DNA of 36,482 nucleotides from an uncultured Candidatus Bathyarchaeia archaeon (GTDB lineage: Archaea; Thermoproteota; Bathyarchaeia; Bathyarchaeales; Bathycorpusculaceae), in the NCBI GenBank assembly GCA_964354015.1, contig CAYGYB010000001.1, positions 1 to 36,482 of the forward strand, written 5' to 3'. How positions within the stretch are numbered: the first letter of the stretch is position 1; the number at the start of each line of letters is the position of its first letter. The notes under the pieces were generated by a model, which was not told the DNA's origin, did not search any database, and saw nothing but the letters and a program-made list of their open reading frames with translations. The position numbers were made by a program, and so were the translations under genes. Positions 1 through 36,482 of the stretch are shown piece after piece.

Positions 1-1064
1 AGACAGCTGTGGTAGAATACAAAGACGGCGACGCTAGAGGAAGCCACCCGATGGGCTTAGGTCCTTACACGCTTAAGAGTTGGGCGAGACCCGCTGGAAA
101 AGACACTGAAATGACGCTTGAGGCAAATCCGCTTTACTGGAACGCGGCTGCGGGCTATCCGAAAACTAAGACCATAGTTTTCAAGTTCGCTGCAGACGCT
201 GCCGGCTTGGCTTTAGCAATGACGGCGGGAGATGTTGACATTGCGTTTAGGCAGCTTGCCGCATCAGACATAACTAACATGAAGTCAAACACCAACCTGA
301 AGGTTTGGGAAGGCACCGGCGCGTTTATCCAATACCTGTGCATGCAACAAAAGGCTGCGCCTTTCAACAACGTGAAGTTTAGGGAAGCTATAGCCGCTGC
401 AATCAATCGAACCACGCTGGTGGACACTGTGTTCCAAGGGCAAGCGCAGAAACTCTACAGCATGATACCGAGTGGCATGTTCGGTCACACCGACGCATTC
501 CAAGCCATAGGTGATCCAAACTACACTCGCACGCGGGAACTTCTAGGCGAGCTTGGCTACAACGAGAACAACAAATTCTCGTTCACGTTGTGGTTTGAGA
601 CCTCAGGGCACTATCCGCAAAGTCAAGATCAAGCAGTGGTGCTCAAATCTTCGTTGGAAGCAAGTGGCGTAATTAGCGTATCTCTGGAAGGCCGCGACTG
701 GCCAGCGTACAAAGTTAAAAGATCAGAGGAAACCATGGAAGCGTACATTTATGGTTGGTACCCAGACTACATTGACCCAGATGACTACATCTACCCGTTT
801 GTACAGTCTTCAGGCGGGTCATGGCTACACCACAACTACGCTAGCGCGGAAATGGATCAGCTTATTGCGTGGGCTCGAGGAAACACCACTGCGTCAGCTA
901 GAACCGACTTGTATGGGCAAATCCAGGACCTCATGGTTACAGACGTTCCAATAATTCCGCTGTACCAGAGCAGTGCTTATGCGGTGTCGAATCTTAAAGT
1001 GAAAGGAATTTACTTGGACATCACACAGCAATGGCGCAACTGGCTAGTCTACGCCGAAGAGTAA
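1..1064 (+). CDS. ABC transporter substrate-binding protein, family 5 (peptide/nickel/oligosaccharide type), 5'-truncated by the window edge
   Basis: The frame is open from the window edge to the stop at 1062-1064. The length and sequence (e.g. YGWYPDYIDPDDYIYPF, VPIIPLYQ) are typical of the C-terminal two thirds of family-5 SBPs. It lies directly upstream of DppBCDF-type permease and ATPase genes. Confidence 0.8.
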   Translation, partial: TAVVEYKDGDARGSHPMGLGPYTLKSWARPAGKDTEMTLEANPLYWNAAAGYPKTKTIVFKFAADAAGLALAMTAGDVDIAFRQLAASDITNMKSNTNLKVWEGTGAFIQYLCMQQKAAPFNNVKFREAIAAAINRTTLVDTVFQGQAQKLYSMIPSGMFGHTDAFQAIGDPNYTRTRELLGELGYNENNKFSFTLWFETSGHYPQSQDQAVVLKSSLEASGVISVSLEGRDWPAYKVKRSEETMEAYIYGWYPDYIDPDDYIYPFVQSSGGSWLHHNYASAEMDQLIAWARGNTTASARTDLYGQIQDLMVTDVPIIPLYQSSAYAVSNLKVKGIYLDITQQWRNWLVYAEE

Positions 1065-1122
1065 ATTATAATACTTCATTCCCCCCTTTCTTTTTCTTAA
1101 ATGAATGAACGCGTGAAATGAA

Positions 1123-2355
1123 ATGACTCTTCGCACTTACATAATTTCCAGAATTCTGCTCACAATTCCTATGATATTCATTCTTTTGACTACGGTGTTT
1201 TTGGTTATGCGCGTTTTGCCAGGAGACCCAGTTATGCTTCATTTTGAAAAAATGGAGAACCCTGAAGCAATGGCGACGATGCGTATAAGGTTAGGACTTG
1301 ACAAACCTCTGTGGGCGCAGTACTTTGACTATGTAGCTGGTCTTTTCAGAGGAGACCTTGGCAAGTCCATGCAGGACTATTCTCCTGTGGCGCAGCAGAT
1401 TTTTTCGGCTTTTCCTGCAACTTTAGAATTAGCCATTTGTTCCATGATAATCGCGGTTCTGATAGGAGTGTTCCTAGGTGTAGAATCCTCAAAATCGTAT
1501 AATAAACCCAAAGATCAAGTGATAAGAGTGTTCGGAATAGTGACTTATGCTATTCCAGTCTTTTTCCTAGGCATGATTTTTCAGATGATTTTCGGAGTTG
1601 GATTGCACTGGCTGCCAGTAGGCGGAAGAATCGCCTCCACGATGGAACCAACAGGATTAAACATACCGCTTTCTATTCCACCCGGCGGTTTTATCACTCA
1701 TTTTCTGCTGTCATCCTTGGCAGGTCTAGTTCTGCTAGGCGCATATTTTGCTATAGCAAAAGTAAAACACAGGAAGCTTAATCGCAAGGACTATGTCATT
1801 TCGCTTATATTTTTCGTAACGGCTTGGCTTATCTGGGCAGGACTCGGCTGGTGTTACATGTCAAGTGGGGGACTCCACCTGTCAACTGGCCTATTCACAG
1901 TAGACAGCCTTCTTGAAGGAAACCTGTACAAGTTCGGCTTAACTCTGAAATACCTATTTCTGCCATCACTAACTTTAGGTTTGGTCCTCTGCGGAATATT
2001 CATCAGGCTCACGAGAAGCAACATGCTTGAGACCCTGAGACTAGATTTTGTAACAGCAGCCAAAGCAAGAGGATTAAAAGAAAATACAGTGACTTACGGT
2101 TACGCTCTAAGAAACGCGTTCCTGCCAGTACTCACAATGATGGGGCTGCAGTTTGCTATGCTTCTCGCAGGAGCTGTGCTGACTGAAACTACCTTCTCGT
2201 GGCCAGGTCTCGGAAGATACCTTGTGGACCGCATTAACTTTCGAGACTACACGGCTATTCAAGGAACAGTGGTTGTCTTCGGCATTCTCGTTTCCTTCGT
2301 GAGCTTGGCAGTTGACTTGCTTTATGCTTACCTTGACCCCAGAATCCGCTTGTAG
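1123..2355 (+). CDS. ABC transporter permease, DppB/OppB type
   Basis: The N-terminus YIISRILLTIPMIFILLTTVFLVMRVLPGDP is typical. The EAA-loop region reads LDFVTAAKARGLKENTVTYGYALRNAFLPV and the C-terminus is AYLDPRIRL. At 410 aa it is longer than usual because of an extra hydrophobic insert. Confidence 0.85.
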   Translation: MTLRTYIISRILLTIPMIFILLTTVFLVMRVLPGDPVMLHFEKMENPEAMATMRIRLGLDKPLWAQYFDYVAGLFRGDLGKSMQDYSPVAQQIFSAFPATLELAICSMIIAVLIGVFLGVESSKSYNKPKDQVIRVFGIVTYAIPVFFLGMIFQMIFGVGLHWLPVGGRIASTMEPTGLNIPLSIPPGGFITHFLLSSLAGLVLLGAYFAIAKVKHRKLNRKDYVISLIFFVTAWLIWAGLGWCYMSSGGLHLSTGLFTVDSLLEGNLYKFGLTLKYLFLPSLTLGLVLCGIFIRLTRSNMLETLRLDFVTAAKARGLKENTVTYGYALRNAFLPVLTMMGLQFAMLLAGAVLTETTFSWPGLGRYLVDRINFRDYTAIQGTVVVFGILVSFVSLAVDLLYAYLDPRIRL

Positions 2356-3252
2356 GTGATAGGAATGCAGAAACTCAAAATCAAAAAAAGCATGCTTGCG
2401 CATCTCTTGCCTGGGCTCACTTCACTTACAAAAAGGGGTTTGGCAGGTTGGCTGGTAATTTTTGGCGCAATAATAGTGGCAGTAGTCGTTGTAATGACTG
2501 TAATTTCACCTTGGATTTCACCCTATGACCCCACCAAGATTAATATTAGCAGCCAACCGCTATCTCCTCCGTCTTCCCAGTTTCCGTTTGGAACTGACCA
2601 TTTAGGTCGCGACATGCTCAGTCGAGTCATATCTGGCGGAGGCGTAATGCTTCAAGTCGCTGTATTATCCGTTATCGTTTGCTTACTGATAGGGGTCCCG
2701 TTGGGCCTATTCTCATCGCACACAGGCGGTATAATTGACAGGTTCATCAGCCTCATCATGGACAGCGTGTACGCGTTTCCAGGATTAATCCTAGCCATCG
2801 CATTAACAGCGGTCTTGGGAACAGGCGTTATCAATATGGCGATCTCCATCGCGGTGGTGTATGTTCCCTCCTACTTCAGGATAATCCGCAGTCAAGTACT
2901 CAGCATAAAAGAAATGTCCTATGTTGAAGCAGCAAACGCAGCGGGAGCCAAAAAACGCACGATTCTTTTGCGGTACATTCTGCCGAACGTTGTCCCCTCA
3001 ATAGCTGTGGTTGCAACAGTAAATTTCGCCGACGCCATACTCACCGCTGCAGGCTTAACGTTCATCGGCATGGGCGTACCAGTTGACATCCCAGATTGGG
3101 GGTGGGACTTGACAAACGGGCGAAAACTGCTGCCGAGTGGCGCATGGTGGGTCATAACTTTCCCTGGCTTGATGATTATTCTTTTGGCTTTGGGTTTCAC
3201 TTTGATGGGCGAGGGCTTAAGCGAACTGTTAAGCCCGAAGCTGGAAGAGTGA
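2356..3252 (+). CDS. ABC transporter permease, DppC/OppC type
   Basis: It abuts the upstream stop. Motifs include PFGTDHLGRDMLSRV and the EAA-type loop YVEAANAAGAKKRTILLRYILPNV. The protein has multiple TM segments. Confidence 0.85.
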   Translation: MIGMQKLKIKKSMLAHLLPGLTSLTKRGLAGWLVIFGAIIVAVVVVMTVISPWISPYDPTKINISSQPLSPPSSQFPFGTDHLGRDMLSRVISGGGVMLQVAVLSVIVCLLIGVPLGLFSSHTGGIIDRFISLIMDSVYAFPGLILAIALTAVLGTGVINMAISIAVVYVPSYFRIIRSQVLSIKEMSYVEAANAAGAKKRTILLRYILPNVVPSIAVVATVNFADAILTAAGLTFIGMGVPVDIPDWGWDLTNGRKLLPSGAWWVITFPGLMIILLALGFTLMGEGLSELLSPKLEE

Positions 3253-3267
3253 GGTGAAAAAGAAAAA

Positions 3268-4245
3268 ATGGCGCAATCGTTGATGACTGTTGACACGTTA
3301 ACTGTGGAATACTGGACGCGGAAAGGAAAAATCCGCGCAGTTGAGAACCTGTCCTTCTCTCTAGAAAAATCTGAAACGCTGGGCATAGTCGGAGAATCAG
3401 GTTCAGGAAAATCCACGTTAGGCTTGTCGTTGATAGGGCTCGTTCCGTTCCCAGGCAGAATAACACAGGGCAAAATAATTCTTAACGGCAAAGAGGTTCT
3501 GAAGCTCAAAAAAGACGACTTGCGCAACTTAAGAGGGAAAGAAGTCTGCTACGTATTCCAAGACCCAATGACTTCTTTAAATCCCGTCAAAAAAATCGGC
3601 GACCACTTTGTGGAGTTAATCCAAACTCACGAACCCAAAGTAACCAAACAACAGGCACTTGAACGCGCTAAAAAATTGCTCAAGGACGTTGGCATACAGC
3701 CTGAACGAATAAGCGATTATCCCCACCAGCTCAGCGGCGGAATGAGACAAAGAGTAATGATAGCTTTAGCAATAGCGCTTAACCCAGCCATAGTTGTTGC
3801 TGATGAACCGACAACGGCTTTAGACGTTATTGTCCAAGCAAAAATACTTGACCTGCTAAACGCGTTACGTGACGCTTATGGAATGGCGCTAATATTAATA
3901 ACCCATGACTTGAGTATAGTGATGCAAAGAAGCGACAGAATCATCGTCATGTACGCTGGGCAAATGGTCGAATGCGCGCCCAGCATAGAAATTTACTCGA
4001 ACCCCAAACATCCATATACTCAAGGGCTTCTAAAATCAATTCCTAACATTGAACTAGCTGACCAGAAACTTGAAACCATCTCAGGGTCTCCTCCAGACAT
4101 GCTTAACCTGCCCAAAGGCTGCCGATTCTGGCCTCGTTGCCGCTACGCCTTTGAAAAGTGCCGAATAGAAGCACCAATGCTTTTTGAAACTGGAGCAGAA
4201 CATTTCGCTAGGTGTTTCCTGTACGAAGAAGGGAGAAAAACGTGA
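3268..4245 (+). CDS. ABC transporter ATP-binding protein, DppD/OppD type
   Basis: Walker A is GESGSGKST, the signature is LSGGMRQRV, Walker B is IVVADEPTTALDV and the H-loop is ITHDL. The C-terminal oligopeptide-type tail reads HPYTQGLL...GCRFWPRCRYA. Confidence 0.9.
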   Translation: MAQSLMTVDTLTVEYWTRKGKIRAVENLSFSLEKSETLGIVGESGSGKSTLGLSLIGLVPFPGRITQGKIILNGKEVLKLKKDDLRNLRGKEVCYVFQDPMTSLNPVKKIGDHFVELIQTHEPKVTKQQALERAKKLLKDVGIQPERISDYPHQLSGGMRQRVMIALAIALNPAIVVADEPTTALDVIVQAKILDLLNALRDAYGMALILITHDLSIVMQRSDRIIVMYAGQMVECAPSIEIYSNPKHPYTQGLLKSIPNIELADQKLETISGSPPDMLNLPKGCRFWPRCRYAFEKCRIEAPMLFETGAEHFARCFLYEEGRKT

Positions 4246-5390
4246 GCGAAAACGAAATTCTCACGGTTGAACATTTAAAAAAGTATTTTCCCGTAGAAAA
4301 AAGCTTCCTCGAGAAAATGCTGACGCGGACGAGACGCTTTGTTAGGGCAGTGGACGACGTGAGTTTTTCTGTTCGGAAAGGTGAAATTTTCACTCTAGCG
4401 GGAGAAAGCGGGTGTGGAAAAACAACCACTGGTAAACTTGTTGTACGCCTGATGTCGCCGACCAGTGGAAAAATCTTCTTTAACGGTGCTGAAATTACTG
4501 AGCTCGATCACGAAGCCTTGAGAGTGCTTAGGCGAAAAATGCAGATAATATTTCAGGATCCTTACGCTTCTTTCAATCCGCGAATGAAAATCGGAAAAGC
4601 GGTGGGGCATCCGCTTGAGATTCACGGGTTGGCACGGCATGAAGAGACACGAGAAAGCGTTCTGTTAATACGAAAATCTCTCGAGAGGCATCGTAAACTA
4701 TGCTACATTTTGGAAAAAGCATGGAAAAATTCAGTGGTACGATCTCTCGAGAGGTACTTAATTGGTCGAAATCCGCTTGCGAAGTTAGCCACAACCCGAA
4801 GAGTTGACAGAACCCGAGAAAGGGTCTTAGAGATATTGGACCGCGTAGGTTTGACTCCAGCAGAAAAATTCGTGGACCTGTACCCGCATCAAATGAGTGG
4901 TGGGCAAAGACAACGTGCAGCCATGGCAAGAGCACTCATACTGCAACCCGAATTCATAGTCGCAGACGAACCAGTCTCAATGATTGATGTCTCGCTTAGA
5001 ACAGCAATAATCGATTTAATGCTAAACTTGAGGAAAGATTTCGGACTCACGTACCTCTTCATCACGCATGACCTAGCAATAGCCAAATACATTTCCGACA
5101 GAATCGCCATAATGTACCTCGGAAAAATCGTCGAGTTAGCCGACAAACAAACCATTTTCGCCAACCCCCTGCATCCCTACACTCAAGCGCTACTGGCAGC
5201 CATTCCTGTTCCAGTTCCAGAACAAAAGCGGAAAAAAACCGAACTCATAGGCGACGTACCTTCCGCCATAAACATACCTTCAGGCTGCCGCTTTCGCACA
5301 AGATGCCGATACGCCAAAAAAGCTTGCGCAGAAAAAGAGCCCCAATTAATCCCTGTTGCACCCAACCACTATGTCGCATGCAACGGCTGA
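4242..5390 (+). CDS. ABC transporter ATP-binding protein, DppF/OppF type, carrying a 55-codon in-frame insertion
   Basis: Walker A is GESGCGKTT, followed by IFQDPYASFNPR, the signature MSGGQRQR, Walker B FIVADEPVSMIDV and H-loop ITHDL. The tail reads HPYTQALL...GCRFRTRCRYA. I prefer GTG at 4242 over the track start at 4212, because GGGAGA lies just upstream and the GTGA overlaps the oppD-like stop. Confidence 0.85.
   Translation: MSENEILTVEHLKKYFPVEKSFLEKMLTRTRRFVRAVDDVSFSVRKGEIFTLAGESGCGKTTTGKLVVRLMSPTSGKIFFNGAEITELDHEALRVLRRKMQIIFQDPYASFNPRMKIGKAVGHPLEIHGLARHEETRESVLLIRKSLERHRKLCYILEKAWKNSVVRSLERYLIGRNPLAKLATTRRVDRTRERVLEILDRVGLTPAEKFVDLYPHQMSGGQRQRAAMARALILQPEFIVADEPVSMIDVSLRTAIIDLMLNLRKDFGLTYLFITHDLAIAKYISDRIAIMYLGKIVELADKQTIFANPLHPYTQALLAAIPVPVPEQKRKKTELIGDVPSAINIPSGCRFRTRCRYAKKACAEKEPQLIPVAPNHYVACNG
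4658..4814. mobile_element. MITE-like insertion inside the OppF-like gene (157 bp plus an 8-bp duplicated target)
   Basis: An exact 8-bp direct repeat CGAGAAAG occurs at 4650-4657 and 4815-4822, 165 bp apart. Terminal inverted repeats GTTCTGT (4659-4665) and ACAGAAC (4807-4813) flank the element. An internal 13-bp direct repeat ATCTCTCGAGAGG (4676-4688, 4742-4754) contains the palindrome CTCTCGAGAG. Removing the element restores the canonical HEETRERVLEILDRVGL spacing. Confidence 0.4.
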
Positions 5391-5613
5391 AAACTGAGGC
5401 TCTTTAGAACAGAGACACTTGTGTTCAACACAAATACTTCACGTTTGACACTAAAAGTTAAAGTGGCACCACTGCACTTGTTCATTTTTGGCATTTTCCT
5501 TTCAATTTTCGAGTATACACGTATATCAGTTATTACCAACAACCATTCAAAACGTGTATTGAGGACAGCAGCATTACTACGTACAATACACGTTAAAGAA
5601 CAGAGGAAAAGCA

Positions 5614-5952
5614 ATGTTTAAGAAAGAACTGCTGTTTTGCTTTGCCCTGATTTCGATGGGCACAATAGATTGGGTGACTACAGTTACTGGCACACTCTGC
5701 TTCGGCGCAGTAGAAATTAACCCCCTGCTCGCAGGATTAACAAAAACAAACATCCTGCTTTTTAGCGTAATAAAACTCACAATAGTTGTACTTACAGGAC
5801 TCCTGTTTTATAAAGCAGGCACAATTGTGAACATGTTAAAAAGTAGCTCTCATTTAGGAAAGCGCGCTTTGGAATCAGGATATGCTCTGTCACTCATGAT
5901 GCTCACGGTTGCAGTTACAAACAACATAGTCACAGTTGCCAGGATCATGTAA
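5614..5952 (+). CDS. small integral membrane protein (DUF5658-like)
   Basis: The 112-aa ORF has 3-4 hydrophobic helices. The motif GTIDWVTTVTGTLCFGAVEINPLLAGL resembles the D-x-x-T...E-x-NP pattern of DUF5658. This assignment is tentative. Confidence 0.45.
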   Translation: MFKKELLFCFALISMGTIDWVTTVTGTLCFGAVEINPLLAGLTKTNILLFSVIKLTIVVLTGLLFYKAGTIVNMLKSSSHLGKRALESGYALSLMMLTVAVTNNIVTVARIM

Positions 5953-6076
5953 GAATCGACGTCAACACACTTGGTTTTATTCTGCCGTCTCTTTAACTGC
6001 AATTTTATGAATTCAAAAGTTTCAAAAAACCAAAAATAGCCTACCGCGAAGAACCCAACCATCGCGATGCGAGAGG

Positions 6077-6220
6077 CGCCGGGGAAGGGATTCGAACCCC
6101 TGCGAGCCAAAGGCCCACTGGCTGGCTTGCCCACTTCTTTGCAATCTTTGGATCTCGACACTGGTCCTCACACGTTGATTGCGAGGAAGGCCAGCGCATT
6201 AACCACTCTGCCACCCCGGC
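6077..6220 (-). tRNA. intron-containing tRNA with a class II (seryl-like) body; anticodon unresolved
   Basis: The minus strand reads GCCGGGG-TG-GCAGAGTGGTTAATGC-G-CTGGC...GCCAG-T-GGGCC-TTT-GGCTC-GC-AGGGG-TTCGAAT-CCCTT-CCCCGGC-G. The 7-bp acceptor stem is perfect. There is a D arm with a G13/A22 mismatch, a T arm with a TTCGAAT loop, a 5-bp variable-arm hairpin and discriminator G. About 60 extra nt lie between the two halves of the anticodon stem, including a 6-bp GCAATC/GATTGC helix. Confidence 0.7.
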
Positions 6221-6297
6221 TTGAGTTATGCGTTGTTTTGCGACAGTACCTAGGCAACGGATTTGCCCTTGCTCGTTAATTGAAGATGCCATCCCTT

Positions 6298-7129
6298 CTA
6301 AAAGTGTTTTGCATCGCAACCGCATCGCTCATGCTTAACACAAATCAACTCGTCACAGACTTTGCAGAATTCAGACTTTCCGAGACGCACAATATATGTT
6401 GCCTTATTGCTGTAAGATATTGAAGAAGGCAGTATCTTGCTAACCGTTGGTTTCAATCCTAATCGATTGAATAAGTCAACTAATTGTTCAACCAATGCAG
6501 AATTCACTGTGGTAATGTCTGCACCAAAATGACCACTTCTGCGCTTATTCCTGTGCACATGCCCATCCGCATCAATCAGACCGCCAACAAAACCAACCAC
6601 AAAATCTCTAGACCAAGCAGGCATGCTAACAAGCACTTTATGTGCTTCCCCATTATTTTCGTCATATTTAACAAAACCCTGAAGAAGCACCAGAAGACTC
6701 TTTGAATAAACTTTCATGACTAGCCAAGGTACCCGCCGAATACAATGTAACGCGTTTACCCGATTTCTCGAACAAGTGGCAGAGGAAAGAAGTAATTTCG
6801 GAGTCTCTTTTGGCGTCGAGACCGAATTGTGCACCATAGTGTCCACTTCGCTTGTCCAAAATTTGGCTTCCGTCGCCGACAAAAAAGCCAACAATATACC
6901 CAAGTTCACGTTTACTAAAAACAGAAAAGTCTATTGATGATTGCCTTCTTGAAAATTGGCTGGCATACCTATGCACTGTAGTATAGCTGATTCCTGTTTT
7001 CCTAGAAACTCCTCTGAGAGATAGCCCTTTCTTAACTAAGCTCTGAATATCGTCAACCTTCTCAGGCGCTAATCGTCCTAAGTGCCTAAGCTTGGGTTTT
7101 TTATTAACCCCTGAGTCAGGACAGCTCAT
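6298..7129 (-). pseudogene. LAGLIDADG homing endonuclease (two-domain, N-terminal HTH), interrupted by a frameshift
   Basis: Two overlapping ORFs in different frames (6668-7129 and 6298-6909) cover the gene. The first carries an HTH (LSLRGVSRKTGISYTTVHRY) and LAGLIDADG motif 1 (LGYIVGFFVGDGS). The second carries motif 2 (FVVGFVGGLIDADGHV). The reading frames can be joined by a 1-nt shift around 6710-6740. Confidence 0.75.
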
Positions 7130-7190
7130 GATTTGTCAATAAAGTCTTAGAAGGACTTCTTCTTAAAGTCTATGACAAAATTAAATCGTG

Positions 7191-7212
7191 TTAGCCACTC
7201 CGCCACCCCGGC
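7191..7212 (-). repeat. orphan duplicate of the tRNA 5' end (positions 1-22: acceptor 5' strand to D loop)
   Basis: The minus-strand sequence GCCGGGGTGGCGGAGTGGCTAA matches GCCGGGGTGGCAGAGTGGTTAA of the full tRNA (6199-6220) at 20 of 22 positions. Similarity stops in the D loop. The sequence then runs about 60 nt into the LAGLIDADG start codon. Confidence 0.65.
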
Positions 7213-7238
7213 TCGAATAGAAGGATTGCATTACTGTC

Positions 7239-7246
7239 ATAAAATG
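7239..7246 (-). promoter_or_regulatory. TATA-like box upstream of the orphan tRNA 5' fragment
   Basis: The minus strand reads CATTTTAT about 27-34 nt upstream of the fragment's first nucleotide (7212). No comparably A/T-rich box lies at that distance upstream of the full tRNA at 6220. Confidence 0.3.
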
Positions 7247-7430
7247 TTTTCAGTTTCCACACGCCATCATATTTGGAACCTAATAGTCAATCAATGCAGA
7301 AACCTATAGGGGGCTATCCCCACAAGCACTTGCCACGCTATTTATAGTATTTAAAAGGGGGGTATAGTCTTTCCCACGCGCTAGAGAACATGCCTCATTA
7401 AGAACAAAAAAGGTGGTGTAAAAAAACAGT

Positions 7431-8099
7431 TTATTCTCTGCTTGAGAGCACCACGATGTAATCAGCTGTGTCCGCGCACATGTCTGCAGCGTGCTCGATG
7501 AACTCGATTAAATCGTCAAGTATGACCATGACTCCGCAGTTGATTTCGCCGCCGTATTTAACGAACAAAGACTTTGCCTTAAGGTACTCTGTGTCCAAGT
7601 CATGTTCAATGTCTTCGACTTTTTTTGCCTCAGCTATCGCCCCAGCGGGGTTGGTTGAAATTTTTTCGATGCTGCCGCGCAGGGTTTGAGCGGTTTCTAC
7701 AAGTTTCGAGGTCATGAACACGGTTTTTTTACCCAGTTCTTCTGGAATTTCCGTTTCTCCAAGCATTTCTAGGCATCTTGCTGCGTCTTTAGTGTGGTCT
7801 GCCAGAGTGTCCAGTCTTTTCACGAGATGCAGCAGGTCTTCGCGGTAGTCTGCCACTAAAGCTGCGCCTTTGGATAGCTCCTTGAAAACGTCTGTGCGCA
7901 ACTTGTCCACTTCTTCTTCCACCTTGTACAAGTTTTCAACGTAACTTTGGGCTTCCTTGTATTTTTTTTCTGAGAAGCTTTTCATAGCTTTATGGAGCCA
8001 AGTTACCGTGTCAAAAGCTTTGATTATCTGTTCCTGTGCTATCTCTAACCCTTTTGTTCTGCGGCGTTTTTCAAACCAGTCGTAGCTTCTTTTTTCCAC
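7431..8099 (-). CDS. DUF47 / PhoU-like (TIGR00153-type) protein
   Basis: The 222-aa all-helical protein has an N-terminus (WFEKRRRTKGLEIAQEQIIKA...) and heptad-like EE/KK pattern typical of the DUF47 PhoU-related family. No transporter partner is present in the window. Confidence 0.55.
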   Translation of the reverse strand: MEKRSYDWFEKRRRTKGLEIAQEQIIKAFDTVTWLHKAMKSFSEKKYKEAQSYVENLYKVEEEVDKLRTDVFKELSKGAALVADYREDLLHLVKRLDTLADHTKDAARCLEMLGETEIPEELGKKTVFMTSKLVETAQTLRGSIEKISTNPAGAIAEAKKVEDIEHDLDTEYLKAKSLFVKYGGEINCGVMVILDDLIEFIEHAADMCADTADYIVVLSSRE

Positions 8100-8524
8100 A
8101 AGTCACATCTCCGTCTATTATTATTTGGAATGGTTCACATATAAAGCTCACGATGAAAGGTGACAGTTAAGCGTTGCTGAAAGTTGAATTACGAGGGTCT
8201 TAGTAGTTGAGTCGCAGTTTAAGTTAACTGCCAAGGCACTGGCTGGTAGTTATAAGCTGTGCACTTGAAGCATCGCTTAACGTATTCGCCATAAGCTTAC
8301 AGTAGAATATAAACCTCTTGAAGCGCCAAGAACGCGCATAATCCTACTAAATACAAAATGCGGAAATGTTCACTAAAACGTACATTGTCGCCGCGCGCGC
8401 AAAACGATTTGTTACACATCTTCTTTGATGAGCGGGATAATTACTCCTTGACCTTTCTCAGATTTGCCTGTTTATATGAGCATCAAAAAAAAGATGGAGA
8501 TTGAAGGTTAAATCCCGTGTGTTT

Positions 8525-9295
8525 CTACCTTTTCCCTAAACTGCAGCCTTCAAATTTTGACCGTTTGCGATAATAGCGTGAGCCAAAAATAACCACAACG
8601 GTCGACACCAAGACCATGGCTCCGAGGGTTAAGCCCTCTGGAATAATCTCATATGAAATTTCACTGAGTCCGTAATCGTTGGGAACATTAGCATTGCTGT
8701 AGGGTGGCCACATTAAGGTTTGCCCTGTGCTTGCATCGTATGCGGCTACTCTATCCCCTGTGCTCTCCCAAGGATTTTCAACGTCGATTTCAACGATCCA
8801 GTGTGGAGTGGCGCTCCAACTCGAGGCGCTTATTTTACTTGCTACTACGACATCGAGATCAGATGATGAAGCCCACCCTGTTCCAGTTCCCACGTAAAGT
8901 TTTGCTGTGCCATGTCCCGTGTAATTTACTAAGTAGTCGTCTGTTTGAGGAGCTGCGCCGCCGTCTAGGCTGCTATCATAACAAATTTGGATGAAGTCTC
9001 CTGTATCGTTAGTGGTGTCACTGATAATTTCGAAAAGCCACTGGTCATACCAAAAATTCGCACCCGCCTCCGCCCATTTTACTCGATAAGTACTATTCGT
9101 CAGTGTCCAGCCATCGTACAGTTTACCTCTCCAAGAATCGTCCCATTCACCGGAACCTATGATTCCGTCAACTGTAACCAACGATCCTGTACCATCGGTT
9201 TGACTGAATCCTGGTTTTGTGGCACTAACGATTCCTGCCAAGCATACACTGCATACAACAATTACACCTAAAACTATCAATATTCCCCTCTTCAT
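8525..9295 (-). CDS. secreted, C-terminally membrane-anchored protein (possible CBM9/DOMON-like domain)
   Basis: It has an N-terminal signal/TM segment (GILIVLGVIVVCSVCLAGIV), a VDGIIGSGEWDD motif, and a C-terminal TM (LTLGAMVLVSTVVVIFG) followed by basic residues. Confidence 0.5.
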   Translation of the reverse strand: MKRGILIVLGVIVVCSVCLAGIVSATKPGFSQTDGTGSLVTVDGIIGSGEWDDSWRGKLYDGWTLTNSTYRVKWAEAGANFWYDQWLFEIISDTTNDTGDFIQICYDSSLDGGAAPQTDDYLVNYTGHGTAKLYVGTGTGWASSSDLDVVVASKISASSWSATPHWIVEIDVENPWESTGDRVAAYDASTGQTLMWPPYSNANVPNDYGLSEISYEIIPEGLTLGAMVLVSTVVVIFGSRYYRKRSKFEGCSLGKR

Positions 9296-9502
9296 TTTGA
9301 CAGTACACTCCTCTTATTGAAAAAGAGATATTGTGGAAATAAGCTTTATGCCCTTTCTAAAAAAAAAGAGCTCTTCTGGATTGCCACACGATTGTTACAA
9401 TAGTTTGTTACATTTTCCCATAAAAAGCCCTACATCCTCGTTTAGCGCGCTAATACTCATTTCACCCAATTTTCTATAGGACAGTAGTTGCTGCAAAGGC
9501 AA

Positions 9503-9532
9503 CGCGGGCGGGGAGGGATTTGAACCCCGGCG
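9503..9532 (-). other. tRNA 3' remnant (T arm plus acceptor 3' strand) with no matching 5' half
   Basis: The minus strand reads CCGGGG-TTCAAAT-CCCTC-CCCGCCC-G, a canonical T loop plus a GC-rich acceptor 3' strand. The upstream sequence cannot form anticodon or D arms. Confidence 0.5.
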
Positions 9533-9537
9533 GCAGT

Positions 9538-9577
9538 GGAGATGTCACCCGCAAATCCTTTTTTTCTTTTTAGCTCG
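9538..9577 (+). repeat. copy 1 of a three-copy ~40-nt intergenic motif
   Basis: GGAGATGTCACCCGCAAATCCTTTTTTTCTTTTTAGCTCG. The 16-nt core GGAGATGTCACCCGCA is identical in all three copies and each is followed by a T-run. Confidence 0.75.
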
Positions 9578-9615
9578 TTAGCTGAGTGGCTATTTAGGAA
9601 CACTTTTAATACAAA

Positions 9616-11688
9616 ATGCCGCACTCTTCATTTGGTGTGCCTGTGAAGAAGAGATTTCCACTGTTTTTGTTTTTGTTAGCCTTAGCTATTTGCGGATTTT
9701 ATTTTGGTGGGAGTTTGCTTTTTGGCATCGCCGATGCGGAGACGAATGTCGTGGGCATATTGACTTCTGACACGACTTGGACCAAAGCGAACAGCCCATA
9801 TATCCTAACAGGACCAGTGGCTGTAAACACTGGAGTTACTCTAGCAATTGAACCTGGGGTATCGGTTAACCTGAACAACTTTTACATTCAGGTAAACGGC
9901 ACGTTAATCGCAAATGGCACCAGCAATGACCAAATCACTTTCAAATGGGGACAACTCATATTCACATCTGTCAGTAACGGTTGGAACGAGACAACAGGCT
10001 CAGGCTGCATAATCGAAAACGCAGTCCTCTATTACACTGACCTATCCAGCAGCAATCCCCTAAAAATAAGCAACAGCACCAGCCACAAACCAATTACTGC
10101 TGGCAACTCGTCCGTAATTTCCTTCAACAATATTACTGGAGGCGAAGGTATCTGGGTCATTGCGGGAGAAGCAAGTGTAATTGCAAACAACATGATAGAA
10201 GGTTCTATTGAATGCTCGGGGCATTCAGTCACAGTTACTAACAACACCGTTATAGGTCCATATGGTGAGAATGATGTCGCAATCCGCGAAGTCCGTGTGG
10301 GTGATGGAAGTGTAATTTCAAACAACAACATGACTGGTTTTTTATATTTTGGAAGCTCAACCGTTTCCCACAATATTCTCAAGGGTTTAGTCGATATCTC
10401 GAGCTTAGTCGATGTCTCGGGCTCCACATTCTCCTATAACACTGTTAATGGCACTATAAGTTTACGAGGCGACGCCACGATAGTACACAACACTATTTAT
10501 GGCTTAATCGAAATTAAAGCATATATCCAGAATATTTTGCCCATAGTTTCATACAATATAATTAACGGAAGAGGAAGCACAAACGCGATTTTTATGGAAA
10601 CTGGTCGCGGGCTTTCTATTAACGCCACAATATCTGACAACAATATCTCTGAAGCTACGACAGCGATTTATGCATCTAATTCTGTCATAGCAACAATTGA
10701 GAGTAACACCATCACATCCTGTGGCAATGGCATATCACTTGCAACTTATTTTACTCCGAAGGTAGTAAACAATACTATTGCTTTTAACAACATAGGAATC
10801 AGAGTGGGAGACACATCAACGATATTAAACAATACCATTGCTTTTAACAACATAGGAATCAGGGTGGATAAATCTCCGCAGGATATCTCTTATAATAATT
10901 TTCAAAATAATTCAGGATACAACATCTACCTAGGCGTGGCAGACAACGTAGATGTTAGTAACAATTGGTGGGGAACCACCGACACGCAAGCAATAAACCA
11001 GTCAATATGGGATTTTCACTATGACTTTAATTTGGGCACGGTTAACTTTATCCCGTTTTTGACTGGCCCCAATTCTGCAGCGCCAACAATTCCCACGTTT
11101 AATCTTCTAGCGTCCGCTGGAACTGGGGGTTCCATAAATCCAAGCGGAAGCATCAGCGTACCCTACGGAGGCAACCAAACTTTTGCCATAACAGCAGACA
11201 CAGGCTATAACATAGCTGATGTTTTAGTAGATGGGAGTCCAGTTGGAGCTGTCAGCTCATACACATTTACCAATGTCCAAGATGAACACACAATCTCCGC
11301 AACATTTGCACCAATACCCACTCCAACTCCTTCGCCTTCACCAAGCCCAACGCCTACGCCTAGCCCTACTCCAACACCTACTCCTGAGCCTACGGCATCT
11401 CCATCACCTACGCCCAGCCCAACTCCTTCCCCAACCGCAACACCCACTCCAACGCCTACACCAACACCAACTCCCACACCGACGCCCCAACCAGCCTCAA
11501 CGCCCACCCCTACAGCAACGCCCACCCCCACACCGACGCCCACCCCAACTCTAACCCCAACGCCTACGCCAACTACCACACAAGAACCAGGAGTTCCAAT
11601 AAGTTATGTTTACGTAATTGTCGGGGTCTCGGTTGCCGTAATCGCTACTTTAGCTTTTCTACTGTTAAGAAAACAGAAGACAACATGA
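9616..11688 (+). CDS. surface protein with parallel beta-helix (NosD/PbH1-like) repeats, Pro/Thr/Ser linker and C-terminal TM anchor
   Basis: It has an N-terminal signal/TM and many NNxI/SxNxI beta-helix repeat units (e.g. [13 protein letters not shown] twice). The motif NNWWGTTD is typical of NosD-like domains. A PT/PS linker of about 90 aa precedes the anchor [24 protein letters not shown]. Confidence 0.75.
10768..10868 (+). repeat. tandem duplication with 60-bp period inside the beta-helix gene
   Basis: AACAATACTATTGCTTTTAACAACATAGGAATCAGAGTGGG (10768-10808) recurs at 10828-10868 with 2 mismatches. Confidence 0.85.
11312..11580 (+). repeat. low-complexity CCNACN/CCNTCN repeat encoding the (PT/PS)n linker
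   Basis: The run reads [26 protein letters not shown]...[16 protein letters not shown]. It also creates spurious ORFs in other frames and on the other strand. Confidence 0.85.
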
Positions 11689-11704
11689 AAACTCGCAGTC
11701 AGGC

Positions 11705-11745
11705 GGAGATGTCACCCGCAAACCCTCCTTTTTTCTTTAAGCTGG
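11705..11745 (+). repeat. copy 2 of the three-copy intergenic motif
   Basis: GGAGATGTCACCCGCAAACCCTCCTTTTTTCTTTAAGCTGG. It begins 17 nt after the stop of the 9616-11688 gene. Confidence 0.75.
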
Positions 11746-11778
11746 CTTGTGCATGAGCCTAATGTCGGTTACCCTACG

Positions 11779-12162
11779 TTATCTGTTAAATGTTGGCTGG
11801 AGTATTCCAATTGCAAAGCTTTCGAAGAATCCCCTTGCTCTTGGGTCTGTAATTTTCAAACATCTTACCAAGTAGCCGTCAATTCTCTGAGGGTAGGTGG
11901 GGAACCGTTTCACGATGACGTTTAGGTCAGAGCTAGCATCCATATGCTTGTGGTCGTAAAGCCGACCAACAACGTGTTTTCTAATAGTTTTTCCCACATA
12001 AACTACCTCTCCGTCACCTGGAGTGCTGATAGCGTAGACTCCTTCAACCTCAAACCTTGAAGGCTTTGTAGCAAGTATGTTGCTCAAAGGAATTGGCTCA
12101 CTTGCTAACATGTCAGTTAGCATTCCATGTAACTCAGATATTCTTACGTTGTATTGTTCCAA
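11779..12162 (-). CDS. GIY-YIG domain nuclease (small, stand-alone)
   Basis: GVYAISTPGDGEVVYVGKT fits GIY-x10-YIG. Downstream are R (VGRLYDH), a conserved Glu and Asn (FFESFAIGILQPTFNR). Confidence 0.6.
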   Translation of the reverse strand: MEQYNVRISELHGMLTDMLASEPIPLSNILATKPSRFEVEGVYAISTPGDGEVVYVGKTIRKHVVGRLYDHKHMDASSDLNVIVKRFPTYPQRIDGYLVRCLKITDPRARGFFESFAIGILQPTFNR

Positions 12163-12232
12163 TTAATGACCCCATGATACTATTTTGCTTTTCATTAATA
12201 GATTTTTAACGCGCCCTCTACTCTAAAAAAGT

Positions 12233-12266
12233 GGAGATGTCACCCGCACAATCTCCCCTTTTTTAT
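12233..12266 (+). repeat. copy 3 of the three-copy intergenic motif
   Basis: GGAGATGTCACCCGCACAATCTCCCCTTTTTTAT. In this copy GGAGAT/ATCTCC can form a 6-bp hairpin. It lies between the polB-like stop and the GIY-YIG start. Confidence 0.75.
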
Positions 12267-12284
12267 TATTGTTTCCAGAGAAAA

Positions 12285-14582
12285 TCAATATTCGGTGAGA
12301 CTCTTGTGAACATATCTTCTAACTGAGTCATAGATTGATTTGGTCGTGTATCCAGCAAAACTCAGGAGGTTTGCCGCGGAAGCGTACAGTAAAAACAGGT
12401 ATTTCTTTGTGTCGGCGTTTACGCCTTTTTCTATTAATAGTTCTGCCTTGACTCTTCGTTCGTACCGCTTATTTTCAGAATTTGTGAATAGGAATCTGAT
12501 GTTTTTGCCCGCGTGGACTTCTGCCCCTTCTTTAATTAACTGTTCAGCGGCAATGACTTGGCTGACGTGTTGCTTGTATCGTTTCGGATTTTTTGAGAGG
12601 TGTTTTGTGATTATAAGATCCCAAATGGGTACTTCGCCATCTAGTAGCTTGCGTCTGTATTCCTTCATGATTCCCAAAGCTTCAGGTATTTTTTCGTGCA
12701 ATTCGGTGGAGTTGTTTGCAGAGGCTAATTTCTTTATCATTTCTGTTTGGGCCTCAAATACGAAGCGGGGTGTGTCCCTTCGTCGGATTTCTAGACCTCG
12801 GACTTTGATTTTGCCGTTTTCCATTACGCCGTAGTAACGGTTCAAGACACCGATTCTCGGATGTATTTTGGAGGGTAAAAACACGATCCACTTGTAGCGG
12901 CCTTCAAAGTTTATGGGTACTCCAACTTGTTTGCTTATTGTTTCACACAAAGCGTTGTACTCTTCGACTGTAGCACCTTGCTTTTTTAGCCACAGCGAGT
13001 CAACGATGCCGTGAACCACCTCGAAACCATGCTTTTCCGCTGTGTGCGCTGCTTTCAAGAGTGCTTCTCTTCCGAAGGCGCATACTCCCATGTGACCGTC
13101 AACTGTGCCGAACTTGGCGTTTCTGTAGCCTAAGTAGCCGAAGCAAGTGACTAGAATCCATTTTAAGGCGATTTGGCGCTTGTCATAGATGTTTCTAAGT
13201 TGCTGGTTTTCAGCTTCGTTTTTCATGCGCTTGTAGAATAGGCGTTTGTCAACTACTAATCTGAGGGTTTTGGGTACTATGCCCGTTCGTTTTGTGCAGA
13301 TGTGATAGTTGAGCTCTGGAATGCGCAGGGGTGAGTCTGCGCAGCATTTGCAGAGGACAGTTTCCGCTGAAATGTTGTTGTTAGCCATCAGTATGGGATA
13401 CATAGAGGAAAAGTCTACTTCGCCAACATGGTCATGTGCGCCTACTCGCGGTTCAAAGATGAATCCTCCGCGGTCGCCTACAAGCAGCTCGTATGCGGTT
13501 TTGAAGGCTTCAGGTATGCTCTTGTTTCTCGGGATTAGCACATCGTCTTTTATGGCTTGATAGAACTGGAGCGAGGACATGCTTGAGCCTATGGATGACC
13601 GTGCAGCCGTGTGCAAAGGTACTCTGCATGTGCGGGCTATCTCGATTAAACCGTCGAATCCTGCTTCAGACAGGATAAACGTGTTGTTTTGGTCAACATG
13701 GATTCTCCCGTAAAGTCGGATGGCGCCAGCTCTGTAGAATGTGCGCCCGTACGAGAAGAATGTTCTGCCTGTAGGCGTTTTCGGAGCAAATGGAATATTG
13801 TCTCTGCTGAGGATTAGTTCGTCAAGAACATTGTTCAGGGTTGCTCTTTGAATAAGATAAGGGAAAAGGTATGAGTCGCCGCCTTGGGTTATAATGATGT
13901 CAGGGTCAAGCTCTTTGACGGCTTTGACGAGTTGGAGTAGTTTATCTGTTTCATCACCAGAATCACTGCATATTTCCTTCTGGTCTTGAGTTGCGTTAAT
14001 TGTGCTTATGGGATCTTTGAAGTTGGCGATTTTTCCTTTTTTGGCGATTTCCACTTTAAGCGTCATAACCTGCAGTTTTGGAATCGCGTAGTCTGTGCTG
14101 GCTACTGAGTCAAGAAGCGTGTAGTTTAGCCCTGTCTCTTCGGTCTTGATTTCTACCAGCGCGAGTGGAAATATGTCGTGGCTGAAGAAGTAGACGCGGT
14201 CTCCGTTTAAGTCGCAGTTGTGGACTTCATAGCGCAAGTAATCACCCATTTTCAAGATGCTGCGAGTGAGCGACCGCGTTTTTCTGCAATCCTTCAGCAT
14301 AAGCTCTAAAACTCTGGATTTCTCAGTGTCTGTTGGCTGCGCGTACTTGTAGGCAAAGCTCCAAGAAGCTATTGCTTGGTTCTTGTATAGTCGGCTGACT
14401 AAGCGTTCCAGTTCGTCTTGTTTGGCTGAAACGTAGATTTTGGGTTGGAACTTGTCTGTGAGTTTGATGCGTTCGCCTGTTTCGCTGATTATCCAGACGG
14501 CTATTTCGCCTTCGCCTGCGGGGTAAGCGTCAAGTATCCAGCCTTTAACATGGTCAGGTGCTGCCTGTGTGTTTGTTTGCAT
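12285..14582 (-). CDS. family B DNA polymerase, PolB2-like divergent paralog (exonuclease motifs lost, altered motif C)
   Basis: Pol motif A is present (EVDFSSMYPILM). Motif B is degenerate (KWILVTCFGYLGY versus K-x3-NS-x-YG). Motif C is VVHGIVDSLW instead of Y-G-DTDS. Exo I is TLKVEI instead of FDIET. Exo II is GGDSYLFPYLIQR, with N and FD lost. Confidence 0.8.
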   Translation of the reverse strand: MQTNTQAAPDHVKGWILDAYPAGEGEIAVWIISETGERIKLTDKFQPKIYVSAKQDELERLVSRLYKNQAIASWSFAYKYAQPTDTEKSRVLELMLKDCRKTRSLTRSILKMGDYLRYEVHNCDLNGDRVYFFSHDIFPLALVEIKTEETGLNYTLLDSVASTDYAIPKLQVMTLKVEIAKKGKIANFKDPISTINATQDQKEICSDSGDETDKLLQLVKAVKELDPDIIITQGGDSYLFPYLIQRATLNNVLDELILSRDNIPFAPKTPTGRTFFSYGRTFYRAGAIRLYGRIHVDQNNTFILSEAGFDGLIEIARTCRVPLHTAARSSIGSSMSSLQFYQAIKDDVLIPRNKSIPEAFKTAYELLVGDRGGFIFEPRVGAHDHVGEVDFSSMYPILMANNNISAETVLCKCCADSPLRIPELNYHICTKRTGIVPKTLRLVVDKRLFYKRMKNEAENQQLRNIYDKRQIALKWILVTCFGYLGYRNAKFGTVDGHMGVCAFGREALLKAAHTAEKHGFEVVHGIVDSLWLKKQGATVEEYNALCETISKQVGVPINFEGRYKWIVFLPSKIHPRIGVLNRYYGVMENGKIKVRGLEIRRRDTPRFVFEAQTEMIKKLASANNSTELHEKIPEALGIMKEYRRKLLDGEVPIWDLIITKHLSKNPKRYKQHVSQVIAAEQLIKEGAEVHAGKNIRFLFTNSENKRYERRVKAELLIEKGVNADTKKYLFLLYASAANLLSFAGYTTKSIYDSVRRYVHKSLTEY

Positions 14583-14820
14583 CTAATTCCTTCTGTAGCT
14601 TCTGGAGGCGTATCTGCTGTGAGAGTAGCATGGACATTATCATGGGTTCGAAGAGTATGGGTTGAACAGCATTGCTTCCTGCTGACGCGTAGCTTCGGCA
14701 AGCATCCATCAGCGTTTCGAAGGCTTCTTTGTCTTCGCTGCGTAAGGCTTTGGCGAATCCGTTCCATCTTCGGATTTCGTCTTCTAATGCCATGCGGTAG
14801 GTTTCAACGGTTTTGCCCAT
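14554..14820 (-). CDS. hypothetical 88-aa protein, translationally coupled between the RadA-like and PolB-like genes
   Basis: The ATG lies 4 nt after the upstream stop and the 3' end overlaps the polB-like start by 29 nt. It is predicted helical and I recognise no family. Confidence 0.45.
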   Translation of the reverse strand: MGKTVETYRMALEDEIRRWNGFAKALRSEDKEAFETLMDACRSYASAGSNAVQPILFEPMIMSMLLSQQIRLQKLQKELDANKHTGST

Positions 14821-14824
14821 CTGG

Positions 14825-15544
14825 CTACGTCTCCATGAATGCTGTTAACGGAAGAGTTTCAGAAGGCAATTCAGCAGAGCCCAATGTGAAGATAGGGTGC
14901 TTTTCTAAAATTATTTCTCGCTCGTATTTTGTTTGTTTCAGGGCTATGACTACGTTTGCTCTTCCTGAGGTTAATGCTTGAAGGTAGAGGTTGCGTTGGT
15001 TGTCTGTGTGTGGCGGGTAAGTGGCGACTACTATGACTTGGTGTTCTCGGGCGAAGTTTGATAGGCGAGTGGTGATTTGGCTGTAAATGCGCTTGGCTTC
15101 TTCGTCTTCAACGTCTTTGTCTAGGAACATGGCGGCTATGTCTGAGACTATTACGAGTTTCGCGTTGTATGTTTTGACGGCGTCTTCGAGTTTCTGCAAT
15201 ATCAACGAAGCCATTTGGTAGGCTGTGAATGCTCTGGAAATGTAAATGCGGTCTAGCGCTTGTTTTGGGTCTAGTTGGTGAAGTCGGGCTAAGCGTGTTA
15301 TTTGGTATAGTCTGAAAGTGTTTGCTCCGTCGATGAAGACTACGTTGCTTCCTAAGCCGCCGAGTTGAGGTGGTAACTGTGCTCTTATACAGAGTAGTGA
15401 TGAGAGGGATAGGACGGCGTGTGAGCCGTAGATTAGGGCGAAGTCGCCTGTCGCGAAGCCTGGAAAGAGCTGGTTTATGTTTCGCATGTTTGATGAGAGC
15501 AGAGTTTGAGAGGGAATAGGCTTAACTAACGTGTTTTGAGACAA
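14825..15544 (-). CDS. RadA/RadB (RecA-fold) paralog lacking the Walker A lysine
   Basis: The layout matches RadB: LFPGFATGDFALIYG then SHAVLSLSSLL where G-x-G-K-T is expected. This is followed by VVFIDGANTFR, DRIYISRAF and the Walker-B-like strand KLVIVSDI. Confidence 0.6.
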   Translation of the reverse strand: MSQNTLVKPIPSQTLLSSNMRNINQLFPGFATGDFALIYGSHAVLSLSSLLCIRAQLPPQLGGLGSNVVFIDGANTFRLYQITRLARLHQLDPKQALDRIYISRAFTAYQMASLILQKLEDAVKTYNAKLVIVSDIAAMFLDKDVEDEEAKRIYSQITTRLSNFAREHQVIVVATYPPHTDNQRNLYLQALTSGRANVVIALKQTKYEREIILEKHPIFTLGSAELPSETLPLTAFMET

Positions 15545-15660
15545 TTTCTCCCACTTCTCCCAATTTATTGAGGGATTAATAGAGTGCCGTTTTAGCTGTT
15601 TTAAAGCTGTTTCTGGAACGACTTTCCAGCGCAGGTGGGAGAGTACAGTAAAAGTGAAGT

Positions 15661-15765
15661 GTTGGGATTAAATTTTAATCCAACCAACCAACCAACCCAA
15701 CGACTGATACTGGGAAAAGACAGGACAGAGCAGGACAGTATACAGGATTCAGGGCATACAGGCTA
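15661..15765. repeat. intergenic repeat cluster: perfect palindrome, (CAAC)n microsatellite and reiterated CAGGACAG motifs
   Basis: GGATTAAA-T-TTTAATCC lies at 15665-15681 and CCAACCAACCAACCAACCCAAC at 15680-15701. The stretch GACAGGACAGAGCAGGACAGTATACAGGATTCAGGGCATACAGG lies at 15720-15763. Confidence 0.7.
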
Positions 15766-15855
15766 TGAATGAAGATGAGAAGACAGGGTAGTAGTAAAAA
15801 TCAAGTCATGCCTATTGATGGTGGTTTGAATCATGAATTGGGTGTCCTCAGTAGC

Positions 15856-16479
15856 TCAAGGGATAGCTGTTCCCATCGCAATAGTCTTTAGCTGAGCCAC
15901 AGCTTTCTTGAGTAAATCCACATCAACTGTTGGCGTTCTATTAACATATTGTCCGTCCATTGTAAAATCTGAGTAAAAAACCGCTTGTCTTGTCTCGCAA
16001 TCTGCAATCTCATCTGTATCAAATGCCTGCGGGTCAAAGGCAGACCTATCGAATGCGCCTTCATGGAGAGTAATGCATTCTTTTGGAAGTGTCTGTATTG
16101 CTTTTTCAAACTTAGCAGTATGGCTTCGGAAGCCGTTTTTGTATTGTATCCTGACCATTCCAGATGTAGGAGTACAGTCTTTTAACAACAGAAGCTTTCC
16201 ATATTCCTCTACAGCGAACATGTAAAGTCCCGAACAAATTGAAGCATCCCCACCATTATTCAGAAGTTTCTCCACTGAATCTATCAGGGCATTTACTCCG
16301 TTAAGTGTCTCCTGCATCATTGTTCTCCATAAGGCTTCGCTGATTTCTAACTCTTCTTTCCATTTACCTCTTGCATCCTTAAGCATTCTTAAACCCTCAC
16401 ACTTTGTACTCACAATCGGGGTAATACCCACAGCTTCTGCACTTCCGAACATTGTTATGCTGGTCTGGCTCAATGACAC
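15856..16479 (-). CDS. AbiV-like (abortive infection family) protein, tentative
   Basis: NALIDSVEKLLNNGGDASICSGLYMFAVEEYGKLLLL, then RSHTAKF and RQAVFYSDF, resemble the AbiV pattern of helix-EE-x-GK, H-x-x-K and R-x-x-x-Y-x-D. This call is from memory of the family only. Confidence 0.4.
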   Translation of the reverse strand: MSLSQTSITMFGSAEAVGITPIVSTKCEGLRMLKDARGKWKEELEISEALWRTMMQETLNGVNALIDSVEKLLNNGGDASICSGLYMFAVEEYGKLLLLKDCTPTSGMVRIQYKNGFRSHTAKFEKAIQTLPKECITLHEGAFDRSAFDPQAFDTDEIADCETRQAVFYSDFTMDGQYVNRTPTVDVDLLKKAVAQLKTIAMGTAIP

Positions 16480-16548
16480 CCAAACTAATCAATGCGAACT
16501 TGCTTAACTTGTCATTGCGACTGCGGCTTTTCTAAAAAGCACGGTATT

Positions 16549-18081
16549 TCATTCTGGCTCGAATATAGACTTGCCCTGTTTGTTTAGCTTTTTCAAACGG
16601 TCATCCATGTTTTTTAGTGCGTTGGAGTCTGGAAGCCCGTAGTCTTCTTTTTCTCTCTCGGCTAAATATTGTGGGTAGTGAATGACTTTTATTGGCACGG
16701 CAAATCGTATTTTGGGTTCTGATATGAGCAAGGCTTCACCTATGTCCAGCATCTTTATTTCTGTATCGCTGTATTCCATGTAAGGCGTATTGTCTGTCAA
16801 GTATTTTCTGTCGTTTTTCAGTTCTGTTTTCATTATTACTTTTGTCCACAATTCGGCGAAAACATCAAAGTCGATTCTGGAGGGTCGAGGAGTAACAGCA
16901 TTTAATCCGACTCGATATTTACGGTATGTCAAAGCTATGTCCGAGAAGATAGTTCGAGGTTTGGCTGGGTCAAGAAACTCATGCGCTTCTTCCAACGTTA
17001 TCAGCAGGGTCGGAAGCTTCTGCCATTCTTCATACTTCTCTTCCCACATGTGCTTGTATTTCTCAGCAACGGTGGAAGCTATCATACATACGATTCGTTT
17101 TTGGTCCTCATCGCGAAGTCCCGATATGTCAATTAAGCATGTTATTCCTTCACATATGTTCTGTGAGATATTATCGATAACACTGTAGTCAGATGGGGGA
17201 AAGAGGTCCTCTGGGAGAGAGGACAGCTTTTGCATAAGCGCTCCAACTGCTTCTTTATGTCCTTTTGTTTCGAATTTTCCTCCTGCTTCAAAAGTTTTCA
17301 GAGCCTCCTCTATCCACCTATTTCCATGTGCTTTGTAGAGAGACCGTGCAAGTCGCCTTTGTGGAAGGGATACATCAGAGAAAAGAGTTGCAAGCTTTTC
17401 AGGTTTGATTGTGTACAAACCAACCATTAGCTTCTTGTCTCTTGCAGAATAGTACCTAACCTTTGTGTGGAATAAGGGATGGTCTTTCAAACCGCATTGA
17501 GGTTTGATTTCTTTTCCTTCAAAAAGCTGACCTGCAAAATCAAATATTAACGCAACCGTCTTCGGGCTGTTGTCAATTAATTGAGCGTTCAAAATCAGTT
17601 CTGTATTTGTCTTTCCAGACCCTGTCATCCCAAACATGCCCATCATGCGGGGAAGAGAGTCAATGTCTATCCCCACTAAACCTAACAGTTGCTTTCCAGA
17701 ACGCATCAGCCCAAGATTCATATCGCCTGCAAGTTTGAGAATCGAATGGTCTTCTTCGCCAGTTGCAAAGACTTGGTCATTGTAATTCGGGTTGAATGTC
17801 GGTGATCGTACTCGATTATCTGTCCTCTCCAAAAACAGTACTGCTTCAACGCTCCTGAAACAGGAGTATGGACCAAAGACCTCCTTACCTTCTGCCTGTC
17901 TTAGTTGTTCAGTAGTTTGCAGTGTTGAACTGCTTTCTGCATTGACAACTCTTGCATAAAAGATGCTTTCAACAGAGTCAATACGGACAATTTGCCCAAA
18001 AGAAATTCGGGCTGTTTTGTCCAAAAAGAATTTTACAGTGTCGCTCTTTGTTCCACAAACAAATCCAATAGATTTAGACAT
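16549..18081 (-). CDS. HerA-like (DUF87 / FtsK-HerA superfamily) ATPase
   Basis: It has an N-terminal HAS-barrel-like segment (IGFVCGTKSDTVKFFL...FGQIVRID...FYARVV). Walker A is GMFGMTGSGKTN and Walker B is LLITLEEAHEFL. At about 510 aa it matches archaeal HerA in size. Confidence 0.8.
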   Translation of the reverse strand: MSKSIGFVCGTKSDTVKFFLDKTARISFGQIVRIDSVESIFYARVVNAESSSTLQTTEQLRQAEGKEVFGPYSCFRSVEAVLFLERTDNRVRSPTFNPNYNDQVFATGEEDHSILKLAGDMNLGLMRSGKQLLGLVGIDIDSLPRMMGMFGMTGSGKTNTELILNAQLIDNSPKTVALIFDFAGQLFEGKEIKPQCGLKDHPLFHTKVRYYSARDKKLMVGLYTIKPEKLATLFSDVSLPQRRLARSLYKAHGNRWIEEALKTFEAGGKFETKGHKEAVGALMQKLSSLPEDLFPPSDYSVIDNISQNICEGITCLIDISGLRDEDQKRIVCMIASTVAEKYKHMWEEKYEEWQKLPTLLITLEEAHEFLDPAKPRTIFSDIALTYRKYRVGLNAVTPRPSRIDFDVFAELWTKVIMKTELKNDRKYLTDNTPYMEYSDTEIKMLDIGEALLISEPKIRFAVPIKVIHYPQYLAEREKEDYGLPDSNALKNMDDRLKKLNKQGKSIFEPE

Positions 18082-19108
18082 AATCTCCTATTCCTTCTCT
18101 TCTAAACGCATATTGAACTCCATGAAGTTCATCCGCAAAACTACAAGATTGCTCCTCCAAACGCAGCATTTTCGATAACCCTGCCTCTCTCAGTCTGTCC
18201 TCAACAATGTCGTAATAATGAAGAAGTGCAGTGTCTGAAGGACCCGAGAACTCATGCGCAAGGTATAGAGGAACTGGGTATCCCAAACAACGAGCATCTC
18301 CTGAAACCGCAGTCAATGGCGACAGAATTTCCGCTACGTTTCGACCTTTCAAATACTCCATTACGTCACATCGAAACACGCGTTGACTTCCTTCGAATAA
18401 TTTGACTAACGATATGTCCCCAAAGAGATGTTTCCCCCTATCAGCAGTTCTAACGGGATGATAAGTCCAGATGTCGTAAGGCGAAAGCAAACTTGCGTTT
18501 GCTATAAAGTCTCTGCCTTTTTCATCGTGAAGAAGCGGCGAGTTCTTGCTCAATGCCAAGAGGACTATCCCCATTTTCTCGCACTTTTCATACAAGGATA
18601 GTCTAAAATTTCTTCTACCACCAAAATAACCTGCGCCGTCAAGCAACACGTAGTTGGTTGCATTTTCTTCTTCATTACAGTTGGTGTCTCCTGATTTTAG
18701 AAGTTTCAAAGCGAGCTCGCTTTCCAGTTCGATTCTGTAATCTGTAAGGAAATTGCCTCGCGTTTTTGTGTCTCCAACTGCTGTGAACAGCCTCTCCTCA
18801 TAGTTCCATTCCACCTCTCGTTCTTTAACAAAGACATGGGCTGTCCGCATAAGGTAGACACCCCAGTTGTTTGCTCTTTTGAGCGTCCTTGTCGAGCAAT
18901 CAACAGCGACAAAGGTTCCGCAAAAGTTGTCGATTCTTTTCAAGGGTCTGATATGCGAGGCTTCAGGCTTAATGGATATTATATGCTCTTCCAAGAAATC
19001 ATTCGAATCGTAGGCAATTCCATTTTGTGTATAGTATTTAAGCTTCTTTTCCATATCAGCAAGACCATTATCGGCAATTGAGTTCATCATTGAAGGCGCC
19101 TTTCTCAT
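18074..19108 (-). CDS. NurA-like nuclease (RNase H-fold 5'-3' exo/endonuclease family)
   Basis: FVAVDCST corresponds to the NurA AVDGS motif, YVLLDGAGYFGG to the second Asp motif, and LGYPVPLYLAHEFSG to the YP-x-x-L-x-x-AH motif. Its 3' end overlaps the herA-like start by 8 nt. Confidence 0.6.
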   Translation of the reverse strand: MRKAPSMMNSIADNGLADMEKKLKYYTQNGIAYDSNDFLEEHIISIKPEASHIRPLKRIDNFCGTFVAVDCSTRTLKRANNWGVYLMRTAHVFVKEREVEWNYEERLFTAVGDTKTRGNFLTDYRIELESELALKLLKSGDTNCNEEENATNYVLLDGAGYFGGRRNFRLSLYEKCEKMGIVLLALSKNSPLLHDEKGRDFIANASLLSPYDIWTYHPVRTADRGKHLFGDISLVKLFEGSQRVFRCDVMEYLKGRNVAEILSPLTAVSGDARCLGYPVPLYLAHEFSGPSDTALLHYYDIVEDRLREAGLSKMLRLEEQSCSFADELHGVQYAFRREGIGDYV

Positions 19109-19223
19109 TAATTATGGGACTGAATTCTATTAAGATATGCGCCATTGCAAATATAAGACAACTGTGGCAACGACTTCTCCAATCTGTGGAGAGGTGAGTT
19201 AAAATAACAAGCGCGCGCTTTGA

Positions 19224-20636
19224 TCAAATTTTAGTTGGAATATCTTCCATAAGTCTTGGTTCGACTTTTTCTTTTACAGCAAGATGTAATAAATCGGTGA
19301 TCTCGTTTTTTTGTTTTCTCATCTGATTTATCTCAGCCATAGCTTGATCTACGATTTGAAGCTGGTCTTCCTTTTTTTCGGGTGGCTTGGGGATCTTCAA
19401 GTTGCGAACTTTGGCAAGACCAAGCTTTTGTTGTCTTAGTTCACTCATTTCTTTTTGAATCTGAATTTGCACAATTGACGAATTAAGCAAGCAAAACAGA
19501 TATTTCGGCTCCACTGAATCCTTAGGAGAAAGTACAGCTAAATTCTCTGTTAAGTTGCTGGTTCCAAGCCCTTCAGGAATAATTGCCACTTTGCCCACGG
19601 TTCCAGCTATAGCCATGACAATCTCGTTTTCAAAGACTTGATATCTCTCGATCGAAGCGTGTTGTTTTTCAGAGATATATCTGATGGCTCTTGTATTGAC
19701 TTCTCCATCTACAATGTCTGTATTCCGCAAATATTTGTATTTAGTGACCCCAGACGAATATCCGCTACCCTTCTTCAAGCGCCTCCCTCCGCGCACGGTA
19801 GCCAAAGAAGACAAAGAGACCCATTCAGGAATAGCATCTTGCATTTCCTTTATTTTTGTCGTTAACATGTTTTGTCTAAAACCAACTCTCATCAATCGGT
19901 TAGAACCTATTTGACTAAACGAAGTTTGGAAGCGGCTAACAACACCTCTTGGAACGGTTAATCCAAATACTCTGAAGAAGGTGTCATCGCATATTTGGGA
20001 AATTGGACGAATTGATTTGGTGATGGTCGTAATCCTTCCGTCAATCTCTAATAAATCAGCGGTAATGTTTTCCTGAGTTTCGATTGATGGAATTGGAAGC
20101 TTTAGCTGTAACAATTCTTCTATTGGCAAACGCGCTTGTATTTTTCCAGATTTCAGCAATCCTAAAGAAGTCAGAACCTTCGGATTAAGCAGGAGATATT
20201 TAAAGAATGGGGCAGTTACTTTTTCGCTATTAAGTTTTAGTGGAATCCATTCTGTTGAACCTATCCATAACTTTTCCTTTCTGTTGATCAGTATTTTTCC
20301 CAGTTCTGGCTCAATCTTGGCGATGAGAATGTCGGCGTCTGCAAAATCCAATTTGTTTGACCCTACTTCTATCACGGTTTTTTCGGATAGAAGCGCCGAT
20401 GTCTTCGACTTGACGTCTTCAAGCTCTATGAGAACACGTGCCGTATCAAGAGTTCCCTTTTTTATTATTGTTTTTTTCAGGGAGAAAATAAGGTCGATCA
20501 CTCTTGTTGGCTTCAGAGTGCTGTTAAGAAAAATGACAGAGTCCAATTCATCTACAAAATATCTGTATCTGGCACCAAGCCTACGGCTCGACCTAAGACC
20601 CAGATTGGAAAAGGATGTGACAAACGAGAATACCAA
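19224..20636 (-). CDS. restriction-modification specificity subunit (HsdS/BcgIB-like, two target-recognition domains)
   Basis: Two TRD-like halves are each followed by the conserved helical spacer (LPIPSIETQENITADLLEIDGRI and KIPKPPEKKEDQLQIVDQAMAEINQM). The start lies 3 nt after the methyltransferase stop; the track start is a TTG. Confidence 0.8.
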   Translation of the reverse strand: MVFSFVTSFSNLGLRSSRRLGARYRYFVDELDSVIFLNSTLKPTRVIDLIFSLKKTIIKKGTLDTARVLIELEDVKSKTSALLSEKTVIEVGSNKLDFADADILIAKIEPELGKILINRKEKLWIGSTEWIPLKLNSEKVTAPFFKYLLLNPKVLTSLGLLKSGKIQARLPIEELLQLKLPIPSIETQENITADLLEIDGRITTITKSIRPISQICDDTFFRVFGLTVPRGVVSRFQTSFSQIGSNRLMRVGFRQNMLTTKIKEMQDAIPEWVSLSSLATVRGGRRLKKGSGYSSGVTKYKYLRNTDIVDGEVNTRAIRYISEKQHASIERYQVFENEIVMAIAGTVGKVAIIPEGLGTSNLTENLAVLSPKDSVEPKYLFCLLNSSIVQIQIQKEMSELRQQKLGLAKVRNLKIPKPPEKKEDQLQIVDQAMAEINQMRKQKNEITDLLHLAVKEKVEPRLMEDIPTKI

Positions 20637-20639
20637 AAT

Positions 20640-22967
20640 TTAACAGTCCCACGGTTTTAATGCCAAAAAACTATCAAGGATATTTGGAATCGAGTCAGTT
20701 CCATTTTTGGCGGCGCTCAGGGAAGTTGCAAAGAGCTCATTTGGTCTATGCAGTTCGCCTTGCTTTTTGCTTCGCTTGTACCCGATTTCATCTGCGTGCG
20801 CCATGAATATCTTATAATCGAGCCTTCGGCTTACTTTACTGAAAACCCACCAGTCAATATTCTTCAGAAGTTCAGATAAAATATCTTCATACGTTTCTTT
20901 AATGGCGTTGGCGTCAAGATTTGCCGCATCAGCTTCCGTCATGAATTCCGACAAAAAAGTTAAGAAGATTTTCTTGTCCGAATCATCGAGAGGCACCTGT
21001 CCAGTGAGAACAATTCTTTCAATCTCACTTCGAAGTTTGCGATACTCTTTTGTTTCTTCTCTCCAAATGCGATCATATTCTTTAACCTCCTCTCTCGTTT
21101 TCTTTCTTGCAATTAGTAGACTCGTCTTGGTAGGCGTAAAAGGCTTGAAAGCAAGGAACGGAAGAGAGATTATAGCTTTGATTTCGAAATGTCTATAGAG
21201 GAACTTTCGAATGTAGAGGTTGTCTTCAGTATCAAGCACGCTGTCAGGCAATACAACTCCTAAGCGACCGTTTTCGCGGAGTAATTGGAACCAGCGCTCT
21301 ATGAACAGATTTTCAGAATTTTGGTTATCAGCAAACATAAATCTATCATTTAGCCCCTTCTTAGTTTCGGGATCGAGTGTAACGCTGAATGGAGGATTTG
21401 AAACCACCAGATCAAACTGCTCATTTACAGGTTTATCATATATCTGAGTCTCATAGTTGCCAGATTTTGACAAAGCACTAATACGATCTTGCAACTGATA
21501 GTTTTCAAATTCGAGAAGACCGTCTTTTTGGAAGATGTTTAGGTTTCCATCCCCGTGCAAAACCATGTTAACTTTGGTTGTCAGTGCTAAATCAGGGTTT
21601 GGTTCTATTCCATAAACATACTCTCTTGCCCATATATTCTCCTTAATTGCGGGGGACCAACTCGCAATAAGCTCGCGTATTCGCTTTGATCCGCGTATTT
21701 TTGCGAAATTGTCTTCTTTAATAGTTCTCGTTACGAGTTTCATGCATTCTATTAGGAAGGTACCAGAGCCAGCTGAAGGATCGCATATGAAAGGCAAGCG
21801 GGTTTGGTCGTTAATCTCTTTCGCCACAAGATTTGGGAGACCTACAGCAAGGAGTATGAAACGCACAATGTTTGTGTGGGTAAGGAATTGACCCCTTGTT
21901 TGGGTGAATTCTTTACTTATTATGTTTTCAAAAAATTCGCCCAGTAAATCGCCTTCTTCCTTATGTTTGTTTTCAACGAGTGAAAATCCTTGAAGTCGGT
22001 CTACAACATAAGCAATTTTGTAGTCTGGAATTATGTCTTTGTCTATCCCTGTCGAGTTTTTGATAACATCAGCAGGAATCCCGAGGTATTTTCTTCGCGC
22101 GTCATTATATAGAGTATTTACCTTGTCGTATATTTCGTCAAGAGGTTGTGGAATACCATCTTTGTATTCAATCTGAAAGCGGTAAGATTCACCGTCTGCA
22201 CACTCGTTTTCGTCGTAAACTTTGGCAAAAAACAGTTTTACCAAGTTGATGAAAATTTGGTTATATGCCATTCCTCCACCGCCCCAGAGGGTTTCGTGCA
22301 GCTCTACTCTCAGGACTCGGAAGTCTTCTCTTTCAAGCGAAGTATCAAGGTCGCTTACTCCCTTAACATAAAGAGTTTTAGTTGCAATTCCGTATTCGAC
22401 AGGAAGGCGATTCAGGCTTGGAGATCCGTTTTTTTCCCAATTTTCAAAGTCCTTAAAACGTTCATTGTCGATAAGGAGTGTTTTGTCTTGAATCCTGCCA
22501 TTAGATAATTCTGAGGTGCAATAAACTAAATATTTTACTGGCGCTTCCTGCTTTGCCATATCAAATAGCTGTCCCTTAATCATTGAACGGTGCTCTTCAA
22601 ATTTCTCGGGTGGCTTAATTTCAACAAAAAGATAGGTTGAAGCAATGTTTGGTTTCCTTTTGTCTCTAACTATTAAATCAATTCTGCCTTTTGCCTCTTT
22701 AGGTCTCCCTATGCAGTACTCTTTTTCCATTTCTATCGATGAAACAGGATACTTCAGCTCCTTAACTAAACGGACTGTGAGGTAAGCGCGAACATATTCC
22801 TCATCTATTAACGATGATATTGCCCTGTGAAGAACAATCTTCGAAGAATTATACTCTATTTTACCTCCTTGAAAATCACTGTTAGGAACAAGTTTGGAAA
22901 CTATCTCTCCTGAAGGGTCATTGTCCTGAATGTACTTGACAATTGCCTTCTTCAAATTAATGTTCAT
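20640..22967 (-). CDS. fused PD-(D/E)xK endonuclease / gamma-class N6-adenine DNA methyltransferase (Type IIB BcgIA-like or Type IIG-like)
   Basis: The N-terminal HSDR_N-like nuclease motif is GRIDLIV...YLFVEIKPP (D...E-x-K). Methyltransferase motif I is FICDPSAGSGTFLIE and motif IV is VVSNPPFSV. Confidence 0.85.
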   Translation of the reverse strand: MNINLKKAIVKYIQDNDPSGEIVSKLVPNSDFQGGKIEYNSSKIVLHRAISSLIDEEYVRAYLTVRLVKELKYPVSSIEMEKEYCIGRPKEAKGRIDLIVRDKRKPNIASTYLFVEIKPPEKFEEHRSMIKGQLFDMAKQEAPVKYLVYCTSELSNGRIQDKTLLIDNERFKDFENWEKNGSPSLNRLPVEYGIATKTLYVKGVSDLDTSLEREDFRVLRVELHETLWGGGGMAYNQIFINLVKLFFAKVYDENECADGESYRFQIEYKDGIPQPLDEIYDKVNTLYNDARRKYLGIPADVIKNSTGIDKDIIPDYKIAYVVDRLQGFSLVENKHKEEGDLLGEFFENIISKEFTQTRGQFLTHTNIVRFILLAVGLPNLVAKEINDQTRLPFICDPSAGSGTFLIECMKLVTRTIKEDNFAKIRGSKRIRELIASWSPAIKENIWAREYVYGIEPNPDLALTTKVNMVLHGDGNLNIFQKDGLLEFENYQLQDRISALSKSGNYETQIYDKPVNEQFDLVVSNPPFSVTLDPETKKGLNDRFMFADNQNSENLFIERWFQLLRENGRLGVVLPDSVLDTEDNLYIRKFLYRHFEIKAIISLPFLAFKPFTPTKTSLLIARKKTREEVKEYDRIWREETKEYRKLRSEIERIVLTGQVPLDDSDKKIFLTFLSEFMTEADAANLDANAIKETYEDILSELLKNIDWWVFSKVSRRLDYKIFMAHADEIGYKRSKKQGELHRPNELFATSLSAAKNGTDSIPNILDSFLALKPWDC

Positions 22968-23457
22968 GCCTAATTCTCACGTCCGAGATTCACGCTCTAT
23001 CGTCAAAGAGTTCAATTGAATATGGCATCTGACGTTAATATTACTTTTCCAAATAGTGGGTGTTCATTTCAATGAAATTCATGTGAACCCCAAATCGACC
23101 GAAGACTTGACCGAAGGTTATCAATGGACTTAAGAAGCGAGTTTGCCATTATTTGCACATTGGCTATTCGGTATTTGAAAAGAATAGCCAAAGCCACTGC
23201 TCTTCAACTTTCTTTGGTGGACGTTGTGAGTGTTCTTAGAAACTGGAAAAGAAAGGAATTTTTGATAGAGTAAGATCCGTAAATTCATCACCAAAAGGTG
23301 AGTCCATCCTCTTAAGAAAGGAAGAAAGTTAAATATTGGTCACAAAATCTCTCGCATAACTGTTTGCTTCCTTTTCCTCCACCCTAACAAGAAGGTCTAA
23401 ACTGTTAGAATCAACCAAATGGTGATATAATTCATGGAGTATTATGCGTTTGGTTAA

Positions 23458-23658
23458 CCCTCTCTTAGTAAAGTAAGCCCGCTAACCGGATTCTTAGCGT
23501 TTACGTTGATGCTGAACGAAAGCCTTGAAGACACAGAGAACCTGCCAGCCCCTGAAGTCTTAGCTGCAGAAATCGCAGAAAACCTGCAATCAGCACTCGA
23601 GCAGTTCAATAGCATGCGCGAAGAGTTGGACGAAGACAAGAGCCAAGAGCGCGCGTGA
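23458..23658 (+). pseudogene. relic of the C-terminus of a type I R-M HsdM subunit
   Basis: The open frame ends ...ESLEDTENLPAPEVLAAEIAENLQSALEQFNSMREELDED*. It closely resembles the C-terminal tail of EcoKI-type HsdM (SLPEPDVLAAEAMGELVQAL...). No methyltransferase domain lies upstream. A 15-codon stub follows where hsdS would start. Confidence 0.45.
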
Positions 23659-24368
23659 GCTTATCATGATGAAAGAGCCTTTAGTGAGTAATTCGCAGCG
23701 CCGCGATGATTAAGCGTCTCCAACTCTGACTAAAATGCGCGTTACCACGCACGCAGAAGCTTGCTTGCGCGTAAATAGATCTGCGCGAACAGCGTCAACA
23801 GAGCTTAATTCAAGTTGTGTGCAGATAGACCTGCACACAAAGCACAACAGCACAAGGGGCTTAGCTGTGAACAAACCACGTTACTACGTACATACGCTTC
23901 TTGAAGCGCTGCACAAGGGAACTTTGCTACTTTATGCACTCAAAGAATCAGCGTCCTTTTTTGAATCAGAGCATTCGTTATGAGACTTGTGGGTCACTGG
24001 TTTGGAGCTTTAGTCGTTCTCTAAGTTAAGTGCGGTGATTAGTGCTATCGCGTGGCGAGCAAGTCTTGCAAACTTTGCTCCCAGAATATGCGGGTAGGGT
24101 TGCACAGGGAAGCGAGGGAACATGGTGCTTAGTGCTTCCTTTGCTCATCGCGTTCAGAGCTTGTTTCACGTTTTGTCTGAGAGGTTCCTATTTCTGTCTC
24201 TTTCGTAAATGTACTTAAATTACAAACTGAATCTACTTGTTCTGGAAGTATAAGATTTATAGACCTCTCAGACAAATTGCGTTTTAAGCTCTGATTACTG
24301 TTCCCTTTGTTTTTGCGCCGATTGGTTAGCAAGAGCATTAAACGCGTTACGCGCTTTGCAAAAAAAAA

Positions 24369-25583
24369 TTAGTCACGCTTTACGATGGCGCGTCCGTCTT
24401 GCAGCGTATGAATAAGCGTCCAGCCCTCGTTAAGATAGTTCAATAGTTCGTTCTCTGCAATCTGCTTGAATTCTTCTCCGCAGTGTCTTCCGTTAGTGCA
24501 TTCAGGATTTACATGTTTTTTATCTCTAAGCAACATCCATCGCCGTCTAAGTTGTTGCTGCTCAGCTTCCAACTGTGCCAAGCGTTCGGACACCTCTTTC
24601 GGCACTTGCTTCTTATCAGCCGTAAACTCTAAAAGCGGCACGGCTTCGGCAAACTTTGCGCGTAACTGATCAATAGCGGGTTGGCTGTACGGTGCTTCCT
24701 CGCCCTTAACTTTGCGTCCTCTGATTTTGCGCGCCCAGTTTGGAACCATACCAATCTCCTCAAGCGCCGTGTTCACGTAGCGCCTCGCATCATGCAAGCT
24801 AAACTGCACGCCTGCTCCCTTACTTAAACGCCAGATTAGCTTGCCATACTCCTCGTAAGCCAGCGGTTTAAAAGGCGCGCGGGTTTCAAGCCACACGTTA
24901 TCCTCAGCAGTTAAAGTTCGCCCAAGTTTCTGCTCAATCCACTCTTTGTAAAGTTTTAAGTCTCTAACTGCTTCCGGCGTTAAGAAAGTTATCTGCTGAA
25001 CGCCCTTGTAGCGTCCGCGTCCGTGCCCTTTCAAAATCTCTGACGGAAGGTTTATGCACGGTAAATCCGCTTGTTCCCAATCGTCTTGAATGTGCTTCCA
25101 TTTAAGTTGCGACAGCGTTTCCTTGGCGATAGCGGTTGAGTTGACGAAAGTGATAAGCGCTTTATCTCGCAAGTTCGACGACCAACTCCACAGTTTACGT
25201 AGGTTTTGCTTAGAGGGCTTATTGTACGGCTTAACTTTCTCAAGTTGAACAACTCCGCACGCTCTGGCTAAGTCGCAGTAGTTATGCTTAAAAAAACTCT
25301 TAACTGCTGTTGTAACGCGGAACTTAACGGAATTCTTGAAGCCTGCTTTGTTCTCAGCAACAAAATCGTCTAATAGCGCCTCAGCTTCTTTGCTTGCTGG
25401 GTTACTTTTAAGCGCCAGCAGCTCCGTTGGTGACTTTCCGCTCCACTGGCAGAAGCGGTAAAGGTCAAAAGCGTTTAGCTGCTTCTCCTGAATGCGCGTA
25501 AGCCAGCGCTTAACCTCATCGTAGCGTTCAGCCCACGCTTCAAGCACGTTATTCTTTTTAATCTCGCTCATTTTAGCTTTCAC
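24369..25583 (-). CDS. tyrosine recombinase / integrase
   Basis: The catalytic-domain pattern is ...ETRAP..., FSLHDARRYVNT (H-x-x-R), NWARKIRGRK, then APYSQP as a candidate nucleophile Tyr. The N-terminal SAM-like domain fits. It lies at the edge of the accessory segment. Confidence 0.75.
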   Translation of the reverse strand: MKAKMSEIKKNNVLEAWAERYDEVKRWLTRIQEKQLNAFDLYRFCQWSGKSPTELLALKSNPASKEAEALLDDFVAENKAGFKNSVKFRVTTAVKSFFKHNYCDLARACGVVQLEKVKPYNKPSKQNLRKLWSWSSNLRDKALITFVNSTAIAKETLSQLKWKHIQDDWEQADLPCINLPSEILKGHGRGRYKGVQQITFLTPEAVRDLKLYKEWIEQKLGRTLTAEDNVWLETRAPFKPLAYEEYGKLIWRLSKGAGVQFSLHDARRYVNTALEEIGMVPNWARKIRGRKVKGEEAPYSQPAIDQLRAKFAEAVPLLEFTADKKQVPKEVSERLAQLEAEQQQLRRRWMLLRDKKHVNPECTNGRHCGEEFKQIAENELLNYLNEGWTLIHTLQDGRAIVKRD

Positions 25584-25777
25584 CTCCGTATTCTTTTACC
25601 ATGTAACAAAAGGCTCTGCCCTTTATAAATATCTCCTTGTAGGACTACAGTTACATATAACCCTTCTCTTGTGCAGCATTAATACCTGTGAACTTACCGA
25701 GATTCTTGCTTATTTGCCATTTCCAAATATTACATAGATTACACTTTAGTCTATATGGCGCCTATCGTTTCCCAGAA

Positions 25778-26695
25778 TTAGCCTTCCAGAACAGTTTCTG
25801 CCAATCGAACTTTATCCTCCAAAGTTCGCATTATAGTGTTCGCCACTTTCACTTCAATCCCAAGTTTCTCTATTCTCCCCTTCTCAGCAGCATCAGCAGT
25901 GTCAAGAATGAACGTGTCGAGGAAATCCGCGTAGAGTTTAGCCACGGAGTACGCGGAAACTTCAAGCCCTAAGCCGCGTAGCAGTTTGTCCGCTGGACCC
26001 TTAATGGGCGCACCAGCAACTATTGGGCTTATAGTTATCTTTTTGGCGTCAGTCTGCTTCAAGGCGTCTCTAACTCCCTTCACAGCAAGAATCGTACCTA
26101 TGCTGACTACTGGGTTGCTGGGGCAAACTATCACTAACTCCGCGTTCATAACCGCGTCTATCACGCCTGCCGCTGGTTTCGCATTGTCAGCGCCGAGAAA
26201 CTCAACGCCAAGCACCTCGTCTTTTGCGCCTCTCTTAACTAGATACTCTTGAAAGTGAAGTGATCCCGCTCTCGTCACAATTCTGGTCTCAAACTTGTCA
26301 TCAGTCATCGGCAAGATTGCCATTTTAAGCCCTAATGCTCGAGCGACTTCAGCAGTAACCTCAGATAGCTTGCGTCCTCCTTTTAGGAGGTTGGTTCTGA
26401 AAATGTGAGTAGCTAGGTCCCTGTCGCCAATGGCGAACCAGACTTCTTGATTAAGCCTCCTGAGAGCTTCTAGGCATTGGAAGGTGTCTCCTTTGATTCC
26501 CCAGCCTTTCGCTTCATCGACAATGCCTGCTAAAGTGTAGGTAACTATGTCAACATCTGGGGATACGTGCAAACCAAACAGTTCAATGTCATCGCCAGTG
26601 TTCACGATTATCGATAGGTCTTCCTCGTTAACGAGTTTCACGAGTCCCGTGAGAAACCGCGCTGCGCCCACTCCACCCGCTAAAGCAGTAATCAT
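25778..26695 (-). CDS. cofD: 2-phospho-L-lactate transferase (F420 biosynthesis)
   Basis: The N-terminus ITALAGGVGAARFLTGL...IVNTGDD, the motif PSNPVVSIGTILAV and the 305-aa length are typical of CofD. Confidence 0.85.
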   Translation of the reverse strand: MITALAGGVGAARFLTGLVKLVNEEDLSIIVNTGDDIELFGLHVSPDVDIVTYTLAGIVDEAKGWGIKGDTFQCLEALRRLNQEVWFAIGDRDLATHIFRTNLLKGGRKLSEVTAEVARALGLKMAILPMTDDKFETRIVTRAGSLHFQEYLVKRGAKDEVLGVEFLGADNAKPAAGVIDAVMNAELVIVCPSNPVVSIGTILAVKGVRDALKQTDAKKITISPIVAGAPIKGPADKLLRGLGLEVSAYSVAKLYADFLDTFILDTADAAEKGRIEKLGIEVKVANTIMRTLEDKVRLAETVLEG

Positions 26696-26718
26696 GGTCT
26701 TTCACGCTAAAGCCTGCG

Positions 26719-27192
26719 CTATGGCTTTTGCTTCTCTTTTTCTGAAACCCAGTACTCTGTTGCTGAACCTTTCACGTTAATGACTCGTTCTTTTTTGAAT
26801 ATGGGTGCTTCTTTTTTGTATCTCTCCACAGCTTCTCTCAGAACTGGAAAAACATCCGTCCTGTGTGAGCCAGCAACTGAAACGTACACAAGGTCTTCGC
26901 CGATGTTGAATTCCCCGAGTAAATGGTGAATTTGAACATCAACTATGCCTGGTTTCTGGGACAAATCATCGCAAATTTTCGCGAGAACTTCGTTGGCTTT
27001 TTCTTCGTACGCTTCCAGCGTTAGCTTCTGCACTTTCTCTCCTTTCAAGGTTTCGCCGCGAGCTACGCCGATGAAAAGAGCTATCGCCCCAGCTTTCTCG
27101 AAATTACTGCTTTTCTTGATGCTGCTTAGTAGGTCTAAAACTGAGAGTGTTCCTTTTTCATGGACGCCTGCATGTCCAGTCAAACATGTCAC
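26719..27192 (-). CDS. moaE: molybdopterin synthase catalytic subunit MoaE-like
   Basis: GAIALFIGVARGE, LTLEAYEEKA, IHHLLGEFNIGEDLVYVSVAGSHRTDVF and APIFKKE match the MoaE pattern. Confidence 0.7.
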   Translation of the reverse strand: MTCLTGHAGVHEKGTLSVLDLLSSIKKSSNFEKAGAIALFIGVARGETLKGEKVQKLTLEAYEEKANEVLAKICDDLSQKPGIVDVQIHHLLGEFNIGEDLVYVSVAGSHRTDVFPVLREAVERYKKEAPIFKKERVINVKGSATEYWVSEKEKQKP

Positions 27193-27326
27193 TTCCCTAT
27201 TGGCTTCTTTGAGAAACCTCTACATCTAAGCTAATTTCGCCTCTAAAAGCTATTTCGCATCAGCAAGCACGGTGGAGAATTGTGAAGAAGGCGCTGATGC
27301 TTTCGGAAAGAACGCTCTTCTGCGTG

Positions 27327-27953
27327 TTAGGCCTGTTGAGCTTCTTGTTGTGCTTCTTGCAGTGGTGCCTGAGCTGGCTGCGCAACTAGTTTGGATTTTC
27401 TGATGCCCACATGCCTGAGCGGCGCCACTTTCTTAGCTTCATTGTAAATGTCTGAAGCTATTTTTCCGAGAACCATTTCTTGAACGAATTGGTCCAAGGT
27501 CAATGCAGCGGCTTTTTCGTTGATAGTTTTCGTCATAATGTTGCGGATGACCTTCTCTTGAGATGTTCTAATTCTCGAAAGCGTGAGACCTGAAACCGCA
27601 ATTCGCAGTTTATAGCCGTCTTTTGTGGTTAAATTGAAAAGCCCGTCAACTTTTGTTGTTCTTCGCCTAACCAAACTTCGCAAATAATCACGCGAATACT
27701 CATGACCTTTGAACAGCGTGTGCGCGGTTTTGCCATCCATCCTGTTAATTTGGAAAAACATCTTCAAGTATTGATGGGAAAAGTCGCCTGTGATGTCATA
27801 AAGGGTTGCTTCAACAACTCTTCCGATAAGTCGTTCCTCTTCTTCTGCTGGCACTGTGCCTAATTCGATGTTTCCAAAGAATGGCGGCGCCACTACCATG
27901 TACCATGCTTTGCCTCGCCATTTATCGCGCACGTGTTTCGCTTTTGAAGACAA
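27327..27953 (-). CDS. rps3ae: 30S ribosomal protein S3Ae (eS1)
   Basis: DKWRGKAWYMVVAPPFFG, TKDGYKLRI and PLRHVGIRKSKL are hallmark S3Ae segments. Confidence 0.9.
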   Translation of the reverse strand: MSSKAKHVRDKWRGKAWYMVVAPPFFGNIELGTVPAEEEERLIGRVVEATLYDITGDFSHQYLKMFFQINRMDGKTAHTLFKGHEYSRDYLRSLVRRRTTKVDGLFNLTTKDGYKLRIAVSGLTLSRIRTSQEKVIRNIMTKTINEKAAALTLDQFVQEMVLGKIASDIYNEAKKVAPLRHVGIRKSKLVAQPAQAPLQEAQQEAQQA

Positions 27954-28003
27954 GTTTATCCTCCGAACGTACCTTGGTGATTCACAAGGCGATATTAAAA
28001 GGT

Positions 28004-29302
28004 TTACCGCTTTAAGCTTATCTTCTCGATGGCGCCCATGTATTTTCTTAAAACTTTCGGGACAACAATTGAGCCGTCTTCTTGTTGGAAATTCTCCAAA
28101 ATTGCGACGATGGTTCTGCCAGTGGCTATGGCTGTAGAGTTCAAGGTGTGAACGAAACCTTTTGTGGGTGCGCCTTCTTTTTCTCTGTACCGTATGTTTA
28201 AGCGTCTAGCCTGATAATCTGTGCAGTTGCTGCATGAGACTATTTCTCTGTACGCGTTTTGAGCGGGCATCCACGCTTCAATGTCGTATTTTTTGGCTGC
28301 TACTGTTCCAATGTCGCCTGTGCACACGTTGACTACGCGGTAAGGTAAACCGAGTTTTTGGACAAGTTCCTCCGCGTTGTGAATAAGTTCTTCGTGTAGT
28401 TTCCATGATTCTTCGGGCGTGCAGAAAACAAACTGTTCTATCTTGTTGAACTGGTGAGTTCGGAATATTCCGCGGGTGTCTTTGCCGTGGGCGCCAGCTT
28501 CCTTCCTGAAGCACGCGCTTATCCCCGCGAGTTTAAGCGGCAACTCTTCTTCTTTTAACACTTCATCCTTGAACATTGCAGCCATAGGATGCTCTGAAGT
28601 TGCGATTAGGTACAGGTCTTCGTTTTCGATTTTGTATAGCATGTCTTCGAAGTCGCTTAGGGCTGTGACGCCTTCGTACGCGTCTCGCCGCATCAGATAT
28701 GGCGGTTCCACGGGTGAGTAGCCTTTTTTCACGATTTCTTCCAAAGCAAAACTTATCAGCGCCATGTCCAAAAGTGCGCCTTCCTTTTTTAAGTAGAAGA
28801 ATCTGGAGCCTGAGACCTTGCCGGCCCTTTCAATGTCAATTATATCCAAGTTTAGGCTCAAATCTATGTGATTCTTGATTGGGAAGTTGAATTTGGGGAT
28901 GGCGCCCCATGTTCTTACTTGGGCGTTGTCGTTTTCGTCTTTTCCAACCGGCACGGTTTCATGCAGCAAATTTGGCAGTCTCATGAGGTAATCGCGCGTT
29001 TTCTCTTCTGCTTTGGCTACCTCTTGTTCTACACCTGTGATTTCAGCGTCGATTCGTCTTGCTTTCTCAACTTTGCCAAGCGCGTCTTTTCCAGCTTTTT
29101 TCAGCAGGGCAATTTCAGTGGTTACCACCTTTCTTTCGTGGCGAAGTTCGTTTAGCTTCGTTAGGTTCTGCCGCCATTGCCTGTCAACATCTATTAGTTC
29201 CTCAAGCATCTTGAGGTTTTCTGGGTTTCCTCTTTTGTCTATGTTATTCTTCACAAGTTCCGGTTTTTCTCGGATGAGTTTGATGTCTAACATTTTTCTC
29301 AC
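28004..29302 (-). CDS. serS: seryl-tRNA synthetase
   Basis: The N-terminus has MLDIKLIREKPELV followed by a coiled-coil arm. Class II motifs are FRKEAGAHGKDTRGIFRTHQF, TGDIG..AAKKYDIEAWMP and HTLNSTAIATGRTIVAILENFQ. The true start may be the second Met at 29293. Confidence 0.9.
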   Translation of the reverse strand: MRKMLDIKLIREKPELVKNNIDKRGNPENLKMLEELIDVDRQWRQNLTKLNELRHERKVVTTEIALLKKAGKDALGKVEKARRIDAEITGVEQEVAKAEEKTRDYLMRLPNLLHETVPVGKDENDNAQVRTWGAIPKFNFPIKNHIDLSLNLDIIDIERAGKVSGSRFFYLKKEGALLDMALISFALEEIVKKGYSPVEPPYLMRRDAYEGVTALSDFEDMLYKIENEDLYLIATSEHPMAAMFKDEVLKEEELPLKLAGISACFRKEAGAHGKDTRGIFRTHQFNKIEQFVFCTPEESWKLHEELIHNAEELVQKLGLPYRVVNVCTGDIGTVAAKKYDIEAWMPAQNAYREIVSCSNCTDYQARRLNIRYREKEGAPTKGFVHTLNSTAIATGRTIVAILENFQQEDGSIVVPKVLRKYMGAIEKISLKR

Positions 29303-29603
29303 GGAGTTAACGTTATAATTCTAGATTTGCGTGGCTATTTAAACTTGCGATGCGTGATTTAAAGTTGATTTTTCAGGGCTGATTGTTTCTTTCATGCTAT
29401 AGGCGCATTCTGGAGACTGCGCTGTGCAGATAGCCTGTGGAAAAGTAGACCCTCTATAGGTTTCTGCATAGAACCGCTATTAGGCTCCAAATATGCCCGT
29501 TTTCAGGTGTAGAATGGTGCAAGCTGTGCAGCGGCGAGTTGTGTAATCTTTAAATTGTTACCTGCGCTAGTTTTTCTATATAAAAAACCGTGAGAATTCG
29601 AAA

Positions 29604-30305
29604 ATGTCGTTGATGCCTGAGATTGCAAACCCGTATCTTGAGGCGTTCGCGGTTGGAGTGTTATATGGCTTAGTGTTCTGCACTTCAGCCTGCCTACCCT
29701 ACATTGCAAGCTACATCGCAGGCATAGGCGCAGGTTTCCGCAGAGGCGTGCTTGTCACTTTGATTTATAATTCAGGACGCGTAACCGCGTACGCTTTAGT
29801 TGGCGGATTAATCGGCGTACTTAGCGGTGTATTCAGGTTTTTAGTAGATGAAGCAGCAATTTCTTCTTTTCAAGAATACTCATCATACGCCTTAAGCATA
29901 GTAACCATCGCAATAGGCGTGAGTATACTTCAAAAGAACAGGTCAGCTTCCTGCGAGTACAACCCCAAAGAAGCCGAAACACTGGATAACGCAAGCAAGA
30001 GCAGGCGCTTTGATGTGCGCGCCTTCACTTTAGGTTTAAGCAGAGGACTGGTCGTGTGTCCGCCGCTGCTGATGCTGCTGTTGTACTCGGTGCCTTTTGC
30101 GGCTCCGCTTGATAGTTTTGCCGTGGCAGTCTTGTTTGGTTTGGGAACGGCTCTATCGCCAATACTGCTGCTGGGCGGAATAACTGGTTGGCTTCTCAGC
30201 AAAGCGCCTCTATTCAGGAAATGGATAGCTATAGGCGGTGCCGCAATCCTCATCGTGCTCGGCATCGGCACATTAATCACCGCAGTAATTGCCACCCTCA
30301 CATAA
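29604..30305 (+). CDS. CcdA/DsbD-superfamily thiol-disulfide membrane protein
   Basis: There are six predicted TM helices. TM1 carries LVFCTSACLPYIASYIAG and a later helix carries GLVVCPPLLMLL, the Cys placement typical of the DsbD/CcdA transmembrane family. Confidence 0.5.
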   Translation: MSLMPEIANPYLEAFAVGVLYGLVFCTSACLPYIASYIAGIGAGFRRGVLVTLIYNSGRVTAYALVGGLIGVLSGVFRFLVDEAAISSFQEYSSYALSIVTIAIGVSILQKNRSASCEYNPKEAETLDNASKSRRFDVRAFTLGLSRGLVVCPPLLMLLLYSVPFAAPLDSFAVAVLFGLGTALSPILLLGGITGWLLSKAPLFRKWIAIGGAAILIVLGIGTLITAVIATLT

Positions 30306-30337
30306 ACGCGCGCTGAAAACTCGTGTGAGAAACAGAA

Positions 30338-31279
30338 CTACGCTTTTTTCCGCCGTTTTCTAACAGCAACAACCGAAACGATCACGATTGCCGACAACAC
30401 AGCGGCCACGACTACTGTTTCAACAGGCACTTTCGCCGCCACAGTTGGCGGAGCCACATAACTTTGAATCAGTGGATAACGATCCATGTTAAGAACATCA
30501 ATTACGTAGGGCGTGTCGCCTATCCCGTCAGCGTCTGCGTCTGTGCCGTTGTAGTCGTCCCAGTAGTTGCCTTCTTTGCCGTTGTCCCACGTGTGGGTCT
30601 CCTCGGTCATGTTGTACTCTTTGCAAACACACCCGTTCAAGTGGTTAGTGTTGTTGTTGAAGGAGTTGTGGCTGACTGTTAAGTTCAAGGGTATGTTCCC
30701 AGGCTGGTTGGTGCCAAAAAACATGCCCACTTCATTGTTAGCTATGTAGTTTCCAACAACATCGTTATCAGACCCTGAAAGCAAGACGCCGACTATGTTG
30801 TCCATCACCGCGTTTCCAATTATGGTATTGCTTGTAGTCCAAATGTACATGCCTATGCTGAAATCTCTGGTACCCAAATTTTTAATAGTTAAACCCGTGA
30901 CGCTTCCGCTTGCCGTGTCGATGCCTATGGTGTATGGAACTGTCGTTTCATTTGATATTTCTGGGTTCGGTCCTTGACCTATCCACAAATCTTCTTGCGT
31001 CTCATCCAAGGCGCCGCGAAGCGTGTAACCTGCACCGTCAATCACGACATCACTTTTATTTACAATCAAACAGGCGTAAACATCTCCAGTGAAGAAGTAC
31101 GTGTTTCCACTACGCTGAATAGGCACTGAAGCCGGGTCAACGCTGCCATCCGAATTTATGAAAACTGTCTGCATCGCCATTGCTGGCGTTACTTTGCCCA
31201 CTAGGAACACTGTTGAAACAATCAAAGCCATGAAAGCTACTGCAATTGTTCTACGCGCAATCTTCACTTTAACCACCAT
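30338..31279 (-). CDS. secreted parallel beta-helix (NosD-like) protein with C-terminal TM anchor
   Basis: It has a signal/TM at the N-terminus and repeats such as TIIGNAVMDNIVGVLLSGSDNDVVGNYIANNEVGMFF and VSHNSFNNNTNH. The tail reads VVVAAVLSAIVIVSVVAV-RKRRKK. Confidence 0.6.
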   Translation of the reverse strand: MVVKVKIARRTIAVAFMALIVSTVFLVGKVTPAMAMQTVFINSDGSVDPASVPIQRSGNTYFFTGDVYACLIVNKSDVVIDGAGYTLRGALDETQEDLWIGQGPNPEISNETTVPYTIGIDTASGSVTGLTIKNLGTRDFSIGMYIWTTSNTIIGNAVMDNIVGVLLSGSDNDVVGNYIANNEVGMFFGTNQPGNIPLNLTVSHNSFNNNTNHLNGCVCKEYNMTEETHTWDNGKEGNYWDDYNGTDADADGIGDTPYVIDVLNMDRYPLIQSYVAPPTVAAKVPVETVVVAAVLSAIVIVSVVAVRKRRKKA

Positions 31280-31295
31280 TCTTCATGAGTAACCA

Positions 31296-32894
31296 CTAAT
31301 TTTCCAGCCAGTTCCGCGACTTAACCGCTGTTTTCCCCGCTACTTTGAATTTCAAGCAGCCATCGTTGGGGCACATCTCCACACACCGCAAACAGAGAAT
31401 GCAGTTGGACGTGGTTACGTCTCCGCCTTTTTCCTCGTACACTTCCTTAACTTGGGTAGGACACACTCTCTTGCAGATACCACATTTTGTGCATTTCTCC
31501 TCAGTCTTGTCCAACCGCACCGCTGAAATCCACTTGAACGGCGGAAACCTGTTGAACAACGCAATAAGCGCGCCCAGTGGGCATATTCTGCACCACGAGC
31601 GCCTATAGAAAAAGGCTGCAGCAGTGACTACGACTAGAATCGCAATGTTCAGCGAGGTGATGTATTGTCCTAACTGGTAAAACTCGCCTGCCATCGGGCT
31701 AACAATCCACTCTGGCTTCATAATCCCAACCGCCAACTCGCCCAACACGCACACGGGCTTCATGGGGCAGACTTGGCAGAACGGCGCCGAAAAATATGCA
31801 TTAATGAAACCGCCCTTTTCAGTGCCAGAAACTAGTTGGGTACCTGCAATCGCTTGTGCACCAAAAACAACACATAGAACAATTATGGCTGCGAGGATGA
31901 CGTAGCTGAGCTGATGGAATTTCTCGTTGAAGTTGTCTGAAAAGGTGCGGTACTTGATTTTCAAAGCCTTTCTAAGACGCGTAATCAGGTCTTGGTATAA
32001 GCCGAAGGGGCAAATCCAGCCGCACCAGAATCTTCCAAGCACGACAGCGGCCAGAATCACCGCGCCGAAGACAACAGCCAGCCTCTCTAACCCTGTCGTA
32101 TCATATTGTACTCCCCAGCCGCCTCCAGTGTTCCAGAACGGGTAAATGTACGTTTGTATCTGCCAGAGAGCACAGGTTACGGTTCTTCCGCAGGGATACC
32201 AGCAGCCGAAGGTTGGAACTGGAAGCCCGTCAGGCATGGAAAAGCCCAGCAAGTTTGTTCCTGCCAAGAGTTCATGGGGTGTAATTTGTGCGGCGGGGAT
32301 TGGCAGATTTTGGTGATCGACGAATACCCCTGCGAAGAGGATGAAAATGAAGAGTATTTGGACGAATAATCTGAAGGAACTGATTTTTCTGGTTTTGTTT
32401 CTTGTTCCAGCCGCAACCGCTACAACGCCGATGCTCACTGAAATCGTAGCCACCGCGATGACTAGGTAGTTGGTTTTGAAGGGCGCTACAAAAGACGGGA
32501 TTGGCGTCGGAGTGAGCGGAGGCGAGGGGTCTGTCACGTTGGCGTACAGTCTGTCGCATATGAAACCGTAGATGGGAAAAATGTTCCAGTATCCAGCCGT
32601 GTCAAGCCTCTGAGTGACCGTGAACGCGCCTGTTTCGCTGTCAGTTAACACGTACTGTTCCACATAAGTGTAATCGGGTCTAGTGAATGCCACCCTAATC
32701 GTCGTGTTTGGCGCTGGAGGGCATATCTGTCCTGTCACGGTTACGGTTTCGTTTATGTTGATTTGGGTGCTGCTTATGTTCGCGGTTATGCATGGACCAT
32801 AACAGGCTTTAACGGGTTGAACGCTGCCACTGTTACGCGCAAACAAAAAAGCGAGGATTACAAGAGCAAAGCAGAGAACAACTCGCTTTTTCAC
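31296..32894 (-). CDS. NapH/NosR-type polyferredoxin membrane protein with an N-terminal extracellular domain
   Basis: It carries the membrane-embedded motifs CGWICPFG and CRICPLG plus two 4Fe-4S motifs, CTKCGICKRVCP and CILCLRCVEMCP. Confidence 0.7.
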   Translation of the reverse strand: MKKRVVLCFALVILAFLFARNSGSVQPVKACYGPCITANISSTQININETVTVTGQICPPAPNTTIRVAFTRPDYTYVEQYVLTDSETGAFTVTQRLDTAGYWNIFPIYGFICDRLYANVTDPSPPLTPTPIPSFVAPFKTNYLVIAVATISVSIGVVAVAAGTRNKTRKISSFRLFVQILFIFILFAGVFVDHQNLPIPAAQITPHELLAGTNLLGFSMPDGLPVPTFGCWYPCGRTVTCALWQIQTYIYPFWNTGGGWGVQYDTTGLERLAVVFGAVILAAVVLGRFWCGWICPFGLYQDLITRLRKALKIKYRTFSDNFNEKFHQLSYVILAAIIVLCVVFGAQAIAGTQLVSGTEKGGFINAYFSAPFCQVCPMKPVCVLGELAVGIMKPEWIVSPMAGEFYQLGQYITSLNIAILVVVTAAAFFYRRSWCRICPLGALIALFNRFPPFKWISAVRLDKTEEKCTKCGICKRVCPTQVKEVYEEKGGDVTTSNCILCLRCVEMCPNDGCLKFKVAGKTAVKSRNWLEN

Positions 32895-33320
32895 ACCAAC
32901 TCACGTATACTAGATACACTGTCATTGTTCATATAATTTTTGTAGAAACAGCGTTTAAACTTGACGCGGCTTCGAATGTAAACGCTGGCTAGACGGCAAG
33001 AGCGCAAAAATGATGCCTGCAATTACGCCTTAGCAATCTGTGATAGTAATGCCTGTTTAAAAAGAGAAATGCCTCTCTGAGGGCGCAATTTAGGTGTGTT
33101 AGCTTCAGCAGAAAAACCGTGAAGTGCCACGAGATAGCTTCTGTGAAGGTTTGCTGAGGCTTTGGGTTTAATATCTAAAGGAGAAAAGCAAGATGCAACT
33201 TTTTTGGGGCAAAGCTGCAATCACTTGTATTCCCAAAGCCTTTTCAGCCTCTTCCAACGCGCTCGTTGATTATTGACTAAAAAAGGGGAAGTTGAGTTTT
33301 GGTTTTTCCTTGTCACGTTG

Positions 33321-35870
33321 TTATCGCTTCCTGAACAGTGCAAGTAAGCCTATGACGATTGCTACGATGACCGCTACCAAGATGACGTACATCAATGCAG
33401 TGTTGTCTGGTGGTGGTTGGGTTGGTTCAGGTGTTGCAGTTGCTGCTGGCGCTTCACTAACGCTGACATAAGTGGTTGCAAACGAGCTGCCGTAAGAGTC
33501 ATCACCCATGAACGTGGCGGTAACCTTGTACTGTCCTGCGATGTTTGGTTCCCAAGTGTAGCCGAAAGTGCCGCTGTAGCCTTCAGTGATAACATTGTCA
33601 ATGTGACTTGGGTTGTTGTTAGGGTCGACTATATCTAATGACACTGGAACGCCTGTTATTGTTTCGTTGTTCCAGATTCCAGCGATTGGCTGCTGCAGGT
33701 GCAAGTACTCCATCTGCAATGTCATTGATTCTTTGCTGACGCATGGAGTGCCAGCCTGAGCTGGAGACTTATCTAGCACAGTGCCTTCAACCACGACTTT
33801 TTCGCCCAGCGTAATTGCTTTTGGTCCCGCCGTCACTGTGGTTGCGCTTTTGCCCTTGCCAAAGATGTACGTGTAGCCGTCTCTCGAGTTGGCAGCTGCT
33901 AAGTATCCGTCAGCTACGGCGCCCGGAGACATTGGATTCCCGATTTTCCACACGAGCGTGCCGTCAGTGATGTTTATGCAGTGAAGACCCCAGCCTCTGG
34001 TCAGAGGCCAGCTTTCAGTGTGCTCAGTATTGTAAGTCCACATTTTTCCGTCAGCAATAGTAGAGCCAGTGTTGAAAGAATACACGCCTGTGCCGTTTTT
34101 GTCAATGTATGGGCTTTCGTACACGGATTTTGCTGGTGCTTCGTAATGCCATACTATTTTGCCGTTAGTCCAGTTGAAAGCGTAGACACCGTCGTAGGCT
34201 TCACGGAATAGCATGCCGTAGGCTGATTGTATAGAGTAAGCTCCGAAAGCTGGTTCGGCCCAAGGATAGTCCATTGCTTCACTTTTCCATGCTAATTTCC
34301 CTGTTGCCAAATCCCAAGCCAAGAAGTAGCCGCCCATCATCAACACAGCTACTTTGCCGTGGTCAGCAACAGCGCAGCCGTATGAGCTGTATGCGGTGTC
34401 CGGGACTGTGTTGTTCCACAGCATTTGCCCTGTATACAGATTATAGCCTTGAACAGTTGTTCCGTACCATGCGTTCATCGCGGGAGGAGTAATAGCCGAC
34501 GCCGAAGCACCATAGCCCGCATTCCAGTCGATTAAAGAAGGCAAACTGCCCGAATATGTCGTATTGCTTACTATTCTTGCAGTGACGTTGGTTGTAGTTC
34601 CAGATGTGGTCCAGTTGATCAAGCGACCACTCACCACGCCTAAGACGTAGCCTTCCACCTGATTGTGGAATGTGCCCGTTAACGGCGAAACCGAAATGTT
34701 CAGCGTTATAGCTCCAGTCCATGGATTCCACTTGATCAGTCGGCCGCCGCTTATGGCCAAAAGCTCCGCTGCATAGGTTTTGCCTGCTGAAGCGCCAGGC
34801 ACTTCCAAGAAAGCATTTGTGACATAGGCAATGGCGGTTGGCATTAAGGTAGTGGTAAATGTAAAGCCGAACATCGTGGTGGTAGTTGAGGCTGCTGGTA
34901 CTTCAAAGTAAACTTCGCCTGTGCGCAAATCATAGCATCGCATGTAAGATGTCGAACCCCCTGGTTTTGTGTAACTGTCGTAAGCTCTTCCAGCATAAAT
35001 TAAGCTTGGAGCGCCTGGACTGCTACTAATGCCTAATTGGCCCGCTGGTCCTCCGAGTAGCCCTGCTATGGAACCTTGGCGTTTCCACACTATGTGAGCT
35101 GAGTTTGGCCCTATAACCCACGGATGGAACGCATAGTTACTACTCCAGCACGGGTTCGTATCAGGGTAGAGTTCGTCCCAGATTGCCTGGGTGGTGGTTG
35201 AGCCTTGGTAGCCGGTGCCGGGATAGTTTCCTGCGATCTTCCACCATTCTCTGTTCTCGAGTGAAATTGGTCGCGTCCAGTAGTCGGTTGGCAACGGTGC
35301 TTCAGGCCAAGAGTAAACGATGCCTTCCTGCACGGTTAGTATTTGTTCTTTAGTTGAGCTGGGTTCATAGTAGCATGATTGAGTAAAGGTTGCTGGTGTA
35401 GTGCCATAGACAGCTCCAGGAGCTGGAGTGTAGATGCCTGCTGGGAAGTAGCCTCCTGGAAACTCAAACTTGAGCTTCCACTCGCCAACTTGGTCAGCTA
35501 CGTACTCGAAATATGCTGTTGTGTCTGCACGAAAAGAATCCATTATCTTGACGTCTACGTCTCCGTTAGGCTTCGTGATTGTCACTTTGTAATTTTTCAT
35601 GTATCGGCTTGCATGCATTGCTGGATTAAGCCACATGTTAACCAGAAACGTCTGACCCTTGCCAACAGTGGTAGGCCTGAAGCTAAGGAAAGCATGAGTT
35701 TTAATCCGCAGATCAGGAGTAACACCAGCAGCCAAAGGTCCAGGCGTTGAACCGCCTTCTTGGTTCGGTAATGCAGCTTGAACTTGCAACGTAATTAGAG
35801 AGATAGAAGCCATCAAAAGAACTATAGCGAAAATCGCAGTCAATTTTGCGTCTTTTCCTCTATTTTGCAT
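33321..35870 (-). CDS. large secreted PQQ-like beta-propeller repeat protein with C-terminal TM anchor
   Basis: After the signal peptide there are repeated x-D/N-L-x-T-G-x-x-x-W blades (YDLRTGEVYF, YNLYTGQMLWN, WDLATGKLAWK, FNWTNGKIVWH, INITDGTLVWK). The C-terminus is a Pro-rich linker plus MYVILVAVIVAIVIGLLALF-RKR. Confidence 0.55.
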   Translation of the reverse strand: MQNRGKDAKLTAIFAIVLLMASISLITLQVQAALPNQEGGSTPGPLAAGVTPDLRIKTHAFLSFRPTTVGKGQTFLVNMWLNPAMHASRYMKNYKVTITKPNGDVDVKIMDSFRADTTAYFEYVADQVGEWKLKFEFPGGYFPAGIYTPAPGAVYGTTPATFTQSCYYEPSSTKEQILTVQEGIVYSWPEAPLPTDYWTRPISLENREWWKIAGNYPGTGYQGSTTTQAIWDELYPDTNPCWSSNYAFHPWVIGPNSAHIVWKRQGSIAGLLGGPAGQLGISSSPGAPSLIYAGRAYDSYTKPGGSTSYMRCYDLRTGEVYFEVPAASTTTTMFGFTFTTTLMPTAIAYVTNAFLEVPGASAGKTYAAELLAISGGRLIKWNPWTGAITLNISVSPLTGTFHNQVEGYVLGVVSGRLINWTTSGTTTNVTARIVSNTTYSGSLPSLIDWNAGYGASASAITPPAMNAWYGTTVQGYNLYTGQMLWNNTVPDTAYSSYGCAVADHGKVAVLMMGGYFLAWDLATGKLAWKSEAMDYPWAEPAFGAYSIQSAYGMLFREAYDGVYAFNWTNGKIVWHYEAPAKSVYESPYIDKNGTGVYSFNTGSTIADGKMWTYNTEHTESWPLTRGWGLHCINITDGTLVWKIGNPMSPGAVADGYLAAANSRDGYTYIFGKGKSATTVTAGPKAITLGEKVVVEGTVLDKSPAQAGTPCVSKESMTLQMEYLHLQQPIAGIWNNETITGVPVSLDIVDPNNNPSHIDNVITEGYSGTFGYTWEPNIAGQYKVTATFMGDDSYGSSFATTYVSVSEAPAATATPEPTQPPPDNTALMYVILVAVIVAIVIGLLALFRKR

Positions 35871-36201
35871 TTGTTTCTTATTCTCCTTAGAATTCCGTAA
35901 GCCTAGTTATGTTAGAATCTGTTTTTAAGCTTTGTTCAAGCGTGTAGCGCAAGTCTCAGATTTTACTATATTAAATTATAATGCAATAAACTGCAATTCT
36001 TTTGGGTTTGGGGACTCAAGTTTTGGCCAAGTAATAAGTCAGAAATGTTTAGAATCAGCAGCCAATCCACCCGATTCGCAGTCATGTCCTTTTTAGGTGT
36101 TCATACGCGTACAGTCAGTGACCTAGTCTCAGCGCAAACTTTGTCAAAAGATATATAACGCGCCAGCGCCGTATTGGTAAAAAGTTCGGAGGCTTGAACA
36201 G

Positions 36202-36482
36202 TTGGGCGTCTTAGGAAGAGACAAACTAAAAGAACTAATCGACAACTACAAGGTCGTATACCCTCATGATTACACGTTGCTAGACGGCGACGGTTACATC
36301 TTAACCGTTAAAGAAGAAACAACCGTCCACTACTTGGAACACAAAAACCTAGTATCCTACGAGGTTGTTTTCACCCCGCCAAACTTCGTAGCGCACTTAA
36401 CAGCCAAAAGCAAGTACGGAAGAATGGGCTTATCCTTCCTGAACGCCGCCAAAGTGCACAGCGGCTTCATCGGACGCCTCGT
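36202..36482 (+). CDS. dcd: dCTP deaminase/dUTPase-superfamily protein, 3'-truncated by the window edge
   Basis: The frame is open from TTG 36202 to the window end, with GGAGG 10 nt upstream and a TAA in frame at 36178-36180. SKYGRMGLSFLNAAKVHSGFIGRL matches the Dcd pattern S-x-x-R-x-G-L...-x-x-x-D/H-x-G-F-x-G. This gene is not in the ORF track. Confidence 0.55.
   Translation, partial: MGVLGRDKLKELIDNYKVVYPHDYTLLDGDGYILTVKEETTVHYLEHKNLVSYEVVFTPPNFVAHLTAKSKYGRMGLSFLNAAKVHSGFIGRL

Follow-up and report, generated by a model that had tools for sequence, protein, structure and literature searches.

We propose that a free-standing LAGLIDADG homing-endonuclease (HE) cassette invaded the tRNA-Ser(CGA) gene of Bathyarchaeia, which is the likely origin of a locus on the minus strand of a 36,482-nt stretch of DNA from a Bathyarchaeia archaeon (contig CAYGYB010000001.1; hereafter the window). 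Comparison of alleles shows the ancestral state to be one promoter and one tRNA with a single intron at position 37/38. The invaded allele retains the old promoter and the initial 22-28 nt of the tRNA, followed by a T-run, a TATA-like element, a 276-aa HE gene, a short spacer and a replacement tRNA, whose cassette-borne positions 1 to ~43 carry A12-U23, an additional intron of 30 nt at 32/33 and a shortened intron at 37/38. Among close relatives, some genomes have the site filled and others have it empty.

Along the minus strand the window holds, in order, a TATA-like box, a stranded copy of the tRNA 5′ end, the HE ORF, a 77-nt spacer and the complete tRNA (Table 1). An earlier note on this DNA, made from the sequence alone, had placed a LAGLIDADG gene between a duplicate of a tRNA 5′ end and the complete tRNA, with a TATA-like box before the fragment, and both statements held, the box being TTTTATGA at 7237-7244. 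The reported identity of 7191-7212(-) to tRNA positions 1-22 was likewise confirmed at 20 of 22 nt (expectation 0 matches in 100 shuffles), and grows to 23/26 once 4 nt upstream of position 1 are counted. The frameshifted two-domain ORF claimed at 7129-6298 also held, as did the intron-containing complete tRNA at 6220-6077, but the latter has two introns and is a class II tRNA-Ser(CGA). The claim that this tRNA lacks a TATA box of its own held only in part, as none lies at about -30, yet a conserved TATA-like element, CTTTAAGA, lies ~38 nt before the HE start codon.

Table 1. Features of the invaded tRNA-Ser(CGA) locus, in window coordinates
Feature	Position	Strand	Basis or remark
BRE/TATA-like promoter AAAACATTTTATGA of the original tRNA-Ser(CGA) gene	7237..7250	-	Read from sequence and by comparison with other alleles
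TATA-like TTTTATGA, 32 nt 5′ of the fragment	7237-7244	-	Read from sequence
Stranded tRNA 5′ fragment	7187..7212	-	Similarity recognisable to position 26
T-rich run TTTAATTTT right after the fragment	7177..7185	-	ATTTT(T)(T)G run at this site in window, L081, L089, L226
TATA-like CTTTAAGA, ~38 nt 5′ of the HE start codon	7161..7168	-	AGA[CA]TTTA[AT][GA]AAG in window, L081, L087, L089
HTH and double-LAGLIDADG homing-endonuclease gene, +1 frameshift (extra T at 6726/6727)	6298..7129	-	
Spacer, HE stop codon to tRNA	6221..6297	-	Conserved motifs CTTCAATTAAC.AGC and CCGTTGCC.AGGTACTG
tRNA-Ser(CGA) exon 1, positions 1-32, cassette-type A12-U23	6189..6220	-	Junction set by comparison with intron-less alleles
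Intron 1, 30 nt, at 32/33, bulge-helix-bulge type	6159..6188	-	HE-plus alleles only
tRNA exon 2, positions 33-37, UCGAG, anticodon CGA	6154..6158	-	
Intron 2, 30 nt, canonical position 37/38	6124..6153	-	Shortened form of the HE-minus 40-45-nt intron
tRNA exon 3, position 38 to discriminator G73: long variable arm, T arm, acceptor 3′ strand	6077..6123	-	
Two oligo-T runs (T5, T6) 3′ of the tRNA	6024..6036	-	Read from sequence

Functions assigned to the noncoding elements are inferred and rest on consensus resemblance only. The T-rich run TTTAATTTT resembles an archaeal oligo-T terminator and marks the 5′ edge of the cassette, CTTTAAGA is its probable promoter, and the oligo-T runs downstream of the tRNA are a probable terminator of an HE-tRNA transcript; the spacer at 6221..6297 contains no oligo-T run. 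A long-range helix between the HE 5′ UTR and the stop-codon region was considered and rejected: 6-8 bp are conserved, without covariation. Two placements of the HE gene within an intron were considered and rejected. An HE inside a bulge-helix-bulge intron is at odds with an ORF placed 77 nt before tRNA position 1, and neither 30-nt tRNA intron holds an ORF. An HE-bearing group I intron finds no ribozyme core, as Rfam at E<=5 over 5900-7450 returned nothing but the tRNA (neither a group I intron nor any other RNA family), and the noncoding parts flanking the HE ORF are merely ~60 and 77 nt.

The complete tRNA at 6077-6220(-) scores 48.6 bits against the Rfam tRNA model (gathering score 29), and meets the criteria for a class II tRNA-Ser by a 13-nt variable-arm insert in the Rfam alignment, discriminator G73 and a Ser anticodon after intron removal. 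ARAGORN, a program suggested in the earlier note, misses it by default and miscalls it Ala(GGC) when introns are allowed. The anticodon loop, CUCGAGA, is contiguous in intron-less alleles, and the sequence across the intron 1 junction, CTGGCC followed by TCGAGATCC, is uninterrupted in 5 HE-minus lineages. Intron 1 is predicted to form a CUGG/CCAG helix with 3-nt bulges CCU and NNU, the two nucleotides before U33 being variable; we interpret it as an archaeal bulge-helix-bulge intron, although its splicing is inferred and the sequences are too few and too similar for covariation support. In intron 2 a bulge-helix-bulge can be read as anticodon stem, CCA bulge, CUCG/CAAG helix, AGA bulge and UCC/GGG helix. 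Intron 1 at 32/33 is present in 6/7 HE-plus and 0/5 HE-minus lineages, but these lineages are not independent phylogenetic samples, as the HE-plus tRNA alleles all belong to one allele class. The restored tRNA is changed at 12/23 in 6/7 HE-plus lineages, and in the window, L081, L089 and L226 the downstream tRNA has A12-U23 while the fragment retains the G12 of the empty alleles. The element did deliver a replacement 5′ segment. With its frameshifted HE and three fragment substitutions the window cassette is an older copy, and its tRNA, judged by its sequence, still appears functional.

The HE ORFs at 7129-6668 and 6909-6298 jointly encode an HTH and two-motif LAGLIDADG protein, for which Pfam returns LAGLIDADG_3 (E 1.2e-9) and Hom_end (E 8.8e-7). 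Removing one T at 6726/6727 restores an 831-nt, 276-aa ORF, equal in length to the intact homologs, and the extra T could be an assembly error. Both LAGLIDADG motifs, LGYIVGFFVGDG and LGFVGGLIDADG, are intact in the window copy, and their catalytic Asp residues, D86 and D188, are invariant across 16 homologs. The gene is under purifying selection (dN/dS 0.10-0.24), and its 276-aa ORF is mostly intact in the six other lineages that carry it. A search of the PDB by sequence gave no useful match, so that a fold search was needed. An AF2 model (pLDDT 85, pTM 0.78) has its best Foldseek matches in PI-SceI, PI-PfuI, I-DmoI and I-Tsp061I (E 1e-9 to 1e-7), and fits the pseudo-dimeric alpha-beta-beta-alpha-beta-beta-alpha LAGLIDADG fold; site-specific double-strand cleavage of a long target is inferred. 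The family is a tiny one of patchy occurrence (29 clusters in 5.8 billion proteins), and a search for viral carriers in IMG/VR found only LAGLIDADG genes 22-36% identical, with no adjoining tRNAs. A wider set of HTH-LAGLIDADG proteins comprises 262 clusters. Decayed copies include the frameshifted window gene, a frameshift in L226, a C-terminal frameshift in L224 and a missing ATG in L225; such decay points to a homing cycle and away from a host gene.

By way of HE homologs (52-86% identity), the same order of fragment, HE and tRNA was found in six further Bathyarchaeia lineages, in differing gene neighbourhoods and from differing samples. The arrangement, which the earlier note had thought unusual, is thus a recurring family of 7 lineages including the window and no one-off. 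That note had also pointed to related genomes without the insertion as the place to find the empty tRNA site, and such a site is present in five related lineages (L213/214, L215/216, L218, L219 and L220-223). In the empty alleles a single promoter immediately precedes an intact tRNA-Ser(CGA) that has no 32/33 intron, with the sequence GAGTGGTTA[TA]CGCGCT[GA]GCCTCGAGATCC. The BRE/TATA-like element stands at an identical distance before the intact tRNA in HE-minus L213, L215, L218, L219 and L220 and, in the HE-plus loci, before the tRNA fragment. Because one promoter directly precedes one intact tRNA in the empty alleles, the stranded fragment is the original tRNA 5′ end; the independent degraded tRNA gene that would have refuted the earlier note is thus excluded, and the note's claim that the original 5′ end and promoter are stranded upstream is thereby upheld. 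Its claim that the element carries a replacement 5′ segment held too, with a longer tract (positions 1 to ~43, including the 32/33 intron), but its placement of the insertion in the D-loop region failed, as the junction is the D-stem/anticodon-stem boundary at positions 22-28.

The closest pair, L089 (filled) and L218 (empty), shows these boundaries best. Their flanks are 95.5% identical, the left flank over 2.8 kb, and homology runs on the left through tRNA position 28 and returns in the final 54 nt, so the foreign segment consists of the cassette and tRNA positions 1 to ~43 with both introns. The L089 fragment is identical to the L218 tRNA at 28/28 positions, in unbroken homology from the flank, whereas the downstream copy has G29-C41 in place of A29-U41, one intron more and an intron 2 that differs. 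Past the tRNA 3′ end, L089 also carries a second insertion, of 1.8 kb, with a flanking 11-nt repeat. Between the window and L213 homology ends at 7192, with flanks 86-90% identical. Every HE-plus lineage has an HE-minus sister lineage, and the nucleotide identity of DUF5658 is 0.89 for window-L213, 0.93 for L089-L218 and 0.78 for window-L089. Conversion of a filled allele to an empty one by deletion between the repeats is excluded, since the 32/33 intron and short intron 2 would remain. Two other searches gave no empty site: the PhoU_div neighbour search of genome contigs returned 80 Bathyarchaeia loci, none with the tRNA or the HE nearby, and a metagenome DNA-pattern scan with GACCAGNNTCGAGATCC gave 120/120 matches by chance, the pattern being too unspecific. 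The PhoU_div comparison did establish the taxon and reveal a 17.5-kb integrase-bearing island in the window (8145-25703), 0.9 kb away from the locus.

Some observations in L225 and L226 count against this picture. L225 has the cassette and a tRNA without the 32/33 intron, which is therefore not obligatory beside the HE. Positions 1-3 of the downstream tRNA are mutated in L225 and L226, so tRNA function is not always retained. The window and L089 HEs share 66% amino-acid identity (dS ~1.5), a divergence of the same order as that of their hosts. A long history of vertical co-descent, accompanied by allele replacement, is not ruled out. In favour of the picture, the intact tRNA of L087 equals the empty alleles up to position 32 and differs solely from the intron onward; an active L087 HE would have to recognise a site that spans 32/33.

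In our model the HE would cut the uninvaded allele in the region of the D-stem, anticodon stem and anticodon loop, roughly positions 20-40, a target that is inferred in the absence of cleavage data. The break would be repaired from the invaded allele, with the promoter and fragment serving as left arm and the tRNA 3′ part as right arm, and repair would copy the cassette and co-convert the tRNA up to the anticodon stem. As the target is unknown, the means of self-protection can only be inferred: the fragment may escape cutting through its truncation at about position 28 (22-28 across loci), and the restored gene through the 32/33 mini-intron or the 12/23 change, L225 being without the intron. 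The HE and tRNA may share a transcript that starts at the cassette promoter or reads through from the old one, after which RNase P and the splicing endonuclease would release the 84-nt tRNA. A bolder reading, towards which the evidence does not quite carry us, takes the cassette as a vehicle of tRNA intron gain, in which a free-standing endonuclease would attack an intron-less tRNA allele and put in its place one that the extra bulge-helix-bulge mini-intron renders uncuttable, and the tRNA-Thr locus of Caldiarchaeum would represent the same mechanism in another phylum.

Among the rival explanations, the remnant of an integrase-mediated plasmid or virus integration of the pNOB8 or SSV type, with the 5′ repeat as att and the HE as passenger, is the model proposed for the Caldiarchaeum tRNA-Thr (Sugahara et al. 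2012, PMC3293823). Direct repeats of part of a tRNA around inserted DNA are a hallmark of such integrations (PMC3293823), and the tRNA is an insertion hot spot, as the 1.8-kb insertion in L089 and the nearby integrase island attest. We nevertheless find this explanation unlikely. The HE is always the sole gene between the repeats, with no tyrosine or serine recombinase there in 7/7 lineages, and the island, separated from the locus by the PhoU_div gene, has an 8-nt repeat of its own. Furthermore, the left junction of L089 is at position 28, yet its tRNA is foreign from 29 to ~43, and as this foreign tract outruns the 28-nt repeat a single att-core crossover is ruled out. Also improbable is a domesticated LAGLIDADG protein, whether a WhiA-like regulator or a tRNA/intron maturation factor, that is immobile and descends vertically with the tRNA. 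The strong purifying selection, the N-terminal HTH and a fold that matches WhiA too would suit it, as would the constant linkage to one tRNA and an HE divergence comparable to that of the host. Against it, presence and absence differ between genomes with flanks 90-95% identical, the catalytic Asp is invariant in both motifs, unlike in WhiA, copies decay and the family is tiny and patchy.

The earlier note had raised as alternatives a giant HE-bearing intron of the ~990-nt stretch, or a split tRNA with the upstream fragment as true 5′ exon, and both are very unlikely and unsupported by Rfam or the bulge-helix-bulge scan. In their favour, the downstream 5′ acceptor strand is damaged in L225 and L226, the upstream fragment of L226 is perfect, and fragment positions 1-18 are invariant in five lineages. 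However, the scan, which recovered intron 1 as a positive control, gave as sole in-register candidate GGUU/GGUU, with four G·U pairs, and the conserved complementary segment that a split or permuted tRNA would call for was looked for between the copies and not found; being direct repeats, the copies offer no bulge-helix-bulge pairing. In most lineages the downstream copy is complete, with a perfect acceptor stem and releasable by RNase P, and the L225 fragment is merely ~14 nt. That the 22-nt copy is instead a relic of a second, independent decayed tRNA gene, with the HE merely lying between two tRNA genes, is all but excluded. tRNA-Ser isoacceptors have common 5′ ends and the copy differs at 2/22 positions, but in 5/5 HE-minus lineages the promoter that precedes the HE-plus fragment is followed by just one tRNA, and the 28/28 match of the L089 fragment to the L218 tRNA adds to a refutation already given by the empty-site alleles.

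The closest precedent for a homing cassette of this kind is the heterogeneity of the Caldiarchaeum subterraneum tRNA-Thr(GGU) locus (Sugahara et al. 2012, PLoS One 7:e32504, PMC3293823). There too a 5′ tRNA fragment (1-27) with its upstream flank precedes an insertion and then a complete tRNA, the insertion holds one ORF on the tRNA strand (813 bp versus 831 bp here), the complete tRNA has gained one extra non-canonical intron relative to the uninvaded allele, and filled and empty alleles occur within one population. The Caldiarchaeum insertion differs in being 1.87 kb long, including a repeated 545-bp element, and in that the intron gained falls within the repeat, at 24/25, whereas ours is at 32/33, outside it. 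Its ORF was named a putative recombinase by a machine-learning classifier only and the event ascribed to pNOB8-type integration, while the Bathyarchaeia ORF is an HTH-LAGLIDADG endonuclease by profile and fold, and the replaced tract exceeds the repeat. For the Caldiarchaeum ORF 'b', which has six paralogs in C. subterraneum, we found no comparable sequence or name in a named-protein profile search, representatives, cluster names or the supplements of the paper.

The archaeal rRNA-intron enzymes I-DmoI, I-Tsp061I and I-PorI have in common with the Bathyarchaeia protein the monomeric two-domain LAGLIDADG fold (Foldseek TM 0.65-0.69 normalised to I-DmoI), an archaeal host, a stable-RNA gene as target and a bulge-helix-bulge intron alongside. 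Here, in contrast, the ORF lies outside the intron, ~80 nt upstream of the tRNA, the intron is 30 nt and ORF-less, the putative target is a tRNA gene that is partly duplicated, and the protein has an additional N-terminal HTH. SegB of the T4 tRNA cluster (cf. PMC2988022) is a free-standing HE near tRNA genes, outside any intron or intein. Such intronless homing proceeds by double-strand-break repair, with co-conversion of flanking markers and self-protection by sequence differences of the HE-plus allele. SegB differs, however, in being a GIY-YIG enzyme of a phage genome that strands no gene fragment and delivers no intron. SSV1/pNOB8-type integration likewise has a tRNA target, a direct repeat of part of the tRNA and a tRNA rebuilt from element-borne sequence, but here there is no integrase, the foreign tract goes beyond the repeat and, because the repeat is the tRNA 5′ part, the promoter is displaced. 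The bacterial transcription factor WhiA, a structural match, also joins a LAGLIDADG scaffold to an HTH, but it is a conserved, vertically inherited host gene that has lost the catalytic acidic residues and has its HTH at the C-terminus, whereas the protein described here has invariant Asp residues, an N-terminal HTH and a patchy distribution.

Why many archaeal tRNA introns sit at odd positions, and how split tRNAs and orphan tRNA fragments arose, are long-standing puzzles. Intron transposition and a protective role against integrating elements are commonly invoked, with scant direct evidence for either. The Bathyarchaeia locus supplies natural alleles from before and after the gain of a non-canonical intron, a gain physically linked with a recognisable endonuclease gene, and so opens the protection idea to direct test. 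The locus also widens the range of archaeal LAGLIDADG enzymes past rRNA introns and inteins to a free-standing form for which tRNA targeting is inferred, and suggests that the 2012 Caldiarchaeum observation is open to reinterpretation. We regard the cassette as a mobile element on the evidence of its filled and empty sites, and as one that may add introns to archaeal tRNA genes, a role for which the case still falls slightly short. If true, non-canonical tRNA introns and stranded tRNA fragments would arise and spread as a direct result of selfish DNA cleavage.

The arrangement described in the earlier note, a TATA-like box followed by a copy of the tRNA 5′ end, a frameshifted LAGLIDADG homing-endonuclease (HE) ORF and a complete tRNA, is real, and its reading as an insertion carrying a replacement 5′ segment is supported and extended, as shown for the structure and inferred for the mechanism. 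The window holds a single tRNA by Rfam (48.6 bits against a gathering score of 29); ARAGORN, as that note had suggested running, returned no tRNA in default mode and, once introns were allowed, called a tRNA-Ala(GGC) with a long variable arm, which is implausible. The long variable arm and discriminator G of the gene, together with the anticodon loop CUCGAGA that is uninterrupted in related-genome alleles lacking the first insert, identify it as tRNA-Ser(CGA), with a mature length of 84 nt. The claim that it contains an intron also held, as there are two, the first showing a CUGG/CCAG helix, a CCU bulge and an NN|U bulge. The upstream fragment is identical to tRNA positions 1-22 at 20 of 22 nucleotides, the direct repeat becoming 23/26 once the 4 nt preceding position 1 are counted, and a second match of that quality to the tRNA 5′ end arose in 0 of 100 shuffles.

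Features of the window around the disrupted tRNA-Ser(CGA) gene
Feature	Position (strand)	Remark
Opp-type ABC operon	9-5390	
DUF5658	5614-5952	
tRNA-Ser(CGA)	6077-6220 (-)	
Intron 2	6124-6153 (-)	30 nt, canonical position 37/38
Intron 1	6159-6188 (-)	30 nt, position 32/33
HE-tRNA spacer	6221-6297	
HE ORFs	7129-6668 and 6909-6298 (-)	overlapping pair
5′ tRNA fragment	7191-7212 (-)	22 nt
TATA-like element		TTTTATGA, 32 nt upstream of fragment, read from sequence
PhoU_div	7431-8099	
17.5-kb segment	8145-25703	
SerRS	28004-29302	
Order after DUF5658		tRNA/HE unit, PhoU_div, 17.5-kb segment, CofD, MoaE, S3Ae, SerRS

The two HE ORFs jointly encode an N-terminal helix-turn-helix (HTH) and two LAGLIDADG motifs (Pfam LAGLIDADG_3, 1.2e-9; Hom_end, 8.8e-7), and deletion of one T at 6726/6727 gives an unbroken 831-nt, 276-aa ORF, exactly the length of intact homologs. 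A search of 5.8 billion proteins returned about 25-29 relatives of the repaired protein, many of exactly 276 aa; wherever one is named, its annotation is Bathyarchaeia LAGLIDADG endonuclease. Divergence among the HE genes amounts to dS 0.6-3, with dN/dS of 0.10-0.24, and neither LAGLIDADG motif varies in its catalytic Asp among aligned homologs. A fold search with an AF2 model (pLDDT 85) recovered PI-SceI, PI-PfuI, I-DmoI (TM 0.65-0.69, normalised on target) and I-Tsp061I, and WhiA more weakly; searching the PDB by sequence gave no useful match. The wider HTH-LAGLIDADG superfamily spans 262 representative clusters at E<1e-10; proteins P0083-P0228 (245-275 aa) are members of this wider family.

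Inspection of the DNA around six HE relatives besides the window found the same order in all six: a tRNA-type promoter, a 5′ tRNA fragment (14-28 nt), the HE gene, a spacer (35-78 nt) and tRNA-Ser(CGA). The neighbouring genes vary by lineage (eRF1/Ssb-like, PhoU/CMD, PhoU/DUF5658, L3-L4/PQQ and others), and the contigs derive from independent ENA, JGI, NCBI and Logan samples, which rules out an assembly artefact. The fragment-HE spacer, alignable in the window and loci L081, L087, L089 and L226, is about 60 nt (about 80 nt in L226), with a TATA-like AGA[CA]TTTA[AT][GA]AAG in all but L226 and a T-run in all but L087. Both L225 and L226 have N-terminally damaged HE ORFs, the HE of L224 is damaged too, and L225 lacks the 32/33 intron despite its HE. 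Positions 1-3 of the downstream tRNA are mutated in L225 (3699-3825) and L226 (3835-3976), which read CATGGGG and TACGGGG where GCCGGGG is expected, so that the acceptor stem is broken and Rfam scores fall to 29-31 bits. Within the HE-tRNA spacer two motifs, CTTCAATTAAC.AGC and CCGTTGCC.AGGTACTG, are conserved across lineages, the former TATA-like yet about 57 nt away from the tRNA. Furthermore, CCTTCTAA (7147-7154, HE 5′ UTR) is complementary to TTAGAAGG (6294-6301, spanning the HE stop codon), and this TTCTAA/TTAGAA pairing is kept in 4/5 lineages, with no compensatory changes seen across the five.

Comparison with uninvaded relatives, proposed in the earlier note and here reached through orthologs of the neighbouring DUF5658 gene, uncovered empty tRNA sites in five lineages (L213/214, L215/216, L218, L219 and L220-223), in which the shared promoter leads directly into a complete tRNA-Ser(CGA) with G12-C23, no 32/33 intron and a longer 37/38 intron (40-45 nt). 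L213 shares the window's synteny (Opp-DUF5658-tRNA-PhoU_div), and L218 is the empty counterpart of L089. The left flanks of L089 and L218 are 95.5% identical over 2.8 kb, unbroken through tRNA position 28, and homology is regained no earlier than the final 54 nt of the tRNA; between the window and L213, homology (86-90%) stops at 7192, or tRNA position 21. The foreign DNA therefore comprises the cassette and tRNA positions 1 to ~43, a longer replacement than the earlier note had proposed, and includes A12-U23, G29-C41 (A29-U41 in L218), the new intron 1 and the short intron 2. In the window, L081, L089 and L226 the fragment still has the G12 of the empty alleles, whereas the downstream copy carries A12. 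The 32/33 intron is present in 6/7 filled lineages, L225 being the exception, and 0/5 empty ones, although these counts are not independent events. A ~55-nt stretch downstream of the tRNA (6011-6068), present in the window and empty L218 and missing from empty L213, is an indel unconnected with the cassette.

Every filled lineage is sister to an empty one: for DUF5658, nucleotide identities are 0.89 (window-L213) and 0.93 (L089-L218), against 0.78 (window-L089). The empty alleles are ancestral, because repeat-mediated deletion of a filled allele would retain the 32/33 intron and short intron 2. For the filled alleles this leaves at least two separate events of insertion and replacement, or else spread by recombination. 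The fragments are only 0-3 substitutions from the intact tRNA 5′ end despite the HE divergence, a pattern that agrees with repeated, renewed invasions without ruling out constraint on the fragment. The window copy looks old, given its three fragment substitutions and frameshifted ORF, and this, with the damage to the HE (L224, L225, L226) and tRNA (L225, L226), matches the invasion-then-decay cycle of homing genes.

We propose a model, for which there are no cleavage data, in which the enzyme would cut the empty allele near the anticodon stem and loop, and a filled allele would template repair of the break, with promoter and fragment as left arm, the tRNA 3′ part as right arm and co-conversion of the tRNA to about position 43. 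The target must reach right of position 28, as otherwise the promoter-plus-fragment of invaded genomes would be cut. The restored tRNA of L087 equals empty alleles through position 32, with differences beginning at the intron; if the L087 enzyme is active, its site would therefore have to span 32/33. The truncated state of the fragment would confer self-immunity, as would shielding of the restored gene by the mini-intron and/or the 12/23 change. The T-run after the fragment, the TATA-like element before the HE, the T5/T6 runs after the tRNA and the lack of any oligo-T run from the HE stop codon to the tRNA suggest HE-tRNA co-transcription, and the transcript would then be processed by RNase P and the splicing endonuclease. 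The first cassette may have originated when a broken tRNA gene was end-joined to donor-copied DNA bearing an HE upstream of a tRNA.

Integrase-mediated integration into the tRNA gene is improbable, as all cassette copies lack a recombinase and the foreign tract is longer than the direct repeat. That the protein is a domesticated regulator is likewise doubtful when close relatives differ in cassette presence, catalytic residues are invariant and HE copies are decaying. The alternatives raised in the earlier note, a very large HE-bearing intron or a split tRNA, are still less plausible: direct repeats cannot form a bulge-helix-bulge motif, a scan for that motif recovered intron 1 and offered only GGUU/GGUU for a giant intron, and Rfam detected no group I core in the cassette region. 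Derivation of the fragment from an independent degraded tRNA gene, which that note held would refute its reading, is ruled out by the empty sites.

The PhoU_div neighbour is 78-95% identical to Bathyarchaeia MAG proteins, and in 80/80 related loci (L001-L080) it abuts the CofD region directly, without the 17.5-kb segment. This segment, probably an integrated element or defence island, is delimited by an 8-nt direct repeat, TTATATGT, that coincides with the TATA box in the PhoU_div promoter, and encodes a weak XerA-like tyrosine recombinase (24369-25583), family B DNA polymerase, RadA-like ATPase, HEPN/AbiV, HerA/CedD-like ATPase, type I/IIG restriction-modification genes and a NosD-like protein. 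SerRS is encoded 22 kb away from the tRNA-Ser gene and, in relatives without the island, only ~4 kb from PhoU_div, a proximity that is likely coincidental. In L089, a second, 1.8-kb insertion (3902-5688; an 84-aa ORF and a molybdopterin oxidoreductase gene) directly follows the tRNA 3′ end, flanked by an 11-nt repeat of that end (TTCCCCGGCGC), and is absent from L218. Loci L003 and L219 belong to one MAG (GCA_026014705.1) with PhoU_div and tRNA-Ser(CGA) on separate contigs, and the homology between L001-L080 and the window ends at ~7350, at a distance of 134 nt from the fragment. Among Bathyarchaeia the tRNA locus thus marks a rearrangement breakpoint.

Apart from this locus, the known settings of archaeal LAGLIDADG enzymes are rRNA introns, group I introns among them (PMC6125680), and inteins. 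No tRNA-associated LAGLIDADG cassette in Bathyarchaeia was reported in the full-text literature searched. The nearest precedent is the tRNA-Thr(GGU) locus of Caldiarchaeum subterraneum, with a 5′ fragment of positions 1-27, an insertion of 1,868 bp whose 813-bp ORF lies on the tRNA strand, an extra intron at 24/25 and both alleles within one population; its authors ascribed the insertion to pNOB8-type integration and the ORF to a putative recombinase (PMC3293823). The present locus combines two known kinds in a new form, the free-standing homing endonuclease and the disruption of a tRNA gene accompanied by intron gain, and offers a connection, open to direct testing, from selfish endonucleases to how non-canonical tRNA introns originate.

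Follow-up and report, generated by a model that had tools for sequence, protein, structure and literature searches.

Five neighbouring genes on the minus strand of a 36,482-nucleotide stretch of a Bathyarchaeia genome (the window, in what follows) encode a restriction-modification (RM) subunit, an S subunit, NurA, HerA and an AbiV-like protein, and they raise the question of whether such an array is one composite system or three stacked modules. The original prediction offered two answers: either recognition and self-marking by the M/S pair is coupled to degradation by HerA-NurA, which replaces the HsdR translocase-nuclease, or independent modules are simply clustered in an island. We find that the five genes very probably represent three autonomous units (RM-S, nurA-herA and the AbiV-like gene) carried as cargo of one mosaic 17.5-kb island. 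The five ORFs are present where they had been called, all on the minus strand, and the gene calls are correct:

20640 to 22967, minus strand: RM subunit of the BsaXI family of Type IIB enzymes (775 aa), N-terminal PD-(D/E)xK nuclease joined to a gamma-class N6-adenine methyltransferase; paddle-less short form
19224 to 20636, minus strand: specificity (S) subunit pairing with RM; two target-recognition domains (Methylase_S in two stretches)
18074 to 19090, minus strand: nurA, predicted RNase-H-fold nuclease (longest ORF to 19108; assigned through PF09376 matches of its relatives and Foldseek)
16549 to 18081, minus strand: herA, hexameric ATPase of FtsK/HerA type, overlapping nurA by 8 nt
15856 to 16479, minus strand: stand-alone AbiV-like HEPN gene (starting probably at 16386 or 16452)

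If the longest ORFs are used, the spacing is as first described (3 nt between RM and S, 115 nt between S and nurA, an 8-nt overlap of nurA with herA and 69 nt between herA and the AbiV-like gene). Two of these values depend on the start codon, however. The 115-nt gap holds for a nurA start at 19108, whereas the lengths of homologues, together with a conserved AGAAAGG motif resembling a ribosome-binding site, place the start at the ATG at 19090, so that the gap to S widens to 133 nt. Likewise, the AbiV-like gene may start at 16479, 16452 or 16386, and its gap to herA is therefore 69-162 nt. The shared orientation is uninformative because the five genes lie in an uninterrupted series of 13 genes on the minus strand (11779-29302), which also includes SerRS, ribosomal S3Ae, MoaE and CofD.

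The RM subunit is a near-full-length homologue of RM.BsaXI: residues 31-750 align with residues 23-775 of PDB 8w0p_A (E = 3.7e-163, phmmer vs PDB), and the homology spans the nuclease, connector, methyltransferase and knob regions. Its domains are HSDR_N_2 plus N6_Mtase/Eco57I (PF02384, E = 4.5e-26). All four nuclease catalytic residues are kept, E81/D97/E116/K118 being identical to the aligned E73/D90/E105/K107 of BsaXI, which were defined by mutagenesis and are described as absolutely conserved in the family (PMC11997821). Methyltransferase motif I (DPSAGSGTF) begins at residue 396 and motif IV (SNPPFS) at residue 523, with NPPF at 524-527. The island thus shares with BsaXI (RM.BsaXI plus S.BsaXI; PDB 8w0p/8w2p/8w2q; PMC11997821) the two-gene RM plus S layout, the catalytic E/D/E/K, motif I and NPPF, and the two-domain S subunit, but it differs in its archaeal host and in the length of the RM protein (775 aa vs 916 aa in BsaXI). 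A double-helix paddle is found only in the long subgroup of the family (>850 aa), homologues of <800 aa forming a knob-only subgroup (PMC11997821). Because the alignment ends at BsaXI residue 775, before the C-terminal paddle (E811-E823), the paddle is absent and the island protein belongs to the under-800-aa knob-only subgroup. No similarity could be detected between the island S subunit and the S.BsaXI chains in PDB, and a different recognition sequence is therefore expected.

The RM family is found in Bacillus, Spirochaetes and Nanoarchaeota, and some of its members are single-chain RM-S fusions. In a small RM-centred sample of seven loci with five distinct contexts, the S gene is next in all six loci whose contig continues beyond RM. 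S and RM identities run in parallel (62/78, 55/69 and 31/52%), and one RM-S pair (99% nucleotide identity) occurs with two different downstream contexts. Judged from their sequences, RM and S together are a complete BsaXI-type Type IIB restriction-modification enzyme that would need no HsdR or other motor. By analogy with BsaXI, they would form an (RM)2S complex, in which the S subunit would recognise a bipartite site, the NPPF methyltransferase would mark self DNA and the N-terminal PD-(D/E)xK domain would cut DNA that lacks the mark, on both sides of the site, making a translocase unnecessary. The absence of an HsdR-type helicase-nuclease, from which the coupling idea had started, is true among the window ORFs scanned (hsdM equivalog score 28 vs 243 bits); it is irrelevant, with nothing to replace, because the RM protein has its own intact PD-(D/E)xK nuclease.

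The second unit carries the marks of a HerA-NurA pair. HerA matches DUF87 and PF01935 (E = 3.3e-12), contains Walker A (GMTGSGKT at residue 151) and Walker B motifs, and has Sulfolobus solfataricus (Sso) HerA as its best PDB match (4d2i, E = 3e-17); it resembles repair-type HerA (NF040937, E = 7e-20, under the equivalog cut-off) far more than the NCBIfam antiphage HerA models (E ~1e-4). Island NurA alone scores 15.5 bits against Pfam NurA, under the cut-off of 21, whereas 18 of 24 relatives match PF09376 (best 7.9e-8). The ten best Foldseek matches of its model are all NurA-family, although the model is poor (pLDDT 55, TM ~0.2). In their sequence spacing, its invariant D70, E127/E129 and D157 fit the catalytic residues D58/E116/D133 of Sso NurA (PMC3326311). 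The 8-nt overlap recurs in three relatives (L001, L007 and L011), and both genes are under purifying selection (dN/dS 0.09-0.12 for nurA and 0.05-0.08 for herA). The overlapping pair, the Walker motifs and the purifying selection are common to the characterised archaeal pairs of S. solfataricus (4d2i/2ygk), Pyrococcus furiosus (3tal) and Thermococcus kodakarensis (9x1l) (PMC3326311, PMC5715905, PMC12977600), and so, more tentatively, are the NurA family signal and the spaced acidic residues. Unlike archaeal end-resection loci, the island pair has no mre11-rad50 nearby, and the window ORFs scanned and two annotated core loci (L008 and L009) contained no Mre11 or Rad50 domains. Linkage of nurA-herA to mre11-rad50 is typical of thermophilic archaea but not strictly defining.

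The pair also appears to be transcribed on its own account, archaeal promoters and terminators being assigned here from conservation and T-tracts:

19122 to 19139, minus strand: conserved TATA-like AT-rich element CATATCTTAATAGAATTC 5' of nurA, putative promoter of its own

This element aligns with ATAT(N)TTTTA(A/T)AGAAATC in four relatives (L001, L005, L010 and L011) whose upstream genes all differ, and the AGAAAGG motif is likewise kept whatever the upstream neighbour. The modules are thus predicted to be separate transcription units, with read-through from S into nurA over the 133-nt gap that may occur. The nurA-herA genes would form a translationally coupled pair, and by analogy with the characterised archaeal complexes a HerA hexamer would feed DNA ends to a NurA dimer for resection or degradation.

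The AbiV-like protein scores just over both cut-offs (PF18728 27.9 bits vs 27.1; TIGR04498 34 vs 27), a marginal match. Like AbiV (HEPN_AbiV), the abortive-infection protein of Lactococcus, it is a single-gene HEPN module; at 27.9 and 34 bits it is very distant from the Lactococcus protein, its host is archaeal and its function is putative. We found 27 relatives, and homologues of 56-63% identity lie in unrelated contexts.

If the array were a composite system, its parts should travel together. We surveyed 137 NurA loci (80 species-level genomes, 46 metagenome loci and 11 others). Across the 80 genomes, NurA was present in 80 and HerA in 78, whereas RM, S, AbiV or an integrase stood beside NurA in none, a search with an RM profile HMM included. 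The 46 metagenome and 11 other loci gave the same result, so that none of the 137 loci with relatives of island NurA contains an RM, S or AbiV homologue. Conversely, the seven RM loci hold no HerA, NurA or AbiV, and seven AbiV loci hold no HerA, NurA or BsaXI-like RM. The co-occurrence of NurA/HerA with BcgI-like M/S genes that had been suggested as a check was not found in these loci. Because no linkage is conserved in any direction, the composite idea fails on the very ground its proposer had named as refuting it. DNA homology to close relatives, moreover, stops at 16544-16547 and 19105-19210, the two larger intergenic gaps, which flank nurA-herA.

Why the three units adjoin is explained by the wider locus:

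8145 to 25652, no strand: inserted genomic island of 17,508 bp between cofD and phoU_div
8137 to 8144, no strand: 8-bp direct repeat ACATATAA (minus strand TTATATGT), phoU_div-side junction
25653 to 25660, no strand: second copy of the 8-bp direct repeat, cofD/integrase-side junction
24369 to 25583, minus strand: tyrosine recombinase (integrase; PF00589 E = 1.3e-5, XerA-like NCBIfam match)
14825 to 15544, minus strand: RadA/Rad51-like paralogue without Walker A, island cargo outside the five genes
12285 to 14582, minus strand: PolB2-like family-B DNA polymerase with degenerate motif C (HGIVDS instead of YGDTDS), island cargo

All five genes sit in this integrase-bounded insertion in a Bathyarchaeia chromosome. 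In the one related genome compared, MAG SRBZ_1, cofD and phoU_div are adjacent (L152) and the empty site holds one copy of TTATATGT; syntenic blocks that adjoin there stand 17.5 kb apart in the window. The 8-mer has only two copies in the whole window, one per junction: the phoU_div-side copy is the exact point where SRBZ_1 homology resumes, and a 19-nt exact match to the empty site (CAAGAGAAGGGTTATATGT) ends at the cofD-side copy, with the integrase 70 nt inside this left junction. Besides herA, nurA, S, RM and the AbiV-like gene, the cargo comprises a 256-aa ORF, a NosD-like protein, a 127-aa ORF, the PolB2-like and RadA-like genes, small ORFs and the integrase. G+C content differs among RM-S (39-40%), nurA-herA (42-43%) and PolB/RadA (~47%), which marks the island as a mosaic, and several events may have contributed to its interior. 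The three units are thus probably neighbours because they are cargo of one island between cofD and phoU_div, and the alternative of independent modules clustered in an island is the one supported. The island location of all five genes was an unexpected finding.

Core Bathyarchaeia nurA-herA has conserved neighbours (cdc6/orc1, PolD DP1, a 145-aa gene upstream and MarR/TrmB downstream; in 64-77 of the 80 genomes), none of which occurs in the window. SRBZ_1 has its own cdc6-linked nurA-herA with these core neighbours. The window copy is 54% (NurA) and 71% (HerA) identical to it, whereas syntenic orthologues with comparably similar flanking housekeeping genes reach at least 61% and at least about 77%, in a calibration whose housekeeping genes differ from those shared with SRBZ_1. 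The island pair is therefore too diverged from the origin-linked copy of SRBZ_1 to be the vertically inherited one, and a second, cdc6-linked copy presumably lies elsewhere in the genome of the window organism. The island pair belongs to a clade (74-88% identity) of ten loci in nine lineages including the window; the longest internal branch of the tree leads to this clade, and its loci have only nurA and herA in common. Two of the lineages have upstream integrases, and one has a truncated herA. Unlike the core copy with its cdc6/PolD linkage, the island pair combines an insertion, a long branch and variable neighbours, and it is probably an accessory offshoot that moves horizontally and derives from the core, origin-linked genes.

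Such an offshoot could be a defence or element-maintenance module independent of M/S recognition, although we consider this unlikely; in that case it might act on invading linear DNA or on ends left by the neighbouring restriction enzyme, or take part in recombination of the element with the PolB2-like and RadA-like genes. The setting in an integrase-bounded island beside RM and AbiV and the accessory, non-syntenic character of the clade speak for it, as does the pairing of HerA-family hexameric ATPases with other effectors in bacterial defence islands (SIR2-HerA and DUF4297-HerA; PMC11472057), where the partner is SIR2 or DUF4297 and not NurA. The neighbours of other clade members, however, are mostly non-defence genes (ABC transporter, transglutaminase-like, acetyltransferase, dodecin), HerA itself is of repair-type likeness and the relatives show no linkage to PolB or RadA-like genes. 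Similarly tentative, and to our mind improbable, is the fuller proposal of a previously undescribed accessory HerA-NurA clade that split from the core operon and moves as a two-gene cassette into integrase-bounded islands beside restriction/Abi genes, degrading invader DNA in a RecBCD-like manner (from ends that the Type IIB nuclease beside it, or similar enzymes, would create) and not serving host repair. Any cooperation among the modules would be indirect, with HerA-NurA, for example, degrading ends made by restriction, and would involve no dedicated complex.

Still less probable is that nurA-herA is an ordinary, vertically inherited repair operon with RM-S and AbiV inserted on either side. 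In favour of this, nearly all Bathyarchaeia genomes carry the family, as a single copy (80/80 loci), HerA is ~70% identical to core copies, purifying selection is strong and no relatives of the pair were found in viral contigs. Yet the pair lies inside an insertion that is absent from SRBZ_1, every conserved core neighbour is missing, its divergence from the SRBZ_1 copy exceeds that of any comparably related orthologous pair, and the clade shows the longest internal branch, no conserved flanks in nine lineages and one truncated herA.

A single complex or operon in which M/S recognises and self-marks DNA while HerA-NurA serves as motor-nuclease instead of HsdR is, despite the adjacency and co-orientation of the five genes, extremely improbable given the intact nuclease of the BsaXI-like RM, the zero co-occurrence in the NurA and RM loci, the homology breakpoint between S and nurA, the promoter-like element of nurA and the unequal G+C contents. 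A precedent for such a combination of M/S with a HerA-like ATPase is MADS (mad1-8), identified in Proteobacteria, in which a Type-I-like methyltransferase (mad2) and S (mad5) act with other effectors, not HsdR (bioRxiv 10.1101/2023.03.30.534895). Island RM, S and HerA show sub-threshold similarity to mad2, mad5 and mad8, the PADLOC profile of mad8 aligning weakly with the HerA central domain. The scores are far below the equivalog cut-offs (NF047738 180.9 vs 720; NF047740 51.1 vs 400), no match to another mad family appeared when nine proteins were compared with PADLOC and NCBIfam and, unlike its MADS counterpart, the island RM is a genuine BsaXI homologue that carries a nuclease of its own.

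The preferred reading of three autonomous units guards against naming an "HsdR-less, HerA-NurA-driven" restriction system from a single locus: the Type IIB enzyme, the HerA-NurA pair and the AbiV-like gene all belong to kinds of module already known, and no evolutionary evidence supports their adjacency as a unit. The locus provides a Bathyarchaeia island of 17.5 kb whose limits are clear and whose empty site can be identified, and an archaeal, paddle-less BsaXI homologue whose comparison with the solved enzyme could address how both strands are cleaved by Type IIB enzymes that lack the paddle. The parts are ordinary. A modest lead comes from the HerA-NurA clade found in the island, which indicates that HerA-NurA, usually regarded as archaeal housekeeping, occurs as a mobile accessory cassette too, and that this cassette is subject to purifying selection.

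All five open reading frames that the original prediction had placed on the minus strand are present, and its spacings hold for the longest ORFs: 69 nt between the AbiV-like gene and herA, an 8-nt overlap of herA and nurA, 115 nt between nurA and the S gene, and 3 nt between S and the nuclease-methyltransferase gene (RM).

The five-gene array (longest ORFs).
15856-16479, minus strand: AbiV-like gene
16549-18081, minus strand: herA
18074-19108, minus strand: nurA
19224-20636, minus strand: S
20640-22967, minus strand: nuclease-methyltransferase (RM)

Domain searches directly confirmed four of the proposed identities: the AbiV-like protein scored slightly over both curated cut-offs, HerA matched DUF87 and Sulfolobus HerA (4d2i, at 3e-17) and carries Walker A and Walker B motifs, S contains Methylase_S in two stretches, and the nuclease-methyltransferase combines HSDR_N_2 with N6_Mtase/Eco57I domains. 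The NurA assignment could not be recovered from the single sequence, for which domain searches returned no family and neither single-sequence nor profile search matched the PDB, but relatives and Foldseek matches point to the NurA family. PF09376 is matched by 18 of 24 relatives, one relative carries the NCBI name NurA, and NurA-family structures make up all ten of the best Foldseek matches to a poor AlphaFold model (pLDDT 55). The invariant acidic residues fit the spacing of D58/E116/D133, the acidic residues of Sulfolobus solfataricus NurA (PMC3326311). Judging by homologues, which are 337-338 aa long, and by a conserved Shine-Dalgarno-like AGAAAGG, the predicted nurA start is at 19090; the AbiV-like gene probably starts at 16386 or 16452. 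The common orientation of the five genes is uninformative: 13 genes in a row lie on the minus strand here, those for SerRS, S3Ae, MoaE and CofD among them.

The array lies in an island that became apparent by comparison with SRBZ_1 (GCA_026014705.1), a related Bathyarchaeia MAG found through a protein that clusters with the window's S3Ae (identities to the window: SerRS 83, S3Ae 94, MoaE 83, CofD 77 and PhoU_div 90 %). The genes cofD and phoU_div are adjacent in SRBZ_1 and 17.5 kb apart in the window. The 8-bp TTATATGT, single at the empty SRBZ_1 site (contig L152, 13104-13111), stands at both island edges in the window (8137-8144 and 25653-25660), its only two copies in the 36.5 kb. The interior of 17,508 bp holds all five genes, and a tyrosine integrase gene (24369-25583) sits just inside one junction. 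The remaining cargo comprises a NosD-like protein, several ORFs of no known kind, a PolB2-like family-B DNA polymerase (12285-14582) whose motif C has degenerated to HGIVDS, and a RadA/Rad51-like protein (14825-15544) with no Walker A motif; neither of the latter two is linked to nurA-herA in relatives. The junction repeat was recognised only once the empty site was at hand: generic repeat finding for att sites gave chance-like matches only, and a repeat of 19 nt (12256 and 20455), which falls inside the S gene, was set aside as irrelevant.

A casposon or pipolin was rejected, given that no Cas1 was found among the window ORFs (Pfam and NCBIfam) and that the PolB, its motif C degenerate, belongs to the archaeal RNA-primed type. 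PHROGs revealed no viral hallmark in the island, and viral collections contained no NurA relatives. A tRNA as insertion target was likewise discarded: ARAGORN reported none, and the sole Rfam tRNA (6077-6220, minus strand; 144 nt, 48.6 bits, presumably intron-containing) lies outside the island, as does an adjoining free-standing LAGLIDADG ORF (6298-6909). A 59-nt stretch of this tRNA is 95 % identical to positions 699-757 of comparison locus L009. The TTATATGT target itself precedes the start codon of phoU_div by about 40 nt and looks like a candidate TATA box of this gene; target duplication would leave phoU_div one intact copy. Within the island, the NosD-like beta-helix protein (690 aa, 9616-11688) is probably a surface protein, and a tandem 18-nt repeat (ACGCCCACCCC..., 11500-11583) encodes a Thr/Pro-rich linker at its C-terminus. 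The 1.4 kb between RM and integrase (22968-24368) contain only three small ORFs (61-82 aa) without family matches and a 32-nt inverted repeat (24154-24185 and 24263-24294).

The idea that recognition by the M/S pair is coupled to HerA-NurA degradation in place of HsdR is not supported by the proposed co-occurrence check, which found no linkage whether centred on RM, NurA or AbiV. Around RM, seven loci in five contexts were compared, with RM homologues at 78, 69, 52 and 51 % identity. An S gene follows RM in the six loci that reach past it (the seventh contig stops right after RM) and its identity tracks that of RM, while HerA, NurA and AbiV occur in none of the seven. In two of the loci (L012 1-4531 and L013 2576-7106) the RM protein is the same, with 78 % identity to that of the window, and the RM-S pair as a whole matches at 99 % of nucleotides; the downstream flanks are wholly different, a DndB-like gene adjoining one of the two copies, which suggests that the RM-S pair has recently been mobile. 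The NurA-centred comparison covered 80 species-representative Bathyarchaeia genomes, 46 loci from JGI metagenomes and another 11 reached by looking up exact proteins. NurA is present in 80 and HerA in 78 of the 80 genomes; homologues of RM, S, AbiV or the integrase were found around NurA in none of them, also with an RM profile HMM (positive control 1127 bits), and likewise in none of the 46 and 11 further loci. For the AbiV-like protein only 27 relatives were found, and those at 63 % and 56 % identity stand next to an unrelated N6_N4 methyltransferase or to primase and SOD genes.

The RM-S pair is predicted to be a complete Type IIB enzyme of the BsaXI type. RM (775 aa) matches the BsaXI RM subunit (PDB 8w0p) with E = 3.7e-163 over residues 31-750, and its E81, D97, E116 and K118 align to E73, D90, E105 and K107, the PD-(D/E)xK residues that a cryo-EM and mutagenesis study of BsaXI identified as essential and as shared by the whole family (PMC11997821). 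Methyltransferase motifs I (DPSAGSGTF, from residue 396) and IV (NPPF, residues 524-527) are also intact, so that every residue known to be required for BsaXI cleavage and methylation has its counterpart. Unlike BsaXI, the window protein stops before the C-terminal paddle, which assigns it by sequence to the knob-only subgroup of homologues under 800 aa (PMC11997821). RM homologues occur in bacteria and archaea, some as RM-S fusions of about 1020 aa; S gave only a marginal Type I S-subunit match in the PDB and none to S.BsaXI. It is true that the array contains no HsdR-type protein, but this is irrelevant, as RM has its own intact nuclease: for a complete Type IIB enzyme the absence of HsdR would be expected, leaving no gap for HerA-NurA to fill.

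The boundaries of the modules can be traced in the DNA. Between the window and the closest relatives of its NurA (74-88 % identity), homology extends only from 16544/16547 to 19105/19111 (to 19210 in comparison locus L001), placing the breakpoints in the two larger intergenic gaps, and nurA and herA are the sole genes common to the ten loci of this clade (nine lineages including the window). A TATA-like element 5' of nurA (19139-19122) is kept, together with AGAAAGG, in four lineages, each of which has a different gene upstream. The A/T-rich TTATATTT noted earlier in the S-nurA gap is present 10-17 nt upstream of this element; it is not conserved. Because of the conserved element and of T-tracts after the S and herA stop codons, separate transcription of the modules appears plausible. 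A scan for sigma-70 promoters and intrinsic terminators stayed at shuffle level, its bacterial-type models not being meaningful for an archaeon. G+C content rises from 39-40 % in RM-S through 42-43 % in nurA-herA to about 47 % in the PolB and RadA genes.

Most Bathyarchaeia carry a core nurA-herA in a conserved origin-proximal neighbourhood (L019-L098; e.g. L008 7506-7943), with a 145-aa gene immediately upstream (77/80 genomes), a MarR/TrmB-like gene downstream (75/80), and cdc6 (71/80) and PolD DP1 (64/80) nearby. None of these four genes occurs in the window. The ~145-aa protein, which has no Pfam match, may be a third component or a regulator. SRBZ_1 has its own cdc6-linked nurA-herA on another contig (L053), to which the window copies are 54 % (NurA) and 71 % (HerA) identical. 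Syntenic, presumably orthologous pairs served as calibration, their divergence scaling with that of flanking housekeeping genes.

Identity of syntenic nurA-herA pairs by identity of flanking housekeeping genes.
75-80 %: NurA mean 72 % (minimum 56 %), HerA mean 82 % (minimum 70 %)
80-85 %: NurA mean 74 % (minimum 61 %), HerA mean 85 % (minimum 79 %)
85-90 %: NurA mean 80 % (minimum 61 %), HerA mean 89 % (minimum 77 %)

For the window and SRBZ_1, the NurA value lies below the minimum of all three bins, the calibration genes being other than those shared with SRBZ_1; the HerA value undercuts the minima at 80-85 % and 85-90 % and slightly exceeds that at 75-80 %. In a neighbour-joining tree of concatenated NurA and HerA, the clade that includes the window forms a monophyletic group, its stem being the longest internal branch (0.106 versus a median of 0.012), and is roughly equidistant to all core copies (0.31-0.35). 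Low dN/dS within the clade (nurA 0.09-0.12, herA 0.05-0.08) indicates that both genes are functional. An ordinary housekeeping operon beside which RM and AbiV were inserted is therefore downgraded, with the SRBZ_1 comparison, the calibration and the tree all against it. On the same grounds and the clade's features, the window nurA-herA is more likely an accessory cassette, or a xenologous one, than a vertically inherited repair operon, on the basis of one comparator genome and the window contig. In one lineage of the clade, that of L001-L003 (83 % identity), nurA is intact but the herA that adjoins it is cut to 133 codons (L001 11010-11411), with no remainder within 10 kb; upstream are genes for an integrase, an HTH protein and a 572-aa protein of no known kind, and Cas1 is encoded about 5 kb downstream.

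By homology, (RM)2S would bind a bipartite site, methylate self DNA and cut a short piece out of DNA that lacks the modification; a HerA hexamer with a NurA dimer would resect or degrade DNA ends, and the AbiV-like HEPN protein would work alone. If the modules act in synergy, for instance by HerA-NurA breaking down the products of restriction, this would be a generic effect and no dedicated coupling. Among known systems, RM-S comes closest to BsaXI, nurA-herA to the archaeal HerA-NurA pair and the AbiV-like gene to AbiV. The best-known parallel for M/S genes that act alongside further effectors, with a HerA-like ATPase profile among them, is MADS; the array was not assigned to it, with scores far under the cut-offs and no other mad family matched among the proteins scanned. 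TdpAB may be a precedent in which a HerA-like protein and a nuclease accompany a modification system, a likeness suggested by the PDB name TdpA. The alternative of stacked modules is supported, in the more specific form that they are the cargo of a single mosaic island of 17.5 kb with an integrase at its edge. The five genes thus add a further example to known kinds, and the only element that might be a new variant is the island-borne HerA-NurA clade.

Follow-up and report, generated by a model that had tools for sequence, protein, structure and literature searches.

An accessory NurA-HerA gene pair on a strain-specific genomic island of an uncultured Bathyarchaeia archaeon

Do a NurA nuclease and a HerA ATPase that are encoded between a restriction-modification (R-M) module and an AbiV gene serve the repair of their host's DNA, or have they been recruited for its defence? 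The question is raised by a locus of an uncultured Candidatus Bathyarchaeia archaeon (assembly GCA_964354015.1), which lies within the 36,482-nt stretch of contig CAYGYB010000001.1 analyzed here and termed the window. The canonical operon of thermophilic archaea is herA-mre11-rad50-nurA, and neither mre11 nor rad50 is present in the window. A first-pass annotation of this DNA had taken that absence, together with the neighbouring genes and an apparently unusual NurA motif, as signs of a recruited defence effector. According to the present analysis, the pair is quite probably an accessory copy of the NurA-HerA machine by which Bathyarchaeia process DNA ends, a copy that is horizontally mobile and is carried as cargo on a strain-specific island, in a comparison that covers one contig of the genome.

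The gene pair and its neighbours

Both open reading frames (ORFs) were found where the first-pass annotation had placed them, on the minus strand and with an overlap of 8 nt: nurA at 18074-19108 (344 aa) and herA at 16549-18081 (510 aa). Translation of nurA probably begins at a conserved ATGATG at 19090, which would give a protein of 338 aa. The two genes are kept together in 88 of 91 loci, the remaining three being short or truncated contigs.

The HerA product, a hexameric translocase ATPase by family, was recognized by Pfam and by its match to PDB sequences. Its central domain (DUF87/HerA, PF01935) exceeds the cut-off of 23.2 bits with a score of 47.4, and its closest PDB sequence is HerA of S. 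solfataricus (4d2i, E = 3e-17). The Walker A motif GMTGSGKT (residues 151-158) and the segment LEEAHEF (E364 and E365) are invariant among 110 family members. Scores against the repair-type NCBIfam models NF040937 and NF040819 were 70.9 bits (cut-off 800) and 39 bits (cut-off 970), respectively; as judged by these models, the protein is a member of the family and not an equivalog of the characterised HerA proteins of double-strand-break repair.

The window NurA scores 15.5 bits against PF09376 (E = 0.013), under the cut-off of 21, and the same model is matched by 35 of 44 close homologues (at least 56% identity; best E = 7.9e-8). A profile of the family aligned GYPVPLYLAH with GYPFPLLKAH of S. 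solfataricus NurA (2ygk), placing the segment of H285 on the KAH segment. When an AlphaFold model of mediocre quality (pLDDT 56) was searched with Foldseek, the best 10 PDB matches were all NurA proteins (2ygk with E = 7.6e-6 and probability 1.0, as well as 3tal, 9x1l and 7f6d; TM ~0.35), and the predicted fold is thus the RNase-H-like fold of NurA, at an identity to the solved NurAs of only ~15%. D70 is invariant in an alignment of 44 sequences, and E129, D157 and H285 are invariant in the alignment of 110 family members; D70, E129 and D157 are designated putative catalytic residues from their motif position rather than from structure superposition. The "DCS" motif that had been singled out as atypical is invariant throughout the family and is therefore not atypical for it.

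The surroundings of the pair were also as first described: the nurA gene lies 115 nt (19109-19223) downstream of an R-M module, and herA adjoins an AbiV gene, all of these neighbours being on the minus strand. Nearest to nurA is a specificity (HsdS-like) subunit of 470 aa (19224-20636), with Pfam Methylase_S in two stretches (1e-19), PADLOC matches to mad5 and Specificity_I, and an NCBIfam MADS5 score of 51 bits against a cut-off of 400. Farther upstream lies a fused nuclease-methyltransferase of 775 aa (20640-22967), a type IIG/IIB-like R-M subunit in which Pfam detects N6_Mtase (4.5e-26), Eco57I (3.6e-14) and an N-terminal nuclease-like HSDR_N_2 domain (6e-8). The N-terminus of this protein carries a D...EIK nuclease motif; in PADLOC it matches REase_MTase_IIG (3e-40), and in NCBIfam it scores 181 bits against MADS2, for which the cut-off is 720. 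On the herA side, the AbiV-family HEPN protein (15856-16479) stands above both curated cut-offs, with 27.9 versus 27.1 bits for Pfam HEPN_AbiV and 34 versus 27 for TIGR04498.

A strain-specific island between cofD and phoU_div

The pair and these neighbours belong to a strain-specific insertion of 17,508 bp (8145-25652), delimited by comparison with empty-site contigs. Two such contigs (L149 and L150) match both flanks of the insertion at 99.4-99.9% identity, and in them cofD stands directly beside phoU_div with a single copy of the 8-bp sequence ACATATAA; their homology to the window stops at 8144. The empty-site strain is that of JGI 3300056594 / 3300056618. Within the window ACATATAA is present only twice, one copy per junction, at 8137-8144 on the left (attL, or a target duplication) and at 25653-25660 on the right (attR). 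The right copy lies ~70 nt from the start codon of a tyrosine integrase encoded at the island edge (24369-25583, minus strand), whose Pfam Phage_integrase match (E = 1.3e-5, 25.5 bits) is slightly under the cut-off of 27.1 and which also matches an XerA-type NCBIfam model (2.7e-5). The insertion is missing from three further contigs (L092-L094) as well. The empty site, the direct repeat and the integrase at the edge identify 8145-25652 as a site-specifically integrated island between cofD and phoU_div. The A/T-richer stretch bounded by an integrase, which had been noticed before, is likewise evident, with a GC content of 0.38-0.43 at 15.5-23.5 kb versus 0.45-0.50 in the flanks; the insertion as a whole is heterogeneous (0.38-0.48).

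The left part of the island (12285-15544, minus strand) encodes a family-B DNA polymerase (PolB, 12285-14582; Pfam DNA_pol_B), a DUF8156 protein of 88 aa (14554-14820) and a RadB-like ATPase (14825-15544; Pfam Rad51). The DNA of this segment (12229-15690) is 84% identical to that of a chromosomal, non-island RadB-like/DUF8156/PolB trio in another contig (L147), the proteins being 86-93% identical, and the PolB homologues form a smooth gradient of the kind typical of a core gene. Since the trio is core-like elsewhere, the insertion was recorded as a mosaic. An island ending at ~15.7 kb, with PolB and RadB as native flank, was considered and rejected, as no second att-like repeat occurs there and the empty-site contigs lack the whole of 8145-25652. 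Given the resemblance of the trio to a core operon, the insertion may be a transferred chromosomal mosaic, in which the pair may serve repair or replication of the element, not defence. A GIY-YIG-like protein is also encoded on the island.

A viral origin was discarded, as relatives of NurA, HerA (the mobile sub-clade described below included) and the integrase were not found among the viral contigs of IMG/VR. One PolB relative occurs on a "viral" contig that otherwise has no genes in common with the island. A methanogen that had received DNA from Bathyarchaeia by horizontal transfer was also considered as host and dismissed, because SerRS is 84-100% identical to Bathyarchaeia proteins and the host is thus itself a member of the Bathyarchaeia. 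With regard to tRNA genes in the window, ARAGORN reported none and Rfam one, containing an intron.

The core pair of the Bathyarchaeia and a mobile sub-clade

Across the Bathyarchaeia, NurA-HerA is a core pair fixed beside cdc6 and PolD genes, at a replication-origin gene cluster. Among ~81 core-type genome loci, a 145-aa gene lies upstream in 78, a divergent TrmB-like gene is present in 75, cdc6 in 72 and PolD DP1 in 65, and the same arrangement occurs at every metagenome locus outside the sub-clade that has sufficient flanking sequence. In the loci analyzed, mre11 and rad50 are absent from the conserved neighbours of the core pair. The lack of these genes in the window, correctly noted at the outset, is therefore uninformative; like the "DCS" motif, it is what is normally found in this class. 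The origin-linked locus L005 (GCA_038873195.1) may serve as an example: it belongs to the same family, has the same invariant residues, "DCS" among them, and is likewise without mre11-rad50. Its HerA is 72% and its NurA ~60% identical to the window proteins. For concatenated NurA and HerA, the identity of the window to core pairs is 57-69%, within the range found between core pairs.

The window pair belongs to a tight monophyletic sub-clade (the window, L001-L004, L086-L091, L095-L102, L140 and L143), which is nested inside the core tree on a long stem (0.108). In contrast to the core loci, its members have lost the 145-aa gene, the divergent TrmB-like gene and the origin cluster; they share no neighbours with the core pair and occupy at least nine different, unrelated genomic contexts. 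The sub-clade has thus left the conserved origin-proximal locus and is now found at many different sites, and the accessory, mobile character first proposed for the pair is borne out by this distribution as well as by the strain-specific island. No sub-clade member was found in the scan of species-representative genomes, in which the best match was 62%.

The sub-clade is under strong purifying selection, with dN/dS values of 0.11-0.17 for NurA and 0.05-0.11 for HerA; one member is decaying, its HerA being shortened to 133 aa. Compared with the core pair, conserved positions have switched at 3 of 95 in NurA and 3 of 218 in HerA (6 of 313 in total), neither the catalytic nor the Walker residues are altered, and among the conserved positions compared no residue signature was found that sets the sub-clade apart. 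At the level of sequence, the window proteins give no sign of a new function.

The pair forms a self-contained two-gene cassette of ~2.7 kb. Upstream of nurA, a conserved block (19109-19206, minus strand) with a TATA-like element and a GAAAGG motif would represent its own promoter and ribosome-binding site. About 95 nt of this block can be aligned among the window, L095, L096 and L001, beyond which the DNA is unrelated, and an element of the block, TTAATAGAA / TTTATAGAAATC, is kept across the sub-clade. At the other end, a T5 tract directly after the herA stop (16534-16538, minus strand) is a putative archaeal terminator marking the downstream end of the cassette; GTGCTTTTT follows the stop in most sub-clade loci, and homology is lost ~25 nt past it. 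Tracts of (GC)4 near the cassette ends were considered as recombination sites and set aside as non-specific, because they are frequent in the intergenic DNA of those contigs generally. A scan for sigma-70 promoters and hairpin terminators, which is not applicable to archaea, gave background levels.

The recurrent linkage to R-M, AbiV and integrase genes that would be anticipated for a defence effector did not emerge. In every other sub-clade context the pair lacks an adjoining R-M system, AbiV was found next to it at no other sub-clade locus, and linkage to PolB or RadB is seen in the window pair alone. An integrase occurs in just one other context, together with an AAA_16 ATPase and an HTH protein; another context contains a NOV_C nuclease-like domain and a weak AbiEi match, and most of the remaining neighbours are metabolic or of unknown function. 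As no other member adjoins an R-M system, there is no evidence in the sub-clade of obligatory R-M coupling or of membership in a MADS system. The sub-clade contigs are mostly short (2-12 kb) with poorly annotated neighbours, such that an association with defence could be under-detected.

Possible roles of the island-borne pair

The mechanism of HerA-NurA is known from cryo-EM and biochemistry in S. solfataricus and T. kodakarensis. The window pair resembles those complexes (2ygk/4d2i and 9x1l-9x1p, respectively) in its two proteins, their order and their overlapping genes, and shares with them the D/E/D/H set of an RNase-H-like NurA and the Walker A and B motifs of HerA; they are also its top structural and sequence matches. 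There, however, the genes form an essential chromosomal operon, whereas here they are a strain-specific accessory copy on an island. The enzymatic mode is expected to be that of the solved homologues, a hexameric translocase feeding a dimeric nuclease. NurA and HerA would be translationally coupled through the gene overlap; the HerA hexamer would load onto free double-stranded DNA ends and, driven by ATP, push the duplex into the NurA dimer, which would separate and cut the strands, with the result that linear DNA would be resected or destroyed from its ends. The benefit to the island would most plausibly be added capacity for the processing of double-strand ends.

The pair is not a subunit of the adjacent R-M system. 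It may nevertheless act after restriction in a RecBCD-like manner, whereby invader DNA cut by the adjacent R-M enzyme would then be degraded. RecBCD and AddAB provide a functional analogy only, as ATP-driven, end-loading helicase-nucleases that destroy restricted linear DNA, and their proteins are unrelated to NurA-HerA, for which, to our knowledge, there is no Chi-like control. For HerA-NurA of Sulfolobus the comparison with these enzymes had already been made, as noted in a study in which HerA-NurA of T. kodakarensis degraded both strands from the ends (PMC12977600).

A tentative possibility is that the cassette is a dedicated antiviral or anti-plasmid system, an immune effector that acts on linear DNA either alone or coupled to R-M in a MADS-like, methylation-guided system. 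Within the low-GC block of the island, a complete R-M module lies on one side of the pair and an AbiV gene on the other, two other sub-clade contexts carry the mobile or defence hints mentioned above, and defence genes typically show such a sporadic, strain-specific occurrence. A possible antiviral role of HerA-NurA is argued for in the T. kodakarensis study, which points to nurA-csm6-herA clusters next to CRISPR arrays (PMC12977600), and in bacteria anti-phage activity has been proven for pairs of HerA with an effector (PMC11291478, PMC11472057). These bacterial pairs, Sir2-HerA and HerA-DUF4297, likewise combine a HerA-family hexameric ATPase with an adjacent effector in defence islands, but that effector is Sir2 or DUF4297 rather than NurA, and the anti-phage HerA models of NCBIfam give the window HerA only 19.7-20.7 bits (cut-offs 800-850), versus ~71 bits for the repair-type HerA. 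As for MADS (P. aeruginosa; bioRxiv 10.1101/2023.03.30.534895), MAD2 and MAD5 are the best or near-best named relatives of the adjacent methyltransferase and S subunit, MADS2 is the top NCBIfam match of the former, and the top PADLOC matches are mad8 for HerA and mad5 for the S subunit. The housekeeping HerA of L005, however, yields the same PADLOC mad8 and HerA matches, which are therefore generic. The MADS system comprises eight genes including a kinase, whereas here sub-threshold, weak matches to two or three components were obtained, neither HerA nor NurA has an NCBIfam MADS match, the kinase gene is missing along with most other components, and such methyltransferases stand beside a NurA-HerA cassette at no other locus. 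MADS membership, suggested by PADLOC mad8, mad5 and mad2, was accordingly rejected. Against a defence system stand also the absence of R-M and AbiV from the other sub-clade loci, the promoter-like block and putative terminator of the cassette itself, the lack of any PADLOC match for NurA, even at E = 10, and the lack of a residue signature relative to the core pair. Of the recruited effector first envisaged, the accessory and mobile nature stands; the linkage is non-recurrent, the proteins give no indication of a new function, and HerA is nearer to the repair-type models. Because the arguments from linkage, motif and residues fail, an antiviral role of the pair, plausible as it is, is suggested by guilt by association in one island and by the literature hypothesis (PMC12977600). 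It is unlikely that a mobile lineage of the core NurA-HerA constitutes a stand-alone immune effector, which would destroy linear invader DNA in the manner of RecBCD and spread among Bathyarchaeia genomes on islands with R-M and Abi genes.

The island genes for NurA-HerA, PolB, the RadB-like ATPase and the GIY-YIG-like protein are all co-oriented on one insertion, and could be read as a DNA-metabolism module serving replication, recombination or transfer of the element, for example by generating single-stranded DNA (ssDNA), as proposed for Ced/Ted. The presence of a polymerase and a Rad51-fold ATPase, the second-best NCBIfam match of HerA to the DNA-translocating ATPase CedD, and the hypothesis of Beltran et al. 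2023 that NurA-HerA supplies archaeal DNA transfer with its ssDNA substrate (PMC9905601) are in keeping with such a module. It is nonetheless improbable: the PolB/RadB linkage is confined to the window pair, the trio matches a non-island locus of a relative and has a core-like PolB gradient, the island carries no pilus, T4SS or Ced/Ted genes, and relatives are missing from the viral contigs. Still less credible, indeed very improbable, is an ordinary housekeeping pair, the organism's only NurA-HerA, engaged in double-strand-break repair and close to R-M by coincidence. Identities within the core-versus-core range, the retention of nearly all conserved residues and the single pair seen, on a single contig of the genome, would suit it; contigs nearly identical in both flanks, however, lack the entire 17.5-kb segment, the pair lies away from the cdc6/PolD locus that is occupied in at least 72 of the ~81 core-type genome loci, and its nearest relatives stand in many unrelated contexts, one of them decaying.

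Whether NurA-HerA of archaea resects ends for recombination in vivo or destroys foreign DNA is under debate, and destruction is favoured by structural work on the T. kodakarensis complex published in 2026 (PMC12977600). In this respect, the Bathyarchaeia offer a natural contrast between an origin-locked core pair and a closely related accessory pair that is maintained by selection. If the accessory pair is protective, a housekeeping repair machine would have been recruited for immunity without visible change in sequence, and the compact cassette could be tried in a heterologous host; if it is not, the island would be a clear case of repair genes carried on archaeal islands. Should the reading as an immune effector prove true, the recently proposed antiviral role of HerA-NurA in archaea would for the first time be backed by a natural genomic example.

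The NurA and HerA proteins

Two overlapping ORFs on the minus strand of the window encode proteins of 344 aa (18074-19108) and 510 aa (16549-18081), and their coordinates and 8-nt overlap agree with the first-pass annotation. The latter had also described the 510-aa protein as HerA-type, an assignment confirmed by a Pfam HerA central domain above threshold and by the top PDB sequence match, S. solfataricus HerA (4d2i, E = 3e-17). Its Walker A motif (GMTGSGKT) and the acidic pair of LEEAHEF show no variation across the family. By itself, the 344-aa protein gave no significant match in Pfam, PADLOC or NCBIfam, its own Pfam NurA score being sub-threshold. It was recognized as NurA on the basis of its homologues (more than 1,000, with the NurA domain matched by 35 of the 44 close ones), of a family profile that aligned its GYPVPLYLAH segment to S. 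solfataricus NurA, and of the suggested fold check, in which a Foldseek search with an AlphaFold model of moderate confidence (pLDDT 56) returned NurA structures for all of the top ten matches. The AVDCS motif, originally considered atypical for its DCS, is in fact invariant throughout the family. Alignment of the upstream region places the probable true start of NurA at a conserved ATGATG at 19090, yielding 338 aa. The two proteins belong to the NurA and HerA families, as checked by fold, motifs and gene pairing.

By analogy with solved homologues, the HerA hexamer would start at a free DNA end and drive the duplex into the NurA dimer, which would unwind and cut it. The HerA-NurA of T. kodakarensis carries out exonucleolytic degradation of both strands (PMC12977600).

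The core locus and the mobile sub-clade

The SerRS encoded in the window shares 84-100% identity with its Bathyarchaeia counterparts, which makes the host a bathyarchaeon. When species-representative genomes were scanned with an alignment of the NurA family, 80 loci were obtained, all except two labelled Bathyarchaeia or Bathyarchaeota (the two labelled as bacteria are probably mis-binned), and every one of them was at most 62% identical to the window NurA. In the core-type locus, the pair is preceded directly by a conserved, winged-helix-like 145-aa gene and followed directly by a divergent TrmB-like gene. Cdc6/Orc1 and the PolD small subunit are encoded on the upstream side, while CN-hydrolase, NAD synthase, Elf1, PcrB and the PolD large subunit are encoded on the downstream side. 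Single core neighbours were found in 42 to 78 of the ~81 core-type genome loci analyzed, and the core-type metagenome loci with enough flanking sequence all displayed the same neighbourhood. Across Bathyarchaeia, the core pair is fixed in this replication-origin cluster (cdc6/orc1, PolD DP1 and DP2), as in locus L005 (9506-13300) and ~80 further loci, an arrangement suggestive of a role linked to replication and, possibly, of additional partners. Mre11 and Rad50 were absent from the neighbours of the core pair in the ~81 genome loci, so that NurA-HerA without mre11-rad50 is the norm in Bathyarchaeia rather than the sign of a special role for which it was taken initially.

The window pair groups with ~20 metagenome loci (NurA identity of 74-88%). 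In a midpoint-rooted neighbour-joining tree of concatenated NurA and HerA, this sub-clade is monophyletic and falls within the core tree, where its stem is the longest internal one (0.108) and its sister branches are core-type loci. No core neighbours were detected beside any of its members, whose contigs are short and neighbours poorly annotated, and none of the members was found in the species-representative scan or in IMG/VR. At least nine unrelated contexts were observed, including the window island; the others comprise integrase/AAA_16/HTH, HTH_45 with dodecin/PadR, acetyltransferase, transglutaminase with HTH, CBS, NOV_C, small methyltransferase with lipocalin, and carboxylase/mutase genes. 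In the integrase/AAA_16/HTH/NurA context (L001), herA is reduced to a 133-aa N-terminal fragment (11010-11411); a solo cas1 occurs ~5 kb downstream of it.

The sub-clade genes are maintained, with dN/dS values of 0.05-0.17. Core-conserved positions were switched in 3 of 95 cases in NurA and 3 of 218 in HerA, all conservatively, and the sequences give no indication of a biochemical difference between the island copy and the core pair. Homology among the sub-clade loci sets in ~35-100 nt before nurA, within a block that includes a TATA-like element and the motif GAAAGG, and stops ~25 nt past the herA stop, just beyond a T5 tract. On account of these edges, the mobile unit looks like an autonomous ~2.7-kb transcription unit, with the upstream block as its putative promoter and the T5 tract as its putative terminator. 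Many sub-clade loci have (GC)4 tracts beyond the cassette ends, at a distance of 21-110 nt (179 nt in L001; window 19211-19218, and the flanks of L087, L091, L100, L001 and L095). Such tracts are common elsewhere in the intergenic DNA of those contigs, too (0.48 per kb versus 0.15 per kb in other loci), and their specificity for the cassette ends is doubtful.

The island and its surroundings

In three relatives lacking the island (L092-L094), cofD adjoins phoU_div directly, and two JGI contigs (L149 and L150), 99.4-99.9% identical to the window flanks, carry an empty site with one ACATATAA. The window has exactly two copies of this 8-mer (8137-8144 and 25653-25660), which flank a 17,508-bp insertion (8145-25652). 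The integrase starts ~70 nt inside the right end, and GC along the island varies from 0.38 to 0.48; the tyrosine integrase and lower-GC block described earlier were both recovered. From the integrase end, the island contains a 1.4-kb small-ORF stretch, the R-M pair, the NurA-HerA cassette, AbiV, a RadB-like ATPase, a DUF8156 protein and a family-B polymerase, then a weak GIY-YIG-like ORF, a NosD-repeat surface protein with a Pro/Thr linker and an unknown 256-aa protein. The R-M genes encode a 775-aa protein that fuses a nuclease-like part to an N6-methyltransferase, together with an HsdS-like subunit, a predicted self-sufficient type IIG/IIB-like module; the reported 115-nt gap does separate the S subunit from nurA. 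Likewise, the AbiV-like gene downstream of the pair encodes an AbiV-family HEPN protein, above both curated cut-offs.

The island is a mosaic. Its RadB/DUF8156/PolB segment (12229-15690) shares 84% DNA identity with a non-island locus of a related metagenome contig, and the PolB homologues form a smooth gradient, as expected for a core gene. RadB-like, DUF8156 (88 aa) and family-B polymerase genes constitute a conserved Bathyarchaeia trio (9039-12298 in the relative L147), of which the island carries a copy (12285-15544, minus strand). The Walker A region of the RadB-like protein is degenerate, and motif C of the polymerase, which may be catalytically altered, is HGIVDS, not YGDTDS.

Several other features were observed. 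The product of the island gene at 9616-11688 (plus strand) is a secreted NosD/beta-helix-repeat protein of 690 aa that has a long Pro/Thr-rich linker and, at its C-terminus, a membrane anchor; the DNA of the gene includes an imperfect repeat in 11 copies. The 1.4 kb that separate the integrase from the R-M genes (22968-24368) contain only ORFs of 61-82 aa, without family matches, and a 32-nt imperfect inverted repeat (24154-24185/24263-24294); this stretch may be regulatory or encode an excisionase. An intergenic repeat, GGAGATGTCACCCGCAAA with a T-rich tail, follows several genes (9538-9572, 11705-11739 and 12233-12267; also in the related contigs L147 and L148) and may represent a REP-like element or, alternatively, a shared terminator.

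An intron-containing tRNA (6077-6220, minus strand) was detected by Rfam (48.6 bits) and missed by ARAGORN; in L092 an integrase fragment adjoins the same tRNA, which is probably a second integration hotspot. The ~970-bp segment at 6224-7192, between this tRNA and phoU_div, contains a LAGLIDADG-type homing-endonuclease-like ORF (203 aa) overlapped by an HTH ORF. It constitutes a second strain-specific insertion, missing from L149, a contig with 99.7% identity across the neighbouring phoU_div segment.

Possible roles of the cassette

The window pair belongs neither to the herA-mre11-rad50-nurA operon type nor to MADS, nor to the Sir2-HerA or DUF4297-HerA systems. In the literature searched, neither a mobile NurA-HerA cassette nor the origin-linked locus of Bathyarchaeia was described. 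The first-pass annotation had proposed a recruited mobile/defence pair, of which the accessory and mobile part stands. No R-M system adjoins any other sub-clade pair on their short, poorly annotated contigs, the cassette has edges of its own, and the mad8 match in the PADLOC defence check is generic to HerA; these observations oppose both an obligatory unit with the R-M genes and membership of MADS.

A defence role, e.g., in clearing restricted invader DNA, is a plausible reading, though less likely than not; it is favoured by the placement of the cassette between R-M and AbiV, by its sporadic distribution and by the published hypothesis that archaeal HerA-NurA may act in defence (PMC12977600). 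The main alternative, support of repair and replication of the element or host, is in keeping with the PolB and RadB-like genes on the same island. That the pair is the only housekeeping copy is unlikely, owing to the existence of empty-site strains. The absence of R-M genes elsewhere, the discrete edges and the generic mad8 match leave as the best-supported interpretation a NurA-HerA cassette that is accessory, mobile and functional and forms part of the cargo of the island.
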